Shown here piece after piece: positions 1 to 64,000 of a DNA stretch of 64,000 nt. The notes under the pieces were generated by a model. The model had not been told where the DNA came from. It saw only the letters and a list, made by a program, of their open reading frames with translations, and searched no databases. Source of the DNA: Fimbriimonadales bacterium (lineage in GTDB: Bacteria > Armatimonadota > Fimbriimonadia > Fimbriimonadales > ATM1); contig JBGTLG010000041.1 in NCBI GenBank assembly GCA_041744215.1, forward strand, positions 1-64,000, read 5' to 3'. Each line of letters opens with the position of its first letter. Positions within the stretch are counted from its first letter, which is position 1. The translations under genes and the position numbers were made by a program.

Positions 1-2
1 AC

Positions 3-161
3 GGGGTCTACGCCACGGGCTATTCGTCGACGGACTCGCCCGACTATCAATTCGTTACGGCCAAGTGGGACGAAGACGGCGACAGCCCTGTTTGGTCGGA
101 CGCATTCGACACACATCCGACCCACGTTGACGAGTCGGTGCTGTGCCACCGCATCGCTTAA
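3..161 (+). CDS. C-terminal end of a protein entering from the left edge (possibly beta-propeller repeat)
   Basis: Frame 3 is open from the window edge: GVYATGYSSTDSPDYQFVTAKWDEDGDSPVWSDAF...HRIA, then TAA. The VYATGYS...FVTAKWD..G..W pattern resembles propeller blades. Confidence 0.4.
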   Translation, partial: GVYATGYSSTDSPDYQFVTAKWDEDGDSPVWSDAFDTHPTHVDESVLCHRIA

Positions 162-215
162 ACCCAGCAATAGTGCCTGCCCGCATTCCTACCGCCTGCG
201 GAATATGCGGGGAGT

Positions 216-464
216 ATGTCGGGCACGGTTTATGATGATCTGTTTTTGTCGACTCCACGGAGGGACCAGGAGTACTTCGACACGTTGTTGCCGAGGCATG
301 AGAGCCCTAACGGGCTGGACTATGTCCATGTTACGGAGTATTCCGTCGGCATCGAGGCAGCGATACAGACCGGGGGGGCGGCCGTGCCCGAACCGGGGAC
401 AATGCTGGCTTTAGCTCTTGGCGGCGCGGTTTTCTTCAAGCGTTTTCGTAAGCGAAAGGTATAA
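216..464 (+). CDS. Short PEP-CTERM sorting-domain protein (possibly a fragment)
   Basis: C-terminal VPEPGT, hydrophobic stretch MLALALGGAVFF and basic tail KRFRKRKV. No N-terminal signal peptide. Confidence 0.7.
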   Translation: MSGTVYDDLFLSTPRRDQEYFDTLLPRHESPNGLDYVHVTEYSVGIEAAIQTGGAAVPEPGTMLALALGGAVFFKRFRKRKV

Positions 465-473
465 CGCTTATCC

Positions 474-1037
474 GTGATTACACGGGTTGGCGTGTTGGCG
501 CTACAGGGCGATTTTCAAAAGCACATCGATGTACTTAGCGCTTTGGGCGCGGACGCGCGCGAGGTTCGGTCGCCTGGCGATCTGGCCGATTGCGGGCGAC
601 TGATCATCCCCGGCGGCGAGTCTACAACCCTTGAGATACTTTTGCGATCGAGCGGATTGGGTTCTGCGATTGTTTCGCGTGCGCAGGCGGGGATGCCCGT
701 TTGGGGAACGTGCATGGGAATGATCCTTCTTGCGAAAGAGATCGAGGGCAGGGAGCAGACTTCTTTTGGGTTGCTCGATGTTGTTGTTCGGCGCAATGCC
801 TTCGGTCGGCAGGTGTTTTCGTTCGAAGCGGATTTGGAGTTTCGGGGGCTGGATGCGCCGTTTCGAGCGGTGTTTATTCGCGCGCCGATCGTCGTTTCAC
901 ATGGGCCGGACGTCGAGGAGTTGGCGGTTTTTGATGGGAAGACCGTCGCTGTTCGGCAGGGCCGAATTCTTGGGACTGCCTTTCATCCTGAGCTGACTCC
1001 AGACACGCGCGTGCATGAGCTGTTTTTGCAGATGTGA
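474..1037 (+). CDS. pdxT: Pyridoxal 5'-phosphate synthase glutaminase subunit PdxT
   Basis: Motifs VGVLALQGDF, PGGEST, GTCMG, RNAFGRQ, FIRAP, FHPEL. Confidence 0.97.
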   Translation: MITRVGVLALQGDFQKHIDVLSALGADAREVRSPGDLADCGRLIIPGGESTTLEILLRSSGLGSAIVSRAQAGMPVWGTCMGMILLAKEIEGREQTSFGLLDVVVRRNAFGRQVFSFEADLEFRGLDAPFRAVFIRAPIVVSHGPDVEELAVFDGKTVAVRQGRILGTAFHPELTPDTRVHELFLQM

Positions 1038-1038
1038 T

Positions 1039-2160
1039 TCATCTTCCTTGCCAATAGCGAATAAGTTCTTCTTCGTTTTCGATGACGTCGCGGCTGGTTC
1101 GCTTGACGCGCAGATTGGGGGCGGGCTGCAATGCTCGGAAACTGGGATCGCCCTGCAATTCGTCGAGCCATAGAAGGGCGGCGACGCGAACTTGCTGATT
1201 CGGATCGCTCAGAAGCGAGATGAAGAAATCCTTGCGCTCTTCTGAGGCGTGATTCATCGTCGCTCGGATCGCTGAGGCTTTCGCGGCAGCGGTTCTTGCA
1301 TTGCGAATAATGTTCATCAGTTTCATCAATTCGCCGCTTCGAGTCGGTATCTCGATCCAAACGGTTTCTTGTGTATCGTGTGTCGCGTCGAATTCGTCGA
1401 AGAATTCCCAGAACTTTCGGTAGCCAGGTTCGCCTGTTACGATGGCCGAGGTCTTGTGGACTCGGGCCTTTCTTTCTGCGTTGCCGCCTGCTGCCGCGAA
1501 TAATCGAGGCTCGAATGTACTGGAATAGAACGAAGCGTACTCGGGAATGACGTGAGGCAGGGTCGGGTGGCGAGGGATCGATCTTTCGAGCCACTGCAAG
1601 TAGATGGGTTTCGGATCGCGTTCGTACGCTTGAATAAGAACTCCCGCATATCGCTCGTGCGGCGTTGCGCCTATGTTTGTGTACTCGCCAGCGGGAACGG
1701 TTGGCATTTCACGCAGGTTTGCAATCTTCCACTGATCGGCCGATTCCGATTGATAGAACACTCTTGATCCTCCTGTTCCAAACAGGCGCTCTGGTCCATA
1801 GGGGCGAACCATGGCGAGAATGCAGTAGTTTTCGGATGGCCAGAAGCTGGTGCTGGATCCTAGTGAAGTGCTTGAGTAAACAAGCGCTGTGATCATGCCA
1901 ATCGGAGCCTCGCCGTAGATCACAAGTTTCGGAGTGAAGCGATAACGGAAGGCAAAGCCCAGCTCCTCCGTTGGCGAAACGTTGCCTTCGGAGCTTACTT
2001 CGAAAAGATTAGGTCTGTAACTTCCCGCTCTGTCAACAAACTCCGCCAACAGAATCGTGTGAGCGTTCGCGAGGATTCTGTGTTCATACACAGAAGGGTA
2101 CATGTATTCGGGCAATTGCGGATTGGACGCGAATGCGAGAGTTGCAACGATTGGAAACAT
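1039..2160 (-). CDS. Hypothetical secreted protein with C-terminal HEAT-like motif (paralog 1)
   Basis: 373 aa ORF; GGAGG SD upstream; N-terminal MFPIVATLAFA; motif LLSDPNQQVRVAALLWL; paralog at 2382-3473. Confidence 0.8.
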   Translation of the reverse strand: MFPIVATLAFASNPQLPEYMYPSVYEHRILANAHTILLAEFVDRAGSYRPNLFEVSSEGNVSPTEELGFAFRYRFTPKLVIYGEAPIGMITALVYSSTSLGSSTSFWPSENYCILAMVRPYGPERLFGTGGSRVFYQSESADQWKIANLREMPTVPAGEYTNIGATPHERYAGVLIQAYERDPKPIYLQWLERSIPRHPTLPHVIPEYASFYSSTFEPRLFAAAGGNAERKARVHKTSAIVTGEPGYRKFWEFFDEFDATHDTQETVWIEIPTRSGELMKLMNIIRNARTAAAKASAIRATMNHASEERKDFFISLLSDPNQQVRVAALLWLDELQGDPSFRALQPAPNLRVKRTSRDVIENEEELIRYWQGR

Positions 2161-2303
2161 GATGTACCTCCAGAAGGCGCATGTGTTATGCTGCCATTTT
2201 CCCTGAATATGAGATCATGCGAGACGAGAAAGATCGATGGGGTTGCACCAGGCGCTGTCGCGCTCGTACCAGCGTGGTACTCGTGAACCAGCGAGAGCGG
2301 GTT

Positions 2304-2380
2304 GCCGGATTCTTAGGACTGCTTTTCATCCTGAGCTGACTCCAGACACGCGCGTGCATGAGCTGTTTTTGCAGATGTGA
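2304..2380 (+). pseudogene. pdxT: Duplicated 3' fragment of pdxT
   Basis: Encodes ...TAFHPELTPDTRVHELFLQM*, as at 961-1037, with only a few substitutions. Confidence 0.85.
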
Positions 2381-2381
2381 T

Positions 2382-3473
2382 TCATCTTCCTTGCCAGTAG
2401 CGAATCAGTTCTTCCTCGTTTTCGATGACGTCGCGGCTGGTTCGCTTGACGCGCAGATTGGGGGCGGGCTGCAATTCGTCGAGCCATAGAAGGGCGGCGA
2501 CGCGAACTTGCTGATTCGGATCGCTCAGAAGCGAGATGAAGAAATCCTTGCGCTCCTCCGATGCTTGACGGATAAGCGCGCGAGTCGCGGCTGCGCGCGC
2601 AGCGGCCGTACGCGCGTTTCGGGCTAGGTCCATTAGCTTGGAAGCGTCTGCGTTTCTTGCGGGAATTGCGAGCCAAACCGTTGCATCAGGCTCAGCAGTG
2701 GCATCGAAGTGATGCAAGAACTCCCAAAAACGCCGATATCCAGGATCACCGGTAATGACCGCCGACGTCTTCAGCACCTGTGACTTGCGCTCCGGATCTT
2801 CACCGGCGACTTGCAGCAGCCGTGGCTCAAGTGTTGAGAGGTAGAAACTAGCGTATTCGGGCAAAATCTCGGCGCGCGCCGGATGACGCTGCGCCGAGAA
2901 CTCAAGACCTACCACGAAAACAGCTTTGGGGTCGTGCTCGTATGCTTGTACGAGCACTGCGGAAACTCGTTCATGGGGCGTTGCACCGACTGCTGCATAG
3001 TCGCCAAGTGGAAGAGTTGGTACCTGCGAAGGTGTTCCAAACCTCCACTGATCGCTTGATTCACATCGAAAGAAGATGCCTCCGCCTCCGGTGCCGAGAA
3101 GGCGGTTGGCACCAAATGGACGATATAGCGCCATGAGGTAGAGCATATCTTTGCTGAACAAGTCGGGCCCGTATGGAGTTGACCGACCCTCAAACTTCAC
3201 GCCGGTTATCTGCTGGCCGACTTCGCCTTTTACAATCAGCTTCGGTCTAAAAATGTGCCGGTCGACGGTTCCTGTGCGGATCGTCTCGATGATGTTGCCA
3301 TTGTCGTCTGCCGTCACAACGTCTGCATCATACTGACCTGCGTACCCGATATACTCCACGACGACAATCGCGTCGGCGGTTTCGATTAGTCGGTTGGTCT
3401 CGTAGTACGGATAGACAGCGCTCGGAAACTGCGCAGGGGCGCCGAATACGAGAGTTGCAATGATTGGAAACAT
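2382..3473 (-). CDS. Hypothetical secreted protein with C-terminal HEAT-like motif (paralog 2)
   Basis: 363 aa ORF with the same SD and leader as 1039-2160 and a near-identical C-terminus. Confidence 0.8.
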   Translation of the reverse strand: MFPIIATLVFGAPAQFPSAVYPYYETNRLIETADAIVVVEYIGYAGQYDADVVTADDNGNIIETIRTGTVDRHIFRPKLIVKGEVGQQITGVKFEGRSTPYGPDLFSKDMLYLMALYRPFGANRLLGTGGGGIFFRCESSDQWRFGTPSQVPTLPLGDYAAVGATPHERVSAVLVQAYEHDPKAVFVVGLEFSAQRHPARAEILPEYASFYLSTLEPRLLQVAGEDPERKSQVLKTSAVITGDPGYRRFWEFLHHFDATAEPDATVWLAIPARNADASKLMDLARNARTAAARAAATRALIRQASEERKDFFISLLSDPNQQVRVAALLWLDELQPAPNLRVKRTSRDVIENEEELIRYWQGR

Positions 3474-3861
3474 GATGTACCTCCAGAAGGCGCATGTGTT
3501 ATGCTGCCATCTTCCCTGAATATGAGATCATACGAGACAAGGAAGATGGCTGCCGCATAGGAATTCGTGGCCTCCTTGTTTCTGGACCTTTCCGCGTTCC
3601 AATGTTTGCCGTCCGCGTTATCAACATAACACCTTAGCGCTCCTCTTGGCTTCGAAACGATGCTGCGAATCACATTCCACTCCGGCCCGACCGCGATCAG
3701 CGATTCCGGCATACATGTGACGCCTACAGCCATGTATGCGTTACTCGTGCCATGGCACCCATGCCTGCAGGATCCTTCCACGGTCTTATTGTTACGACAC
3801 ACCGCCTTAAGCAGCGCGTTCAATCCTCCGAATGCCGATTGTTTACCACAACCGCCGACGC

Positions 3862-5343
3862 TCAGATCGAGCCTAAAGCCCGCGTGAGCCGCCGAATCAT
3901 ACGCTCAGAGCCCAGCAGCGCCATCAGTTCGAACAATCCCGGACCGAACGTTTTTCCCGTTAACGCGACGCGCGTTGGATGGATTGCCTGCGCTCGCTTC
4001 TCCAGCCCCAGATGCTGCGCGGCCCGCGCGATCAAAGCGTCGCATTCTTCGACCGTGATCTCTGCGCGCTCCTTCAATTCGCCGAGCAAGTATTCGTAAA
4101 GCGGTTTTGTATGTGTTTGGCTAAACCACTTGGCAGCCGCTTCGGGGTCGATCGAAACTTCGTCTACGAAGAAGAAGTCGCATGCATCACAGAAGTCGGA
4201 TAGGAGTTTTACGCGCTCCTGTTCGAGGATCAACGCTTGTGTTGCGTACTCACGATCCTTCAGCCCATTCGCAAACGCGTCCCGGCATGGCTTCTTCAAG
4301 TACTCTTCGTCTTGCGAAGTTTCGTGAAACGCTTTCACAGAGTCATAGAGGTCGCTCGGAGATAAGTTGCGTATGTGAACGCCGTTCATCCACTGGAGCT
4401 TCGTTATGTCGAAGACGCCCGGCGACGGCTGGAGCCCGGTCAGCGAGAACGCCTGCTGCAGTTCGCTCATCGACATGATTTCGCGGTCGCCTCCGGGCGA
4501 CCATCCTATGAGCGCGATGTAGTTTGCGACAGCGGACCCAAGATATCCTTTCTCTCGATAGTCCAGGCACCGTGTATCGCCGTGGCGTTTGCTGAGCTTC
4601 GATCCATCGGGGCCTTTGATTACGGGAACGTGGACAAAGATTGGCGGAGTCCAGCCAAGCGCAGCATATAACATGACATGCTTTGGGGTCGAAGAAATCC
4701 ACTCTTCTCCACGTATAACATGCGTTATCTCTTCGCGATGGTCATCCACCACGTTTGCGAGGTGATACGTTGGCCAGCCGTCCGCTTTTAGCAGCACTTG
4801 ATCATCGATGAGCGCGGCGTCGTATTCGACGCGGCCGCGAATGGAATCACTAAACGCTATCTTTCCTTCGAGCGGCATCGCGAGTCTGATGACGTACGGC
4901 GTACCTGCAGCGATGAGCTTCTCGACTTCATCTGGATCTCGGTCGCGGCACCTTCGATTGTAGCCGGTCGGGAGTTTGTTGATGCGCTGATACTCGCGCA
5001 TCTTCTCTAATTCCTCTGTTGTGCAAAAGCAGCGATACGCGCTGTTATTCGCGATGAGTTCGTCTGCAATCTTTCGATACTTCGTCAGCCGCTCACTTTG
5101 GAAGTACGGGGCATATGGGCCGTCAACTTCTGGGCCCTCATCCCATTCGATGCGCAGCCATCTGAGACTATCGAGGATGTCTTCGAGCGCTCCTTCGACT
5201 GCGCGTGTTTGGTCAGTGTCTTCGATTCGAACGATGAATTGTCCACCATCTTTGCGCGCGAGGAGAAAGTTAAAGAGCGCCGTGCGAATGTTTCCGACGT
5301 GCGGGCTTCCTGTGGGCGAGGGTGCGTAGCGAACGCGAACCAT
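3862..5343 (-). CDS. gltX: Glutamate--tRNA ligase
   Basis: RYAPSPTG, HVGN (HIGH), RIEDTD, KLSKR (KMSKS). Confidence 0.97.
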   Translation of the reverse strand: MVRVRYAPSPTGSPHVGNIRTALFNFLLARKDGGQFIVRIEDTDQTRAVEGALEDILDSLRWLRIEWDEGPEVDGPYAPYFQSERLTKYRKIADELIANNSAYRCFCTTEELEKMREYQRINKLPTGYNRRCRDRDPDEVEKLIAAGTPYVIRLAMPLEGKIAFSDSIRGRVEYDAALIDDQVLLKADGWPTYHLANVVDDHREEITHVIRGEEWISSTPKHVMLYAALGWTPPIFVHVPVIKGPDGSKLSKRHGDTRCLDYREKGYLGSAVANYIALIGWSPGGDREIMSMSELQQAFSLTGLQPSPGVFDITKLQWMNGVHIRNLSPSDLYDSVKAFHETSQDEEYLKKPCRDAFANGLKDREYATQALILEQERVKLLSDFCDACDFFFVDEVSIDPEAAAKWFSQTHTKPLYEYLLGELKERAEITVEECDALIARAAQHLGLEKRAQAIHPTRVALTGKTFGPGLFELMALLGSERMIRRLTRALGSI

Positions 5344-5355
5344 GAGCGTGCAATG

Positions 5356-6447
5356 CTACCCTTTGGCGCGTGCTTGTTGAAGCATCATGAATTCGTAGAG
5401 ATTTTCTATCGTCAGCATTCCGATCAATTCGTCATTTTCCATTACGAGAATCGGGCTCTTGTCTCCTTGTGAGAAGACTTTCAGGGCTGACTCTAAGGGT
5501 TCGTGTGGCGGAAACTGGGAGAATTCTCTAACCATGTGACCCGCGACATAGTCGCTGCCGCCGCGCTGAGCGAGCCCTCTCAGGAGCGCGTCTCTGGTGA
5601 GCACGCCGTGGACGGTGCCTTCGTAAGAAACAGGAAAGTCTTGTTGAGATCCTTCGAGCAGCAGACTTGAAGCCTCCTCAAGAGTTTGCCCTCCAGAGAG
5701 GGTGCGAAAGTTTGTGAGCATCGCGTCTGCGATGCGGCGTCCCTCGATCAGCGACATTCCAACTGCCGACTGCGCTTCTTGTCCTGCGCCGAGAAAAACG
5801 AAAACGGCTATGAGAACGAGCACGACATTTCCGGTGATGATTCCCAGCATTCCGAAGCCGACCGCCAATAGCTGCCCGACTACGGCTGCGATCTGGGTTG
5901 CCTTTGCCTCCGGCATCTGCATTGCGAGCACGGATCGCAGCACACGACCTCCATCCATTGGGAACGCCGGAACCATGTTGAAGAGCGGGAGGATTACATT
6001 GACAGCGAAGATGCCTTCGAGAACCGAGTGTTCTTTGAGCGGTGCGAATACCTGTGGAAGGCTGCCGGTTGTGAGCCACAGCAGCAGCCCGACGACCACT
6101 GCGATGACGACGTTGACCATTGGGCCAGCCAGCGCAATCCAGAACTCCTGCTTCGGCTTGGGGCGGTCGGTGAGCATTGCGACGCCGCCGATGGGATAGA
6201 GCGTGATGTCTCGCGTGCCGACGCCAAACCGGCGCGCCGTTAGTGCGTGGCCGAGTTCGTGAAGGATCACACTCAAGAACACAAAGGGCAGCAGGATTGC
6301 AAGGGTCATTCCTTCGGGCGATGATTGCGCAGCGAAGATCACCCACGCCACGAGAAGGAAGAACGTTATGTGAATCCTAACAGGTATTCCGGAAACGGTC
6401 GCGATTCGAAACGACCATGGAGAACTGGCTGGCTTTTGAGTACTCAT
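5356..6447 (-). CDS. Site-2 protease (M50) with C-terminal CBS domains
   Basis: HELGH, FNMVPAFPMDGGR, several TM segments and a CBS pair. Confidence 0.93.
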   Translation of the reverse strand: MSTQKPASSPWSFRIATVSGIPVRIHITFFLLVAWVIFAAQSSPEGMTLAILLPFVFLSVILHELGHALTARRFGVGTRDITLYPIGGVAMLTDRPKPKQEFWIALAGPMVNVVIAVVVGLLLWLTTGSLPQVFAPLKEHSVLEGIFAVNVILPLFNMVPAFPMDGGRVLRSVLAMQMPEAKATQIAAVVGQLLAVGFGMLGIITGNVVLVLIAVFVFLGAGQEAQSAVGMSLIEGRRIADAMLTNFRTLSGGQTLEEASSLLLEGSQQDFPVSYEGTVHGVLTRDALLRGLAQRGGSDYVAGHMVREFSQFPPHEPLESALKVFSQGDKSPILVMENDELIGMLTIENLYEFMMLQQARAKG

Positions 6448-8399
6448 TATCTGGAGAAGAAGATGCCCACTTGGCTGTCTGCGATCCGTTCTTCTCTACG
6501 CGCCCATTGTACGGACCGCTTCCCATTTCCAACCCAATCGAGATTTGCAGGGAATGTGTCGTTTCCTCCGAGGTCGATGAAAAGCCCGAGGGAAAAAGCC
6601 ATGGCCCGAATTCCTGTGTCAGTCGGATTCACTCGTCCGAGCGTGGTCCCGCGTGTGTCGTAGATGTCATTTCCAAGCAGGTCGATGAAGATTCCGATTC
6701 CATTAGCGTTGCCAGCACCGAGCGAGAGGTTTGGCGCCGTGTACGAATCGTTCCCGGCACGATCTATTAGGTAACCGATACTGAAGTCGTGGCCTGCTCC
6801 CTGCGCCATATTCATGGTCGCGGTGTATTTGTCGTTGCCGGCGATGTCTTCGAGATAGCCGATCGCAAAATGCGCGGATGCGCCCTGCACATACCACGCT
6901 CCATGATAGACGTCGTCGCCGTCGATGTCAAAGAGCGCGCCGATGCCTTGCCAATATCCAACACCTTGACCAAACACTCCGCAGGTGTACGTGTCGTTTC
7001 CTGCGCCGTCGTAGAGTACGCCGATGCCGCCGCCCATGCTGTGGCCGTCGGAAAAGTCTGCACGCACACCGAATCCCGCGCCTTGCGACATTGAGATGTT
7101 GTTAGCCGCTGACTGGGGAGACGGAAAATCGATGACCTCGTCGTTCGCGACGTATGTGTCGTTTCCAGCAGCGTCAGCCAGAATCCCAATACCCTTCACA
7201 AGTCCGCATCCTTGCACTTGGTTGAATCCTGAGTACTTATCCGAGCCGGCAGCGTCGAGCAGCATGCCAGCTCCGCACATACCGAAGCCTTGCGAATCGG
7301 TGTACGCATCGTAGACATCGTCTCCCTGCGTGTCGAGAAGCGCGGCTACGCCAAATCGGGCGCTACCCTGCGATGGTTCCCCGGAGCGGTACAGGTCATC
7401 CCCTTCAAGATCGATGAGGCATGCAATTCCGAAATGAGCGCTTGCGGGGCCTTGGCCAGAGCGTCGCGTCCGCGATTCGCGACTCGCGATGGGCCCATCG
7501 ATATCGGCTTGTTCTGTCACATAAATGTCGCGGCCTTGTGTGTCGATAATCACGGAAAACCAGCACGACGGGTTTGCTTGCGCGCCACCCAGATAAATGT
7601 CGTCGCCGGCCGTGTCGATGATGAGAAGATGGGCGCCGGGTCCCGTTATGTCCTTGCTACCGCCGCTCAACGTCACCCGCCCCCAAGGCGTTTCGACTTG
7701 GTATCGATAAACCGCTTGGAACGGAACATCCTTCACCCAGTCGGCGGCGACCTTGGCTGCAGCGAGCAGGTCCGCTGCCGCCGAATACAGGAACCTAAGA
7801 TCGACCCCGCGACGGAGCCGGAGCCGAGCGATGGTTGCTAGGGGGCCGGAGCCGATCGACCCTTCTGCGATCTTGGCCTCCGCTGGTCCACCGACACCGG
7901 CGAAAGCAGCATCATAGAGGGGCTTCGAGTCGATGGCTGCGAGGATAATGAGCGCTGCGGCACTCCTGACGGGCTCAGGTACGTTACTGGCAGCTGGCAC
8001 GGTTGCGACGCCTATCCTCCGCAGGGCATCTTCCAGCGCACCGTCCTGCCTAGCTGCGGATTGCCATCGCTCTGTCTGGCTTCCGAGCAGATCGCGCCGT
8101 GTGGCTTCGCCCGTCCATGGCCTCGTCGCCATGAGGATCGCGGCTGGGTCTGTGGGGGCGGTTTGGATCGAGCCTCGAAGGGACTCAAACATCCGGATGC
8201 CGCGCCAAGGATCCGCCTCGATAGAGCGAAAGGAAGGCAGGGTGAACTCGTCGAAGCTATAGAGCCGAATGATGTTCTGGTCGAACCTCGCGCTATCTCT
8301 CGTCAGGCCTGCGATCCCCAGCGCTTCATCAATGGCGTCGGCAAGTGCTGTGCAGGGAATCAGGATTGCAGCGAGGATTGCGGCTGGCGCGGTCTTCAT
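6447..8399 (-). CDS. Secreted hypothetical protein with many DxxGxDxY / SQGxG repeats
   Basis: Signal peptide MKTAPAAILAAILIPCTALA; about 12 repeats such as DTAGDDIY, DLEGDDLY, DAAGNDTY, DIDGDDVY. Confidence 0.85.
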   Translation of the reverse strand: MKTAPAAILAAILIPCTALADAIDEALGIAGLTRDSARFDQNIIRLYSFDEFTLPSFRSIEADPWRGIRMFESLRGSIQTAPTDPAAILMATRPWTGEATRRDLLGSQTERWQSAARQDGALEDALRRIGVATVPAASNVPEPVRSAAALIILAAIDSKPLYDAAFAGVGGPAEAKIAEGSIGSGPLATIARLRLRRGVDLRFLYSAAADLLAAAKVAADWVKDVPFQAVYRYQVETPWGRVTLSGGSKDITGPGAHLLIIDTAGDDIYLGGAQANPSCWFSVIIDTQGRDIYVTEQADIDGPIASRESRTRRSGQGPASAHFGIACLIDLEGDDLYRSGEPSQGSARFGVAALLDTQGDDVYDAYTDSQGFGMCGAGMLLDAAGSDKYSGFNQVQGCGLVKGIGILADAAGNDTYVANDEVIDFPSPQSAANNISMSQGAGFGVRADFSDGHSMGGGIGVLYDGAGNDTYTCGVFGQGVGYWQGIGALFDIDGDDVYHGAWYVQGASAHFAIGYLEDIAGNDKYTATMNMAQGAGHDFSIGYLIDRAGNDSYTAPNLSLGAGNANGIGIFIDLLGNDIYDTRGTTLGRVNPTDTGIRAMAFSLGLFIDLGGNDTFPANLDWVGNGKRSVQWARREERIADSQVGIFFSR

Positions 8400-9564
8400 G
8401 TTCTCATTTTGGCCGACATTCGGGCAGCTCCCTTCCGTCACTGAGCGGCCGGACTTTATTGCCGACTACCGAATCAGCATCAGGCCGAGCGACCCAGAGC
8501 AGACCGTGTTCGTCATGCGCTTCCCCAGCGCTATCGTCACAGACTCGGTTGAGAACAACACCGTAGAAGTTGAGGTGTTTGAGCCTCGCGACGCGAGGAG
8601 ACCGATGCCTCTCGTTATTCTGTTGCACTACTTCGGGGCGACCGACCTTGGTGTCGAACGCAGGTTTGCGAGAAACTTAAACGCTCGCGGGTTCGCTGCC
8701 GCGATTTTGACGCTTCCTTATCATCTGCAGCGCACACCCCCAGGCAAGATCAGCGGCGAATACGCTTTGCGCCCGGATGCTGGCTTCTTGCGCGAGACTA
8801 TGACGCAAGCTGTTTTTGATGTGAAGCGGTTTCTCGACTGGGTCGAGCAGCGCCCTCTGCAATTCGACCTAAGCCGAATCGGGATCGCCGGAATCAGTTT
8901 AGGGGCTGTGGTCGGCTCACTCGCGCTTGCCGTCGAGCCGCGCATCACCGCGGGCGCGTTTTTACTTGGTGGCGTAGACGTCGCGCACCTGATCTGGCAC
9001 AGCAGCGCGACAATCAACGCAAGGAACGTGTTCCGAGGACAAGGATATACGGAGCAACGCCTTAGAGATGAACTCGCGTCGGTTGAGCCGACGACTTACC
9101 CGAGGCGTGAGATCGGTGAGCGCGTTATTGTCGTGGGCGCCCGCTTCGATGAGGTTGTGCCGCGAGCGTCAACGCTCAAGTTGATAGAGATGTTTGACGC
9201 GAAGACAGAGGTGTGGCTTGAGTCTGGTCACTACGGAGGCGCGATCGCCGAGCGGCGACTCTATCGGACTGTCGCGGAGTTCTTGCAGGCCAAGTTTTTA
9301 GGAGAAGCGTTTGATGGCTCGCCGGGCGTTCAGGTACCAACGATTCGGGTCGGGGTTCATTACAATACGGATTACAAGCTGACTGTAGCGGTTGGTCTGG
9401 ACATCTGGCGCGCCCCACGAAACGGGGGTTTTGTCAGCGCGATACTTACGCCCGAAGGCCCTGCGGCGTTTGGGGGAGTTTCAATTAGTCGGGGACTTGC
9501 GCTCGGCGCGACGATCACTCCGAAGAGAGCGACATGGGGAGCTTTCTGGAGCGTCGTTTTGTGA
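8350..9564 (+). CDS. Alpha/beta hydrolase with C-terminal beta-rich extension (start uncertain: 8332, 8350 or 8398)
   Basis: GISLG nucleophile elbow, DEVVP acid, SGHYG histidine. Confidence 0.85.
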   Translation: MQGIRIAARIAAGAVFMFSFWPTFGQLPSVTERPDFIADYRISIRPSDPEQTVFVMRFPSAIVTDSVENNTVEVEVFEPRDARRPMPLVILLHYFGATDLGVERRFARNLNARGFAAAILTLPYHLQRTPPGKISGEYALRPDAGFLRETMTQAVFDVKRFLDWVEQRPLQFDLSRIGIAGISLGAVVGSLALAVEPRITAGAFLLGGVDVAHLIWHSSATINARNVFRGQGYTEQRLRDELASVEPTTYPRREIGERVIVVGARFDEVVPRASTLKLIEMFDAKTEVWLESGHYGGAIAERRLYRTVAEFLQAKFLGEAFDGSPGVQVPTIRVGVHYNTDYKLTVAVGLDIWRAPRNGGFVSAILTPEGPAAFGGVSISRGLALGATITPKRATWGAFWSVVL

Positions 9565-10301
9565 ACGACGCCGAGCTTGTTCGTGAAAACGCGTGTGAGG
9601 CCTTTCTCACTCTGGGCGGATCGGCACCTGACGCGACGGTAGTACGTGGCGATAAGTACTGCGTTTGCACAAGCCCGTTTGAGCATCCGATAGCAAACTT
9701 CGCAATCAAGCTGAACCTCGACGCGGACGCGACTTCTGAGGTTGTGGCGCGCGCAGAATCGCACCCCTACTTTCGTGTTCATGTGATGAGCGGGGATACC
9801 CCTGCGTCTGCTGCGGGCGCCTTGGAGGCTGCCGGCCTGAAGGAAGTGTATCGCTTGAGCCTGATGGCGGCGACGTCGGGCGGATCCAAGGATGACCGCG
9901 TTAGGGTTGTGGAGGGCGATGAGATCGCGAGGGTTGTTGAGTTTGTGGTCGATCAGTTCTTTTGGAGCCATCCCGTGCCTTTCCGTCGTCAGATTTCCCT
10001 CGTCTCGCTTCGAGCAGGGGACGCTGGCCGGCAGATCTTCATGGCGATCGAGGGAGCCGGTGGATTACTGGGTGCCGCGACGCTGTTCCGGAGTGAGCAC
10101 TCGGTCGGCATCTACAACGTCTGCGTTCGGGCGAGCCACCGTGGAAGCGGAATCGGACGCGCGCTTGTCGCCCACGGAATGGCGTTGGCGTCGAACCTGT
10201 CGCCCAACATCGTGCTCCAATGCGACCCTGGGCTAGTAGGTTGGTACCGGGAGTTTGGGTTCTCCGAAGTCGGAGAAAGTTTGACTTTGTCTGCGAGTTA
10301 A
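9561..10301 (+). CDS. GNAT family N-acetyltransferase
   Basis: IYNVCVRASHRGSGIGRAL acetyl-CoA motif, WYREFGF; GTG start overlaps the upstream TGA. Confidence 0.88.
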   Translation: MNDAELVRENACEAFLTLGGSAPDATVVRGDKYCVCTSPFEHPIANFAIKLNLDADATSEVVARAESHPYFRVHVMSGDTPASAAGALEAAGLKEVYRLSLMAATSGGSKDDRVRVVEGDEIARVVEFVVDQFFWSHPVPFRRQISLVSLRAGDAGRQIFMAIEGAGGLLGAATLFRSEHSVGIYNVCVRASHRGSGIGRALVAHGMALASNLSPNIVLQCDPGLVGWYREFGFSEVGESLTLSAS

Positions 10302-10410
10302 CCTAAATTTTGCAAGAAACCCAGTATATTGAAGACACCTCCTTGCAGAGGAATTGAGCGTTGGATCGGCGAACCGGGGTTTATGGCCCCAGGCTTGTTC
10401 GGCACGTTCC

Positions 10411-10420
10411 TTGCTATAAT
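10411..10420 (+). promoter_or_regulatory. Extended -10 promoter
   Basis: TGCTATAAT, 15 nt before the TTG start at 10436. Confidence 0.6.
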
Positions 10421-10435
10421 TTGGGCGAAAGGCAT

Positions 10436-11320
10436 TTGATCAGGAAGAAAGCATCCGGCTTCACGCTGACGGAACTCATGGTCACCACCGGGGTTCTGGC
10501 GATCCTGGCCGCCATCTTGTTCCCAGTTTTTCGGGCCGCGATCGAGGCGGCCAAACGTACGCAGTGCGCTTCGAACTACCGACAACTGGGCGCGGCGCTG
10601 GCGATCTACCAGTCCGACTACGATGACACCCTCCCCCCGGTCAACTACAAGGACGTGGACTATCTCCACCCAGGTCACGATCAAACATGGGTCCAGACGC
10701 TGTTGCCATACACCCGCAGCTTTGCCTTGTTCATGTGTCCAGCCGACACAGGGCGCCGATCAGGCACCTTGTTGGCGGAGGACGCCGGAGGCGAGCCCGT
10801 CGACCCGTGGAGTGATTACTATCTGCGGTCGCTTCGATCGAACCTCGGCTACAACTACCTGTATCTCAGCCCGCTCGTGCAGTTGATCGACGGAGAGTGG
10901 GCAGCTTTTCCGGTCAAAGGTTCGCGGGTCGCGAATCCGGCTGGGACGCTCGCGTTTATTGACTCGGTTTGGGATCGATCCTCGGAAGGCCAGCCGATTG
11001 GTGGGGGCAGCTGGGTAGTCGTTCCCCCTTGCCGGTACACGCAGCGCAACGGGCAGATGATCGATTCTTTTGAATTTGCTGCGGGGACTCAGGCCTACTT
11101 CGGGTTTGATCCAGGAGGCTGGCAACCGACGAGCTCAATGTCCTGGCTTATCTATGGCGGTGCATGGCCGTGGCACAAAGGTCGGTTCACCATGATGTTT
11201 TTAGACGGTCATGTCAAGAACGTGCCCATGGAAGCATTGATCAAGGGTTGCGATATGCTGCCGGAGTGGGAAGGCCCAATTGTTGATTCTGAGGAATACA
11301 TATGGGATCTGAACGGGTAG
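10436..11320 (+). CDS. Prepilin-type N-terminal cleavage protein, DUF1559 / H-X9-DG family
   Basis: GFTLTELMVTTGVLAILAAILFPVF, CASNYRQLGAAL, CPAD, HKGRFTMMFLDGH. Confidence 0.92.
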   Translation: MIRKKASGFTLTELMVTTGVLAILAAILFPVFRAAIEAAKRTQCASNYRQLGAALAIYQSDYDDTLPPVNYKDVDYLHPGHDQTWVQTLLPYTRSFALFMCPADTGRRSGTLLAEDAGGEPVDPWSDYYLRSLRSNLGYNYLYLSPLVQLIDGEWAAFPVKGSRVANPAGTLAFIDSVWDRSSEGQPIGGGSWVVVPPCRYTQRNGQMIDSFEFAAGTQAYFGFDPGGWQPTSSMSWLIYGGAWPWHKGRFTMMFLDGHVKNVPMEALIKGCDMLPEWEGPIVDSEEYIWDLNG

Positions 11321-11544
11321 CTTTGTGGCGCACTCCCAGGTACTGGGTTATCTTTGCTTGTGTGATCGTCGGCGCGACCGCAATCGCGTATACGATCGCT
11401 GTTTGGGCCTCTGAAAGCGACGGTTCCGCGTCTGTCACCCAGCAGGGAAGCGGGGCAGGCGGTTCACGGGACTTGCAAAGACCGCTTCCGGGCCCCACTG
11501 TTCATGACACTATGAGCAAGAAGAAAGAGCTCGAGCGCAATTAG
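11302..11544 (+). CDS. Small single-pass membrane protein
   Basis: One TM helix (YWVIFACVIVGATAIAYTIAVW) then a low-complexity tail; overlaps the end of the prepilin-like gene. Confidence 0.55.
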   Translation: MGSERVALWRTPRYWVIFACVIVGATAIAYTIAVWASESDGSASVTQQGSGAGGSRDLQRPLPGPTVHDTMSKKKELERN

Positions 11545-12893
11545 GCGCGCTCGCCGGAAACCAGCGATAAAATCTCTTCCACCTTTTCTGCGACCAGATC
11601 GGCGTCTCCCCTGCTTTCCACATTCAGCCGGACAACCGGTTCCGTATTGCTCGGCCGGAGGTTAAATCGCCAATTGTCGTACGCGACAGAGAGCCCATCC
11701 ACGTGATCGATCGTGCCATCGGAGTATCGGCGTTCAGCCGTTGCAAGCGCGTCCTCTGCGCTCGGTACAAGCATGTTTACTTCACCGCTGCAGGGATACT
11801 TCGCCTGCATTTCCGCGACCAGTTCACCCAACGATCGACCTGATTGACTTATCAGACGAGCTATCTGCAGAAATGGGATCATGCCACTGTCGCAAAACCA
11901 ATGCTGCCGGAAGTAATGGTGCGCGCTCATCTCGCCACCGTACTCTGCGTTCTCGTGCCGCATTCGCTCCTTAATAAACGCGTGTCCCGCCTTGGACATG
12001 ACGCCACGTCCACCGAGTCGCTTAATGATTTCTTCGGTGCTCCACGTTAGCCGCGTGTCATAGATGATGGTCGCACCGGGTACGTTTTGCAGTACGTCTT
12101 GCGCGAGCACACCGACGATATAGTAGCCCTCGATGAACGCTCCACTCTCATCAAAAAAGAAGCAGCGATCGTAGTCGCCATCCCACGCAACGCCGAAATC
12201 GTATTGGTTCGCCTTCATCTTCGCGACCGTGCCTTCGCGACTGTCTTCGAGAATCGGATTCGGCACGCCGTTGGGAAATGTTCCGTCCGGTTCAAAGAGC
12301 ATGCGATCGATAACCATGGGAGTATGTGGGCTCAAGGCGTCCACTGCGAGCCCGGCGCACCCGTTGCCTGCGTTTGCAAGGACTTTGAGCGGCTTGAAGC
12401 TATCGGGAGGTATCACGTTCAGCAAGTGCGCAACGAAATCCTCATAGACGTTCTTTTTGGTTCTGCTTCCTTGGCCGGATCTCGTGAACTTACCCTTGCG
12501 AACAAGCTCCTCCACTTCGAACAAGCCGGTATCCCCGCTGATCGGCCTACTTTGCTCGCGAACCATTTTGAGACCGTTGTACTGTGGAGGATTGTGACTC
12601 GCGGTGATCATCACCCCTATATCATAGTTATAATTCGCAGTAGCAAAGTAAATCATTTCAGTGCCGGACAATCCGATATCGACGACGTCTACACCCGACT
12701 TGCAGAACCCATCCGTGAGGGCGTCGCAAAGCGCTTCGCTGCTCAGTCGAGAATCGTAGCCAACCACAGCAGACTTCCCATTCGTATGCTCCGCTAACGC
12801 GCGACCGATTGCCTCCGCAATCTGTGGATTCAATTCAGAAGGAACGACGCCGCGCACATCGTATGCTTTGAAGCAAGCTAATCGTTCGCTCAT
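11541..12893 (-). CDS. manB: Phosphomannomutase/phosphoglucomutase
   Basis: FKAYDVRG, TASHNP, DGDYDR, GEMSAH. Confidence 0.93.
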   Translation of the reverse strand: MSERLACFKAYDVRGVVPSELNPQIAEAIGRALAEHTNGKSAVVGYDSRLSSEALCDALTDGFCKSGVDVVDIGLSGTEMIYFATANYNYDIGVMITASHNPPQYNGLKMVREQSRPISGDTGLFEVEELVRKGKFTRSGQGSRTKKNVYEDFVAHLLNVIPPDSFKPLKVLANAGNGCAGLAVDALSPHTPMVIDRMLFEPDGTFPNGVPNPILEDSREGTVAKMKANQYDFGVAWDGDYDRCFFFDESGAFIEGYYIVGVLAQDVLQNVPGATIIYDTRLTWSTEEIIKRLGGRGVMSKAGHAFIKERMRHENAEYGGEMSAHHYFRQHWFCDSGMIPFLQIARLISQSGRSLGELVAEMQAKYPCSGEVNMLVPSAEDALATAERRYSDGTIDHVDGLSVAYDNWRFNLRPSNTEPVVRLNVESRGDADLVAEKVEEILSLVSGERA

Positions 12894-12938
12894 GGCCGAC
12901 ACGCTACGAGAACCATTTCCGTTAACACCCGTACTTCA

Positions 12939-15701
12939 TTAGCGCTTCTTTCGCTCAGTCGGTGCATATCCCGGAGGAGGTTGATCATCATCGTCCTTGC
13001 CCTCTGTTTTAAAGACCGTGGGATCGTCTTCATCGCCGCCGCGTAGACGTTCGTCGTGCATGATCGTTGCATCGACTCCTTTCCTTCTCGCAACGATTCG
13101 CTCCCATAGTACGAGAATAGGCGCGGCGTTGAATATTGAGGAGTAGGTTCCTGAAACGATACCGAAGAGCATGGCGGCGTAGAAATGCCGCAGGTCGGGC
13201 GTCGCGCTTCCGACAAAGACCAGAAGGATCAATGTAGCGATCGTGGTCATGCTCGTGTTAATCGACCGCGCGAGCGATTGCGTAATCGAACGGTTGACGA
13301 GATTGTCAAAGGACTCGCCGTCATGCGGCCTCCGCAGGTTCTCTCGAATTCTATCGAAGATAACGATCGTATCGTGAACAGAGAAACCGATGACAGTCAG
13401 CAATGCGGTGATTGTGAGCGCGCTAATCTCCCAGTTAGCGAAGTAGCCCATGATCGCCGCAAGGCCGACGACTACGAACACGTCGTGGAGCATGGCGAGA
13501 ATGGCGCTCAATCCAAATCGCATTCCGTAGCGGAACCCGCCCACAGCAACGCCGAAACGGACAGCTAAGTACAGGACGATCAGTATGGATGCCAGAACGA
13601 TGGCCCACACTGCACCTTGGATTGTCTCAGCTCTCACGGCAGGGCTCGTCGATTCAAATCCGAGCTCACCCTGCAATCCAGTCGTTTCCGATGTTCCTTC
13701 TTTCAGGATTGGCGTCGTGTCCGCTTCGAGAGCAGCGAGGATCTGCTGCCTCGCCCGAAACTTATCAACCGATTCCGGCGAATCGATCAGAGCTTTGAAC
13801 TCAGGATTCGGATCCTTTGGAATCGTCACGTAGGCAATGTACTGATTCGCACTGACCTTAGGGTCGGGCGGAGATACCTTTACGTTCACGCCACGAATTC
13901 CCGCAGCGACGAGTTTCTTGTCGAGTTCGCTCGGAGTCGTCGTAGAGTTTGCGGGCAGCAGTACTCTTGACTCGACACCGTCGAGGAACTCAACGTTGGG
14001 CTTGATTCCGCCTAAGCCCAGGAAGATCAGCCCCGGCAGAATGATGAGCCCTGATATCAGGAAGTAACGACCCATCTTCCCGACGATGTTGAGGGGTTTT
14101 ACGTCAGCTGTTTGCTCCAGCTTTTCCCCAAACCAACTTCGGGAGAGACCATAAAGTTTTTCGTTCTTACCGATCCCTGAGTTGACGAAGAAGATCAGCA
14201 GCGACCTTGTAACAGTGATCGCTGTGAATAGAGAAATCAGAACACCGATAAAGAGTGTCGTCGCAAAGCCCTTTACAGGTCCGGTGCCAAATTGATAGAG
14301 GACTGCGCACGTTATCATCGTGCATGCATTCGAGTCTACGATCGCCGGAAATGCACGTTTGAAACCGAGATCAATCGATGACAGCAGTGACTTGCCCGAT
14401 CGAAGTTCTTCTTTCAACCTCTCAAAAATCAGGATGTTTGCGTCGACCGCCATGCTGACAGAGAGGATGAAGCCACCGATGCCCGCGAGAGAGAACGTCA
14501 CTCCCAGTTGTAAGTACACCGCGTAACAGAATGAGGCATAAGCTAAGAGCGCCAAGAACGCGACAAGGCCTGGGAAAACATAGTAGACGATAAGAAATGC
14601 GGAGATTAGCGCGAATGCGATCAGCCCTGCTTGGATGATTTGATCGAGGGCCTCTTCGCCTTGCACCGGACTGATACGCGTGACGTTCTCTTCTTCAAGA
14701 TCCACGGGCAGCGCGCCCGCATTGAGCAATGCAGAGATCCTGCGCGCCTCGCGGATCGTGTATTGTCCTTGAATTGTCGCCTCACCGGTCGGGAACGTGA
14801 CGCCGTCCATTAGGTAGGCGATCTGCACGCACTCCCTATCGAGAACTGCCGCGATGTTCTCCTTCTGGTTCATCACCTGTCGCGCGAAGGTATTGAGGTC
14901 AGTCGCGCCTTCAGCGTTGAACTGGAGATCCAGGTGGTAGTAATCCGCGCCTGGAACGGGTCTGGGTGTTGCCTTCACGAGCTTATCGCCTGCGGTGATA
15001 AGGCGCCAGCCTCCCAGCATCTGATCGTATTCGGGGGTTCGCGGAATCAACTCGTCTTCGCGACCGCCGGTACGACGATAAAAGATCGGCTCCGCGCCGT
15101 CGGCACTCGCCAAGGTCAACTCGCTCTTCGGGAACTCAGAGACCGTGGCTTCAGCTCCTTCTCCGAACTGAACCGAGATTCGGCTCGATGCCGGGATTCC
15201 GACGATCGTGCCCTCGCGCTTGGTTGCCGTATGAACAACCTTCGACAGCAGTCGCCAATTGACGCCCTTCCCGTGAGTGTACGGTCGAGCTTGCTGGAAG
15301 TCCGTGCGGACGTTTCGCGCCCAATAGAATTCCAGCCGCGCTGAAGTCTTGAGTACCTCGCGCGCCTCCGCCTCGTCCGTGAAACCGGGTAGTTCAACGA
15401 CGAACCTCTCTTGGCCCCGTCGGGTTACGGTGGACTCCGCGACGCCAAGCGCAGTTTGCGCCCGCGCTTCCAGGATCGAGATAATCTGAGCCGCCTGCGC
15501 CTCTGTGATCTGCTGTCCATCCGGCAATTCAGCGCGAATCGTAAAGCGGAAGCCACCACGAACGTCGAGGCCCAGCTGTGGTTCGGATCGAAAAACGTCG
15601 CCGATAATCGGCGTCCGCTTCGCAACGCCGCTTCCGATCAAGAGTGATAGGACGACAAGTCCGAGAACGAGAGCGAGAAAACCTATGCCGCGCTTTTGCA
15701 A
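12939..15701 (-). CDS. secDF: Fused protein translocase subunit SecDF
   Basis: LGLDVRGG, AVDANILIFERLKEEL, HDTIVIFDRIREN, GTYSSIF; AAGGAAGG SD before TTG. Confidence 0.95.
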   Translation of the reverse strand: MQKRGIGFLALVLGLVVLSLLIGSGVAKRTPIIGDVFRSEPQLGLDVRGGFRFTIRAELPDGQQITEAQAAQIISILEARAQTALGVAESTVTRRGQERFVVELPGFTDEAEAREVLKTSARLEFYWARNVRTDFQQARPYTHGKGVNWRLLSKVVHTATKREGTIVGIPASSRISVQFGEGAEATVSEFPKSELTLASADGAEPIFYRRTGGREDELIPRTPEYDQMLGGWRLITAGDKLVKATPRPVPGADYYHLDLQFNAEGATDLNTFARQVMNQKENIAAVLDRECVQIAYLMDGVTFPTGEATIQGQYTIREARRISALLNAGALPVDLEEENVTRISPVQGEEALDQIIQAGLIAFALISAFLIVYYVFPGLVAFLALLAYASFCYAVYLQLGVTFSLAGIGGFILSVSMAVDANILIFERLKEELRSGKSLLSSIDLGFKRAFPAIVDSNACTMITCAVLYQFGTGPVKGFATTLFIGVLISLFTAITVTRSLLIFFVNSGIGKNEKLYGLSRSWFGEKLEQTADVKPLNIVGKMGRYFLISGLIILPGLIFLGLGGIKPNVEFLDGVESRVLLPANSTTTPSELDKKLVAAGIRGVNVKVSPPDPKVSANQYIAYVTIPKDPNPEFKALIDSPESVDKFRARQQILAALEADTTPILKEGTSETTGLQGELGFESTSPAVRAETIQGAVWAIVLASILIVLYLAVRFGVAVGGFRYGMRFGLSAILAMLHDVFVVVGLAAIMGYFANWEISALTITALLTVIGFSVHDTIVIFDRIRENLRRPHDGESFDNLVNRSITQSLARSINTSMTTIATLILLVFVGSATPDLRHFYAAMLFGIVSGTYSSIFNAAPILVLWERIVARRKGVDATIMHDERLRGGDEDDPTVFKTEGKDDDDQPPPGYAPTERKKR

Positions 15702-15773
15702 AACGAGCTACCCTTCCTTGGATTCACGAAGATTTGGAACCCGCCGATTATACACGTGGCATGGCTGCGAACC

Positions 15774-16847
15774 TTACGCGCCAAAAACGAGGAAGTCTTT
15801 CGGTGCGTGGTTCAGAATCTCGGCGCCACCATCCCGCACGACCACATCGTCCTCAATCCGGACGCCCCCAAAGCCCTCGATATAGACGCCGGGCTCAACG
15901 GTGAAGACCATCCCTTCGGCCAAGACGTCCTCTGACGCGGTGCTCAGGCTGCCCACGTCATGCACCAGGCGGCCGAGCCCGTGGCCAAGCCCGTGGCCAA
16001 AGTGCTGGGCCAAGTCGTGCTTTGCTAGGACCTCGCGGGCAACGGCGTCAACCGCCTTTCCTTCTGCGCCGGGTCGGATGGCCTCTATCGCTGCGAGCTG
16101 CGCCTCGAGAACTGCGCCGTAGACTAGGCGATGGCGATCGGTTGGCTCTCCGATAACGACCGTTCGGGTCATATCGCTGTTGTAGCCTTCAGAGCATGCG
16201 CCAAAGTCGAGTGTTAGAAAGTCGCCTGGGTCGAGTTTCTTGTCGCTTGGTACGCCGTGGGGTCGGGCGCTCCTGGCGCCAGAGACGGCGATTACATCGA
16301 ATGCGACTGTTGCGCCTTGCCGGCGAATGAAGAACTCGATCTCTATCGCGATGTCCAATTCGGTGACGCCGACCTGGAACAAGCGCTGCACGTGGTCAAA
16401 GCAAGCGTCGGTGATCCCGCACGCGTGCTTGATCCTATCGATCTCCCACTCGTACTTGACCATTCGAAGTCTATCCGTGAGCTTTTCCACGGGCTCGAGA
16501 CCGATTCCCTCCATCTTGTTGAGCCAGGCCGTAGCTTGTGCAAATGTCACGTGCTCCGCCTCGAAACGCAGGCGGCTGACGCCGAGGCGCCTGGCCTCCT
16601 CGGCTGCAACTTCGGGATAGGACTTGGGAGCCTGAAGGATGACCACCGGCATCGTTGAGACCTGCTCGTTTGCCTGCTCGCGGTACCTTGAGTCCGAGAT
16701 AAACACGGCATCATGTGGGGTCACTAACACCATGGCCGTGCTGCCCGTAAACCCGGTGAGCCAGCCGATGTTGGTCGAGTTTGAGATCAGTGCGGAATCT
16801 ACATCGAGTTCGGACATCCTTGCGCGGAGGCGTTCGAGTGGCTTCAT
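15774..16847 (-). CDS. Xaa-Pro peptidase (M24 family)
   Basis: DFGA...YNSDMTRT, HGLGHGLG..VHD, TVEPGVY, GVRIEDD. Confidence 0.93.
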   Translation of the reverse strand: MKPLERLRARMSELDVDSALISNSTNIGWLTGFTGSTAMVLVTPHDAVFISDSRYREQANEQVSTMPVVILQAPKSYPEVAAEEARRLGVSRLRFEAEHVTFAQATAWLNKMEGIGLEPVEKLTDRLRMVKYEWEIDRIKHACGITDACFDHVQRLFQVGVTELDIAIEIEFFIRRQGATVAFDVIAVSGARSARPHGVPSDKKLDPGDFLTLDFGACSEGYNSDMTRTVVIGEPTDRHRLVYGAVLEAQLAAIEAIRPGAEGKAVDAVAREVLAKHDLAQHFGHGLGHGLGRLVHDVGSLSTASEDVLAEGMVFTVEPGVYIEGFGGVRIEDDVVVRDGGAEILNHAPKDFLVFGA

Positions 16848-17296
16848 AGAAGTCCTTCGAGGTGGTCTTTCAGCGCTTCCAGCGCGAGGACGTATCCGAA
16901 GCCGCCGAGCCCCGAAATGACGCCTATGCAAATGTCCGAGATGGTCGAGGTTCGCCGGAACTCCTCCCGTGCAAACACATTGGATATGTGGACCTCAATC
17001 GTGGGAAGCCGGACAGCTGCGAGCGCATCGCGCAAGGAGACCGAGGTGTGCCCAAGTCCGCCGGGATTGATAACGATTCCGGCAGCCCAGTTCTTGTGCT
17101 CGTGAATCGCATCGATCAGCTGCCCCTCGTGGTTACTCTGCAGGATCCGTACTTCAATGCCCATGTCCTTGGCTTTTTTCTGTACCTGTTCGTCCACTTC
17201 ACTCAGCGTCTTCTTGCCGTACATATCGGTTTCACGGAAGCCCAGCAGGTTGAGGTTGGGCCCGTGGAGAACGAGTACCTTGCGATCTTCAGCCAT
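16844..17296 (-). CDS. aroQ: Type II 3-dehydroquinate dehydratase
   Basis: HGPNLNLLGxRE, QSNHEG, INPGG, EVHISN. Confidence 0.96.
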   Translation of the reverse strand: MAEDRKVLVLHGPNLNLLGFRETDMYGKKTLSEVDEQVQKKAKDMGIEVRILQSNHEGQLIDAIHEHKNWAAGIVINPGGLGHTSVSLRDALAAVRLPTIEVHISNVFAREEFRRTSTISDICIGVISGLGGFGYVLALEALKDHLEGLL

Positions 17297-17486
17297 CGGA
17301 TTTAAGCTCCTTGCCGAGGTCGTCCGGCGACAGGGACTCTTCAACGAGCATGTTCGGGATGCCGTTGTTGATGCGGTAACCCCTCCCGCACTCTGTGCAG
17401 ACTAGGAATGTGGCCCTTTGAACGAGCGGGGGCCTGGTGTCGCAGGCAGGGCAAGCCAGCACACTCAGCAGCAACTCATCAATCAT
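17289..17486 (-). CDS. Trm112 family protein
   Basis: LLSVLACPAC...LVCTECGRGYRINNGIPNML. Confidence 0.9.
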   Translation of the reverse strand: MIDELLLSVLACPACDTRPPLVQRATFLVCTECGRGYRINNGIPNMLVEESLSPDDLGKELKSDG

Positions 17487-18565
17487 TGGGTGACCTCGCG
17501 ATACACTTCGAGTGTCCGCTGCGCTGTCTTGGACCACGTGAACTGTGCGGCCCGTTCGAGACCGCGCTGGCGGAGTTCTGCGAGGATACTCGAATCGCCC
17601 AGCAACTCCTCGATCTTGCTCGCCCAGCCTGCGGGGGACATATCATCCATTACGATCGCAGCATCTGCGGCCACCTCACGCAGGGCCCCCCCAGCAGATG
17701 TTAGAACTGGGGTACCAGACGCCATCGCTTCGAGGATCGGAATGCCGAATCCTTCATAGTGGCTGGTGCAGATGTAAAGCTGCGCCATGGAGTACAGGGA
17801 GGGCAGGGTGTCCGTGGGCAGAAAGCCAGTGGCATGGATTCGTTTTTGGTGAGCGCTGGCCCCTGCATCGAATCTCCCTGTCACGACAAGCTTGTGAGGT
17901 ACAGCCGGGCTTAGCATCTGAACTGCAGCATAGGCGAGTTGAAAGTTTTTTCGGGGCCACTGTGTGCTAACGGACAGCAGATAGGGATCGGGAAGATCAA
18001 GGTGCTGCGTCTTTGCCCTCGCGTCCATTTGGGCTATCGGCCGGAAGGCGGGGTCTGCAGCGAGGAGTGTGACCGCCACCTTGGTGGGCGGCACACGAAG
18101 GTGCTTCACGATGTCTGTCTTGCTCGCATTGCTGACGGTAATGACCTTTGCGGCCCTCTTTGCGGACGATGGGAGGGACCTGGACAGGAGGAACCGGTCG
18201 CGAGGCCGGAACCACTCTGGCCCGATAAAGACAGACACATCATGAATTGTGGTGATTCCGTGCTTCGCCAGAGGGCTGAGCGTGTATTGAGTGTGGTACG
18301 CATTCGCCCGGTTCCGGCGTGCGGCCAACGGGGCGGCAACCAGGCTGAACCACCTGGACGAGGCTCCGGAAATCTGGAGCCACTTGAAGTTGGGCGGAAG
18401 GTTCGGAACGTTGGGGAGGGTCGGGGCGTTGGTAAGAAGTAGGAAGTCGAACTCCTGTCCAGCCTCGGTGAGGGCCTTGACGAGGCCGGTCCAGTAGGAG
18501 GCATCTCCTCCTTTTGGCGAGAGCACGAGTGATGCGTCGATGGCGACCGTCTTTCTCATGTTCAT
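17483..18565 (-). CDS. Glycosyltransferase family 4
   Basis: TIHD, PRKN, YEGFGIPILEAMASGTPV. Confidence 0.93.
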   Translation of the reverse strand: MNMRKTVAIDASLVLSPKGGDASYWTGLVKALTEAGQEFDFLLLTNAPTLPNVPNLPPNFKWLQISGASSRWFSLVAAPLAARRNRANAYHTQYTLSPLAKHGITTIHDVSVFIGPEWFRPRDRFLLSRSLPSSAKRAAKVITVSNASKTDIVKHLRVPPTKVAVTLLAADPAFRPIAQMDARAKTQHLDLPDPYLLSVSTQWPRKNFQLAYAAVQMLSPAVPHKLVVTGRFDAGASAHQKRIHATGFLPTDTLPSLYSMAQLYICTSHYEGFGIPILEAMASGTPVLTSAGGALREVAADAAIVMDDMSPAGWASKIEELLGDSSILAELRQRGLERAAQFTWSKTAQRTLEVYREVTQ

Positions 18566-18616
18566 TTGGCGCAGATTCTGCTTCCGAATCTTCCATAATC
18601 TTCAGCGGAGCGATTC

Positions 18617-18943
18617 ATGAGACGAGCAAACGGATTCCTTTTGGGCACGATTCTGGTCATTTTGATCGGCGGCGTGGTGATCATTCAGGCGTTGAACGCG
18701 CCGCAAGACGCACCTGACGGAGAAGACCCGGGTCGAGCGGCGGCGGCTGCCGCGAACCAGGCTGCCCCCGCGACGCCGAGCGAGCCGAGTATGGACGAGT
18801 TAGAGAACTCTGTAACGAGCGGCAAGGGCGAAGCGATGCAAACCCCTCCTTCTAGCCAATCGATCGCTCCTACAGATAAGTTTGGAACGAAACCGGAGGA
18901 GTCGACACTTCCTAATACTCGATGGTGGGAACGCTCCGACTAG
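18617..18943 (+). CDS. Hypothetical membrane-anchored protein
   Basis: GGAG SD; N-terminal TM followed by a low-complexity tail. Confidence 0.7.
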   Translation: MRRANGFLLGTILVILIGGVVIIQALNAPQDAPDGEDPGRAAAAAANQAAPATPSEPSMDELENSVTSGKGEAMQTPPSSQSIAPTDKFGTKPEESTLPNTRWWERSD

Positions 18944-19023
18944 GTTCAACTATCGGGGCCTGGTGAGCCGGGCTGGTATCATGTTGTCGGGGCAACGCCC
19001 CTCGCTGACATGGAGGTTGGCAC

Positions 19024-21168
19024 ATGAGCTCAAGAATGAGGCCTACTCGCACCGCGCGCCGGGCTCAGGCTGAAAAGAGCGAGCATCGAGCTTTTGATAT
19101 TGCCGGGATCGTTCTGATTGCGGCAGGTCTTGTTTCGCTGATATCCCTTTTCGGATCCGACACCGGTTTGTTTGGATTGATCGCAAGCGGGTTGCTGCGA
19201 TCTTCGTTTGGAGCGGGCTCTTGGGTGTTTCCGTTTCTGCTTGCAAGCATCGGATTCGCGGTGATTTTGGGACAGAGGTCATTTAGGGTCACCAGTTCGA
19301 TTACTGGCGCAACGATCCTCTTCGTGACGCTCTTAGGTTTTTTGGCTCGGCCGGACCCAGTTGCGAACGACTACTTTGACACCGTGGCGGTCGCTTCGAC
19401 AGGGGGTTACGTAGGTGCAATGCTGGCATGGACACTGCGATCATTGATCGGCGACGGGCAGCTGATTGGTCTCGGCGCTTTGGCGATGGTTGGGTTGATT
19501 CTAACGGTGAACACCCCCCTCCAGGCGATTGTTCAGTCTCTCCGCGATCGTGCCGAAAGGGTGCGCAAACCGAAGGTGGCCAGATTCTCTCAAAAGCGCG
19601 AAGCGAGGGCGGTCGTGAAACCAAGACGGTCGGAGCCTGAGGACGAGGACTCGGCCCCGGTTATCATCGCGAAGCCGAGAGTTACAAACGATCCCAGCAC
19701 TATCAAACCGAGTGCGGTTACCCAGTCAATACCCAAAGAAGGCTATGCGCTACCGCCGCTCAACGTTTTGCAAGAACCCGATGCGCGCCCGAAGCGCACA
19801 CAGCAAGAGGTTCAAAACAACATTGATATCCTTGAGCAAACGCTGGAAGAGTTCGGCATAGAGGCGAACGTCGTAGAGATCGCCCACGGGCCAACGCTCA
19901 CTCGCTACGAGATTCAACTTGGTCCCGGCATTCGAGTTTCGCGCGTCAAGAACCTTGGCGACAACCTGGCGATGAGTTTATCGGCAAGCCATGTGCGAGT
20001 TGAAGCGCCCATACCTGGAAAGGCGGCGATCGGGGTGGAGGTTCCGAACAGCAAGCGCGCGACAGTTCGGCTGCGCGAGGTTGCTGATACCGACGAGTTC
20101 ATGAAGCACCCAAGCCGCGTGGCGATCTGTTTGGGTCAAGACGTGAGCGGGCAGAACGTGTATGCCGACCTCACCAAGATGCCCCACCTGTTGATTGGTG
20201 GCGCGACCAACAGCGGCAAGTCGATTGGCCTTGCGACGATCATCACTTCATTGTTGATTCGGAACACTCCGAAAGATGTAAAGCTGATGTTGCTCGACCC
20301 GAAGCGTGTTGAGCTGACTCTTTTTGATGAGATTCCACATCTCCTTTGTCCGGTCGTACGCGACATCAAACAGATGCCGGCCGCGCTCCGCATGGCGTGG
20401 CGCGAGATGGACCGGAGATACGATGTCTTCGCGGAAGCGAAGGCTCGAAACATCGAGGCCTATAACCAGCAAGCGACGTATGCCGACAAGCTTCCTTACA
20501 TCGTCGTTGTCATTGACGAACTCGCGGACCTGATGATTCAGTCAAGCGCGGAAGTTGAGACCTCGATTTGTCGATTGGCGCAACTCGCGCGTGCAACTGG
20601 AATCCACCTGATCATCGCGACGCAACGACCGAGCGTCGATGTCATTACCGGAACGATCAAAGCGAACATCAGCAGCCGCATCGCTTTTGCTGTTTCGAGT
20701 GCCGTCGATTCGCGTACCATTCTTGATTGCCAGGGAGCCGAGGACTTGATCGGACAAGGGGATATGCTGTTCCTGCCGATCGACGCGAACAAACCCGTTC
20801 GTATCCAAGGTTGCTACATTTCCGAGAAAGAGATCGCTGACGTTTGTGAGCATTGGCGCAAGCAGGCGCCAGCGGAATACGTGATGGACCCTGCGTCCGC
20901 TGCGGTCGAACGCGAAGAGGCGCGATACGAGAGTGAGGACAGCGACCCGTTTTACGAAGATGCCGTGCGCTGGGTTGCTGAGCGAGGCCAGGCGTCAACA
21001 TCGATGTTGCAGCGCCGGTTTGCAATAGGGTTCCAGCGCGCGTCTCGACTTCTCGACTTGATGGAAGAGCGCGGAATTGTCGCCGCCCGCGACGGACCTC
21101 GGCCACGGGAAGTGCTCATTAGCGTTTCCGAAGCAGAGTCGATGTTCGGAACGGGCGCGATAGACTGA
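19024..21168 (+). CDS. ftsK: DNA translocase FtsK
   Basis: 4TM N-domain, PHLLIGGATNSGKS, DPKRVEL, IDELADLM, ATQRPSVDV, gamma domain STSMLQRRF. Confidence 0.96.
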   Translation: MSSRMRPTRTARRAQAEKSEHRAFDIAGIVLIAAGLVSLISLFGSDTGLFGLIASGLLRSSFGAGSWVFPFLLASIGFAVILGQRSFRVTSSITGATILFVTLLGFLARPDPVANDYFDTVAVASTGGYVGAMLAWTLRSLIGDGQLIGLGALAMVGLILTVNTPLQAIVQSLRDRAERVRKPKVARFSQKREARAVVKPRRSEPEDEDSAPVIIAKPRVTNDPSTIKPSAVTQSIPKEGYALPPLNVLQEPDARPKRTQQEVQNNIDILEQTLEEFGIEANVVEIAHGPTLTRYEIQLGPGIRVSRVKNLGDNLAMSLSASHVRVEAPIPGKAAIGVEVPNSKRATVRLREVADTDEFMKHPSRVAICLGQDVSGQNVYADLTKMPHLLIGGATNSGKSIGLATIITSLLIRNTPKDVKLMLLDPKRVELTLFDEIPHLLCPVVRDIKQMPAALRMAWREMDRRYDVFAEAKARNIEAYNQQATYADKLPYIVVVIDELADLMIQSSAEVETSICRLAQLARATGIHLIIATQRPSVDVITGTIKANISSRIAFAVSSAVDSRTILDCQGAEDLIGQGDMLFLPIDANKPVRIQGCYISEKEIADVCEHWRKQAPAEYVMDPASAAVEREEARYESEDSDPFYEDAVRWVAERGQASTSMLQRRFAIGFQRASRLLDLMEERGIVAARDGPRPREVLISVSEAESMFGTGAID

Positions 21169-21182
21169 CGCGGATTCGCCGG

Positions 21183-22838
21183 TCAGACCTTCTCGAGCAT
21201 TTGCCGTGCGTGTGCTTCTGCGGTTTCGCCAGATCTCCCAGATAACATTCGTGCGATCTCGCGAACTCGGTCGTCCGACGACAATGGTCTTGCACGCGCA
21301 ACCGTCCTTCCCTCCGACTCGCTTTTGTCCACGTGAATCTGACTGACCGCCCGGCACGCGATCTGCGGGAGGTGCGTGATGACGATCACCTGGTAGTTCT
21401 GCGCCAGTTGTTCAAGTTTCTTGCCTACGACGGCCGCTGCTTCGCCACCGAGTCCGGCATCGACTTCGTCGAAGATCAGAGTTGGCACGCCGCCCCGGCC
21501 AGCCATGCCGCATTTGATTGCGAGCATGACGCGACTGAGCTCGCCCCCAGATGCGATTTTGGCGAGAGGCTTTAGCTCCTCGCCTTTGTTCGCCGAGAAC
21601 AAAAACTCCACTTCGTTTGCTCCATCTGGACCCGGATCACTTTCTTCGATTCGCGCTTCGAATCGCGCTCGCTGCATGGCCAAGTCCGTTAGCTCGCTTT
21701 CGACCGTCTCTTGAAACTCCGTCGCTTTCGCTTTTCTCAACTGAGTGAGGCTGTTGCAAATCGCTTTCAACGCACCTTCGGCGACAGAAACTTGCGCTTC
21801 GAGTTTTTCGCGTCCTGCTTCCGCATTCTCAAGATCCTCCTTGCGAGTTTGTGCGTTTGCCAGAAATGCGAGCATTTCGCTTTCGGTGTCGCCATACTTG
21901 CGCCGGAGCCGGGCCAGGAGATCGAGTCGCCCAGCAATCTCCTCCAATCGTTGCGGATTGAACTCGACACGGTCATGTGCGGATCGCAGCCCATCAATCG
22001 TTTCGTCCAACGTGTACAAGGCGGTCTTTGCTGAGTCGAGTATGGGCTGCAACCTTTCGTCGATGGACACGGCGGATTCGAGCGACCGCACCGCGTCTGA
22101 AATCAACTCCTTTGCGGATGGCTCGCCTTCGTAGGTATCGGTCGCTGCCTGCTTGAGCTGTGCGGCAAGCAGTTCTGCGTTTTGCAGCCTCCGCACCTCG
22201 GCTTCCAATTCGTCGCTTTCTCCGACCCGAATCCCGGCTTTCTCCAACTCTTCAACTTGAAAGCGAAGCAAATCCAGTTGCTGATCGCGCTCTCTTTCGC
22301 TACGCAAGAGCTCGTTCAGCCGCGCTCGAATCTCCGCAAGCTCGCCGAATGCTGATGTAGCTTGTGCGCGCAGTGTTGCCGCATCTTCTCCGATCCAGTC
22401 GTCGAGAATCGAGAGGTGATTGTCCTGGTTTAGAAGCGATTGGTGGTCGTGCTGACCATGCAGATCCGCGAGCAACGATCCAATCGCTTTGAGTGCGCTA
22501 GCAGGTGCGAGCTTGCCGTTTACCCGGCATTGGCTTCGTCCTTCTGCCGCGACTTCCCGCTGGACGTAGAGCAACCCATCGTCGCAGGGACAACCCATGT
22601 CCTCAAACTTGGTGCGCAAATCCGCGTCGACTTCGAAGACAGCTTGCACGAGCGCGCGTGATGCGCCCGATCGTACGATTGTCGAATCCGATCGATCTCC
22701 TAAACAGAGCGATATCGAATCAACAATAAGCGACTTACCCGCGCCGGTTTCGCCAGTGATCGAAGTAAGTCCGGGGCCGAATTGAACGGACTCCTTGTCA
22801 ATAATCGCGACGTTTTCGGCGGTGATTTCAATCAGCAT
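21183..22838 (-). CDS. recN: DNA repair protein RecN
   Basis: ITGETGAGKS, HGQHDHQ, ASGGELSRVMLA, FDEVDAG, ITHLPQIA. Confidence 0.97.
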   Translation of the reverse strand: MLIEITAENVAIIDKESVQFGPGLTSITGETGAGKSLIVDSISLCLGDRSDSTIVRSGASRALVQAVFEVDADLRTKFEDMGCPCDDGLLYVQREVAAEGRSQCRVNGKLAPASALKAIGSLLADLHGQHDHQSLLNQDNHLSILDDWIGEDAATLRAQATSAFGELAEIRARLNELLRSERERDQQLDLLRFQVEELEKAGIRVGESDELEAEVRRLQNAELLAAQLKQAATDTYEGEPSAKELISDAVRSLESAVSIDERLQPILDSAKTALYTLDETIDGLRSAHDRVEFNPQRLEEIAGRLDLLARLRRKYGDTESEMLAFLANAQTRKEDLENAEAGREKLEAQVSVAEGALKAICNSLTQLRKAKATEFQETVESELTDLAMQRARFEARIEESDPGPDGANEVEFLFSANKGEELKPLAKIASGGELSRVMLAIKCGMAGRGGVPTLIFDEVDAGLGGEAAAVVGKKLEQLAQNYQVIVITHLPQIACRAVSQIHVDKSESEGRTVARARPLSSDDRVREIARMLSGRSGETAEAHARQMLEKV

Positions 22839-22859
22839 CGACGTAGGTTGGGACGATGA

Positions 22860-23672
22860 TCAGCCTACATGCGCTTCGCCAACGATGGGTGGCATCGTGC
22901 CAGCACCAATGAAGCCATGCTTCCGGCACAGCACCGCGTAATGGGCAAGGCCTGCCCAGTGACGATCGGTTAGCTCATAGTCGATAACCTCGACCAGATA
23001 CCGCAACGCTCTCGAGTAAGTGATGTCGAGTCTTTCCGATTCTGCTCTCGCGACGTCTTCGATATGCTCGGAGCCGAATCGCTTAGCGCGCTTCAAGAGG
23101 GCGATCAGTTCGGGAGTCACCCGCTCTACTCTCCCGATCCAGAGTGCCCAGACGAACGGCAGGCCGGTCATCTCATTCCAAACCGCGCCGAGATCGAGGA
23201 CGTGCAAACCTTCCGCTTCGGCAGACAGTCCTGAATCGCCTATCAAGACTGCCGCATCTCTTTCCTTGAGCATCGCGTGCAGGTCGGGTGAGAACGGAGA
23301 CGCATTGGGTGCGGTGCCGTACCTTTCTCGGATCAAAATCTGAACAAGCGCATTCGACGTCATCGAGCTTTCGTCGAGCGCGAGCGATTCGATTTGGTCG
23401 AACGGCTTTCTTGAGAAGAGCCGTACGCTCTCTACGTAACCTTGTGAGCTGATTCCTGACGCCGGCGCGGCCGCAAACTCCGGCCGCTCAAGGGCAAAGA
23501 AACTGCTGGCGAGCGCGACATCCAGATCGCCTTTATCTATCATCTCGGCCAGCTTTGAGGGTGGAGCAAGCACAAGGTCGGCGGTTTCCGCTCCTTCTGG
23601 GGTGTCGAAGTACGCGATGAGCGGCCTCGCGTTGAGGTAGGGGACGCAGCCTATGACCGGTTTCGAGCTCAC
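22860..23672 (-). CDS. mqnA: Chorismate dehydratase MqnA (futalosine menaquinone pathway)
   Basis: VPYLNARPL, SMTSNAL, LIGD, DLGAVWNEMTGLPFVWALW. Confidence 0.9.
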   Translation of the reverse strand: MSSKPVIGCVPYLNARPLIAYFDTPEGAETADLVLAPPSKLAEMIDKGDLDVALASSFFALERPEFAAAPASGISSQGYVESVRLFSRKPFDQIESLALDESSMTSNALVQILIRERYGTAPNASPFSPDLHAMLKERDAAVLIGDSGLSAEAEGLHVLDLGAVWNEMTGLPFVWALWIGRVERVTPELIALLKRAKRFGSEHIEDVARAESERLDITYSRALRYLVEVIDYELTDRHWAGLAHYAVLCRKHGFIGAGTMPPIVGEAHVG

Positions 23673-23681
23673 GCCTCCATT

Positions 23682-25175
23682 CTACGCCAGACCCATAGGT
23701 GGAAGGATAAGCCGCAGGCAGAGCATGGTGACCCCGAAGCCCACGACGTCGAAGATCAGGCCCGCGCGGAGCATCACACCTGGCGGGATCAGCCCGCTGC
23801 TGTAAACGATGGCGTTGGGCGGAGTGCTGATGGGAAGCATGAAGCCCAGGTTTGACCCGATCGTGGCGCCGAGTGCCGGCGCGATTGGATTTACCCCTGC
23901 GCCGAGAGCGATCGCGATTGAGATCGGCACCATCGTAGTCGCGGATGCGGTGTTGCTTGCAAGCTCGCTTAAGATGATCGCCATCGCGGTCGTAATGGCT
24001 GTGATCATCCACACATCGTTCGCGCCAGTGGTAGTTGCAACCCAGTCGCCAACGGACTGCGCCAGTCCGGAGTCGAATGTTGCTTTGCCGAGCGCGAGCC
24101 CTCCGGCAAAGAGAAGGATCGTGCCCCATTCGATCCGTTTTGCGCTGGCCCAGGTCATGGCGCGTCCGGAAGGAACTCCTCGACAAGGAAGTATGAACAG
24201 GAGCAGCGCGCCCGCGAGGGCCGCAACCGCTTCTGGCGCGCGTGACTTGAACTCCTGAGCGAGTTCTGTTGTGGGTCCTGCCGAGTACTCGACAATGCCG
24301 GGCAGCAGCCAGAGTGCTAGCGCAGTGAAGAAGGCGATCATCGTGTTGCGCTGTGCATCAGTAAGTGGTCCCATCGAAGAGAGTTCGCGCTGTGCTATCT
24401 CTTGTGCAGCAGCGGTTGAAGGCGGCTCGACATTGCGCCACGATCGCAAGTGAACCCATGCGAACAGCAGCATTAGGACTGTGATGGGCATGGCGAACAT
24501 CGCCCAATCAAGAAAAGTTATGGTCGTGCCGGTCGCCTCTCGAATCAGGCCAACGCCGATAACGTTGGGAGGTGTTCCAATAATCGTGCCCACTGCGATG
24601 CTCGATCCCCATGTGAGCATCAGCAGGTACGAAGTAGACACCGGGTGACCACGCTTTTGGACACCGATTGCTCGCAAGATGGTCACACCAATTGGGAGGA
24701 GCATGGCTGTCGTCGCGGTGTTGCTGACGAAGAGACTGATGACACACGCAATCACACCGAGAGACAAGAGCGTTGATGACGCAGACTTTGTCGCCCACTT
24801 TCTGCTAAGAAGAAGGAAGCTAAGTCTTCGATCTAATCCGCTCTCTTCCATGCTCTTTGCTATGATAAAGCTCCCAATAAACAGCAGCACGATTTGGTCG
24901 CCATATGCTCCAAACGCTTCTTTGTGCGGCAGGCCACCGAGCGCTACCAGTGCAACGGTGCTGAGAAGAGCGGTCGCGGCAAGAGGCAACGCTTCTGTCA
25001 TCCAAAGAGTCACCGCTGCGGCAAACACCGCTGCGACAACGCGTTGCTGGTGCTCCGCGTTCCTCATAAGGAAAAAGACGGCCAAGAAGACGGCGCCCGC
25101 CAGCACTAGTCGCCAGTGGGAAGTGCGAGTGTTTGCTCCTTCTTCCTCGATGAGTGAGTCGTAGTTGGCTGGCAC
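23682..25175 (-). CDS. DASS/SLC13 sodium-coupled anion symporter
   Basis: SNTATTAML, GTPPN, SNTASA, FMLPISTPPNAIVY. Confidence 0.93.
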   Translation of the reverse strand: MPANYDSLIEEEGANTRTSHWRLVLAGAVFLAVFFLMRNAEHQQRVVAAVFAAAVTLWMTEALPLAATALLSTVALVALGGLPHKEAFGAYGDQIVLLFIGSFIIAKSMEESGLDRRLSFLLLSRKWATKSASSTLLSLGVIACVISLFVSNTATTAMLLPIGVTILRAIGVQKRGHPVSTSYLLMLTWGSSIAVGTIIGTPPNVIGVGLIREATGTTITFLDWAMFAMPITVLMLLFAWVHLRSWRNVEPPSTAAAQEIAQRELSSMGPLTDAQRNTMIAFFTALALWLLPGIVEYSAGPTTELAQEFKSRAPEAVAALAGALLLFILPCRGVPSGRAMTWASAKRIEWGTILLFAGGLALGKATFDSGLAQSVGDWVATTTGANDVWMITAITTAMAIILSELASNTASATTMVPISIAIALGAGVNPIAPALGATIGSNLGFMLPISTPPNAIVYSSGLIPPGVMLRAGLIFDVVGFGVTMLCLRLILPPMGLA

Positions 25176-25228
25176 CCTTTTTTATTCTACGATAACACGA
25201 AGACTTCCTGCATCCCTCGACCTCTAGG

Positions 25229-26620
25229 TTACGTGTTCAACAGCTCTCGCGGATCTGCGATACGCCCTTTTATCGCCGTTGCTGCCGCAGTGATCGGCGA
25301 GACTAAGTGAGTTCTCGAGCCCGGGCCCTGTCTCCCTTCGTAAGGTCTGTTGCTCGTACTCGCACACCTCATGTTCGGCTGGACGATATCTCCATTCATT
25401 CCAAGGCACATGCTGCAGCCTGCGTGATGCCACTCAAACCCTGCATCTCGAAAGACGGAGTCCAAGCCCTCTTCCTCCGCCGCCAGCTTGACCGCCTCGC
25501 TTCCTGGGACAACCATCGCGCGCACGCCGGAAGCAACCTTTCGGCCTCGCACAATTTGCGCAGCCTCTCGGAGGTCGTCAATACGGCTGTTAGTACACGA
25601 GCCTATGAAGACGTTATTGACCGCAAGATCCTGGACTGGAGTTCCCGCCTTGACCCCCATGTACTTAAGCGCTCGCTCTTCCGTAGCGTCTTTCGGTTCT
25701 GGTATTGCTTCATCAATGTCCACAGTCATCGCAGGAGTCGTGCCCCAACTTACTTGCGGCACCAGCGAGTCGCAATCGAGCTTGACGACGCGATCAAACG
25801 TAGCGTTGGTGTCCGTTACCAGTTTCCGCCAGTTATCGATAAGCGCTTCTAACTCGGCACCTTTTGGAGCGAACGGGCGATCTTCTGCAGCAATGTAATC
25901 AAACGTCTCATCGTCGGGCGCGATCATGCCTGCTTTCGCACCCATCTCGATACTCATGTTACAAATCGTCATTCGACCGCTCATTGGCAGAGCGCGTATA
26001 GCTTCGCCTCGATACTCGGCGACATGACCGGCCGCGCCTCCAGCCCCGATCTTTCGAATAATCGCAAGAATAACGTCTTTTGCCGTCACACCAAACCCCA
26101 GGCTTCCCTCTGCTTCAATGCTCAGCGCTTTGGGTTTGGCATTCACGCGCAGTGTCTGTGTTGCCAAGACGTGTTCGACTTCTGTTGTACCGATGCCAAA
26201 CGCGAGCGCGCCGAATGCACCGTGTGTACTTGTGTGGCTATCACCGCAGACAATCGTCAGACCGGGAAGCGTAATGCCGAGTTGCGGGCCGATGATGTGA
26301 ACGATGCCCTGCTTTTCACTCATGTACCCCCACAGCGGAACCCCGAACTCTTTCGCGTTGCGGCTAAGAGCTGCGATTTGCTTGCCGCTAAGAGTCTCCT
26401 CACTAATCGGACGCCCATCCGTCGGGACATTGTGGTCGACTGTCGCGAATGTCAGGTCTGGACGGCGAACGCTTCGGCTGTGTTCTCGCAAGCCATCGAA
26501 CGCCTGAGGGCTCGTCACCTCGTGGACGAGGTGCCGGTCAATATACAGCAGCGCCCCACCTCCAGGCAATTCAGCAACAATGTGCGAGTCCCAGACTTTG
26601 TCAAAGAGGGTTTGTGGCAT
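25229..26620 (-). CDS. leuC: 3-isopropylmalate dehydratase large subunit
   Basis: [42 protein letters not shown]. Confidence 0.96.
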
Positions 26621-26625
26621 CAGTC

Positions 26626-28050
26626 CTAGTTTACTTCGATAAAGTCCGCGAACTGCCCGGCATTGAGCGAACCGGCATTCCATCCGTCCATCTCTGCGGC
26701 TGCCTGCGTATAGCATCGGATCGCTTCCGCGCGAGAGATGTTCTCGGATGGATCGAAGCCTTCTGGTCGATCGGTCGCCGACACGACACCCTTCCAAGGA
26801 TCGCCGCTCACGATGGGTCGATCGCTGCTGAGGGCAACTCGGACACCGACGTCAAGCAACGAACGCAAGCGCTTAAGTTTCGCTGCTCTATCTGCACCCA
26901 ACCGGCGGCGGTACACGCTTCCAAACTCCAGCAGGAACTCAGGCTGCATTGTGACCGCAACGTCGAGTTTGTGAATGCGCTGGATCTGATTATCTGACAG
27001 CATCATTGCGTGTTCGAGACGGTGGATCGACGGCTTGCCAGTTTTTTCGAATGCGTCTAGGACTAAGTCTATCGCTCGGTCACCGATTGCGTGCACCGAT
27101 ACTCGAAACCCTGCATCCGAAGCAATCTTTACCCGTCGAATCAGATCATCCGGCTCGTAGATTAGCATCCCGTCGCCGCCGGTGGCGTACTCTCCATAAA
27201 TCGCCGCGGTGCCCGAACCGAGCGCACCGTCTGCGAACAGCTTAATCCCCGAAACACGCAACGAGTCCGATTCAGGAAATTCAAAAACTTTTTGGGTGCC
27301 ATCTTCGGCAAACACTCTCGACCACAAAACGTAGAGCCCAACACGCACGTCGACGTTTGCATTTTGGTAGGCCCACAACTCGTCGGCAAGATTGTATTGC
27401 CCGGTACTCATGTCGCAAGTTGTTGTGATTCCGTAATCTCGGAGGCTTGCTGCGGCGAGTCGAATCGCAGAGACCATTTGATCCCGTGTCGGCTTCGGTG
27501 ACGCGCCATAAACCAAACCCATCGCGTTCTCTTCGAGCAGTCCAGTCGGCTCACCGCATTCGTCCCTAACGATCCGTCCGCCCGGCGGATCTTGTTGATC
27601 ACGCGTTATGCCTGCGAGTCGTAAGGCTGTCTCGCTTGCGACGCACGAGTGTCCGCTCACTTGTCTTAGGATTGCTGGCGCACCTCCAGACCAAGTGTCC
27701 AGTTCTGCAGCGGTCACATCTTTGCTATCCGAGAATCGGTTCGCATCGTAGTGGACGGCTAGCAGCCATTCTCCGTTGTTAAGTGCACCACTCCTCTCAC
27801 GCACGAGGTCGGCGACATCGCTTCGGCTGGCGCAATCGTGGAGATTCAGCGCGCTCAGATCGAGGCCAGTGTTGAGAAGATGCATATGGCAGTCGAAGAT
27901 GCCTGGCATGATCGTTTTGCCACTGAGATCGACGCTGTGTTCCGCCGGCTGTGCGGCGCCCCCGCGATATCGAACGATTCCGTTTTCAACCAACAGGTTA
28001 ATGGGCTCTTTGCTTTCCCACCAAAGCGCATTCGTGTACAGCGTTCTCAC
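26626..28050 (-). CDS. Amidohydrolase (YtcJ-like, Amidohydro_3)
   Basis: [35 protein letters not shown]. Confidence 0.9.
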
Positions 28051-30125
28051 GTGGACGGCCTCTTGTACTTGAAATCCTTACCCCGAGATGGCTTCTTGAT
28101 GAGTCTGCTGGCGCTGTCCGCAAGGCCAGCAACCTTCCTTAGCTCGAAAATCTCATCTCGTATCTTCGCTGCATCTTCGAAGCGCATCTCTTTTGCAAGT
28201 GCTTTCATCTCGGATTCAAGTCGCGCGATCTCTTGTGGAATCTCTTCGAGCAGTAATGTAGCGCCTGTCTTGTTGGCAGGCTTGCCGTCGTATTCCGGTG
28301 TATCTTCTGCGACGAAGGCATAACTGCGAACCATTTCTCGAACGGCTTTGATTACTGTTTCCGGAGACGTGCCATGTTCCACGTTGTATTCGGCTTGCAG
28401 TGCTCGCCTCCGATTCGTTTCGCTAATCGCACGCTGCATCGAACCTGTTTCTCCATCCGCGTACATGAGTACCTTGCCGCCAATGTTTCTCGCCGCCCTG
28501 CCAATGGTCTGCACGAGCGACGTCTCCGATCTAAGGAATCCCTCTTTGTCGGCGTCCAGAATCGCGACGAGAGTAACTTCAGGTAGGTCCAACCCTTCTC
28601 GCAACAGGTTCACGCCGACAATAACATCGTAAACTCCCAATCGCAAGTCACGGAGGATTTCAGGACGCTCGAGTGCATGGACATCGCTGTGAAGATATTG
28701 AACTTTGACCCCGAGGTCCTGCAAGTATCCCGTGAGATCTTCCGCCATCTTCTTTGTGAGCGTTGTCACCAACGCTCGCTCCTTTCTTGCGACTCGCTCT
28801 TGGATTTCGTGAATCAGGTCATCGATCTGCCCTTTTGTCGGGCGAATCTCAACCTCGGGATCGAGTAAGTAAGTGGGCCTGATGATTTGCTCGACGATTT
28901 GCTCGCTGTGCTCCTTCTCGAACGGGCCAGGCGTCGCGCTGACGAAAATGACTTGCCCGACCCTCTCTTGAAACTCCTCGAACTTTAAGGGCCTATTGTC
29001 GAGCGCGCAGGGCAAGCGGAATCCGAAATCCACCAACACCGACTTTCTCGAAACGTCGCCGTTATACATCGCGTTGAGCTGCGGGATAGTCTGATGACTT
29101 TCGTCGATGAATATGAGGGCATCCGACGGCAAAAAGTCAAGCAGCGTATAGGGCGGGGTGCCTGGCTCACGTCCATCGAAGTATCGCGAGTAATTTTCGA
29201 TGCCGTTGCAGTATCCGACTTCCTGCATCATTTCGAGGTCGAACTCGGTTCTTTGGCGCAGCCTTTGCTCTTCGAGCAGTTTTCCACCTGCGCGAAATGT
29301 CGCGGTCTGCAGATCGAGTTCTTCTCGAATCTGCCCCATGACCTCTTGCATTCTCTCCCATGGCGTGACGTAGTGGGTTGCGGGGAACACACTGATTCTG
29401 TGCGGCTCGTCGAGAACCTCCTGAGTCAATGGGTCGATAAGTCGAATGCGTTCAATCTCGTCGCCGAAGAATTCGATCCGCGTTGTCACTTCTTCGTCTT
29501 TCGGCTGGATCTCGAGAATATCCCCTTTTACGCGAAACGTACCCCTCTGCAAAACGATTTCGTTGCGCACAAACTGCATCTGCACAAGAGATCGGAGCAC
29601 GTCATCTCTGTTAAAGGGCGTTCCGACTTCGAAAGTCAACACTCTTTCTCGATATGCTTCGGGGTCGCCCAAGCCGTAAATGCAAGATACGGATGCCACA
29701 ATCACAACATCACGTCTTTCTAAGACTGCTTGCGTTGCTGCGTGTCGCAGTCGATCGATTTCTTCGTTTACGCTTGCATCCTTTTCAATGTAGGTGTCGC
29801 TGGTTGGGACATAAGCCTCCGGTTGGTAGTAGTCGTAGTAACTGATGAAGTACTGAACGGAGTTCTCGGGAAAAAACGCCCGAAACTCCTGACAGAGTTG
29901 TGCTGCGAGCGTTTTGTTGTGCGCAATGACGAGAGCCGGTCGCTGCGAGCGCGCGATGACGCTCGCCATCGAATAAGTTTTCCCGGTTCCGGTCGCGCCA
30001 AGAAGCGTTTGATAACGATAGCCGGACTCGAGACCGTCGATCAGAGAGTCGATGGCCTTCGGTTGATCTCCTCTGGGCGTGTATTCGGGATTCAGGAGAA
30101 AGTCGGCGCTCTTGGCCGTAAGCAC
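28047..30125 (-). CDS. uvrB: Excinuclease ABC subunit B
   Basis: [40 protein letters not shown]. Confidence 0.98.
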
Positions 30126-30151
30126 GAGTTCAGTTTACTCGGCGGAGGCCC

Positions 30152-31789
30152 CTAATAGCCCGCTGCGGCCCCATATCCTCGCCGGTCAAACCAACCTGCG
30201 TATCTGCCATCGGGAAGCTTTTGGATTGCAGCGACCAACCCGATTGCGCCCCGCGATTGCAGAACGTATCCCATGCTCTTTAGCTGTGCGGCTGATGCGG
30301 CGGTGAGTACGTCGCGTTCATGATCGATCCGATCGGGTAAGTGCTGATGGTGAAAGCGAGGCGCGTCTACGGCTTCACGAGCGTTCATACCGAATGCGGT
30401 CATGTTCAGGAACACTTGCGCGACAGAAGTAATGATCGTCGAGCCACCCGGAGTTCCTACGGTAAATGCAAACTTGCCCTTCTTTAGCACGATGGTTGGG
30501 GTCATAGACGAAAGCATCCGCTTTCCTGGCTCGATAGCATTCTTTTCGCCCTGGACTAAGCCGAACATATTCGGCGCGCCGGGCTTCGATGTGAAGTCAT
30601 CCATCTCATTATTGAGTAGGAAACCCGCACCCGGAACGACGGCGCCCATGCCATAAGATCCGTTAAGTGTGTACGTGACCGCGACCACGTTTCCGGCGGA
30701 GTCCGCGACACAGTAGTGGGTCGTCTCCTCCTTCTCGATGGCCCCTGCCGCGACGTTTGAACTGCTGCCAGCGCGAGTCTTCAGGAGCAACTTTCTTCGC
30801 TCGTTCAAGTACTCGTCCGAGAGTAGCCTTGAAACCGGAACTTCGACAAAATCAGGGTCCCCGAGATGCTCGTTTCTGTCCGCAAACGCGAGTCGCTCCG
30901 CTTCTACGAGTCGTTGCACGTACATCGCGGAATTGATCCCGAAGGATTTTAGTTCGTCCGGGTCGACAAATGCGAGAATCTGCGCGAGGGTTATGCCGCC
31001 GGAACTCGGTGGAGGCATAGAGACCAGTGTGTATCCGTGACGATCGAAGATAAGCGGTTCTCGCCACACCGCGCTGTAGTTTTTTAGGTCCTGGCGCGAG
31101 ATCAGTCCGCCGCCCCGTTTCAGCTCAGCGACGATCGCGTCCGCTACCTCTCCTTCGTAAAAGGCCGCGCGCCCACCATACGAGATCTTCTCGAGTGTTT
31201 TGGCTAAGCTTGGCTGCCTCAATGTTTGGCCCGCTGCGATTGTGGATCCGCTTCGATAAAACGACTCGCGTGTCGCGGCGAATCTGCCCAGTAGCGCATC
31301 GCTCGACCGAAGCGACGCAGCAAGTCTTTGGTGTACTGTGAAACCTTCGCGTGCAAGTCGTATTGCTGGTTTCATCACCTCGCGTAAGGAAAGCTTTCCG
31401 AAGCGATATTGGGTGCGGACCAAACCTTCGACGGTGCCCGGAACACCCACAGCCAGGTGGGACCTCTGACTCAAGTCTGCGCTCGGTTCTCCGCTTGCGC
31501 TTAGGAACATGTCTCGTGTGGCCGCGCCTGGCGCCGTCTCGCGGAAATCGTAGGCGTAGAACTCTCCGTTCGAGTCCATCGCAACCATAAAGCCTCCTCC
31601 ACCGATGTTGCCTGCTTGCGGATAGGTTACGGCGAGCGCGAATCCAACTGCTACCGCAGCGTCGAACGCGTTGCCACCCGCTTTGAGAATTGTGAGGCCG
31701 GCTTGTGTGGCATGCGGTTCGGCGGACACTACGATCGCGCTTGAGGCGATGACTGGCTGGGCGATGATTGTGAGAGCAGTTGCAAGCAT
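30152..31789 (-). CDS. ggt: Gamma-glutamyltransferase
   Basis: GGNAFDAAVA, DFRETAP, catalytic Thr in EETTH, NNEMDDF, LSSMTPT. Confidence 0.95.
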   Translation of the reverse strand: MLATALTIIAQPVIASSAIVVSAEPHATQAGLTILKAGGNAFDAAVAVGFALAVTYPQAGNIGGGGFMVAMDSNGEFYAYDFRETAPGAATRDMFLSASGEPSADLSQRSHLAVGVPGTVEGLVRTQYRFGKLSLREVMKPAIRLAREGFTVHQRLAASLRSSDALLGRFAATRESFYRSGSTIAAGQTLRQPSLAKTLEKISYGGRAAFYEGEVADAIVAELKRGGGLISRQDLKNYSAVWREPLIFDRHGYTLVSMPPPSSGGITLAQILAFVDPDELKSFGINSAMYVQRLVEAERLAFADRNEHLGDPDFVEVPVSRLLSDEYLNERRKLLLKTRAGSSSNVAAGAIEKEETTHYCVADSAGNVVAVTYTLNGSYGMGAVVPGAGFLLNNEMDDFTSKPGAPNMFGLVQGEKNAIEPGKRMLSSMTPTIVLKKGKFAFTVGTPGGSTIITSVAQVFLNMTAFGMNAREAVDAPRFHHQHLPDRIDHERDVLTAASAAQLKSMGYVLQSRGAIGLVAAIQKLPDGRYAGWFDRRGYGAAAGY

Positions 31790-31799
31790 CGAAGTGATG

Positions 31800-32633
31800 C
31801 TACCCTGACGCCTTTTCCTTCTCCGGAACAAGCACCCGGATCACGTAAGCAACAGCAACCGCCGCGCCAAAGGTCAGCACCATCGACGCTCCGGTAGGCC
31901 AGTCGTAATGCTTAGACGCATAAAGCCCCAGCATTGAAAACACGCACCCAATCACAACTGCGATGAGCGCGGCCACCCACATCCTCGAGATGAATAGCAG
32001 GGCGATGACTGCTGGCATCACAAGCCAAGTGAAGACGACTAAAACGCCGGCCAGTTTGACTGATGAGGCCACGACGAAACCAAGCAAGCCGTAGTAGAGA
32101 AAATCGAACGCTACGGCCTTCCAGCCCTGCGGCGCATCGTCAGTCGCCAGCGTGATGCGCGTTGTCCATTTCCAAATCGCAAGCACGGCGATTAAAATGA
32201 CTGTGTAGATCTTTGCGGTCGATTCGACCTGCTGGGGGCTCACCAAGAGAATCCTGCCCTCCGAAAGGTTCTTTAGCTCCTCGAGTCCGTGGGGAGTTGC
32301 AGTCAACACGATGATCCCCCATGCGCTCGCGGCCACAAAGACGATCCCGATGATGGCCTCGTGCGGAACTCTTGCGATCTTGCGTCGCGTCAGCGAAATG
32401 AGAAGTGCTCCGCCGAGAGCGAAGAGGACGGCCGTGCGATGCGCCTCGAACGAGGTGGCTTCGTGTCCCTGCGCCATAGAGAACGCCATCCCGAGGGCAG
32501 CGACCTGGGCGATTGCGAGATCAATGAAGATGAGTCCACGCCGCACGATGTGCAGCCCGAAAAGCGCATGAACCGGCGACATCACAAGCGAAGCGAGCGC
32601 CGGGAGGCGAAAAAACTCTAAGAAGTCGGACAA
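31800..32633 (-). CDS. Metal (Zn/Mn-type) ABC transporter permease
   Basis: Multiple TM helices; FIDLAIAQVAALG, EAIIGIVF, GVLVVFTWLVMPA, DWPTGA. Confidence 0.85.
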   Translation of the reverse strand: MSDFLEFFRLPALASLVMSPVHALFGLHIVRRGLIFIDLAIAQVAALGMAFSMAQGHEATSFEAHRTAVLFALGGALLISLTRRKIARVPHEAIIGIVFVAASAWGIIVLTATPHGLEELKNLSEGRILLVSPQQVESTAKIYTVILIAVLAIWKWTTRITLATDDAPQGWKAVAFDFLYYGLLGFVVASSVKLAGVLVVFTWLVMPAVIALLFISRMWVAALIAVVIGCVFSMLGLYASKHYDWPTGASMVLTFGAAVAVAYVIRVLVPEKEKASG

Positions 32634-32642
32634 GTTGAGTGC

Positions 32643-33647
32643 CTATCTTAGCGCAGAGGAGACCGAATCTACGATCGTATCGATCAGTTTGAAGTAATCG
32701 CTGGCCGCAGCGGTGTGGCCGACGCTGGCCGGAAGTACGAGCACTCTAGCTCCTGACCGCTGGGCGACGGCATTTGCCGCGCCGCGAGAGTAGAACGGCT
32801 CTTGCAAGATGGCCTTCACGTCACGCTGCTTGGCGATTTCAACAACCGTAGACAGATGGCCGGGTGTCGGCTCAATGCCAGGTCTCGGCTCCAGTTCTGC
32901 GGCAACGGACAACCCAAATCGGTTCGTAAAGTAGATCCAACTCCGGTGATAGGAGATGATGGATTGGCCCGCGAACGGAGCCATCTTCCCGGCCCACCCG
33001 GACAGCTGGCCCGTAGCGCTGTTCTCGCGAAGTTTGGCTTGGAGCTGACCTTGTTGGCTCCAGGCCCAGAGCGTCGATGTGCCGAACCGACCGACAAGGG
33101 CCTCCCCGAACATGGCCTTGTCAAGCTTGTCCAGGAACGCGCGGGCATTCTTCTCATACTCGGTAGCGTTGGCCGGATCAACCTTCGCCAAGGAGCCCCG
33201 GATGTTCCACGCAATCTGTCGGGCATTGTAGGGGTCCAGCCAAATGTGCGGGTTCCCGTGCGGGTGAACATCGCCGTCAGCACGCGAAACTGCCTCGCGT
33301 CGATCGAGGATGAAGCAACCAGCAGATGCGTACAAGTGACCTGGCTGGCCCACGGCAACACGCCGATTACGGCTTCCATCCAGGATTGGCCTTTCGTAAC
33401 CAATCTCAAGTTCGAGCCCGATAGCAATGAAGAGGCCAGCCCCAGCAACCCGGGACATATAGCTCGGCCTCGCCTCGATGAAATGGGGGTCCCGGGCACC
33501 GGTAACAATTGAGCTTACCGATACCCGAGAGCCACCAACCGCCTTAGCGATTGACGCCAAATCCTGCGTCGTAGTAACAACATTGACCGCGCTCCCGCTA
33601 GAGAGCGCGCCTAATGTCAGCAAACTTGCAATACAGGCGATTCGCAT
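32643..33647 (-). CDS. Metal ABC transporter substrate-binding protein (ZnuA/TroA family)
   Basis: Signal peptide, DPHF, GNPHIWLDP, YHRSWIYF, PTPGHL. Confidence 0.92.
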   Translation of the reverse strand: MRIACIASLLTLGALSSGSAVNVVTTTQDLASIAKAVGGSRVSVSSIVTGARDPHFIEARPSYMSRVAGAGLFIAIGLELEIGYERPILDGSRNRRVAVGQPGHLYASAGCFILDRREAVSRADGDVHPHGNPHIWLDPYNARQIAWNIRGSLAKVDPANATEYEKNARAFLDKLDKAMFGEALVGRFGTSTLWAWSQQGQLQAKLRENSATGQLSGWAGKMAPFAGQSIISYHRSWIYFTNRFGLSVAAELEPRPGIEPTPGHLSTVVEIAKQRDVKAILQEPFYSRGAANAVAQRSGARVLVLPASVGHTAAASDYFKLIDTIVDSVSSALR

Positions 33648-33662
33648 TATTGAGTCTTCTCC

Positions 33663-34760
33663 TCAGTACTTGTGTGCAGGATGTGCTCCGATCAAGTACT
33701 GGAACTGAAATGTTAGAACGTTGCGAGGATCGTCGAAGTTACTGGTGATTCGTTGGAACTCCAGCCTGAGGACTTGGAACTCAGTCAGCTTGTAACTGAC
33801 ATTTGCGCCCCAAGCTTGTCTAAGATCAGACGTCCCAGGCATCTCGCTGTAATCGTATCTCGCCGTGATAAAGGTACGCGGCGCGACCTCATACGTGAAA
33901 GCGGCAAATGCTCCGAACGTCGAACTGAAGCCTGCTTCGTTCGAGTTGGCCCAGTAGGCCTCAGTTTCGAGCACCGCTGATCGGCCCTTCTGGCCTGGCT
34001 GCCACTTCATCGTGTAGTCAAGGCCGACCACCGTCGCCCGGTCTTCGTCCCTCGGCCCGAAAAGAAGCGAGCCACCTAGTTGAGCGGACATATCCTCGCT
34101 AAAGTCGAAAAAGGTCCGCAGTCGCGCGATTCCAACCGGCTTGTCGAGAGTTGAGTGGTCGAACAACGGCCCGTCTTCCGCCTGAACCGCCTCGAGAGAG
34201 AGCTCAAGGAACTGCTGCCCTGGGAACAGGTAGGAAACGTGGACGCCTGGTGCCCGGAGCCCGTGCTCGCCAAAGAGGTCTTGGATCACAAACGGGTAGT
34301 CGAGGAAGTTCAATTGATCGATGTGATTCCGCTGCAGCCTTCCCACCGCGCCTGCGAACTTGCCCATTTTGACTTGCCAGCCGCCACCGAGCCTGTTATA
34401 AACCGCGAAGGCCTCCTCGATTTCGATTTCATACTCGGCGTGATCTTCGCCCTTGCCTTTACCCTGCTTCTTATGTCCGTGATCATCGGTATGCTGATGG
34501 ATACCGATGTAGGCTTCGGCCCTGAGGAACGGATCTACGTCGGCAGCGAACCCAAGCTCAAGTTCGTTCAGATTCCAGACCTTCTCTCCATGATTGTCAA
34601 CCAGAATTCCCCTGAAGTCGGTTACCAGGGATATCTGCGGATTGAAGACGTTCTTGGCGGGGGTCGGCGGTTGTTCGTCTTGCAGTGCGAGCGGTGCCGT
34701 CGTGCCTGAGCCAAAGGCTACGGCCGCCGCTGCCGCGATGGATTGAATGGGTACGCCCAT
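33663..34760 (-). CDS. His-rich outer-membrane beta-barrel protein, probably for metal uptake
   Basis: Alternating beta strands, loop HQHTDDHGHKK, C-terminus FQYLIGAHPAHKY; first gene of the metal operon; AGGAGG SD. Confidence 0.75.
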   Translation of the reverse strand: MGVPIQSIAAAAAVAFGSGTTAPLALQDEQPPTPAKNVFNPQISLVTDFRGILVDNHGEKVWNLNELELGFAADVDPFLRAEAYIGIHQHTDDHGHKKQGKGKGEDHAEYEIEIEEAFAVYNRLGGGWQVKMGKFAGAVGRLQRNHIDQLNFLDYPFVIQDLFGEHGLRAPGVHVSYLFPGQQFLELSLEAVQAEDGPLFDHSTLDKPVGIARLRTFFDFSEDMSAQLGGSLLFGPRDEDRATVVGLDYTMKWQPGQKGRSAVLETEAYWANSNEAGFSSTFGAFAAFTYEVAPRTFITARYDYSEMPGTSDLRQAWGANVSYKLTEFQVLRLEFQRITSNFDDPRNVLTFQFQYLIGAHPAHKY

Positions 34761-34786
34761 TTGGTTGATGTCCTCCTATCAGAAAT

Positions 34787-34862
34787 TTATTGCAATGCTA
34801 TTGAATTAGCTGGAGGGCAGTATATCCCTACAAAGCCACAATAAGCAAGTTTGCTTCAATAA
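34787..34862 (-). promoter_or_regulatory. Promoter with Fur/Zur-like AT-rich palindromic operator(s)
   Basis: Minus strand TTGCTT-N18-TATACT. Imperfect palindrome TTATTGCAATGCTATTGAATTAG (34787-34809), plus a weaker one over the -35 (34840-34862). Confidence 0.6.
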
Positions 34863-34867
34863 CGCGA

Positions 34868-35899
34868 TTAGCCGGAGATTTCGAAGACCACCTTCCCGGT
34901 CTTACCTTCCGCCATCAGCTCCATCGCGGCGTTGAAATCGCTGTAGGGAAATCGGTGGGTAATCACTGGAAGGATATCCAGCGTTCCCGCGGCAAGCATT
35001 CCGCCCATCTGGTCCCACGTCTCCCAGATCCTCCTCCCGACGATGCACTGGACGTCGAGCCCCTTGAAGATCGCGTCATTCAGGGCGACAGGCATTTTTG
35101 GCTCTGGGAACAGTCCGAGGAGGCTAACTCTGCCGCCTGGTCGAGTCGCCCTTATCGCGAGGTCGAGAGCGCTCGGATGCCCCGACATTTCGAGGGCTCC
35201 GTCAACGCCGCCGGGATAGGCTGCAGACAGAACCGCCTCAGCGTCGTCTTTCGTAGGGTCGATCACGAGATCCGCCCCCATTTTCCTCGCCATCTCCAGT
35301 CGATAATCGCTCACTTCAGTAACTGCCACCGAGTTCGCACCGAGAGCCCTGCAAACACCCACAGCAAACAACCCGATTGGGCCCATTCCTGTGATGAGAA
35401 TGTCTTGGCCAGTGACAGGTCCGGCCATTACAGAGTGCACGGCGTTGCCCAGCGGGTCCTGGACGCATGCGATGTCTAACGGAACTGAATCCGGAACCTT
35501 GCGTGCGTTTTGCCATGGGATTACCGCCCAGGGCGCGAATCCGCCATCGACGTCTACTCCCAAAATCCTTGTGTTTACGCAGACGTGACCTTGCCCGTTC
35601 ATACACTGCTTACACATGCCACAGACGATGTGAGACTCGCTCGCCACTACATCTCCTGGCTGTAGCTCGGTGACATCGTCCGCGACTTCCTCGACGATGC
35701 CGCTAAACTCGTGGCCGATGATTCGCGGCGGAAGGACGCGGGATGCAGCCCAAGTATCCCACGCGAAGATGTGGAGGTCAGTGCCGCAGACGCTGCCATA
35801 CTTCACGCGCATCCTAACATGGCCAGGCTTGAGTAACGGTTCCGGCACTTCGATGAAGTCAGCGCCTGGCTCTGCCCGCACCTTAACTATCGCTTTCAC
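34868..35899 (-). CDS. tdh: L-threonine 3-dehydrogenase
   Basis: CGTDLHI, GHEF, ESHIVCGMCKQC, DPLGNAVH, GRRIWETW. Confidence 0.92.
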   Translation of the reverse strand: MKAIVKVRAEPGADFIEVPEPLLKPGHVRMRVKYGSVCGTDLHIFAWDTWAASRVLPPRIIGHEFSGIVEEVADDVTELQPGDVVASESHIVCGMCKQCMNGQGHVCVNTRILGVDVDGGFAPWAVIPWQNARKVPDSVPLDIACVQDPLGNAVHSVMAGPVTGQDILITGMGPIGLFAVGVCRALGANSVAVTEVSDYRLEMARKMGADLVIDPTKDDAEAVLSAAYPGGVDGALEMSGHPSALDLAIRATRPGGRVSLLGLFPEPKMPVALNDAIFKGLDVQCIVGRRIWETWDQMGGMLAAGTLDILPVITHRFPYSDFNAAMELMAEGKTGKVVFEISG

Positions 35900-35900
35900 G

Positions 35901-36569
35901 CTATTTCGCTGCCCAAAGAAGTCCGCGCTTCATGATAGTTCGAACCGGCTCTGCTTCAACAATACTTCGCTGATGACCGAGTGAGCAATAGAAAACCGAT
36001 CCAGCGCCCCATCTCTTCGTCCAGACAACCGGAACGTCGACGGGCCCATTCGGTATGTGAGGGCCGCCAATTCCTTCTGTCGGAAACCTCGTGGTGGCTA
36101 AGACGTTGACGGCGGGATCGACGTGCATGTAGTACTGCTCGCTCTCGACCTCGAAGTCCTCGATGCCTCGCATCACCGGATGGTCGCGATTGACGACGTT
36201 TACTGTGTAACGGACCCCGTCGTTCCCTGGGTGTGCGACCCACTGTCCACCCGTCATGAACTGCCACTCCGTCGATTCCCTGAAACTGTCGCACATTCCA
36301 CCATGACACCCAGCGAGACCTACTCCCGACTCGACTGCCTTAAGCACTGGGCTCAACTGCTCGCCTTCGATCCGTCCCATAGTCCAAACCGGCACGATCA
36401 GATTGGTGGCCGCGAGGCATCCAGCATCTCTGAATGAACCAAGGCTGTCGCTGACCTCAACCTCCCAACCTTCTTCGCACAGAAGGTCTCTGAACAACTG
36501 GGCGACGAGGTCGGGCTGATGGCCATCCCAGCCGCCCCATACGATTAGTGCTCGCTTCGCGTCTGGCAT
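35901..36569 (-). CDS. ThuA domain-containing protein
   Basis: WGGWDGHQP, GCHGGMCD, GGQWVAHP, EQYYMH, FYCSLGH. Confidence 0.88.
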   Translation of the reverse strand: MPDAKRALIVWGGWDGHQPDLVAQLFRDLLCEEGWEVEVSDSLGSFRDAGCLAATNLIVPVWTMGRIEGEQLSPVLKAVESGVGLAGCHGGMCDSFRESTEWQFMTGGQWVAHPGNDGVRYTVNVVNRDHPVMRGIEDFEVESEQYYMHVDPAVNVLATTRFPTEGIGGPHIPNGPVDVPVVWTKRWGAGSVFYCSLGHQRSIVEAEPVRTIMKRGLLWAAK

Positions 36570-36590
36570 GGGCGCGCATTGTACCGGCCC

Positions 36591-37832
36591 CTACAGGAGT
36601 GACTTCAATTCGAGCACGTCGAAGGAAGGATTCGAAAGTCTCTCTCGCAGAGCCCCGGCATCCGTTCGCGATTTCACGAGTTCCTCGAAGAGGTCGTTTA
36701 TGGGGTCTTGCTGTTTGTATTCCCTTCTGATGTCGCTACCACCTGCGAATGTTCCGTTTTCAAAGAGAAACAGCTCCGTCAGGACAGGTCCCGTCGGGTC
36801 TCCGAGAACGAACGACTCCTTTGCAAACTCCGGATATCCCCTTTGGATGTAGGAAAGCTCGCCCACGTCGCTAAAGAAATAGGGAACTCCAATGTAATCT
36901 GCGTATTGGCCCGCCATGCACTTGCCAGCGTGCGCTCCGGTCGCCTTGGCGTGGAGATGGTGCTCGGCTTGATAGGTCGAACCCAGAATGTTGTCGTCAA
37001 ACTCGCAGACATCGCCAGCAGCCCAGATTGATGGATCCGCGGTGCGGAGTTTCGAATCGGCACGAACACCTCGTGACCCTATCGGCAGCCCACACTCTTT
37101 CGCAAGTTGCGTGCAAGGATCGTCACCAATGCCGGCAACGACGAAGTCGCACTCGATAACGCTTGCATCGTCGAGAATGACTCGATCGCTCTCGACGGCC
37201 GCGACTTCACGCCCGGTGCGAATCTCGGCACCGAGCGACGCTAACTCTCTTTGGATTGCTGCGGCGGCAGCTTTCGCGGGCACGTGTGGCCACAAGTTTT
37301 GCTGCTTTTCGATAATCGTGACAGAGAGGCCTTTCGCGAGCATCGTCGCGGCAACCTCTGCGCCGATCCAGCCGGCACCTACAATGCAGACTTTCTTTGC
37401 CGAGTTTGACCTTTCGCGAATCGCAACGCCATCTGCAGCGGATCGCAACAGCATGGCGAGTTCGGCGCCAGGGACGGATAGCGAGATGGGCTCCGCGCCG
37501 AGAGCGTACAGCAGCTTTCCGTATGCAATTTGATCGTGACCTTGGGCGGCCATCTTCTTTGATTCACGGTCGATTTTTGTGACACGTGTGTTGAGGATCA
37601 GCTCGATATTGTTTTCGGGATAAAAGGACTCGTCTTTGCTATGCGCGTCGCTCGGGGTCATCGACTCGTTCTTCAGAAAGCCTTTTGAGAATGGAGGCCT
37701 GTCGTAGGGCGGTTCACTGTCGGCACTTACGATCGCAATCGAGCCGGATTTGTCAATCTCGCGTATTGCTGCGGCACAGTACCCACAACACGTTCCGCCC
37801 CCCAGGAGCACGTAGTCAAATTCTCTATTCAT
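36591..37832 (-). CDS. FAD-dependent NAD(P)H oxidoreductase (ferredoxin reductase-like)
   Basis: PYDRPPFSK, VGAGWIGAE, WAAGD, PYFFSD. Confidence 0.9.
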   Translation of the reverse strand: MNREFDYVLLGGGTCCGYCAAAIREIDKSGSIAIVSADSEPPYDRPPFSKGFLKNESMTPSDAHSKDESFYPENNIELILNTRVTKIDRESKKMAAQGHDQIAYGKLLYALGAEPISLSVPGAELAMLLRSAADGVAIRERSNSAKKVCIVGAGWIGAEVAATMLAKGLSVTIIEKQQNLWPHVPAKAAAAAIQRELASLGAEIRTGREVAAVESDRVILDDASVIECDFVVAGIGDDPCTQLAKECGLPIGSRGVRADSKLRTADPSIWAAGDVCEFDDNILGSTYQAEHHLHAKATGAHAGKCMAGQYADYIGVPYFFSDVGELSYIQRGYPEFAKESFVLGDPTGPVLTELFLFENGTFAGGSDIRREYKQQDPINDLFEELVKSRTDAGALRERLSNPSFDVLELKSLL

Positions 37833-37852
37833 TTTTCTTGCATTCTATCGCA

Positions 37853-39004
37853 TCATGCGCTGGCAAGTTTTAGTTCACGATCCAGATCTTCCAGCAAGTC
37901 TCCGACGTTTTCCAAACCGACCGACATCCGCACGAACCACCGATCTCCCCTGTTCGGATCGCAAAGGGGTATTGCCAAACTCTCATGTCCGCCCCAGCTG
38001 ACTCCAATCTGAAACAAGCGAAGACCCTCGCAGAAAGCGTACACCTTTTCCCTAGATTGAAAAGTGGGCTCGAACGAGATCATTCCACTTGTGCCCCTCA
38101 TCTGCTTTTCTACGAGATCGTGTCCTGGATGCGAAGGTAACCCTGCGTAGTAAACATGCGAAACTGCTGCGTGATTATCCAGGAACTCCGCAACACTCTT
38201 CGCGCTTTGCTGAATTCGCTCCATTCGAATCGCGAGCGTTCGAAGCGATCGAATCAGTAGCCAGCTTGCAAACGGATCCGCGTTTCCGCCAAGCAGGGCG
38301 CCCTCGTTTTCGAGCAGTCGGGACATCCTCTCTTCCGACCCGCAAACTGCGCCGAGGACTATATCGCTGTGGCCTCCGAGATACTTTGTCGCGGTGTGAG
38401 CAACAAGGTCGATTCCGAAGTCGGCTGGATTTTGAAAGTAAGGAGAAGCGTTCGAGTTGTCGATGATCGTTGAGATCCCTCGGGACTTCGCGATACTTGC
38501 GATTGCACCGATGTCTTGGATATGAAAGTAAAACGACCCTGGGGACTCAAGATAGATCAACGTCGTGTTTTCTCGTATGGCATCCTCGATAACGTTTGTA
38601 TCTCGACCGTCGACGAAGCTGGTTTCAACCCCGAACCTGGGCATGTATTCGCGCAAGAACTGCAACGTCGGGCCATAGGCAGCGTCCGTGCAAACCACAT
38701 GCGACCCAGCTTTTGTGCACGACATAATCGCTGCCGATATCGCGGCCATTCCGCTTGAGAAGAGTCGACACTTCTCCGTTTTTTCAAGCGCAGCAATCTT
38801 TTTTTCCGCTACGTCCGTAGTCGGGTTGTTGATTCGCGTGTAATCGAAGACCCTCCGATCCTTGGTTCGATCGATGAATGAGTCAGCCGTTTCGAACACA
38901 AAGAGCGAGTTTTGGAAGATAGGAGGCACTACTGCGCCTTCAAAACGATAGTCCTCTCCAAGGTGTTGGCAGATGGTCTCGAAGGACCAGTTTTCATCGT
39001 TCAA
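37853..39004 (-). CDS. PLP-dependent trans-sulfuration enzyme (cystathionine gamma-synthase/lyase family)
   Basis: YTRINNPT, SSGMAAI, TKYLGGHSD, SWGGHESL. Confidence 0.9.
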   Translation of the reverse strand: MNDENWSFETICQHLGEDYRFEGAVVPPIFQNSLFVFETADSFIDRTKDRRVFDYTRINNPTTDVAEKKIAALEKTEKCRLFSSGMAAISAAIMSCTKAGSHVVCTDAAYGPTLQFLREYMPRFGVETSFVDGRDTNVIEDAIRENTTLIYLESPGSFYFHIQDIGAIASIAKSRGISTIIDNSNASPYFQNPADFGIDLVAHTATKYLGGHSDIVLGAVCGSEERMSRLLENEGALLGGNADPFASWLLIRSLRTLAIRMERIQQSAKSVAEFLDNHAAVSHVYYAGLPSHPGHDLVEKQMRGTSGMISFEPTFQSREKVYAFCEGLRLFQIGVSWGGHESLAIPLCDPNRGDRWFVRMSVGLENVGDLLEDLDRELKLASA

Positions 39005-39900
39005 GAAAGATTCTCCATCATAAAGTCGAAGTTGATTTTTACCATTCCCGGGTCCCAGTCATGACCACCCTGATACTCCACGAGTGTTTTCTTTGAGGGA
39101 ATTGCGTCGTATGCTGCCTTTACGTTTGCAGGCTTGCATGCTGGGTCCTTCACGCCATAGCTTACAAGTGTCGGAACTTTGACGCGAGTGGACTGATTAA
39201 CTGTGTCGAAGTACGCGAGCGTGTAGAGTACACGCTCCATTCCGAGAGGCACGGTTTCTGCAAAGTCTGTCACTTCTTTCAGAGGATATCGATAAATAGG
39301 CTTCGAAAAAGTCTCCTGCATTCCGCAAAGGAACGGCATATCTGCGCAGACTACTTTCACATGAGGAGAATGCGCGCCCGCCCAGATTGCCATTCCTGCT
39401 CCTTGGGACATTCCGCAGACGGCCAATCGATCCTCGTCGGCCTCTAATTGCGAGCGCAGAACGCGCGCCGCTATGAAAACATTCTGCGCCATTCGCTTGA
39501 ACACGCAGGTGTTTGGATCGAGGATTCCGTCCGCGAAGTATCCGCGATGGGGCTGGTAGGTTTCCTGGTGGAAAGCGTCGTGGCCGAAGAAGTTGAACGA
39601 GAGGCTGACGAATCCTTCGCGCGTGGTGTAGCTGTTTGGCAGATTACTCTCGCGGCCATAAGGTGGGACCCAAACGAAGCATCTCGCTTTGCCTAATCGT
39701 TTTTTTGGCAGCGCCAGCCAGCCGCTGAGTCTGCTCCCTTCGATGCTGCGAAACGAGATCAGCTCGATTTCATGCGTTTCGAGAGAGAATTGGGCTTGCT
39801 TTTGCCTTGCGTAGTCAAGTGGTGACACATTCGCCCGATCAAACGCTTCTTTCCAGAATGCGTCGAAATCTTCTGGGATTTCTGGTGCGAAGTTGTTCAC
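39001..39900 (-). CDS. Acetylxylan esterase / cephalosporin-C deacetylase family (CE7)
   Basis: GMSQGAG, ADMPFLC, LAYFD, DPAC, GGHD. Confidence 0.85.
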   Translation of the reverse strand: MNNFAPEIPEDFDAFWKEAFDRANVSPLDYARQKQAQFSLETHEIELISFRSIEGSRLSGWLALPKKRLGKARCFVWVPPYGRESNLPNSYTTREGFVSLSFNFFGHDAFHQETYQPHRGYFADGILDPNTCVFKRMAQNVFIAARVLRSQLEADEDRLAVCGMSQGAGMAIWAGAHSPHVKVVCADMPFLCGMQETFSKPIYRYPLKEVTDFAETVPLGMERVLYTLAYFDTVNQSTRVKVPTLVSYGVKDPACKPANVKAAYDAIPSKKTLVEYQGGHDWDPGMVKINFDFMMENLS

Positions 39901-40136
39901 GCCCCGACCGATCGCTGCAAAGGATCGACGTGCATACCCGTCGTGTGGAGCCAGGCGGTAGCGCGCTGGACCTCTTCGATCGGTCCGTCCAGCAAGATCT
40001 GCATCCAGCCAAAGTCGGTATCGACGTTCGCTTTTAGGATCGTCACTTTGAGGTTGAAGTCGCGGCTAAGCCTCCAGATCCATGGTTCTCCGACCTGATT
40101 CTTGTCGGCAGAAAGGTTCATTACTACTTGGGTCAA
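39897..40136 (-). CDS. Stand-alone NIL domain protein
   Basis: EPWIWRLSRDFNLKVTILKANVD...GWMQILLDG pattern; GGAGG SD before TTG. Confidence 0.8.
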   Translation of the reverse strand: MTQVVMNLSADKNQVGEPWIWRLSRDFNLKVTILKANVDTDFGWMQILLDGPIEEVQRATAWLHTTGMHVDPLQRSVGA

Positions 40137-40230
40137 GCGCTATCCTCCGAAGCTGCCGGGCGAAGGGCACCCAGCCTAGTTGCGAGTTTACCGGACTGTG
40201 GAGCAAGAGCCAAACGAACGCACGCGGAGG

Positions 40231-40836
40231 TCAGCGAAGAACGCTGTTTCTTATGACCTTGCCTGCTTGGTCCACTTCATAAACGTAGGGCACGCCGGTG
40301 TCGAGATTGAGCTCTACGACTTGCTCCCTGTTCAGCGATTCGAGGATCATTACGATCGAGCGGTTGCTGTTTCCATGCGCGACGACAAGCGCGTTTTTGC
40401 CTTGAGCTATATCCCCGAGGATGCACCTTTCAAAGAACGGGACCGTGCGTGCGGCGGTGTCTTTTAGGCTTTCACCGTTGGGTGGTGGTACGTCGTAGCT
40501 CCTGCGCCAGATGTGCACCTGCTCGGCGCCATACTTTTGACGCATCGCTTCTTTGTTGAGCCCTTGCAAGTCGCCGTACATTCGCTCGTTAAGCGCGGGA
40601 TCGCGGATGATTGGAATGCTCGAATTCATCTCTTCGAGCATGATGTCGAGCGTCTTTTGCGCGCGCGTCAGGGCGCTGGTGTAGGCGACTTGGAAATCAT
40701 AGTCTTTGAGCAGCCTGCCGGCTTTCCGTGCTTCTCCTTCGCCCTTTTCGCTTAGTGGGACATCCACCCAACCCGTAAACCGGTCTTCGGCGTTCCAAAT
40801 CGACTGGCCGTGGCGGACAAGGACGAGGAGGGGCAT
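40231..40836 (-). CDS. gpmA: 2,3-bisphosphoglycerate-dependent phosphoglycerate mutase
   Basis: RHGQSIWN, FTGWVDV, LNERMYG, AHGNSNR. Confidence 0.96.
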   Translation of the reverse strand: MPLLVLVRHGQSIWNAEDRFTGWVDVPLSEKGEGEARKAGRLLKDYDFQVAYTSALTRAQKTLDIMLEEMNSSIPIIRDPALNERMYGDLQGLNKEAMRQKYGAEQVHIWRRSYDVPPPNGESLKDTAARTVPFFERCILGDIAQGKNALVVAHGNSNRSIVMILESLNREQVVELNLDTGVPYVYEVDQAGKVIRNSVLR

Positions 40837-40846
40837 GGCAGTGAGT

Positions 40847-42217
40847 TTACTCGTCGAGCAATCCTCTCGCTTCCTCCAACTGCCTTTTCATCGCCTCCGT
40901 CCCCGGTCCGCCGACGACATCCCTCGACCTGATGCTCCCCGCCGCGTCCACGACTTGCAAAACCGAGTCTGGAATCCCAAGCCCGATCTCCGAAAAACGC
41001 GCTTCGTTCAGATCCATCAAACTCCAACCACGCTTTTCGCATTCGCGCACCAGTTTCCCCGCCAATTCATGCGCTGTGCGAAACGGCATTCCCGACGCGG
41101 CGAGCGCATCGGCGACCGCGGTTGCGGTCGAGAAACTTTGTCCCGCCGTTGCTTTCATTCGATCCGTGTCGAATGTCGCCGTCTCGATCATGCCCGCGCA
41201 CAATGCAAGCGAATCGAGGCATAAGCTCACGGCGTCGAAGAGCGGCGGTTTGTCTTCTTGCTGGTCGCGGTTGTATCCCAACGGAAGCGCTTTCATCATC
41301 GTTTGAAATGCGATCCAATGTCCATAGACCCGCCCGGTTCTTCCACGTATCAGCTCAGCGAAGTCGGGGTTGCGCTTTTGCGGCATGATGCTGCTCCCTG
41401 TCGAGAACGCGTCATCGAGTCGCATAAAGCCGTACTCCGCGCTGCTCCACATCGTGATCTCTTGTGACAGGCGCGAGAGGTGTTGCATGATCATCGCGCA
41501 CGCGTGCAGCGCATCGCCGATGAAGTCGCGGTCACTCGTGGCGTCGAGTGCGTTCTGTGATGGGCGCGCGAATCCTAGATCATTCGCAGTCATCTCTCTG
41601 TCGACAGGAAACGGAGTTCCAGCGAGAGCAGCCGAACCGAGGGGACATTCCTCGCACCCTTTCTCCACAAAGTCCAAACGAAGAACATCTCGCTGCAGCA
41701 TCCAGAAGTGAGCGAGCAGGTGGAAGCCGAATGTGATCGGCTGCGCGCGCTGCATGTGCGTGTATCCAGGCATCGGATCGTGCTGGTGTTTTTCGGCAAG
41801 ATGCAAGACGACAGTTTGTAGCCTCTTGATGTCGCTGCGAAGCTCTTCGCACTTTCTGCGCAGCCAAAGCCGAGACACTGTCGCGATTTGATCATTGCGG
41901 CTTCTTCCCGTGTGCAGTTTCCCCGCGACATCACCGATTCTCTCAAAGAGAATGGACTCGATTGCGCCGTGGATGTCCTCTGCGTCGGGCGGCAGTTCGA
42001 GCGAACCAATCTCCATCTCTGCGCGAATCTTCTCCAGTTCGGAAACGAGCGCATCTGCTTCCGGTACGATCCCCGTCGCGCCGAGCATCCTCGCGTGGGC
42101 GATGGAAACGTCGAGCTCCTCTCGCCAAAGAACTGCGTCGGTCTCGATAGATTGACCGAATCTCCATGCCAGCTTATCCGGCGATTTGTCGAACGCTCCG
42201 CCCCAAGTTTTCTTCAT
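40847..42217 (-). CDS. argH: Argininosuccinate lyase
   Basis: LHTGRSRNDQ, GYTHMQRAQP, TGSSIMPQKRNPD. Confidence 0.97.
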   Translation of the reverse strand: MKKTWGGAFDKSPDKLAWRFGQSIETDAVLWREELDVSIAHARMLGATGIVPEADALVSELEKIRAEMEIGSLELPPDAEDIHGAIESILFERIGDVAGKLHTGRSRNDQIATVSRLWLRRKCEELRSDIKRLQTVVLHLAEKHQHDPMPGYTHMQRAQPITFGFHLLAHFWMLQRDVLRLDFVEKGCEECPLGSAALAGTPFPVDREMTANDLGFARPSQNALDATSDRDFIGDALHACAMIMQHLSRLSQEITMWSSAEYGFMRLDDAFSTGSSIMPQKRNPDFAELIRGRTGRVYGHWIAFQTMMKALPLGYNRDQQEDKPPLFDAVSLCLDSLALCAGMIETATFDTDRMKATAGQSFSTATAVADALAASGMPFRTAHELAGKLVRECEKRGWSLMDLNEARFSEIGLGIPDSVLQVVDAAGSIRSRDVVGGPGTEAMKRQLEEARGLLDE

Positions 42218-42307
42218 ACGTCGTAACGCAGCCTGCACTCAGAATCTACCTGCTAATCGCCCTTCGCAACCCGGAAACGTGCCGACGATCTCGATTTTTT
42301 CAGGACA

Positions 42308-43495
42308 TCAACTCCCCTTTAACTTCGAATACAGCAGCGACGACATTCCGTGCGTTTGGACCATGCCAGTCATCGCATTTTGATCAAAGGAAGAATCGTC
42401 GAAACTCGCGTCCGCCTCTGAATACAAAGCCCACGGACTCTGCCTTCCGATCACCGTCATAGAGCCCTTGTACAGTTTCACGCGGACGATGCCTTCGACT
42501 CGCGATTGGATTTGCTGAGCGAACGCCATCAGATCTTCAAACAGAGGATCGCCCCAAAGCCCCTTGTAAACCAAATCGGCCCATTCGACATCTACCAGTT
42601 GCTTGAAGCGCCTTTCGTGCGGCGCGCAAACCAGCGATTCCAAAGCCTTGTGCGCCCCAATCAGCAGCACTGCTCCGGGACACTCGTAGTTCTCGCGTAC
42701 CTTCAGGCCGATCATTCGGTCTTCCATCATATCAATGCGACCCACTCCATTCGTACCGGCGATCTTGTTGCATTGCGAAATCAAATCCAAAGCATTCAGC
42801 TTTTTCCCATCGAGTGAAATCGGCTTGCCGCATTGAAAACCTATCTCGACGATTGTGGGTTGATCAGGGGCGCTTTCTGGCGCGAGAGTCCATTGGAAAA
42901 TCTCCTCTGGAGGTTCATGATTCGGGTCTTCGAGCTTTCCGCCCTCGATGCTCCGCCCCCACAGGTTTTCGTCGATCGACCAGATTTTGTTTTTCGATTG
43001 CGCGATCGGAGCGCCAACCTTTTCCGCGTACTCGATCTCTTCGCTTCGCGTCCAGTTTTTTTCACGGACAATCGCACGAATCTGGATGCCGGGCGCAAAC
43101 TGCCTTAGCCCGTATTCGATTCGGAACTGGTCGTTGCCTTTGCCGGTGCATCCATGAACGATGGCGTCGAAAGGCCCGTTTTCCTTCGCTATTCGCGCGG
43201 CCTCGAGTGCGATGAGCGGCCTCGCGATTGCCGTTGAGAGCGGATACCCATAGTAGTCGGCGTTGAATGCGATCGCTGGCATGCAGTAGTCGCTTGCGAA
43301 CGCCGCTTTCGCGTCCACAACGGTGTGCTTCGTTCCCATGAACTCTGCACGCTCAGTGGCCTGATCAATGTCCGCCGACGGCTGACCGACATCCACCGTC
43401 ACCGTATGGACTTCGTCGTAGCCCTCTTCTTTCAGAACCGGAACGCAGACGGTGGTATCGAGTCCACCGCTATAAACAACCAGAGCCTTCTTCAT
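42308..43495 (-). CDS. argG: Argininosuccinate synthase
   Basis: YSGGLDT, HGCTGKGNDQFR, SIDENLWGRS. Confidence 0.97.
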   Translation of the reverse strand: MKKALVVYSGGLDTTVCVPVLKEEGYDEVHTVTVDVGQPSADIDQATERAEFMGTKHTVVDAKAAFASDYCMPAIAFNADYYGYPLSTAIARPLIALEAARIAKENGPFDAIVHGCTGKGNDQFRIEYGLRQFAPGIQIRAIVREKNWTRSEEIEYAEKVGAPIAQSKNKIWSIDENLWGRSIEGGKLEDPNHEPPEEIFQWTLAPESAPDQPTIVEIGFQCGKPISLDGKKLNALDLISQCNKIAGTNGVGRIDMMEDRMIGLKVRENYECPGAVLLIGAHKALESLVCAPHERRFKQLVDVEWADLVYKGLWGDPLFEDLMAFAQQIQSRVEGIVRVKLYKGSMTVIGRQSPWALYSEADASFDDSSFDQNAMTGMVQTHGMSSLLYSKLKGS

Positions 43496-44469
43496 TCAAA
43501 AACGCCATCCATGATCAGCTTCATCAGTGATTTTTGCGCATGGAGGCGGTTCTCTGCTTGATCGAATACAACGGATTGCTGGCCGTCGATCACTCCGTCG
43601 GTCACTTCCAGGCCGCGCCGTGCGGGGAGACAGTGGAGGAAGATCGCTTTACTATTCGCCAGAGACATCAACTTTTCATCGACCTGGTACTTTGCGAAGC
43701 GCGCTTTGCGCTCTTCCTCTTCGCTTTCTTGCCCCATGCTCACCCACACGTCGGTGTACACGGCGTCTGCACCGGTGACCGCAACCGTTGGGTCGTAGAC
43801 TTGCGAAACGTTAGCGTACGAGTAGCAGTGATCTGCCGCTTCGTACCCGGGCGGCGTGCAGATCGCAACTTCGTGTCCGAGCATCGCTGCCGTCACAGCG
43901 AAACTGTTTGCGACATTGTTCCCGTCACCGATGTAAACGAGTTTCTTGGGAGCAGTCCCCAGATGTTCTTCAACGGTCAGCAGATCAGCGAGCGCTTGGC
44001 ATGGATGATCAAGGTTGGTGAGCGCATTGATCACTGGGACGGTGGAATGCTTCGCGAGTTCAACCAGCGTCTCGTGGGAATTGAGGCGAGCGACGATCAT
44101 GGCGGACCACCTGCTCAGATTTTGCGCGACATCGGAGATGCTCTCGCGATTCCCCATGTCGATGTCGTTCTTGGTGAGATAGATCGCATGTCCACCGAGC
44201 TCCACCATCGCTGTTTCGAATGTGAAACGGGTGCGAAGCGACTGCTTTTCGAAAATCATCGCCAGGACGCGATTCTCTTGCCGGTGAACTTGCTTTGGCG
44301 CGAAATTGCGGTCGTACTTCAAGACTTTTGCCAGGTCAAGTACGAGACGCACTTGCGAAGGCGACAGGTCAGCGCTGGTTAAGACATGTTTCGGCGCGAT
44401 TTTTGGCAGCTCAACGCTGGCAACCGCAAAGAGCGGCTGTTGCTGCGAATACGATTGGAGTTGGTACAT
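43492..44469 (-). CDS. argF: Ornithine carbamoyltransferase
   Basis: FEKQSLRT, HPCQ, GDGNNV, DVWVSMG, HCLP, AENRLH; AAGGA before the ATG at 44469. Confidence 0.94.
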   Translation of the reverse strand: MYQLQSYSQQQPLFAVASVELPKIAPKHVLTSADLSPSQVRLVLDLAKVLKYDRNFAPKQVHRQENRVLAMIFEKQSLRTRFTFETAMVELGGHAIYLTKNDIDMGNRESISDVAQNLSRWSAMIVARLNSHETLVELAKHSTVPVINALTNLDHPCQALADLLTVEEHLGTAPKKLVYIGDGNNVANSFAVTAAMLGHEVAICTPPGYEAADHCYSYANVSQVYDPTVAVTGADAVYTDVWVSMGQESEEEERKARFAKYQVDEKLMSLANSKAIFLHCLPARRGLEVTDGVIDGQQSVVFDQAENRLHAQKSLMKLIMDGVFE

Positions 44470-44587
44470 TCTCTGAGTCCTTGCTTTGGGGGAAGCGGCG
44501 CGCGCCAGGCGCAAGACGGCGATTTGTCTTTTGCGGGGTTTCGCGGGATCTCGCGTGGCAGCGGCGACCTTCCTTAGGGCGAAACCC

Positions 44588-44686
44588 CTAAGCTCGGACT
44601 CGTCGGCCTCGGGTGGCCGGACGCGACGGCGCGCCGCGGAATCTTCCGCCGTTAGCGCTAACTAGTCCAAGTCCGGTGTTTGCCAC
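44588..44686 (-). CDS. Putative Arg-rich leader peptide of the argFGH operon
   Basis: 32 codons GTG..TAG, MANTGLGLVSANGGRFRGAPSRPATRGRRVRA, with 7 Arg codons (4 CGA among the last 7); lies between the promoter and argF. Confidence 0.65.
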   Translation of the reverse strand: MANTGLGLVSANGGRFRGAPSRPATRGRRVRA

Positions 44687-44700
44687 GAGAATGAAGTGTG

Positions 44701-44730
44701 ATTATACCCGATTGTCGGTCGAACTGTCGA
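44701..44730 (-). promoter_or_regulatory. Sigma70-type promoter of the arg leader/operon
   Basis: Minus strand TCGACA-N18-TATAAT. Confidence 0.7.
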
Positions 44731-44853
44731 TAGCCTTAGCCATTGGAACGGATGGGGCTGCACTCTTACTGTTCGGCCTTGCGATCCATAGACCTCGCTG
44801 CCGACGCGACCGCACTCGGCGGGGTGCGCGAGGAAGCCCTGGTCTCGGGTCGG

Positions 44854-45159
44854 CTAATGCAGAGCGTCGCACAGGCGTGCGACCTCTTCGATCGACAGCT
44901 CTCCTGAGTCCACGAAAGGTTGGAGCTTTGCGGCGACGTCTGGAAAGGTCGGGGACGAAAATTCGCAAAGCGGGAGGTTCGGCGAATCAAGTTCGACGAG
45001 GGTGACCCGGTAGCCTGACGTTTTGTCCGAAACTTCGCGAACACCGACACCTCTCTCGATTAAGTCGTGGACCGATGTAAACACTCCGGTCACATGGCTC
45101 TTGCCAGCCTCGTCGAACTGTTCTGTAACCCAATAGATTCTTCGAAATCTCATGCTCAT
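44854..45159 (-). CDS. Hypothetical protein
   Basis: 101 aa ORF; ATGA overlap with the peptidase stop codon. Confidence 0.7.
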   Translation of the reverse strand: MSMRFRRIYWVTEQFDEAGKSHVTGVFTSVHDLIERGVGVREVSDKTSGYRVTLVELDSPNLPLCEFSSPTFPDVAAKLQPFVDSGELSIEEVARLCDALH

Positions 45160-47234
45160 TTTCGCTTCCTGACTGTCTTCGTCGATGCCTTTGCAGTGGA
45201 GAGATGCTCCTTCCACCACCTCAGAATCTCATTGAGGCGGTGAATTCGGAGATCCGGGGGGCCACTTCGGCTCATGCCGTGGCTCGTTGAGGAAGGATAT
45301 CTTACGAACCTGGTTTGAACGCCCAGCACCTTGAGCGCCGTGAACACTTGTTCGCCCTGTTCCACATTGCACCTTAGATCGCCCTCGCTGTGAATGACCA
45401 GCGTCGGCGTCTTGCAGTTCCCGATGTACCTGATCGGGCTCGAGTTCCACAAATGTTCAGGCTCGCTCCAAGCGTTGCCCTTCCAATATCGATCTGGCAT
45501 AAATGGGAAGTCGCTATTTAGCGCCATGCTCAGCATATTGCTGACGCATCTGTCAGTTATTGCGCCCGAAAACTCGTTGGTGTGGCCTATCACCCAGTTC
45601 GTCATGAATCCGCCGTAGCTCCCGCCCATCACACCCATGCGCTTTACGTCAACGTATGGGCGTGATTTCATGAATGCTGTGACGCCTTGGATGTCGATCC
45701 AATCGACATTCCCCCAGTCGCCCTTGATCGCATTGCAAAACGCTTCTCCATAACCCTTGCTTCCGCGCGGGTTGCTAAAGAACACCGCGTAGCCAGCTGA
45801 AGCGAGCACCTGGAATTCGTGGAAGTATGGAACGCCGTATTGCGCGTGTGGACCGCCATGAACTTCCAGCACCGCGGGGAGTTTGCCGGTTTTGTGTTTT
45901 GGAGGAAGCATCACCCAAACCTGCACCTTAGTTCCATCGCTCGACGTGATCCAGTGCATTTGCGGTTTGGAAAGCTCCAACTTCGAAAGGGTGTCTTTGT
46001 TTAGTGATGTAAGTTGCTTCACATCCGCTGAAGTCAATGAAATCTTTGCGACACCGATCTCTGATGGCAATAGTGCGTGTCCAGTGGTAACCGCCGCCAG
46101 CTTCCCATCGTCCGAGAGATTGCCGAAGGTGATTTCGGTCGCGCCGCTCGTGAGGAACTTGAGTTTCCCGCCTGTTATGTCGAGCGCTGCAAGATGCACT
46201 TCCCCGTGCCAGCCGATTTGCAATATCAGCCGTTTTGAGTCGGGAGACCAACAATAGTTCGATCCATAGCCCGCATCGCGAGTGTCGCTCAGCGTCCCGA
46301 CAGAAACGCAGTAATCCTCGCTCCCAGTCAAATCTCGCGCGCCGCCTCTTTTCGCGTCAATGACATACATCCTGTCATTGAGCGCGCTCCACAAGTCCTC
46401 CCGTCCTTCTACGCCGCTATAGGCGATCCACTTCCCGTCCGGCGACCACCTTGGATTGCTTTTCCCTCCATCCGGCTGGTTGGCGATCTCCGTGTGTTTT
46501 CCAGTCTTGGCATCAACCCGATACAGCCGCGACCTCCATGGTTTGAACAATGGGTTTCGATCAAGATTTGCGGCGACCACGAGTTCTTTCGAATCTGGAG
46601 ACCAGTCGAATTCAATCCATCCGAGCGGATCCTTGTCGAAGAGCCTCCTGTGCTCACCGCTCTGTGTGTCAACGACGTAAAGATGGTGTCTCTGTGCATT
46701 GAAGTACCCATCGCCGTCGAGCCTGTACCAGTAATCGTCGATCACCCGCGCTGGTGTGCTGAGCCCTTTTTCCTCGCGATCTTTCTTCGCTTTCTCCGTC
46801 CATTCCGGATCCGCTTCGCGAAAGGTGAAGGCTATCATCTTGCCATCCGGCGACCACTTGAACCCTCCAATCGCTCCTTCCGGCAACGACGTTAGCTTCG
46901 CTGCTTCTCCTCCGGACGCCTCAATGCAATAGATTTGCGGGTTTGGTTTTTCACGACCGCTGATCAGAGCAATTCTGCGACCATCATGCGACCATCTTCC
47001 GTGGCCATCTTTGCCTCCTTGCGTGAACGGACGAGGCTCGCCACCGGATACGTCCGCGATCCAGAGATTGGAAACGTAGTCGTTCTTTTCTCCGACGTGC
47101 TTTCTGGTGAAGAGGACTTTGCTGCCGTCGGGAGAGATTTGCGGATCAGAGACGAGCTTGTAAAGGAGTAAGTCTTCGGGGAGGACAGGGCGCTTGCCAG
47201 TTGAACGCTTGGGCGCCGGGGAGGGCTTTTTCAT
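45156..47234 (-). CDS. S9 family peptidase (acylaminoacyl/dipeptidyl peptidase) with beta-propeller
   Basis: WSPDG repeats, HGGPH, GGSYGG, HSEGDLRC, SHG. Confidence 0.94.
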   Translation of the reverse strand: MKKPSPAPKRSTGKRPVLPEDLLLYKLVSDPQISPDGSKVLFTRKHVGEKNDYVSNLWIADVSGGEPRPFTQGGKDGHGRWSHDGRRIALISGREKPNPQIYCIEASGGEAAKLTSLPEGAIGGFKWSPDGKMIAFTFREADPEWTEKAKKDREEKGLSTPARVIDDYWYRLDGDGYFNAQRHHLYVVDTQSGEHRRLFDKDPLGWIEFDWSPDSKELVVAANLDRNPLFKPWRSRLYRVDAKTGKHTEIANQPDGGKSNPRWSPDGKWIAYSGVEGREDLWSALNDRMYVIDAKRGGARDLTGSEDYCVSVGTLSDTRDAGYGSNYCWSPDSKRLILQIGWHGEVHLAALDITGGKLKFLTSGATEITFGNLSDDGKLAAVTTGHALLPSEIGVAKISLTSADVKQLTSLNKDTLSKLELSKPQMHWITSSDGTKVQVWVMLPPKHKTGKLPAVLEVHGGPHAQYGVPYFHEFQVLASAGYAVFFSNPRGSKGYGEAFCNAIKGDWGNVDWIDIQGVTAFMKSRPYVDVKRMGVMGGSYGGFMTNWVIGHTNEFSGAITDRCVSNMLSMALNSDFPFMPDRYWKGNAWSEPEHLWNSSPIRYIGNCKTPTLVIHSEGDLRCNVEQGEQVFTALKVLGVQTRFVRYPSSTSHGMSRSGPPDLRIHRLNEILRWWKEHLSTAKASTKTVRKRK

Positions 47235-47290
47235 CGACTGCTGTTTTACCCGCGCAGCAGCGTCCACTTGATCGAACGTAGGGGTACATC

Positions 47291-47746
47291 CTACGTCGGA
47301 AGGTAAGGGAAGAAAGTGCGATCCAGGCCGCCAAGCACCACTCGCCACTCGCCGTCGATTCGTCTCAGCGGCACACTGACAACTTCCCCCTCTCGTCCTT
47401 GGAAGTCGCGGAACACCAGCAGGACGATCTTCACAACTTGCTCGTCATCACTCACACGTTCCGTGCCCATGAACTGCCACAAGAAGACGAAGTTCTTGGC
47501 ACCTCGGTTGACACAGAAGTCCCATTGGTCTCGCAGCGGAGGGTCGGGGTTTTCAAGGTAGCTCAGTTCTGCAAGGCGATCCACGTCTTTCGTCGCAAGG
47601 GCCTCCATGAACTCCTGCGCGGCGCCTGCAGCAGTTTGGGTGCTTGAGAACAGCAAAAACACGACGGCTAGCAATCCAAGAACGCCAGTTACGACGATGA
47701 TGTTGACGCTGGATCCACCCTGCTGAAATTTGCTCATTTTCGACAT
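47291..47746 (-). CDS. Hypothetical membrane-anchored protein (NTF2/DUF4878-like)
   Basis: N-terminal TM, AAQEFMEAL, LRRIDGEWRV. Confidence 0.7.
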   Translation of the reverse strand: MSKMSKFQQGGSSVNIIVVTGVLGLLAVVFLLFSSTQTAAGAAQEFMEALATKDVDRLAELSYLENPDPPLRDQWDFCVNRGAKNFVFLWQFMGTERVSDDEQVVKIVLLVFRDFQGREGEVVSVPLRRIDGEWRVVLGGLDRTFFPYLPT

Positions 47747-47747
47747 C

Positions 47748-48152
47748 CTAAACTGGCCATCCGCGAAGCCGCGCGCTGCCAACTACATCTACGTACCACC
47801 GGCGACCGACCTTACCCAACGCCCACAGCGTTCGGTCAACTCGATTTGGGGGGAACCGCACGTCCACCACAGCAATTCGCCGATCTCCCTCGCCCAGGAT
47901 CTCGACCACCTCGTAGACCCCTCGGGCACGCAAGTTGAGAAAGACCTCGGCCGCGAGTTGGTCGAGGACTGGCCCAGCCTCGTTTGCCCCTGCCTCGATC
48001 GCCTTCGCGTGATCACCTTTCGCTACGGCCAGAACGAACCTCCGCAATGCCCCCTCGGGCCCGTTGAACTGATTCCGCGAGAAGACCGCGATCGTCATCG
48101 TTGCGAGGACGACGGAGGTGAGGATTCCAGTGATCGTGGTTGAGCCACGCAT
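47748..48152 (-). CDS. Hypothetical membrane-anchored protein (NTF2/DUF4878-like)
   Basis: N-terminal TM, GPEGALRRFVLAV, LGKVGRRWYV; same architecture as its neighbour. Confidence 0.65.
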   Translation of the reverse strand: MRGSTTITGILTSVVLATMTIAVFSRNQFNGPEGALRRFVLAVAKGDHAKAIEAGANEAGPVLDQLAAEVFLNLRARGVYEVVEILGEGDRRIAVVDVRFPPNRVDRTLWALGKVGRRWYVDVVGSARLRGWPV

Positions 48153-48314
48153 GAGGTTGGTGGAGGATACCAGAGGGGTTTATAGGATGGCTCCCAACTG
48201 ATTTTGAATCGTTTTTTCCAGATGCGGGGTATAAAGTTGACGCGCCGCTTGGAATCCAAGGGGCAGCTAACTCCCGGCGACCAGCCGGAGACCATCAGGA
48301 ACGGAGGTGTATCT

Positions 48315-48440
48315 ATGAAACGAATCTTGGCTATTTTTGCGACGATCGCCATCCTTGGTGCCTTTGCGGCCGGTTGCGGCGGCGATGACACCGGCGGAGA
48401 GAATGCGACTCCGCCGCCCGCACAAGGTGGGACCGAGTAA
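48315..48440 (+). CDS. Small (41 aa) lipoprotein
   Basis: GGAGGT SD; MKRILAIFATIAILGAFAAGC lipobox. Confidence 0.75.
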   Translation: MKRILAIFATIAILGAFAAGCGGDDTGGENATPPPAQGGTE

Positions 48441-48446
48441 GCCTCG

Positions 48447-49115
48447 CTACGAAAGCGATTCGTCTGAGCGCCCGTCGGGTTTCCCGGTGGGCGCTCTGTG
48501 ATTTAACAGCAACGCTTGAGAGGCCGTTCGGGCAGGGACGAAGTCTGGATTGTCACGGACGTACGATTCCAGGCAGGATCCTATCGCCAAGGCCGCCGAA
48601 ACCGCAACGTTTAAGGAAGTGACCATCCCGTACATGGGTATCGCGACGGTCTCATCGCATCTGGCTACGAGCTCCGGCTCTAAACCCTCTAATTCGCGGC
48701 CTAAAACGAGGGCAGCGGGATGCCCCCATTCCATGCCTGGCAGGGGTGTCGCACCTGGTACGAGCGTCAATCCGTAAATGCGGTAGCCGTCCGACCTGGC
48801 GTTATCGATGGCATCCTCCGCAGGTAGCCATTCGACAGGAACCCACTCAATGGCTGCAAAGCAGCCTGAAAAGTCGCGCTCCTTTCGCGGCAATGGGGTG
48901 AAGGAAACGGACTCAACCCGATACGCATCGGCAATCCGAAGAATGTTTCCATGATTTATTCCCTTGTCCAAACCTGAGCAGATGATCCTGATGGGGGCAC
49001 GCGGCAACTCTGTGAATCGAGCCCGTAATCCGGGGTCATCCGCCTCGCGGGAAGCCACCTTGACCACTTCCTCCAGCCTCTTGATCGCCGCCTTCTGGCG
49101 CTTGCTATCGCCCAT
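48447..49115 (-). CDS. TrmH/SpoU family RNA methyltransferase
   Basis: NHGNILR, VLGRELEGL, IPMYGMVTSLNVAVS. Confidence 0.9.
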   Translation of the reverse strand: MGDSKRQKAAIKRLEEVVKVASREADDPGLRARFTELPRAPIRIICSGLDKGINHGNILRIADAYRVESVSFTPLPRKERDFSGCFAAIEWVPVEWLPAEDAIDNARSDGYRIYGLTLVPGATPLPGMEWGHPAALVLGRELEGLEPELVARCDETVAIPMYGMVTSLNVAVSAALAIGSCLESYVRDNPDFVPARTASQALLLNHRAPTGKPDGRSDESLS

Positions 49116-49189
49116 ATGAGGATTCTACGGCTGAAACGAGGTGCGAGTGGGATTCGTAAACGTCATGTACAATTGGAGCGGAAAAATCT

Positions 49190-49750
49190 ATGGGTACTGG
49201 TCTAGTCATTTTCATTGTTGCAGTAGTGCTGCTGCTCGTCGTGGTGGTGGTCCTTTACAACGGCCTGGTCGGCGCGCGACAGCAGGTCAACAACGCCTGG
49301 AGTCAGATCGACGTGCAGTTGCGGCGGCGCTACGATCTGATTCCCAACCTCGTCGAGACCGTGAAGGGCTACATGAAGTTTGAGCAGGAGACGCTCGAAA
49401 AGGTCATGATGGCGCGTTCGGCAGCCATGGACGCCCAGGGCGTTCGCCAGCAAGCGTCGGCGGAGTCGGCTCTAACGAAGGCGCTGGGCGGGCTGTACGC
49501 CGTTGCGGAGAACTATCCTGATCTGAAGGCGAGCGAGAACATGCAGACGCTCCAGGAGGAACTCAGCACGACTGAGAACAAGATCGCCTATGCGCGGCAG
49601 TTCTATAACGACTCCGTGATGAGCTACAACACCAAGCGAGAGACTTTCCCCTCGAACATCATCGCTCAGATGTTCAACTTCAAGTCACGGGATATGTTCG
49701 AGATTGACCTTCCGGAAGCGAGAGAGCCGGTTAAGGTCGAGTTCACGTAG
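49190..49750 (+). CDS. lemA: LemA family protein
   Basis: [41 protein letters not shown]. Confidence 0.96.
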
Positions 49751-49758
49751 GCACCTAG

Positions 49759-50739
49759 GTGCGTAAAAGCTTCTGGGACGAAATCGCCTCCAATACTCGC
49801 GCCACGTTCATCTTGGTGCTGTTGATGGAGGCGATCCTGTTTGGGGTCGGGGCCGGCATCACCTATTTCGTGGATCCCCAGTTTTGGTGGCTGGGCGGCA
49901 CAGGTGCAGTTGTCGTCGGGCTGATCTACGTTGCTCTGCTTCCGAAGAATGGCGCTTCGATGCTCCTGAAGATGATGGGGGCGCGCGAAGCGAGTGAGCA
50001 GGAGAACCGAGTTCTGCTCAACGTCGCCCACGAGATGAGCATCGCCGCAGGCATTCCCATGCCCGCAGTTTATGTCATCGAAGACGGTTCTCCAAACGCG
50101 TTCGCTACGGGCTGGCACCCCCGCGAAGGCGTCGTTTGCTTCACAACCGGGATCATTCAGAAGCTGAATCGCGACGAGCTACAGGGTGTGATGGCACACG
50201 AGATCGCCCATATCCGGAACCACGACACCAAGTTGATGATGACGCTTGCGCTGACGGTCGGCCTCATTACGCTCTTGAGCGATACGTTCACTCGCGGGAT
50301 GTTCCACTCGGGAAGGCGTGGCCGGAGCCGCGATAGTGGGGGAAACTCGATTCTCGCCGTGTTCATCATTTTGTTCGTGATCCTCGCACCTTTCTTCGCT
50401 TTGCTGGTAAAGATGGCGGTAAGCCGAAAGCGTGAGTTTCTCGCAGATGCGAGCGCGGCACAGCTGACGAGGTATCCAGATGGGTTGGCGGACGCCCTCG
50501 AGAAGATCTCCGGAGACCCCGACGTGCTGGAAGCAGCCAATCGGGCGACCATGCACCTTTTCATCGTCAACCCCCTTCACCGGGAGTCGGGCTTGGAGGC
50601 CACGAACGTTTTTGGCACACACCCGCCAACCGGCGAGCGAGTTCGAAGACTGAGGTCAATGGGCTTCGTGGGGCACAGAAAGTCGGATCGGCCTGAGATT
50701 CCGCCCATGCCTGAAATCCCCCTTCAGAAGCGAGATTAG
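49759..50739 (+). CDS. htpX: M48 zinc metalloprotease HtpX
   Basis: PNAFATG, ELQGVMAHEIAH, REFLAD, THPP. Confidence 0.92.
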   Translation: MRKSFWDEIASNTRATFILVLLMEAILFGVGAGITYFVDPQFWWLGGTGAVVVGLIYVALLPKNGASMLLKMMGAREASEQENRVLLNVAHEMSIAAGIPMPAVYVIEDGSPNAFATGWHPREGVVCFTTGIIQKLNRDELQGVMAHEIAHIRNHDTKLMMTLALTVGLITLLSDTFTRGMFHSGRRGRSRDSGGNSILAVFIILFVILAPFFALLVKMAVSRKREFLADASAAQLTRYPDGLADALEKISGDPDVLEAANRATMHLFIVNPLHRESGLEATNVFGTHPPTGERVRRLRSMGFVGHRKSDRPEIPPMPEIPLQKRD

Positions 50740-50771
50740 GACTGGGACCGGTGGTAGTCTCTCGATTGTTC

Positions 50772-50865
50772 GGGGCCGGCTGGGGGCTGGTGTCTCCTCT
50801 GGTCTTCAAAACCAGTGCGGCGTCGCAAGGCGCTGGGTGGGTTCGATTCCCACACGGTCCCGCCA
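50772..50865 (+). tRNA. selC: tRNA-Sec (anticodon UCA)
   Basis: 94 nt; 8-position acceptor stem; 6-bp D stem with TGGT loop; anticodon arm CTGGT-CTTCAAA-ACCAG; long variable arm; GTGGG-TTCGATT-CCCAC T arm; G discriminator and CCA; TGGTAGTCT -10 upstream. Confidence 0.95.
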
Positions 50866-50976
50866 TGTTCTTTTGGGTGAGTGTGCGAAGGAGCTTCTCT
50901 CGGAAGAAGGTCCTTGTGGCACACAGGCGCGTATCGGCACGAACCAGGAATAATTACTGGGATTTGCCACGAGGAC

Positions 50977-51003
50977 TAAGGAAAGCCAAGAGTTGACCGA
51001 GAA
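50977..51003 (+). promoter_or_regulatory. Sigma28 (FliA)-like promoter
   Basis: TAAG-N15-ACCGAGAA versus consensus TAAA-N15-GCCGATAA; upstream of flgM. Confidence 0.55.
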
Positions 51004-51028
51004 TCAGATCAGAGGCAATAGGCCTCTT

Positions 51029-51099
51029 GACAGAAAAGGGCAATCCCCCGTGCGGGGAGCGCAAAGCCACGGGCCGTGAGGCAAGCCGGGTTGCCTGTC
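51029..51099 (+). ncRNA. Cyclic di-GMP-I (GEMM) riboswitch, compact variant
   Basis: P1 GACAG/CTGTC; AAGGGCAA-stem-GCGCAAAGCC-stem-AGCCGGGTTGCC core matches GEMM motifs. Confidence 0.85.
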
Positions 51100-51143
51100 T
51101 CGAAGTCAGGCTCGTCCAGGAGCCAAAGGATGGAAAGACAGAC

Positions 51144-51422
51144 ATGAAAGTATCGATGGAACAGGTTCGCAAGGTCGTCGAGCAGTCGAAGCTACAGCCT
51201 AGCGACCTGAAGACCGAGACCCTTTTCGACAAGGACCTGACGGCGTCGGCAGACGCAAAGCTGATCCGGCAGGTAGTCGATGAGGTTATGCAGATGCCTG
51301 AGGTCCGCGCCGAATTGGTAGCGGAGCTCAAAGCCAAAATCGAGCTGGGCGAATACAGCCCCAGTTCTGAAGACATCGTCGAAGCGATGGTTCGGCGAGC
51401 GATCGCCGACCGAATCCGCTAA
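51144..51422 (+). CDS. flgM: Anti-sigma28 factor FlgM
   Basis: 92 aa; C-terminal PEVRAELVAELKAKIELGEY...EDIVEAM FlgM signature. Confidence 0.85.
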   Translation: MKVSMEQVRKVVEQSKLQPSDLKTETLFDKDLTASADAKLIRQVVDEVMQMPEVRAELVAELKAKIELGEYSPSSEDIVEAMVRRAIADRIR

Positions 51423-51515
51423 GCCTACTACCGGACAAGCGCGAATTTTCGAGGGCAACAGCCAGCTGGCTGTTGCCCTCGATTCCTTTGGTTTGATTCT
51501 CGGTAGACTTGACCT

Positions 51516-52625
51516 ATGAGAAAACTAATCGCGTTCCTGTTGGTGGCGGCGATTTCGTGCTGCTCCTTCGCAGCAGATTTGGGTGTCGGCGACAAAGCTC
51601 CTCCGTTGAAAATTGCCGAGTGGGTCAAAGGTGAGCCTGTCAACACCCTCGAGAAGGGGCGCGTATACGTTGTCGAGTTTTGGGCGTCCTGGTGTGGTCC
51701 TTGCGTCGAAGGGATCCCACATTTGACAGAACTCGCGAAAAAGTACGCTGAGAGCGTTACGATCGTTGGCGTCAACATCTGGGAAGACCCTGAGGCGACA
51801 GACACTTCTTACTTTTCGACCGTCAAGTCGTTTGTCTCGAGGATGGGTGAGAAAATGGACTACGTCATCGGCATCGATGGGCCGAATGGCGATATGGCAA
51901 AAACTTGGATGCAGGCAGCGGGGCAAAATGGCATCCCAGCCGCCTTCGTCGTCAATGGCGATGGGTTAATCGTTTGGATTGGGCATCCAATGAATCTTGA
52001 TGGTGTGTTGGAAAAAGTTGTTGCCGGGTCGTGGGATTTGGAGACTGCGAAACAGCACGCGAAAAGCGAGCAAGAGGCTAACGAACTTCTCGGCAAGCTG
52101 TATCAGGAGATGCAGGATGTTGTCGAAGATGAAGTCAAGTCCCTCGAGTTTGCCGACAAGCTTGAAAAATTGATTGAGGAAAAGCCCAGCTTGTTAAGAC
52201 ACCTTGCTGGCTTGAAGTTTGGGAGCTTGGTGGCGAAGCATCCTGAAAAGGCCATGGAAGCCGCTCGCGCGTTCTTTAAGGGCGAACTGCGCGATGACGT
52301 TGACTTCCTCATGACGGTGTCAATGGGAATTCTTGAGCGCGAAGATCCAAAGATGGACTACGTTCTTGCCCTTGAGATGGCTCGCAAATTCGTTGACTCG
52401 GTTGGCGTAGACAGTCCGTTTTCGCTCGATGTTTTGGCTATGGCTCATTATCGAAATGGAAACTATGTTGAAGCGATTTTGATTGGGGAGAAGTCTGTCG
52501 CGCTGATTGATGCTGATATTCAAGCTGCGGTCGATTCTGGAAAGGAAGTTCCAAGAGGTTTTATACAGGTTCGCCAGTTTTTGTCTGATCGCGTGGAGAT
52601 GTATAAGAAGCGGGGCAAGGGCTAG
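51516..52625 (+). CDS. TlpA-like thiol-disulfide oxidoreductase with helical/TPR C-terminus
   Basis: Signal peptide, VGDKAPPL, EFWASWCGPC, GIPAAFVV, WIGHPM. Confidence 0.9.
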   Translation: MRKLIAFLLVAAISCCSFAADLGVGDKAPPLKIAEWVKGEPVNTLEKGRVYVVEFWASWCGPCVEGIPHLTELAKKYAESVTIVGVNIWEDPEATDTSYFSTVKSFVSRMGEKMDYVIGIDGPNGDMAKTWMQAAGQNGIPAAFVVNGDGLIVWIGHPMNLDGVLEKVVAGSWDLETAKQHAKSEQEANELLGKLYQEMQDVVEDEVKSLEFADKLEKLIEEKPSLLRHLAGLKFGSLVAKHPEKAMEAARAFFKGELRDDVDFLMTVSMGILEREDPKMDYVLALEMARKFVDSVGVDSPFSLDVLAMAHYRNGNYVEAILIGEKSVALIDADIQAAVDSGKEVPRGFIQVRQFLSDRVEMYKKRGKG

Positions 52626-52799
52626 CACCTTCGTTTCAGGCCGCGTTCCAAGCTTGGGAATTGGGCAACGGCTGTAGGCCGACTACGGTCAGATTCTCCG
52701 CGCCGTCACGGCTCTCTGGCGAGGCATTCGCGCCGTGGATCCTTTGAAACTTCATTCCAGACCTGTAGCCACGCACGCGATCCTCCGAAAATCGAGTAT

Positions 52800-52821
52800 A
52801 TAGTAGACGTATATCTACTAT
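52800..52821. promoter_or_regulatory. Perfect palindromic operator upstream of imuB
   Basis: ATAGTAGA-cgtata-TCTACTAT immediately before the GAGGAGG SD. Confidence 0.65.
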
Positions 52822-52836
52822 TCGAGGAGGATGCCG

Positions 52837-54045
52837 ATGGGCGCTGTGGCTTTTGTGGCGTTCGATGGCTTCTATGTAGCCGCCTATTCGAGGTCGCACC
52901 CCGAGGCCGGAAAGTCAATCGTGGTGCTAAAGGACCGGAGAGTCATCGACGCTTCGGCTGATACGCGGCGCCTGGGTGTCGGACCTGGGATGACAGCAGC
53001 CGAGGCCAAATACACAGCACGTGGCTTTGAGACTGCCCCGATCTTTGTCGAATATCGCAACGAAGACTTTTTGCCGTTCTCCGAGAGCTATTTGAAAGTC
53101 TGCGCAGAATACGCGTCGGCCGTCGAGCCAGTAGCGGAACATTGCGCTTTCTTGGACCTCGGGTTGCTTGCTGGAGCGCGCGAGGTTGCTTATGCGCTGG
53201 CGGCTGATTTGTATCACGCAGTAAAGGTGTGCGCCCGTATCGGGATCGCGGAATGCAAACTGGTCGCAAAGATTGCTGCGGAGCGCGCCGTGGGCGACGT
53301 AGAAATCGTTGCTGCACGGGGAGATGAGGCATACATTGCTCCCCTTCCAATCGAATCGCTTTGGCGTGTCGATCGCAACTGCCTATTGCGACTACGAAAT
53401 CTTGGGTATCGAACTGTCGGGGAGGTGGCAGCTTTTGATGCTGCACTTCTGCGAAAGCATTTTGGAGACGAAGGCTTTCGTATCTCACAACTTGCGAAAG
53501 GGATCGACAGATCTCGGATTGAGAGCATCTATCCGCCCGATGACATCCGTGCGCAGTTTCACTTTCCGCAACCCGCCAGACTGTCGAGCGAGATTGAACC
53601 TTCGATATTCGATCTTGCGCGCACACTATCGGAGGAACTATCAGCGCGATCGCGCATGGCGAGCATCATTGAACTCGCTGCTACATTTGAAGATAGCTCT
53701 ATGCGCTTGACGTGCAGAGAATTTGCAAAGCCCATGCATACCTACGGCGCACTGCTAACTGGATTGCGTTTAACATTGCGGAACATAAACATTGATGAAG
53801 AATTGGCTTCTCTGTCGGTGAAGCTGAATAAGGTCGTCGCACTCGACACACGGCAAATCTCGATGCCAGGGACCTCAGCTGATGCCGGCAGCAAGGACTT
53901 GATTCTAGAATCAGCAGAACGTACGGCAAAACAACTGCAAGAAACGTTTGGTGAGGAGTCTGTGTTGCGTGCAAGCAACCGATTTGTTGAGCGAAGAGAC
54001 TTGCTCTTGCGCGCGTGGAAGGAGGCAACATCTTGGAGCGATTGA
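52837..54045 (+). CDS. imuB: ImuB-like catalytically inactive Y-family polymerase
   Basis: Y-family fold motifs (GMTAAEA, IGIAECKLVAKIA, LPIESLW); catalytic SIDE replaced by VAEHC; clamp-like QISM; overlaps dnaE2. Confidence 0.82.
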   Translation: MGAVAFVAFDGFYVAAYSRSHPEAGKSIVVLKDRRVIDASADTRRLGVGPGMTAAEAKYTARGFETAPIFVEYRNEDFLPFSESYLKVCAEYASAVEPVAEHCAFLDLGLLAGAREVAYALAADLYHAVKVCARIGIAECKLVAKIAAERAVGDVEIVAARGDEAYIAPLPIESLWRVDRNCLLRLRNLGYRTVGEVAAFDAALLRKHFGDEGFRISQLAKGIDRSRIESIYPPDDIRAQFHFPQPARLSSEIEPSIFDLARTLSEELSARSRMASIIELAATFEDSSMRLTCREFAKPMHTYGALLTGLRLTLRNINIDEELASLSVKLNKVVALDTRQISMPGTSADAGSKDLILESAERTAKQLQETFGEESVLRASNRFVERRDLLLRAWKEATSWSD

Positions 54046-57000
54046 TTGCAAGATGGCGAGAGACTGGCAGGTGGTGGGAGGGAGAGCCTGAGCGCGAGTT
54101 CGCTCGTTTTCTCGATAATGATAACATCGTCCGCGAGTCTGTCCGCGAGCACACTTGTGTCATTCAACCAAAAAGACTAATGGTTAAAGAGGATGTGACA
54201 TTTGAAGTTGCCCGCACTGTCGACTACGAAGTGATAAAACGCGAAACTCGTGATTCGCGATTAGAATTGGAAAGAATCAATACCCTAAAAGCTTTGCCAG
54301 GTTCATCGAGTTATGTTCCACTGCATTGCGTTTCGGCTTACTCATTTGGCAGGAGCTCGCTTACTCCTGAGCGCATCGTGGCGAAAGCATACTTAGGCGG
54401 CATGCAATCCGTTGCGATGGCAGACCGTTTTTCGCTTTCAGGATCACACGCTTTCTGCAGCGCTGCGCGCGACATAGGAATCAAACCAATCATAGGGGCG
54501 AGCATTGAAATGGAGAGCGGAGGCGAGCTGGTTTTGCTTGCTATGAGCGCAGATGGCTATATCAATCTGTCTCGCTTGATCACTCGATGTCATCTCGATG
54601 AGCCGCGCCAGCACCCACTTTGCAACTGGGATCGACTGGCGGAGTATTCAGATGGTTTAGTTTGCCTGACAGGCGGGCATTACGGGCCCATAAATATTGC
54701 CCTTATCGGCAGGCAGCGACCAGCCGCACGCGATGCAATCCTACGCTTAAGAAAGATTTTTGGCACTGAAAGGCTTTATGTCGAAATTGAACGGTCTATG
54801 GCGCATTGGGAGCTGTCAGTCAACATCGCACTACTCGAGATAGCCAGCGACTTTGGCCTGCGCGCTATTGCCGGAGGAACGATCGCACACGAGCATAAGG
54901 ACACTTTCGCAGCACAAGATGCTCTCCTTTGCGCAGAGACACTCTGCACCGTTGAGGAAATCATTGGTCGAAAGCCACAGCGCCACGCAGACCAACCACC
55001 TATCAAGCCTCTCCCACTGCGTTGGATGAACGCCGAAAGACGGTTTCGCGATGGCAAAGAGTTTGAAGCGCTATTTCGAGATCACCCTGAATTGATCACA
55101 AACGCCAAGCAGATTGCCAGCGATGCGCCAGATTGGCCGCTACCAAATAGGCCGCCGTTTCCAAGCTTCGAAGACGCACCTGAATGCATTTTACGCAATG
55201 TTGTTTATGACGGCGCGGCACGAAGGTACTTTCACATGACTCCAAAGGTCCGCAAGCGGATTGACATGGAGTTGAAACGAATATGCGATTTGGGCTTTGC
55301 TAGCCATTTCCTAGCAATGTGGGAAGCCTGCAGATGGGCGAAGAGCCGTAGCATTTTGTATAGTGCACGAGGCTCGGTAGTCGATAGTGCAGCAGCATAT
55401 TGCCTTGGGCTGTCGCGCATTGATGCAATTGAGCACGACTTGCACTTCGACCGCTTTTTACCTGGGGACGGAAGCAAGCGACCGGACATTGACATTGATT
55501 TTGAAGCCAGTCGGCGAAATGACGTGCGTGAGTTTTTTGTGCGTCGCTACGGTCGCGAGCATGTGGCCGGCGTAGCAGCGATAGCAACGTATCAGGGCCG
55601 CGGAATCGTGCGTATGATTGGCAAGGCGATGATGCTTCCAGAAAGCGTCATCGATCTTCTTGCTAAGAGAATGCACGGTTCAGTTACAGGTAGGAATATC
55701 GAAGCTGCGCTGCTGACACGACCAGAACTAAGAGACAGTGGCATTCCGAAAGAGCGTTTTCTTCTGCTCTTTGAAATCGCGAGGCAGGTCGATGGTTTGC
55801 CAAGAGGAATCGCCGCGCACTCGTCTGGATTGGTTCTATCGTCCGTTCCCATTTGCGATACTGTTCCGGTCATGAATTCTGCACTCGGAGACGCGCCTAT
55901 CATACAATGGGACAAGTACTCTTCGAAGCACTACTTCGACAAGTTCGATATCTTGTGTCTAAGGGGGCAAGATGTTCTTGCTGGAACGCAGCAGCGAGTA
56001 CGCCTTAACTCCGGAGCCGACCTAAACGTTGAGCGCATACCATTAGATGACGAGATGACGTTCGAAGCTTTTCGCCAAGGCAATCTCATCGGAATTCCCC
56101 AAAGCGCGTCACCTGCCATGCGTCAAGCTCACATGCGATTGCGCACGCGCAATCTGCACGATGCGAGTTTAGTGCAGGCTGGGATTCGCCCAGGAGTAGG
56201 CGGAGCAGTGAAGATCAATGCGCTGATTCGCAGACGCAGAGGATTGGAGAATTACGCATATCCTCATCCTTTATTGGAAGAAATACTTGGGATGAGCTAT
56301 GGGATTATAGTGTTTCAGGAGCAAGTTGACCAGTTATTACAGGGATTCGCGGGATACACGTCAGGTGAGGCGGAGGAGATACGTGAGAAGATCCATAAGC
56401 TTCGCGCGAACGATTGGGGAGACACAATTCACGATGTTCTCATTGAAAGAATTCTCAGTCGTGGATTCTCCAACGAAGTCGCGGAGCACGTTTTTGATTT
56501 AGTCTCAGGTTTTCGCGGCTATGGCTTTGCGCAAGGACACGCACTATCGTTTGCGGAGATATCAATTCGTTGCACTTATCTACAAAACAACTACCCGTCT
56601 GAATACTTTGCCTCGTTGCTAACTTCTCAGCCAGCAGGATACTACGGACCAGGAACGATCGCCAATGAAGCACGCATTCGTGGCGTAAGAATATTGCCGA
56701 TCGATATCAATAGCAGTGATGAGATCTTTACTGCCAGCGACCGTGCAATACGCGTGGGACTGATGCAACTGCACGGCCTTTCCGCTCCAACAGCCCAGCG
56801 CATCGCAGGCAATCGCCCCTATCGATCGATCTTTGATTTTTGTGCGCGCGCCAAACCGAATGCTGAAGAACTTGAGTTTCTGATATTGTCTGGAGCTTTC
56901 GATACCCTGCACTCGAATCGCCGTGCGCTTTTATGGGTACTTCCTGAAGCGATCAAACTTGCACATGTTTCGACACCTGGCAATGTGCTCTTCGAGGATG

Positions 57001-57500
57001 AGCCAGTGGGCGTTGTTCCAGAAAATATATCCGACTTTTCGGCTTATGAAAAAGCCGTACTTGAGCGGGCAATGCTCGGCATGGACATTAAAGAGCACCT
57101 CATGTCATTCGAGCGCGATCGCATCAGAGGGAAAGGCGGTATCACTTGTGCTGACGCTGCCGTTCTTATGCCAGGAAAGAAAGTTGTCGTTTGCGGGCTG
57201 GCCATGCGGCTTAGATTTCCACCAACGGCGTCTGGACGGCGTGTCGTGTTTTTCGATTTAGAAGATGAAACCTCGCTGTTGAACGTTACATGCTTTGATG
57301 AAACTTATCAGCGCGACGGCCACGCAATCATATGCTCCCCATTTGTTACCCTGATCGGAACTAGTCAAGAACGTGACGGGCACCCCGCATTCTTAGCGCA
57401 CCGTGTTTTCCCTTATCGACTTAGCGCAGAGGCAGCCACCTTCGCCCAAGAGAGGCGGGCTGTGCATGCCGAAGATTTCATCATCAGAAAGGGGAGGTAG
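54015..57500 (+). CDS. dnaE2: Error-prone DNA polymerase III alpha subunit DnaE2 (ImuC)
   Basis: LHCVSAYSF PHP start, RGS, RPDIDIDFE, KFDILCL, FQEQV, YGFAQGHA, SQPAGYY, OB fold LEDET; linked to imuB. Confidence 0.9.
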   Translation: MEGGNILERLIARWRETGRWWEGEPEREFARFLDNDNIVRESVREHTCVIQPKRLMVKEDVTFEVARTVDYEVIKRETRDSRLELERINTLKALPGSSSYVPLHCVSAYSFGRSSLTPERIVAKAYLGGMQSVAMADRFSLSGSHAFCSAARDIGIKPIIGASIEMESGGELVLLAMSADGYINLSRLITRCHLDEPRQHPLCNWDRLAEYSDGLVCLTGGHYGPINIALIGRQRPAARDAILRLRKIFGTERLYVEIERSMAHWELSVNIALLEIASDFGLRAIAGGTIAHEHKDTFAAQDALLCAETLCTVEEIIGRKPQRHADQPPIKPLPLRWMNAERRFRDGKEFEALFRDHPELITNAKQIASDAPDWPLPNRPPFPSFEDAPECILRNVVYDGAARRYFHMTPKVRKRIDMELKRICDLGFASHFLAMWEACRWAKSRSILYSARGSVVDSAAAYCLGLSRIDAIEHDLHFDRFLPGDGSKRPDIDIDFEASRRNDVREFFVRRYGREHVAGVAAIATYQGRGIVRMIGKAMMLPESVIDLLAKRMHGSVTGRNIEAALLTRPELRDSGIPKERFLLLFEIARQVDGLPRGIAAHSSGLVLSSVPICDTVPVMNSALGDAPIIQWDKYSSKHYFDKFDILCLRGQDVLAGTQQRVRLNSGADLNVERIPLDDEMTFEAFRQGNLIGIPQSASPAMRQAHMRLRTRNLHDASLVQAGIRPGVGGAVKINALIRRRRGLENYAYPHPLLEEILGMSYGIIVFQEQVDQLLQGFAGYTSGEAEEIREKIHKLRANDWGDTIHDVLIERILSRGFSNEVAEHVFDLVSGFRGYGFAQGHALSFAEISIRCTYLQNNYPSEYFASLLTSQPAGYYGPGTIANEARIRGVRILPIDINSSDEIFTASDRAIRVGLMQLHGLSAPTAQRIAGNRPYRSIFDFCARAKPNAEELEFLILSGAFDTLHSNRRALLWVLPEAIKLAHVSTPGNVLFEDEPVGVVPENISDFSAYEKAVLERAMLGMDIKEHLMSFERDRIRGKGGITCADAAVLMPGKKVVVCGLAMRLRFPPTASGRRVVFFDLEDETSLLNVTCFDETYQRDGHAIICSPFVTLIGTSQERDGHPAFLAHRVFPYRLSAEAATFAQERRAVHAEDFIIRKGR

Positions 57501-57509
57501 AATGCCATA

Positions 57510-58001
57510 GTGGCCCACGCGGTCGCGCGCAACATGACAACAGAAGCCCCAAAGCAGATGGTCCACTACCTAACCGTTCAAGACATCCTCTGGATCAACC
57601 AAGAGGTGACCAATGAGGCCCAGCCTTTTAAGTACGCACAATTGGAAGAGGGCACCAACTTTCAGTATGGGTACGGAAAGAGCGAAAACGTACTCGCACA
57701 GGCAGGACAATTCATTCAGGGCTTCATAAGGCTTCGACCGTTCAAGGCAGGCAACCGCGCAACGGCGTTTATCGCGGTCCTCGCGTTCCTTAAGATCAAC
57801 GGTTACGACATCACATTGCCGCCGAGCGATGCAACCCAGTGGGTGATGAATGTTGCGGACAAAAAGCAGGCTGGGAACGACGCAATCGCGCAAGTCGCTC
57901 AACGATCAGAAAAGCCAATCGAGATTAGTCCGACAGTGCGCACAGTTGTCAAGGAGCTAACCGAAGAATACGCGGACACCGTCGAAGCGTTGAGAGATTA
58001 A
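57510..58001 (+). CDS. Fic/Doc family protein with degenerate active site
   Basis: YLTVQDILWIN; RPFKAGNRATA in place of HPFxDGNKR; FLKINGY. Confidence 0.78.
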   Translation: MAHAVARNMTTEAPKQMVHYLTVQDILWINQEVTNEAQPFKYAQLEEGTNFQYGYGKSENVLAQAGQFIQGFIRLRPFKAGNRATAFIAVLAFLKINGYDITLPPSDATQWVMNVADKKQAGNDAIAQVAQRSEKPIEISPTVRTVVKELTEEYADTVEALRD

Positions 58002-59275
58002 CTCTTCTTAGGACTGTACAACGGCCGCGCGAATCGACCTTTCCCTTTGGTCAGGTTGGTCAGCGCGCTACCGTCGCGTTGGACGGACCATACATCGCCT
58101 TCTCTCACGAAAACAAGCGACGAGCTGTCTGGCGACCAACTTGGTTCGAATGCTTCACCTGGCGCGATCGGACGCATCTCTCCGCCGCTCAATGGAGCAA
58201 TCATGAGACCCGCGCCCACCAGTTTCTCCTCTCGCCGCGAGAAAGCCGATACGATTAGATCCGCGCCGTCTGGCGAGATCGAGGGGAAGAGAAGCGCTTC
58301 CGTGCCGTCGATTGACTGAAACATCAACGCCGGCGGGCTGTTCGAACCGATCTCATAAAGAAAAAGAGCATTGACAAACGGTCGCCGAATCGCTCCGTCA
58401 GGATTTTTCATGTCGTCGGGAACAGCATCCAAGTTTGGCCATCGAAAGTCACGGACAGAGACCACTGCGACCGACTCCGTGGGGTGCATCGCGATCTCGA
58501 CATCTGCGCCCATCAGCGGTATGCGTGGCATCGCTTCCTGTTGCGATTCCGGTTTCAGGTTTTGGAGGACAAGGGCGCGTCCTCGTGGCGTATTGTAGAT
58601 GCCCATGAAGTGACTGCCATCGCGAGTCACGTATCCCTTTTCAAACGCGTCTCCCTCAAGCGCGCCGCTGACCTGCTGCCATGCCTGTTCCATCATGTGG
58701 GTCGCTTCATCGTGTCGATGTCCGTGTTCGTCGGTAGGTACGACTTCTTCGTCTGTGCGCTTGATTCCTGGTTCCTCTTTCGGGGGGTACACGGTCGATA
58801 TCTTAAGGGTCTGATAATCAAGCCGGAGCACGGATCCCCTACTCGTGAACACTATCGCGTTGCCCGAAAGTGCAAACCATGGAGCCCCCCGAGACGCCCC
58901 TGCGAGTGTCAGCTGAAAGGGGACGTTGTCTCGATCAGGAATCCAGTCGAAGAGTTGGTAGGAGCCGTCCGCCGAACGATTGCTCACGAAGATCACGCGC
59001 TGGCCGTCGGCAGACCATATCTGCTCACGATCGTCAAACTCCCCATCATCTCCGTCTGGCTCTCGAATCGTGCCGTCCGGCGAGATCGCCACTACTCGCG
59101 AAGTCCCATCGTCGTTGAGCGCAAGAGCGGCGATGAGGTTCGTGGTTTTCGGCGCAGGGATGATCACCCAAAGCCGTCCAGCGGGACGGTTGCGCATCCA
59201 AACGACCAACGAAACGACACCGATTACAACGAGAACCAGGATGCTGAACCCGACGAGTCTTCTTCTGCTTTGCAT
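57998..59275 (-). CDS. Membrane-anchored TolB-like (PD40) beta-propeller protein
   Basis: N-terminal TM; WSADG, ISPDG, PSWSPD, PLYSP repeats. Confidence 0.8.
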   Translation of the reverse strand: MQSRRRLVGFSILVLVVIGVVSLVVWMRNRPAGRLWVIIPAPKTTNLIAALALNDDGTSRVVAISPDGTIREPDGDDGEFDDREQIWSADGQRVIFVSNRSADGSYQLFDWIPDRDNVPFQLTLAGASRGAPWFALSGNAIVFTSRGSVLRLDYQTLKISTVYPPKEEPGIKRTDEEVVPTDEHGHRHDEATHMMEQAWQQVSGALEGDAFEKGYVTRDGSHFMGIYNTPRGRALVLQNLKPESQQEAMPRIPLMGADVEIAMHPTESVAVVSVRDFRWPNLDAVPDDMKNPDGAIRRPFVNALFLYEIGSNSPPALMFQSIDGTEALLFPSISPDGADLIVSAFSRREEKLVGAGLMIAPLSGGEMRPIAPGEAFEPSWSPDSSSLVFVREGDVWSVQRDGSALTNLTKGKGRFARPLYSPKKS

Positions 59276-59337
59276 GGCTTGCCTTTGAGTTGCATACGTT
59301 ACCCGCGACGGTTCTGCGCCGCCGGTAGACTCTCGGC

Positions 59338-60609
59338 ATGAGCTTGTTCGAAACCGAGCCCTCCGCGGACAAGATGCCGCTTGCAGCTCGAATGCGGCCG
59401 GAGTCACTGAGCGACTTCGTTGGCCAACAGCATCTGCTAGGGGTGGACTCCCCAATCAGGCAAGCACTAGAGCGGGGAGCACTGGGGTCTGTCATCCTTT
59501 GGGGTCCGGCAGGGTCGGGCAAGACAACTCTTGCGCGGCTTATCGCGCAACAGGGACAAGCCCACCTCGAAGCGTTGAGCGCAGTAACTGCAGGTGTCGG
59601 TGAGATTCGCAAGGTTGCCGACGCGGCAAAGCATCGCAGCAAATCAACGATCCTGTTCTTGGACGAGATACACCACTTTACGCGTACCCAGCAAGACTTT
59701 CTGCTTGGATTAGTAGAAGAAGGCCGGCTGACACTGATAGGAGCGACAACGGAGAACCCCACATTCAGCTTGGCGACGCCCCTTCTTTCCCGGTGTCGAG
59801 TGCTGGTTCTAAAGCCTCTAGCGGATGGAGAGATCGGTGCGATCACCCAGCGAGGTGCGCGAGAACTCGGCGTCGAGATAACTGCTGAGGCCCTGTCTAC
59901 AGTCGCCCGATTCGCAAACGGTGACGCCCGCGTCGCGCTCAATGCCGTCGAGTTCGGGGCTCAACTCGCACACCCATCGAGTGAGATTGGCATTGAGCAT
60001 GTGTCTCAGGCGCTGAATCGACCGCTGGTCCGATACGATCAAAAGGGCGGTCAGCACTACGACGTGATCTCGGCGTTCATAAAATCAGTGCGCGGAAGCG
60101 ATGTTGATGCTGCCCTGCATTACCTAGCGCGCATGATCAGGGCGGGAGAAGATCCACGGTTCATCGCCCGACGGCTCGTGATCCTGGCCAGCGAGGACAT
60201 CGGCAATGCCGCGCCGATGGGTTTACTGATCGCGATGTCTGCATTCCACGCTGTTGAGCGAATTGGGATGCCCGAGTCGCGGATAGTGCTGGCTCAGGCG
60301 ACGATCTTCTTGGCCGCTTCGCCTAAGTCGAACAGCGCCTACCTGGCGATCGACAAAGCGCTCGCAGACCTGGATCGAGTTCCGGCGCCGCGCATACCGG
60401 ACTACTTACGTGATGCCAATACAAAGCGGCACGACGTGGTCGTCGATGAAACGGGCTACCTCTACCCCCACGACTCGGGTGGCTGGGCTCGGCAGGAGTA
60501 CCTCTCTTCGGGTCATGGCCTGCTGCTACCGTACTATGTCCCGCTATCGACCGGATTCGAATCGAAACTCGGGTCATTCTTGGAATCACTCGACGAGACA
60601 CAAAGCTAA
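59338..60609 (+). CDS. rarA: Replication-associated recombination protein A (RarA/MgsA)
   Basis: PLAARMRP, GPAGSGKTT, LDEIH, ATTENP, ISAFIKSVRGSD, ASEDIG, PKSNS. Confidence 0.96.
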   Translation: MSLFETEPSADKMPLAARMRPESLSDFVGQQHLLGVDSPIRQALERGALGSVILWGPAGSGKTTLARLIAQQGQAHLEALSAVTAGVGEIRKVADAAKHRSKSTILFLDEIHHFTRTQQDFLLGLVEEGRLTLIGATTENPTFSLATPLLSRCRVLVLKPLADGEIGAITQRGARELGVEITAEALSTVARFANGDARVALNAVEFGAQLAHPSSEIGIEHVSQALNRPLVRYDQKGGQHYDVISAFIKSVRGSDVDAALHYLARMIRAGEDPRFIARRLVILASEDIGNAAPMGLLIAMSAFHAVERIGMPESRIVLAQATIFLAASPKSNSAYLAIDKALADLDRVPAPRIPDYLRDANTKRHDVVVDETGYLYPHDSGGWARQEYLSSGHGLLLPYYVPLSTGFESKLGSFLESLDETQS

Positions 60610-60610
60610 T

Positions 60611-60952
60611 AGAGGCCTCAACCTAGACGGACTTCGATTCCGCCGAAGCGGTCTCAAGTTCCGTTCGTTCCGGTTAGACCGGTAAGAATCTCTCAACGCG
60701 AACCTCCGAGTTGCCTCGGGTGCTTGCGGCTTTGACGAGAGATGCTCAACTCTTTCGAGCAACGTCCCAGGCAGAAGCCTCTAGTAGAGACTGCCGCCAG
60801 CTGCCTTCGAAATTGGGCGAACCCTCTTTCCCTGGCTTCGATCCGACTTGCGTCGGAGAATCGGTCATCGCGTGCTGACTCGGTTGCCCGAGTCTGCGGC
60901 TTCAACGTGATTCCGACTCTTGCGAGCCTTCGATGGTCCGGCGGAAGCCTCT
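60611..60952 (-). ncRNA. Large (~342 nt) structured non-coding RNA of unknown class
   Basis: 5' AGAGGCUUC pairs with 3' GAGGCCUCU; at least 6 hairpins capped by GCAA/GAAA/UUCG on the minus strand; starts 7 nt after TGTTATAAC. Confidence 0.78.
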
Positions 60953-60959
60953 GACGGAA

Positions 60960-60968
60960 GTTATAACA
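60960..60968 (-). promoter_or_regulatory. Extended -10 promoter for the ncRNA
   Basis: Minus strand TGtTATAAC; predicted +1 is the A at 60952, the first base of the closing stem. Confidence 0.65.
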
Positions 60969-61030
60969 CAGAAATCGGCGAATTGTGCGATTTTTGACAA
61001 GAAAAACGGTGTATTTTCACTCTTGGAAGA

Positions 61031-61061
61031 CTTCCCACAAGTTATGCACATCTTATCAACA
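61031..61061 (+). promoter_or_regulatory. Three tandem DnaA-box-like 9-mers
   Basis: CTTCCCACA (61031), TTATGCACA (61042), TTATCAACA (61053) at 11-bp periodicity, next to an AT-rich tract. Confidence 0.55.
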
Positions 61062-61091
61062 CTCTTTGAGCTTGGGTGCCAGTTAGTGAGG

Positions 61092-62765
61092 TCAGTCGGC
61101 TGGGTTGTGCCGGATGTACAGCGACTCCGCAATTTTTGCAACGATGTAGACCACCACGACATTGGCGGCGACTGCAAACATCGCAATGAAAGGCGGCCAG
61201 GCACCCAGGAACAACAGTGGAATCACGCCTAGCATAGCTGGAGTCAGTGCCAGAACCGAGCCGAGCATCTGGATAAGCGCACGAAAGCTCCGCTGGGTCG
61301 GATCGTCCATGTCCGGAAAGAGCAGCAGGACGGCAAGTTGAACAGCGGTCACGACGACCGCAATCGATGGGAGTCCAATCGCGCCAGCGAGAGCAAACTC
61401 GTAGGCTGATGGCCTTGCAAGAAGCAGCGTGAGCGCGGCTAAGAGAGAGATGAGTATGGGAACTAGGCTATGCGCGATGATTTCGATAAGGCAGATTGAA
61501 AGAGGTGAGAACGGCAGCGGCTTCTGCAAGTCGACCCTCCTCAGCATCTCAAGAAAGCCCGATTGACCAATACCAAGAGCGAACGAGCCTATCAGCAGGG
61601 CCTGGAGAGGCAGGACGACTCCGACGAAACGATCGCTCGCGTCCAGAACTGCGAGCAATGATATGCCGCATGTCATTACAACGAAGAGGATCGTAAACGA
61701 AACCTGTGTGCGCATCACAAAGAGCGTTTCCCGCCACAGCATTGCGAACGGGCCCACGACCTTCGACTCCTGCAGGAAGCGGAGTCTTCGAACTTTGAGC
61801 CGCCCTTCTCTCGCCGCCTGAACAAAAGCCAGCCCGAGGTCGCCAGACCTTTGAACCTCCTGCCTGCCAAGACTCGCGGCGCTATGGCGCGCTGCCATGT
61901 CGTACAGGTGATCCGCCTGCTTGAGAGCGATTCCAATCAGAGTGACAGATCCTATCAGTAGGAAGCCTGCGCCTACAAGTCCCGACGTCCAATTCGCGTA
62001 GATTGGCATGAGGGCGAACTCAGCTGCGGCCGCGGCCGGGTACAGGATCAATCGGGTGGCGTCGCTCGAAGCAAGTTCTACCAGGAACTTAACCGTATCC
62101 TCCTGCCGAAATGCAGCAACGATCACGGCACCAAAAGCGAGTCCAAACGCGACAAGCACCGACAAGGTCGCTTTGCGTGCCAATCGTGCGGCGGATGAAT
62201 CGCGATTGATGAACATACCCAACGCATAACTTAGCGCAACACCAAACAACGAGACCAGCAGAAACGCTCCTATCATTGTCTTTCCGACCATGGGAGCGTG
62301 GGCGGGATCTGGCAGGTTCTCGAAGAGAAGACTGATTCCTTCGGCGCTTCTTCGGCCGCCGAAGATAAGAATGATGACCGGAACGAAGAGTGTGACCATG
62401 TAGTCGATGACAAATCGATGAGCCATGACGAGACGCGGAGAGATTGGTGTAGGAAACAGTACGTCTGAGTCAGCTTGCCGATAGGTTCCAGGCGGACGGA
62501 ACACGCCAAGGATGCGAAAAACAAGGACGAGCGCAAAAACAAGCAAAAACAGCGCAAAGACGAATTCGATCCCAGGAAGGGACAACTTCGGCATCCCGTT
62601 CGGGATCGGCTGGGGGCGCCGACCCTCGAACAGATTGCCGACGAACATCATAAACCACCAACCGATGATGAGAACTGCGCCGATCAACCGTGTTGGCGAG
62701 CGCAGCGCTCGCCTGAACGAGTTGATGACTGTTCGGGCTGTTAAGTGAACAAGCGGTTGCATCAA
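61092..62765 (-). CDS. Putative ABC exporter permease
   Basis: Many TM helices in two halves; overlaps the ABC ATPase stop codon. Confidence 0.82.
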   Translation of the reverse strand: MMQPLVHLTARTVINSFRRALRSPTRLIGAVLIIGWWFMMFVGNLFEGRRPQPIPNGMPKLSLPGIEFVFALFLLVFALVLVFRILGVFRPPGTYRQADSDVLFPTPISPRLVMAHRFVIDYMVTLFVPVIILIFGGRRSAEGISLLFENLPDPAHAPMVGKTMIGAFLLVSLFGVALSYALGMFINRDSSAARLARKATLSVLVAFGLAFGAVIVAAFRQEDTVKFLVELASSDATRLILYPAAAAAEFALMPIYANWTSGLVGAGFLLIGSVTLIGIALKQADHLYDMAARHSAASLGRQEVQRSGDLGLAFVQAAREGRLKVRRLRFLQESKVVGPFAMLWRETLFVMRTQVSFTILFVVMTCGISLLAVLDASDRFVGVVLPLQALLIGSFALGIGQSGFLEMLRRVDLQKPLPFSPLSICLIEIIAHSLVPILISLLAALTLLLARPSAYEFALAGAIGLPSIAVVVTAVQLAVLLLFPDMDDPTQRSFRALIQMLGSVLALTPAMLGVIPLLFLGAWPPFIAMFAVAANVVVVYIVAKIAESLYIRHNPAD

Positions 62766-63505
62766 GATTCTGACGCCGCGACTTCAGGCTCCTCCGTGAG
62801 CTTGAGAAACACTTGCTCGAGAGTCGCTCCATCCATGTTCGCACTTTCGCGCAATTGTGTTATCGTTCCTTCGGCCACGACATGCCCGCGCGAGAGAATC
62901 ACGACACGGTCACAGAACTTTTCGGCGGTATCCAGGAGGTGGGTGCTGATCAGAATCGCCGCCCCATCGTCGCGTGCTCGGGATAGCTCCTGTTTGAATT
63001 CATGTGCTCCCCGTGGGTCAATCCCGATGAGCGGCTCGTCCAAGAGCAAAACGTTTGCACGATGCACCAACGCACACGCAACCGCAAGCTTCTGCTTCAT
63101 TCCCTTGCTTAGCGTGGCAACAAACTGGTCCCGCTTTTCATAGAGATCGTATCGCTTCAGCAGTTCGTTCCCGAGTCGGTCGTACTCGTCTAAGGAGTCA
63201 AAGCACATTGCTATGAAGCGCAAGTGCTCGCGGACGGTAAGCAGCTCATACAGCGAAGGAACTTCTGGCACAAAGGCGAGTCCCGATTTTGCCTGGGCTT
63301 GGTCGAGCAGCAGGTCATGGCCGTTGATGAGAATGGCCCCTCCTGTAGGGCGCAGGATTCCCGCAATACATCGCATCGCAGTCGTTTTGCCTGCACCGTT
63401 TGGGCCAAGGAGTCCTACAATTTCCCCAGGTCGTGCTTCAAACGAGATCCCGGAGACTGCGCGGAAGCCGCGATAGTCTTTGACCAATCCGATGACTTCA
63501 AGCAT
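62762..63505 (-). CDS. ABC transporter ATP-binding protein
   Basis: GPNGAGKTT, LSKGMKQK, LLDEP, STH. Confidence 0.95.
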   Translation of the reverse strand: MLEVIGLVKDYRGFRAVSGISFEARPGEIVGLLGPNGAGKTTAMRCIAGILRPTGGAILINGHDLLLDQAQAKSGLAFVPEVPSLYELLTVREHLRFIAMCFDSLDEYDRLGNELLKRYDLYEKRDQFVATLSKGMKQKLAVACALVHRANVLLLDEPLIGIDPRGAHEFKQELSRARDDGAAILISTHLLDTAEKFCDRVVILSRGHVVAEGTITQLRESANMDGATLEQVFLKLTEEPEVAASES

Positions 63506-63546
63506 TGCCGTCCATATTACCGACGCCGTGGTATTGGCGTTTCGAG

Positions 63547-64000
63547 TCAGGGTGCTTCTGGAACTCCACTTTCGGCGGAACGATAGAGGACATCCATTAA
63601 GATCGCGAGGCGCTCGCCCAACTCGACGCCAGCAATCGGTTGCTCGCTCCCTATAATGCTCCTAAAAAAGTTTTCGTCGGGAGTTCGACGCGTCGACGAT
63701 TCGAATTCTTCGACATTGTTGGTGCCTCTTCGATACACCCGCATCCAAGACCCGCCCCAGCCATCTAACTCGATCCGCCCGTGCCCAAAGAACAGCACCA
63801 GACCCGCGCCATCGCAAGCGCTGTCTCCCGCAATCAGGACGTTCGCCAGGACGCCGCCCTCGAATCGGACCGTCGACGCCCCGTTAATCTCAACTTCGCA
63901 ACCACGTCCGTCAGTGCAAGCGTACGCCGACTCGACATTCTGCTCAACGCAGAACGCTATTGAAGCAAACAGATGCGCGCCACTATCAAGCATTTGACCG
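63547..64000 (-). CDS. Gfo/Idh/MocA oxidoreductase, C-terminal part (runs off the window)
   Basis: GQMLDSGAHLF (GGxxxDxGxH motif), G+IELDGW, F..SI.G...P; frame open to the right edge. Confidence 0.7.
   Translation of the reverse strand, partial: GQMLDSGAHLFASIAFCVEQNVESAYACTDGRGCEVEINGASTVRFEGGVLANVLIAGDSACDGAGLVLFFGHGRIELDGWGGSWMRVYRRGTNNVEEFESSTRRTPDENFFRSIIGSEQPIAGVELGERLAILMDVLYRSAESGVPEAP

Follow-up and report, generated by a model that had tools for sequence, protein, structure and literature searches.

A candidate ribosome-mediated arginine sensor in the leader of an argF-argG-argH operon from Armatimonadota

How does a bacterium that carries argF, argG and argH in one operon notice that arginine is running short? 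To our knowledge, the textbook view is that bacterial arginine synthesis is repressed by ArgR, and that it is an amino-acid pathway without leader-peptide attenuation. The argF leader described here, which lies in a 64-kb window of DNA from the phylum Armatimonadota (the whole stretch that was analysed, 64,000 nucleotides), raises the question of whether a ribosome translating a short upstream open reading frame (uORF) could report arginine shortage to the ribosome-binding site (RBS) of argF. Profile matches identify the three genes that the original prediction had placed downstream of this leader, namely argF, encoding an ornithine carbamoyltransferase (OTC) of 325 aa (43492-44469; NF001986, 398.8 bits), argG, encoding argininosuccinate synthase (42308-43495; NF010392, 537.9 bits), and argH, encoding argininosuccinate lyase (40847-42238; TIGR00838, 519.8 bits). 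They follow one another in this order on the minus strand, and the start of argG overlaps the stop of argF. The ATG at 44469 as the start of argF matches 325-aa relatives that are 85-87% identical and have the common N-terminus MYQLQSYS. The names carried by ArgF relatives put the organism in Armatimonadota / Fimbriimonadales. Some ArgF relatives are predicted with a longer N-terminus. Between argF and the next gene upstream lies a gene-free intergenic region of about 387-391 nt (44856/44860 to 44470). A family search of the ORFs in the 64-kb window found no argR and no further arg gene. None of the families identified among these ORFs is Rho.

The intergenic region contains a strong match to a promoter on the minus strand, in which a -35-like hexamer TCGACA (44725-44730) is followed after 18 nt by the -10 hexamer TATAAT (44701-44706), which has GGG before it. 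This promoter, which had been predicted in the form TCGACA-N18-TATAAT and is present at 44730-44701, matches at 11 of 12 positions; it is one of two 11/12 matches in the whole window on both strands, and its -10 hexamer is the only TANNNT on the minus strand between 44860 and 44470. The resulting argF leader is about 225 nt long, which is an exception here, since many genes of this genome appear to be leaderless. In 16 of 45 ORFs, a TANNNT hexamer (G-TAGAAT in most cases) was found 5-10 nt before a candidate start, which in 12 of them is the first start of the ORF, a count that stands without a shuffle control, and a Shine-Dalgarno word is present in 9 of 35 genes. Judging from these sequence signals, leaderless or Shine-Dalgarno-independent initiation seems to be normal in this genome. 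The TATAAT at 44701-44706 itself resembles the G-TAGAAT that precedes many of the genome's start codons at a distance of 6-9 nt.

As for the end of transcription, no hairpin-plus-U terminator was found between 44200 and 45300, in agreement with the predicted absence of a U-tailed terminator, and classical terminator-based attenuation was rejected because there is no such terminator before argF. Across the window, hairpin-plus-U terminators are not enriched, with 20 found against 19.8 expected, 22 against 18.9, and 25 against 21.8; thus, their absence from the argF leader says little about transcription termination.

The evidence for regulation comes from a helix that occludes the argF RBS. The original prediction had pointed to a contact between GAGUCC, in a run of CGA codons, and GGACUC in the RBS, and this contact proved to be part of a larger, 17-nt helix with 14 pairs, formed by 44602-44584 and 44491-44474. 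One arm is the argF ribosome-binding region CCCCAAAGCAAGGACUCA (44474-44491, minus strand), which includes the Shine-Dalgarno-like AAGGA at 44482-44478, and the other is the anti-RBS strand CGAGUCCGAGCUUAGGGGU (44584-44602, minus strand), which is its best duplex partner, forms an inverted repeat with it, and covers uORF codons 29-32 together with the stop codon. With all of the preceding 200 nt open to the argF region 44491-44464 as pairing partner, this duplex reached -25.3 kcal/mol, compared with -15.0 ± 2.4 kcal/mol in dinucleotide shuffles, a value attained by 2 of 1000 shuffles, or by 3 of 1000 when the opposite arm was shuffled. In a control with the same geometry at 44 gene starts, argF was the most extreme (z -4.61), followed by argG (-2.14), while all others lay between -2.07 and +1.65. 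In silico, the leader shows both structural traits of translational attenuation of the erm/cat type, an RBS sequestered in a helix and a stall site on the strand that occludes it. Besides the promoter, this helix is the only feature that is clearly beyond chance. The argF leader is very likely regulatory and built on the RBS-occluding helix.

The upstream strand of the helix is the end of a uORF. The leader contains a single ORF of at least five codons that begins with ATG, GTG or TTG; it runs on the minus strand from a GTG at 44686 to a TAG at 44590-44588 (44588-44686), has 32 codons, and encodes the peptide VANTGLGLVSANGGRFRGAPSRPATRGRRVRA. Seven of its codons specify arginine (AGA, CGC, CGT and four CGA, at codons 15, 17, 22, 26, 28, 29 and 31), so the original prediction of a 32-codon ORF with seven arginine codons was right, except that it placed all of them in the second half, whereas codon 15 lies just before the midpoint. 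Codons 26-31 form the cluster CGA GGC CGA CGA GTC CGA (44594-44611, minus strand), and with four CGA in six codons and 7 arginine codons in 32, the uORF has an arginine-codon cluster of the kind expected of a leader ORF in ribosome-mediated attenuation. Among 814 short ORFs (15-60 codons, six frames, whole window), a single one has at least four CGA in six codons, at a threshold that was set after the sequence had been seen. However, arginine richness as such is within chance, as 118 of the 814 short ORFs equal or exceed 7 in 32, which corresponds to a binomial p of 0.14 at the off-frame arginine rate of 13.8% (the window has 56% G+C). Likewise, at least four arginine codons of any kind in six are not unusual (55/814), and the remaining two frames of the uORF span hold 4 and 7 arginine codons. 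The anti-RBS strand, in which the letters are largely fixed by complementarity to the argF site, takes in the stop codon and two of the four CGA, and these could be a by-product of the helix. Stalling on rare codons was rejected, because CGA makes up 20.7% of arginine codons here and is the second most used of them in 35 family-supported genes.

Translation of the uORF would be the weakest link of a sensor model, as judged from its start signals. The GTG lies 14 nt after the -10 hexamer, has no Shine-Dalgarno sequence, and is about 6-9 nt from the likely transcript start. Because most genes of this genome have no Shine-Dalgarno word, a uORF without one is not disqualified here. The apparently leaderless genes of the genome start 6-9 nt after the -10 hexamer, and at that distance the uORF is preceded by an ATT, the in-frame codon 8 nt after the -10 hexamer to which attention had already been drawn. 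Opening the start region of the uORF costs 5-8 kcal/mol. The uORF peptide had 0 relatives among 1.84 billion protein representatives, which is weak evidence, since ORFs so small are rarely predicted.

For various positions of a ribosome on the uORF, we computed the free energy needed to open the site (44486-44458) while an assumed ribosome footprint, extending +12/-16 nt from the P site, was forced to be unpaired. Opening cost 9.7 kcal/mol in the ribosome-free leader and 13.2, 11.3 and 10.7 kcal/mol with a ribosome at codons 5, 10 and 20, respectively. When the A site was occupied by one or another of the four CGA the cost was 7.2-8.5 kcal/mol, and when it was occupied by the stop codon, 6.4 kcal/mol. 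Two ribosomes at codons 5 and 20 gave 12.5 kcal/mol, and a queue with ribosomes at codon 5 and at CGA29 gave 8.1 kcal/mol. In these computations, argF becomes about 4-5 kcal/mol cheaper to open once a footprint covers the CGA cluster, and the argF site is still partly closed in every state. Removal of the occluding strand by a stalled ribosome is, accordingly, an in silico result. The original prediction that stalling on CGA codons unmasks argF agrees with the computed direction. Against it, arginine richness is at background level, and a terminating ribosome leaves the site no less open than a stalled one.

We propose, at a probability of roughly 40%, that the argFGH leader is a ribosome-mediated arginine sensor acting on the translation of argF, that is, by translational attenuation and not by a terminator. 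When arginine is plentiful, ribosomes would traverse the uORF and depart, and those in its early part would keep the 5' strand at 44675-44668 unwound; the anti-RBS strand, freed in this way, would pair with the argF site, and argF translation would be low. Under a shortage of charged tRNA-Arg, the foremost ribosome would pause at CGA-GGC-CGA-CGA-GUC-CGA, its footprint would cover the anti-RBS strand, and argF would be open and translated. With its start overlapping the end of argF, argG would be expected to follow argF, and argH might do so too. A Rho-dependent component acting in the C-rich stretch after the uORF would be possible, but it is unsupported. The reverse logic, in which a nascent peptide arrests the ribosome at high arginine as with the fungal arginine attenuator peptide, was rejected, because it would open the argF site at the wrong time for a biosynthetic operon.

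The same helix could also serve without any sensing of arginine. A leader that merely occludes the RBS might keep basal argF translation low, or respond to temperature, translation status or a small RNA, and arginine control, if any, would then be located elsewhere, for example in ArgR or in feedback inhibition of an enzyme. This explanation draws on the one element that, promoter aside, clearly exceeds chance, and it is in keeping with opening costs that differ by only a few kcal/mol between states. However, it makes a coincidence of the fact that the leader has a single uORF whose end, with four codons for the amino acid that the operon produces, falls on the anti-RBS strand, and we consider it unlikely. 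We regard pausing of uORF ribosomes at the CGA cluster as the most complete explanation of control by the anti-RBS helix, and hold this view with somewhat less than even confidence.

As a whole, the leader is moderately more structured than shuffles: perfect complementary 6-mers are more numerous than expected (24 pairs against 12.0; 13/1000 shuffles), and it folds with a z of -2.39, 3 of 200 shuffles folding as well. The 5' strand CGGACUUG (44668-44675, minus strand) forms an 8-bp helix with 44602-44595, and this helix closes a domain of 83 nt with four hairpins (44676-44594) and competes with the anti-RBS/RBS helix. In the minimum-energy fold without a ribosome, the anti-RBS strand is held in this 5' helix, away from the argF site. 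As a rival explanation, the domain might be a structured-RNA sensor, similar to a riboswitch or a protein-binding RNA, in which the binding of a ligand or protein sets whether the anti-RBS strand, whose 5' half lies in the closing helix, is free, and in which the ORF is incidental. In favour of such a sensor, the anti-RBS helix is real and overlaps the closing helix of a compact domain (z -2.51, 1/200 shuffles), the layout is usual for translational riboswitches, and base composition accounts for the arginine richness of the ORF. Nevertheless, the z of the domain is inflated, as its boundaries were picked after folding, and neither the 5' half of the leader (44694-44584; z -0.67) nor its middle part (44583-44492; z -0.43) folds better than shuffles. 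Moreover, the closing helix between CGGACUUG and the CGA run is not above chance, being equalled in 493 of 1000 shuffles, and a search of 43000-46000 against Rfam returned no family, T-box included, at E values up to 10. A sensor of this kind also leaves unexplained why a frame stays open all the way from the transcript start to the anti-RBS strand and why the CGA run is in phase with it. We keep it as the main rival and rate it as improbable in this form. The 83-nt domain and the uORF could, however, work together. Considered jointly, arginine-sensing control of a kind new for bacterial arg operons, whether through a stall in the CGA-bearing uORF or, more radically, through the 83-nt domain as a new riboswitch or protein-binding class for a metabolite of the arginine pathway, is in our estimate about an even bet.

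The pairings that would supply the switch with its alternative states do not exceed chance. The original prediction had listed mutually exclusive pairings, all of which are present at their coordinates, but three of the four are no better than chance in shuffles. The stop-codon hairpin CUUAGGG-GUUUCG-CCCUAAG (44573-44592, minus strand) has 7 bp and overlaps the anti-RBS strand at 44592-44584; its local region is within chance (631/1000 shuffles). It also overlaps, at 44588-44579, a perfect 10-bp helix whose other strand is GCGAAACCCC (44535-44544, minus strand), and perfect helices of at least 10 bp occur in 49 of 1000 shuffles. A perfect 9-bp helix between 44637-44629 and 44503-44495 is present as well. 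A 7-bp helix between 44693-44687 and the argF AUG (44473-44467), which appears in the minimum-energy fold, was rejected, as 328 of 1000 shuffles equal it and as it hinges on the transcript start. The stretch after the uORF (44580-44480) has a C/G ratio of 1.4-1.75 and could serve to load Rho, but it is predicted to be paired.

Control might also be exerted on the DNA, by a transcription factor that binds palindromes close behind the promoter and blocks transcription, with the RNA features being secondary. A perfect 12-bp palindrome, GTTAGCGCTAAC, lies inside the uORF (44651-44662, minus strand), some 30-45 nt beyond the point where the transcript probably starts, and might be an operator or a small hairpin; a second palindrome, GGCGCGCC, is found at 44634-44627 on the minus strand. 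The position of the first would suit repression, but the sequence is single-copy in the window and not above chance, since 79 of 100 shuffles contain at least one match to it with at most two mismatches. Allowing up to three mismatches, TGAATWWWWATTCA, which we take to be the ARG-box pattern with its 14-nt core, has three matches in the window, all between 1631 and 3530, compared with 9.3 expected, and none in 44470-44860; no ARG-box-like site thus lies near the operon. In addition, the family search of the window ORFs found no regulator gene adjoining argFGH, and we hold repression at the DNA level to be very unlikely. Equally improbable is a GC-rich spacer with a promoter but without regulatory function, in which ORF and pairings arose by chance, because, although most single features are within chance, the anti-RBS helix is matched by only 2-3 of 1000 shuffles and lies far outside the 43 other gene starts, and few would expect about 225 nt of leader amid so many apparently leaderless genes.

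Relatives of the locus were sought with an ArgF profile, built from an alignment of 35 sequences, in a search of genome contigs with very general peptide patterns. At least 80 ArgF-like loci were found, with 43-51% identity among the matches listed (Acidobacteriota, Chloroflexota, archaea and Bacillota), and among these matches a single locus, from Capsulimonadaceae, belongs to the same phylum and none comes from a close relative. In most of the at least 80 distant loci listed, argF stands directly behind another gene. Twenty of the 80 listed loci, those with an upstream stretch of roughly 100 nt or longer, were examined for uORFs with four or more arginine codons in seven; 5 were counted on the sense and 2 on the antisense strand, serine and alanine behaved similarly, and in this set the survey gave no signal either way. 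No copy similar to the leader sequence was found in the 80 listed distant loci or elsewhere in the window. A scan of the whole window at the Rfam gathering level returned only tRNA-Sec and c-di-GMP-I, both outside the leader.

The proposed arginine sensor can be compared with several known systems. In the translational attenuation of ermC, cat and cmlA, stalling of a ribosome within a leader ORF exposes the Shine-Dalgarno sequence of the next gene. The leaders of ermC, cat and cmlA and the argF leader have in common a short leader ORF, a downstream RBS held in a helix, a stall site so placed that a ribosome halted there would remove the occluding strand, and no terminator. However, the trigger is an antibiotic together with the nascent peptide in ermC, cat and cmlA, whereas it would be a shortage of charged tRNA-Arg in the argF leader, where the ribosome itself would sit on the anti-RBS strand and no relay of four segments would come into play. 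The leader peptides trpL, hisL, leuL, thrL, ilvL and pheL belong to transcription attenuators. Leaders of the trpL and hisL type resemble the argF leader in the cluster of end-product codons near the 3' end of the ORF and in pairings that depend on ribosome position. They differ in being terminator-based, while the argF leader has no hairpin-plus-U element, would have its output on translation, and matches no Rfam leader. In fungi, the arginine attenuator peptide encoded by the arg-2/CPA1 uORF senses free arginine as a nascent peptide and stalls the ribosome at high arginine. Like the sensor proposed here, this uORF links a gene of the arginine pathway to arginine via ribosome stalling, but it is eukaryotic, acts as a block to scanning, has neither an arginine-codon cluster nor an RBS helix, and follows the opposite logic.

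Among experimentally studied cases, the closest to arginine-codon sensing by a leader ORF appears to be orf34 (speFL) in the speF leader of Salmonella (Ben-Zvi et al. 2019; PMC6386406). Pausing at arginine codons in low arginine is reported to refold the mRNA, and translation of speFL to melt a structure in which the downstream RBS is concealed, and to interfere with Rho (PMC6386406). The leader ORF, the hidden downstream RBS and pausing at arginine codons would be common to speFL and the argF leader. However, speFL precedes a gene for ornithine decarboxylase and not for arginine synthesis, is found in Enterobacteria, and has two consecutive arginine codons in a conserved peptide, and its experimentally shown outputs include Rho termination and decay by RNase G (PMC6386406).

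In genomic style, the closest parallel would be the leaderless polycysteine short ORFs of mycobacteria, which Canestrari et al. present as sensors of cysteine starvation (bioRxiv 10.1101/834739). As in the argF leader, a polycistronic mRNA opens with a small ORF rich in codons for the product, and the organism has many leaderless transcripts (bioRxiv 10.1101/834739). In the mycobacterial ORFs, an AUG or GUG forms the 5' end itself, and the amino acid is cysteine (bioRxiv 10.1101/834739), whereas the argF uORF is concerned with arginine, its GUG is set back by about 6-9 nt from the transcript start, and an AUU stands at the usual leaderless distance.

An arginine-codon leader ORF before a bacterial arg biosynthetic operon was not found in a full-text literature search, which covered mostly journals outside subscription. 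An arginine-starvation sensor before argFGH is, in our view, a coherent and partly supported candidate, whose chances we place a little below even. If true, it would be the first known case of an arg biosynthetic operon under leader-peptide control, arginine would join the amino acids that are sensed via ribosome stalling, and the leader would represent a simple form of translational attenuation in which the RBS is uncovered directly. It would also give a first view of how genes are regulated in Armatimonadota, on which there is almost no molecular genetics, in a setting where leaderless mRNAs seem to be common and U-tailed terminators do not stand out.

Two further ORFs adjoin or overlap the leader. 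An antisense ORF of 130 aa extends over the promoter and the uORF; it had zero matches in a protein search, itself included, and is thus not a predicted gene. The upper edge of the intergenic region is formed by the upstream neighbour, which encodes a conserved protein of 101 aa (44857-45159, minus strand) that belongs to no Pfam family and has protein-atlas scores of only 0.80, which is noise level. One identical 101-aa entry and seven relatives with 55-74% identity were found for this protein.

Leaderless mRNAs seem to be common in this Armatimonadota genome, because a -10-like hexamer often lies close to the start codon and few genes carry a Shine-Dalgarno word. As a raw count, made without a shuffle control, 16 of 45 ORFs have such a hexamer, mostly G-TAGAAT, 6-9 nt 5' of the start codon, with examples at the starts at 23672, 25175, 37832 and 49115 on the minus strand and at 51516 and 57510 on the plus strand, and a Shine-Dalgarno word was found in only 9 of 35 genes. 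Within the arginine operon, argG starts with an ATG that overlaps the stop codon of argF, an arrangement suggesting that the two genes are translationally coupled. When gene-start regions were tested for complementarity to their own upstream 200 nt, that of argG (42308-43495) ranked second most extreme (z -2.14; 6 of 200 shuffles as good), and the upstream stretch tested for this gene lies inside argF.

Among the ArgF relatives retrieved by the protein search (P0092-P0120, none of them encoded in the window) are several Armatimonadota ornithine carbamoyltransferases, about 470-500 aa long, that have a Clp_N domain (PF02861) at the N-terminus, and others that are fusions with an aminotransferase domain (PF00202). 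The ArgF of the window has an N-terminal extension of only 22 aa. Upstream of argF, directly after the Dpp5-like peptidase gene, lies a conserved 101-aa protein (44857-45159, minus strand) with 7 relatives at 55-74% identity; it matched no Pfam or NCBIfam family, and its scores in a protein atlas comparison were no higher than noise.

Canonical terminators were not enriched in the window. Two long, perfect or near-perfect plus-strand hairpins without a clear U-tract, of 14 pairs at 48466-48496 and 15 pairs at 51449-51482, may be tail-less terminators. Rfam reported a match to the c-di-GMP-I riboswitch aptamer (RF01051) at 51029-51098 on the plus strand, with a score of 37.3 bits, where the gathering score is 35, and an E-value of 0.0011. 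A redoxin/thioredoxin-like ORF (51516-52625, plus strand) begins about 420 nt downstream of this match, and an unsupported 140-aa ORF (50954-51376) overlaps it on the opposite strand. A selenocysteine tRNA gene was identified at 50772-50865 on the plus strand by both ARAGORN (anticodon TCA) and Rfam (RF01852, 78.4 bits).

Follow-up and report, generated by a model that had tools for sequence, protein, structure and literature searches.

In the 64,000-nt stretch of DNA analyzed here (the window), the minus strand from 60611 to 60952 carries a noncoding RNA (ncRNA) gene of about 340 nt, which consists of two tandem copies of a folded domain of about 170 nt. It is convergent with rarA/mgsA on the plus strand (59338–60609), which encodes an AAA+ ATPase (MgsA_C, 2e-56; AAA_assoc_2; AAA), and in the window the stop codon of rarA lies 1 nt from the last paired base of the RNA. 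We treat rarA as genomic context. The minimum free energy (MFE) of the minus strand is −160.4 kcal/mol (z = −6.31), and none of 100 shuffled sequences was as good. For the plus strand, z was −1.73, and 6 of 100 shuffles were as good. The paired columns contain 59 G-U cells versus 9 A-C cells, which indicates the minus strand, and GNRA and UUCG loops are found on that strand only. Thus, the plus-strand z-score and the excess of G-U over A-C rule out a plus-strand RNA or a structure in the 3′ UTR of rarA. An earlier note on this DNA had inferred a free-standing, highly structured, possibly lineage-specific ncRNA at this site, and this core inference is supported by the lack of an Rfam family, by syntenic homologues and by compensatory changes. 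All 11 strings quoted there, namely eight hairpins, the 5′ string AGAGGCUUC (60944–60952), the 3′ string GAGGCCUCU (60611–60619) and the −10 element TGTTATAAC, are exact on the minus strand, including their coordinates. UCGAAG and CGGAA indeed occur four times each, but this recurrence is not conserved in the homologues; UCGAAG has no occurrence in the related loci L013, L011, L002, L018 and L009.

Domain 1 (167 nt, 60786–60952; delimited by the MFE fold, covariance models and covariation) and domain 2 (172 nt, 60611–60782; MFE fold, RNAalifold and covariance models) have the same architecture. They are joined by the linker ACU (60783–60785), and the linker is exactly 3 nt long in all five two-domain RNAs. 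In each domain, a closing stem, P1, with the nearly invariant 5′ strand AGAGGCUUCUGCC, surrounds a junction of several helices from which four arms extend: P2, a GNRA hairpin; P3, a long stem with an invariant loop and a GGCAAC tip; P4; and P5. In domain 1, P1 pairs 60938–60952 with 60786–60800, P2 is the hairpin GGCUC-GCAA-GAGUC (60915–60928), P3 is a long irregular stem (60858–60914) with a tip hairpin at 60877–60894, and P4 and P5 are hairpins at 60842–60857 and 60803–60836. The internal loop of P3 contains the conserved, mostly unpaired sequence AAGCCGCAG (60894–60902). In domain 2, P1 reaches from 60782, the first base of its 5′ strand, to 60611, the last base of its 3′ strand; P2 is CUC-GAAA-GAG (60750–60759), and the outer stem of P3, AUCUCUC/GAGAGAU, pairs 60737–60743 with 60688–60694 (tip hairpin at 60706–60719). 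P4 spans 60670–60682, P5 contains CCGC-UUCG-GCGG at 60640–60651, and the conserved motif reads AAGCCGCAA (60724–60732). Residues A51–A58 of the domain are invariant or nearly so across 12 units, AAGCCGC occurs once per domain, and all 12 units fold on their own into the common P1–P5 layout. In two covariance-model searches, R1 and R2, domain 1 scored 135.4 bits and 127.3 bits, and domain 2 scored 48.1 bits with the model that lacked it in the seed and 105.1 bits in R2.

The number of domains differs between loci: L002 and L018 have a single domain, the window, L001, L005, L011 and L013 have two, and L004 and L009 have several (up to about four). Because relatives carry one, two or about four copies, the domain can be considered the functional module. 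The earlier reading, which treated the molecule as one unit, had overlooked that it comprises two homologous tandem domains, each closed on itself. In a tree of the domains, the deep nodes are unresolved, the duplication found in the window and in L001 is older than their split, and the two domains of L005 group together (support 88/90).

Searches with nhmmer and blastn located homologues immediately 3′ of rarA and encoded on the other strand. A homologue is present at this place, convergent with rarA, at 9 of 16 assessable Fimbriimonadales rarA loci, and three more of the 16 (L007, L010 and L012) have a divergent form on the opposite side of the PD40-rarA gene pair. For 4 of the 16 assessable Fimbriimonadia loci (L003, L006, L008 and L015), no copy was found within the locus sequence searched. 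Across 1.28 Mb, the search set for the covariance models and box templates, model R1 (five-unit seed) retrieved 14 units at E ≤ 0.0034, all of them at these loci and including domain 2 of the window, which was absent from the seed; model R2 retrieved 16 units. An nhmmer match of the L007-type RNA in L002 (1053–1183, E 0.036) was dropped, as it resembles coding sequence. Plain MAFFT alignment of all 12 units misaligned the 3′ half (P4 and P5), and RNAalifold kept 19 pairs; after this, a covariance model was built from five units and the sequences were realigned. In the model-fitted alignment, which favors the model, 89.3% of the cells are paired, compared with 74.2% in shuffled alignments, 31 of the 40 pairs have substitutions on both sides, and no slid control exceeds 46.5%. 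None of 500 shuffles attained any of these measures, a count that overstates the significance because the sequences are related and come two per genome. The plain MAFFT alignment, without any model fitting, gave 95.0% paired cells, with substitutions on both sides in 11 of 19 pairs; no shuffle out of 500 reached these values, and the same reservation applies to that count. Altogether, the rarA-downstream regions of relatives, to which the earlier note had pointed as a check, contain syntenic homologues with compensatory changes.

No Rfam 15 covariance model assigned the RNA to a family, even at E ≤ 10 over 60300–61300, where the single match was sot0042 (9.8 bits), on the other strand and in the promoter region. 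The Rfam matches in the 64-kb window are tRNA-Sec and c-di-GMP-I only, both away from the RNA. Seven homologous loci and the L004 form of the RNA gave no Rfam 15 match, and for the L007 form the neighboring tRNA was matched and nothing else. The proposed check against all of Rfam therefore returned no family for the window or the homologues. Specifically, no Rfam 15 model for RNase P, tmRNA, SRP or 6S RNA matches, in agreement with the earlier assessment, and neither do the models for OLE, raiA, ROOL, GOLLD, HEARO and the riboswitch families. ToxI-like RNAs of type III toxin-antitoxin systems are short tandem repeats directly 5′ of a co-oriented endoribonuclease toxin gene; the units described here are 160–180 nt long and have no co-oriented protein gene downstream. 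We found no description of this RNA in the literature, and the main text of one article (PMC11109978) mentions none of Armatimonadetes, Fimbriimonas, rarA, tandem or DnaA. The RNA family is previously uncatalogued and so far confined to Fimbriimonadales (Armatimonadota), and we are highly confident that it is a real, new family of tandem-domain ncRNAs.

Upstream of domain 1, the extended −10 element TGTTATAAC is located at 60960–60968 on the minus strand (TG at 60967–60968, TATAAC at 60960–60965). Across nine loci, a TATAAC, TATATT, TACTAT or TATAGT hexamer is found 6–7 nt 5′ of the first base of the first domain. The fixed distance to this conserved −10 places the predicted transcription start at the A at 60952, the first base of P1 of domain 1. 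The earlier note had named this −10 and this start; the string is exact and the −10 is conserved, but a simple scan for sigma-70 promoters and terminators over 60300–61400 called nothing. The −10 remained uncalled by the consensus scan because the −35 is weak. On the other side, the U-rich tail AUUAGCUUUGUGU (60598–60610) follows the last strand of P1, overlaps the rarA stop codon and is likely to be the region of intrinsic termination. Among the tails of nine homologues that were compared, clear U-tracts are present in L002 (AUUUUUUU), L011 (UUUAAAUUUUUU) and L013 (ACUACUUUUU), and the U-tract of the window itself is weak. We infer the promoter and the terminator, and with them the ends of the transcript, from conservation and not from the scan.

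About 80–110 bp upstream of the predicted RNA start, the minus strand contains three DnaA-box-like 9-mers in the same orientation, 2 bp apart and hence with 11-bp phasing (61031–61061): TGTTGATAA (61053–61061), TGTGCATAA (61042–61050) and TGTGGGAAG (61031–61039). This conserved, operator-like array, which the earlier reading had missed, aligns across nine loci and is found also in front of the relocated L007-type copies. The perfect sequence TGTGNATAA occurs in the 64 kb at 61042–61050 only. Of the 14 pairs of boxes in the 1.28 Mb that are spaced by exactly 11 bp, eight lie 74–100 bp upstream of the RNA. With at most one mismatch allowed per box, a scan for three boxes found them in front of the RNA in L011 and L014 only, and also at two unrelated sites in the AT-rich L011. 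The third box is degenerate, with near-consensus boxes standing beside a weaker third one, and the scan was replaced by a phased template. With up to two mismatches, this threefold template occurs seven times in the 1.28 Mb, each time in front of a member of the RNA family. Enrichment of DnaA boxes across the whole window was not observed (19 matches versus 22.2 expected).

The three boxes are TT(A/T)TNCACA 9-mers, all in one orientation and spaced by 2 bp, and TT(A/T)TNCACA, equivalent to TGTGGATAA, is the reported DnaA consensus (PMC6070618). As reported for E. coli oriC, weak DnaA sites 2 bp apart are filled cooperatively from a strong site (PMC6070618), and DnaA serves as a transcription factor at promoters with two or more boxes (PMC13220808). 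The likeness to such promoters and oriC arrays lies in the fit of the window 9-mers to TGTGNA(A/T)AA, in their common orientation and in the spacing of exactly 2 bp. However, the array has only three boxes, all of them predicted sites, 75–110 bp upstream of an RNA gene and with neither dnaA nor dnaN nearby. Regulators of the OmpR/PhoB family typically recognize direct repeats phased by 11 bp. The phasing of the array fits a regulator of this type equally well, and the boxes could serve a winged-helix response regulator instead of DnaA.

We propose that transcription would start about 7 nt past the extended −10 and would end just past the final stem, in the U-rich tract where the convergent rarA has its stop codon. 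Each domain would fold compactly, with tertiary structure, and bind a single partner molecule, in all likelihood a protein but possibly a small ligand, so that the transcript would serve in trans as a scaffold with several binding sites or as a sequestering RNA. The level of the RNA would be set by a regulator that binds the three phased DnaA-box-like sites, most simply DnaA, and control by DnaA would couple the RNA to the replication status. Across the loci, no conserved gene for an RNA-binding protein adjoins the RNA, and the role of scaffold, sponge or ribozyme that the earlier note had envisaged is a guess. We advance multivalent binding in trans under DnaA-like control tentatively, as a serious candidate to which we assign less than an even chance. 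The explanation as a whole, an uncatalogued ncRNA family whose members bind multivalently in trans under DnaA-like control, appears to us evenly poised between right and wrong. A bolder version is speculative and probably incorrect: the modular ncRNA would be wired to DnaA via the cooperative three-box array and act in trans on proteins of replication and repair. It might, for instance, bind or sequester the homotetrameric RarA or some other factor associated with the fork, and would thus constitute an RNA arm of the replication-stress response of Armatimonadota.

The location of the RNA raises the alternative of a cis-acting 3′-end element, in which the structured transcript, or just the act of convergent transcription, benefits the adjacent gene. 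It would either insulate or terminate so as to prevent read-through, or control rarA (PD40 in the L007 type) by antisense action or by collision. Wherever it is found, the 3′ end of the RNA lies within about 0–40 nt of the stop codon of the convergent gene: the gap is 1 nt in the window, in L013 and in L014, 10 nt in L011 and 39 nt in L005, and in L002 the two overlap by 2 nt. In L007, L010 and L012, the RNA is directed at the 3′ end of PD40, with a tRNA-Ala gene between them. Furthermore, the PD40-rarA side is kept, and the neighbor on the far side varies (ABC exporter, redoxin protein, M28 peptidase or QueG). However, tight packing could by itself account for this linkage, as breakpoints would find no neutral DNA in which to fall. 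An insulator requires neither invariant unpaired motifs, nor a five-helix junction, nor a conserved domain in one to about four copies. The promoter and operator array belong to the RNA and move together with it. The overlap with the rarA mRNA would also be restricted to a few nucleotides unless rarA reads through. We consider action in cis on the convergent gene unlikely to be the purpose of the RNA. Regulation in cis of a downstream gene had been discounted before, and indeed the RNA runs into the 3′ end of the convergent rarA in the window; no co-oriented ORF of the kind that follows a riboswitch or a cis-acting leader is present downstream in the window and nine related loci, and in the L007 type it is a tRNA-Ala gene, not an ORF, that follows the RNA.

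Each domain could alternatively be a small-molecule aptamer, so that the transcript would be a metabolite-responsive sRNA or a metabolite buffer, comparable to a riboswitch aptamer array without an expression platform. Aptamers typically have such a size (about 170 nt), a junction of several helices and, among stems that covary freely, unpaired positions that are invariant, and tandem homologous aptamers have a precedent in the glycine riboswitch, with which the RNA shares two homologous, self-closed domains of aptamer size and a very short linker. The differences are the lack of an expression platform, of a riboswitch family match and, at every locus apart from the tRNA-Ala of the L007 type, of a co-oriented downstream gene, as well as a domain number that ranges from one to about four. 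In addition, the constitutive-looking stem and U-tract end are devoid of an evident alternative pairing that depends on the junction. We consider ligand sensing quite unlikely, slightly more so than action in cis.

The near-identical closing-stem sequences of the two halves make possible a second, "swapped" pairing, in which the 5′ and 3′ ends of the RNA pair with each other. The earlier note had proposed such a helix closing the whole molecule, a proposal disfavored by the MFE fold and RNAalifold, both of which yield two separately closed domains, and by the energies: pairing within the own half is more stable by 9.4 to 14.5 kcal/mol in all five two-domain RNAs. GGCAG/CUGCC, also listed there, belongs to the swapped pairing as well, and GCCAG/CUGGC is absent from the supported model; the local hairpins, AUCUCUC/GAGAGAU and GAAUC/GAUUC are all contained in helices supported by covariation. 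Exchange of P1 strands between molecules could nevertheless lead to dimers or higher oligomers. In all 14 units, the 5′ strand of P1 hardly changes, unlike other stems. The P1 sequences of the different domains are almost the same, the 3′ end (U)AGAGGCCUCU(A) is self-complementary, and the limited energy penalty of the swapped form and the constant 3-nt linker also fit such an exchange. The large bacterial RNAs ROOL, GOLLD and OLE have been reported to form homo-oligomers (PMC12286853), and the shared P1 strands leave a similar possibility here. Yet the pairing within each domain, favored in all five RNAs, would form first during transcription, single-domain members exist (L002 and L018), and the invariant P1 might just as well receive a tetraloop or bind a protein. 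We consider self-assembly a very unlikely key to the function.

It is similarly improbable that the DNA is the key element rather than the RNA, as an origin or as a datA- or DARS-like locus that titrates or reactivates DnaA, with the transcript as a by-product or an aid to opening or clearing the DNA. The 9-mers with their 2-bp spacing are laid out as in the cooperative arrays of E. coli oriC (PMC6070618), the GC content falls to 0.49 just upstream of the RNA, the interval between boxes and promoter is AT-rich in L011 and L013, and replication and repair genes lie nearby (imuB-like, dnaE2-like and rarA in the window, gyrA in L011). However, the G-U excess, the compensatory changes and the loops reveal selection at the RNA level on one strand, and the array is limited to three boxes. 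Locally, a replication origin at this site is not supported: neither dnaA nor dnaN is present in the window or in seven loci examined, genes in the window converge on the locus from both sides, opposite to the usual pattern at origins, and the GC skew over 64 kb has no turning point at 61 kb.

Last, a repeat, a mobile-element remnant or a small protein gene in place of a dedicated RNA gene, which the similarity of the two halves and the chance ORFs across the region might suggest, is extremely unlikely. Within the DNA searched, the RNA occurs at a single place in the 64-kb window and in each related locus of 10–21 kb, has no match among 72,556 plasmids or 50,697 phages, and has compensatory substitutions in its stems, and the ORFs have no Pfam match and no conserved frame. 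These chance ORFs, of 58–70 aa, overlap the RNA region. No frame is open in all homologues, at least three stops interrupt every one of the six frames in L013, and the window and L001 differ by a 1-nt indel in the RNA region, so that the earlier view of a region without a convincing ORF holds.

Our preferred reading, a multivalent RNA acting in trans, can be compared with known systems. Like OLE, the raiA motif, ROOL and GOLLD, the RNA is free-standing rather than cis-regulatory, has a narrow phylogenetic range, many covarying helices, GNRA loops and invariant junction nucleotides, and has no function that is evident from its sequence. In contrast to these RNAs, none of which it matches in Rfam 15, it is a string of one to about four copies of a domain of about 170 nt, to our knowledge not a described build of any of them, and it has a specific upstream operator array. 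In its logic, the RNA resembles CsrB/RsmZ and 6S RNA, with repeated binding units on an ncRNA and a unit number that varies by species. The units of CsrB/RsmZ are short GGA hairpins, however, whereas those found here are five-helix folds of 160–180 nt with GNRA and UUCG loops rather than GGA, and 6S RNA forms a single long rod interrupted by a central bubble, and no 6S model matches the present RNA.

Large structured bacterial RNAs outside of established families are rare, and OLE, ROOL, GOLLD and raiA have opened new biology. The RNA described here offers a clear module, one domain that occurs naturally in one, two or about four copies, together with a defined candidate promoter, a specific operator that resembles a cooperative DnaA array, and a constant genomic link to the PD40-rarA pair among replication and repair genes. 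If both the control by DnaA and the protein partner prove true, the replication initiator would have an RNA output, something of which we know no prior description. Irrespective of its function, the RNA makes a sound new family for Rfam, and it comes from Armatimonadota, a phylum with few RNA annotations.

On the minus strand of 60611-60968, all strings quoted in the earlier note were present at their positions, namely the eight hairpins, the 5' AGAGGCUUC, the 3' GAGGCCUCU and the TGTTATAAC element, and UCGAAG and CGGAA each indeed occur four times. The region is intergenic, located between rarA/mgsA, which flanks the RNA (59338-60609, plus strand), and a minus-strand ABC-exporter operon (ABC_export, 61092-62765; ABC_tran, 62762-63505). 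The minus strand (356 nt) folds with a minimum free energy (MFE) of -160.4 kcal/mol (z -6.31), which none of 100 dinucleotide shuffles equalled; the plus strand gave -136.4 kcal/mol (z -1.73), a value that 6 of 100 shuffles equalled or bettered.

The RNA consists of two homologous halves, domain 1 (60786-60952, minus strand) and domain 2 (60611-60782, minus strand), joined by the linker ACU. Each half starts with AGAGGCUUCyGCC and contains a CUCG-NAA-GAG hairpin, followed by AAGCCGCA(G/A), a GGCAAC-tipped hairpin and two further hairpins, and ends with (A/G)G(U/C)CUCU, which pairs with its own start.

Related RNAs were sought in a genome search with the RarA protein as query, which yielded 79 rarA neighbourhoods (one genome per species). 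Seventeen of these (L001-L016 and L018) belong to Fimbriimonadales, Fimbriimonadia or Armatimonadota, with RarA identities of 58-77%, and the remaining 62 to other phyla. With the RNA region as query, nhmmer and blastn found matches in L001 (88% identity), L013, L005, L011, L002 and L018, all of them directly 3' of rarA and on the opposite strand. Reading the rarA-downstream DNA of 16 loci (L016 has none) added L004, L009 and L014 to those with a related RNA; at this position, L003, L006, L007, L008, L010, L012 and L015 have protein-coding DNA. The order on the rarA side is kept, (imuB-like, dnaE2-like)-Fic-PD40(-)-rarA(+)-RNA(-), and the far-side neighbour is variable (ABC exporter, redoxin-domain protein, M28 peptidase or QueG). 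These imuB-like, dnaE2-like, Fic, PD40 and rarA genes together form a conserved replication/repair neighbourhood. In the window (52831-57500, plus strand), the imuB-like gene (IMS family) overlaps the start of the dnaE2-like gene for a second Pol III alpha subunit, the gene arrangement of an SOS mutagenesis cassette; the same pair lies upstream of rarA in L002, and dnaE2-like alone was among the examined ORFs of L005 and L014.

The number of domains differs among the homologues. A single 166-nt domain is present in L002, where AUUUUUUU follows, and in L018; two domains, in every case with a 3 nt linker, are found in the window, L001, L005, L011 and L013; and about four can be discerned by eye in L004 (~620 nt, ~11290-11912, minus strand) and L009 (~560 nt, ~4700-5262, minus strand). 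Folded singly, the 12 clear domains share a common layout, in which helix P1 encloses a junction of P2, a long P3, P4 and P5. In a tree of the domains, the duplication in the window and L001 is older than the split of the two, and those of L005 group with each other (88/90 support), a hint that duplication recurred or that gene conversion took place; the deep nodes are without resolution.

A covariance model of the domain, R1, was built from five domains (182 positions, 40 pairs) and searched against 1.28 Mb of DNA, made up of the window and the 79 loci. At E<=0.0034, it detected 14 domains: L002, L018, L004 and L009 contributed one each, and every two-domain RNA two. Among them was domain 2 of the window (48.1 bits), which was absent from the seed; none of the 62 loci from other phyla gave a match. 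The model R2, built from these 14 domains, found 16, adding one each in L004 and L009, and with filters off it assigned 21.2 bits to L014 11292-11461. Together, the two models recognise two domains in L009 and three in L004 (E 6e-18, 0.0014 and 0.075); in both forms, the segments at the outer ends have diverged too far to be scored.

The alignment of the 14 domains shows covariation. In 31 of the 40 pairs both sides have changed, standard pairs occupy 89.3% of the cells versus 74.2% after shuffling, and sliding the partner by one to three columns lowers pairing to 37-47%. Since this alignment had been fitted to the model, the count was repeated on a plain MAFFT alignment of 12 domains, for 19 pairs retained by RNAalifold: 95.0% of the cells were paired (35-56% in the slid controls), and 11 of the 19 pairs had changed on both sides. 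None of 500 shuffles matched any of five measures for the first alignment or equalled the second; as the domains are related, with two taken from each genome, these counts should not be read as probabilities. When three full-length orthologues were aligned, 20 pairs had compensatory changes. Among the paired cells, 59 are G-U and 9 A-C, a bias that marks the minus strand as that of the RNA. What these loci share is an RNA domain of several helices that is conserved, strand-specific and provided with invariant unpaired nucleotides.

No Rfam family was found to match the RNA. At gathering thresholds, the only matches of Rfam 15 in the window lie elsewhere, a tRNA-Sec gene (50772-50861, plus strand, 78.4 bits) followed by a c-di-GMP-I riboswitch (51029-51098, plus strand), the latter with 37.3 bits narrowly over the 35-bit threshold. 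With permissive filters (E<=10, 60300-61300), the sole match was sot0042 (9.8 bits), on the opposite strand in the promoter region; seven homologous loci gave no match at gathering thresholds, nor did the long L004 form at E<=1. The riboswitch precedes a redoxin/thioredoxin-like gene (51516-52625); large proteins with a redoxin domain recur as far-side neighbours of the RNA in L013 and L009. The cumulative GC skew of the window is lowest at 47000-49200, where the genes turn from the minus to the plus strand; this probably reflects gene strand only.

A small protein gene can be dismissed: as the earlier note had held, there is no convincing ORF, no frame is open throughout the homologues (L013 has at least three stops in each of six frames), the overlapping chance ORFs (58-70 aa) lack a Pfam match, and a 1-nt indel separates the window from its closest relative. 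As to a dispersed repeat, R1 found no further copy in the 64-kb window beyond the two domains, and blastn of the RNA against 72,556 plasmids and 50,697 phages gave no match.

The P1 strands of both domains are nearly identical, and therefore the 5' end can also pair with the 3' end, as in the helix previously proposed to close the whole molecule; the middle of the two-domain RNA can also form the hairpin GGCAGUCUCU-ACU-AGAGGCUUCUGCC. That pairing is possible, but it is less stable: by summed duplex energy, own-domain P1 pairing is better than swapped pairing by 9.4-14.5 kcal/mol in all five two-domain RNAs (-52.7 versus -42.1 kcal/mol in the window), and both the MFE fold and RNAalifold give two separately closed domains. 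Based on these energies and folds and on the single-domain members, the native fold is taken as two beads on a string. The swapped form is possible as an alternative fold or as a route to oligomers, and a self-assembling RNA is one rival explanation of the function.

In nine loci, a -10-like hexamer (TATAAC, TATATT, TACTAT or TATAGT), often with TG in front, precedes the first P1 base by 6-7 nt. A U-rich tail after the last P1 is clear in L002, L011, L013, L004 and L009 and weak in the window. Because a generic scan called neither promoter nor terminator, we infer both RNA ends. Three 9-mers on the same strand, with 2-bp gaps, form an array about 75-110 bp upstream of the RNA, TGTTGATAA ga TGTGCATAA ct TGTGGGAAG in the window (61031-61061) and TGTGGATAA ct TGTGAATAA ct TTTGAAAAA in L011. 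The middle box is the sole perfect TGTGNATAA in the 64-kb window. Of 14 same-strand box pairs at exact 11-bp spacing in 1.28 Mb, eight lie 74-100 bp upstream of the RNA, and all seven occurrences of TGTGNA-N5-TGTGNA-N5-TGTGNA (<=2 mismatches) in this 1.28 Mb precede this RNA family. Unrelated pairs at this spacing (L032 2655 and 20466, L033 17419, L037 8040 and 17413, L048 4144) could be genuine DnaA sites or a coincidence in AT-rich DNA; L032, L033 and L037 are AT-rich, and two of them are labelled Dictyoglomota.

Judged by its sequence, the array motif equals the DnaA box, and a DnaA locus acting as DNA is a further rival; an OmpR/PhoB-type regulator would be equally compatible with the 11-bp phasing. 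The layout in the window is that of the cooperative low-affinity DnaA arrays of E. coli oriC, with 9-mers at 2-bp spacing, as described in PMC6070618, and promoters with two or more boxes are regulated by DnaA, according to PMC13220808. A semi-conserved T-rich element (TTTTCTCCA, TTTTTCCAT; 60995-61015, minus strand), ~45-55 bp upstream of the start and at equivalent positions in L001, L005, L011 and L013, resembles a degenerate, inverted copy of the box.

Partial, weak R1 matches in L007, L010 and L012 pointed to an element of ~265 nt at the opposite flank of the divergent PD40-rarA pair (2208-2470, ~7500-7770 and ~8280-8550, respectively, all on the plus strand). This RNA starts with GGAGGCGAUUGCC, holds CGAAGCCGCAG and GGGCAAC-tipped hairpins, ends with GUCUCCGCCUCC and folds with z -4.37. 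Upstream lie a -10 element and the same array of three boxes (TGTGGATTT ct TGTGCATAA cc TGTGCACTC), which indicates that boxes, promoter and RNA travel as one module, a module that stays beside the PD40-rarA pair. The relocated RNA faces the PD40 3' end, and a co-oriented tRNA-Ala(CGC) lies ~55 nt past it, with which it may be co-transcribed and from which it may be freed by tRNA processing. Including this form, the RNA is present in 12 of the 16 assessable Fimbriimonadia loci; no copy was found in the locus DNA of L003, L006, L008 and L015. A cis role at convergent 3' ends is another rival explanation, as is a ligand sensor.

Taken together, the domain is used one to about four times per predicted transcript, with its own conserved candidate promoter and operator. 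Each domain is proposed to adopt a compact tertiary fold and to bind autonomously, as a module; the invariant GAGGC/GCCUC of its P1 may receive the conserved GNRA loops in the manner of a tetraloop receptor, or may be a protein site. Acting in trans, the predicted transcript would serve as a multivalent scaffold or as a sequestering RNA, in amounts set by DnaA or by a different regulator bound at the array.
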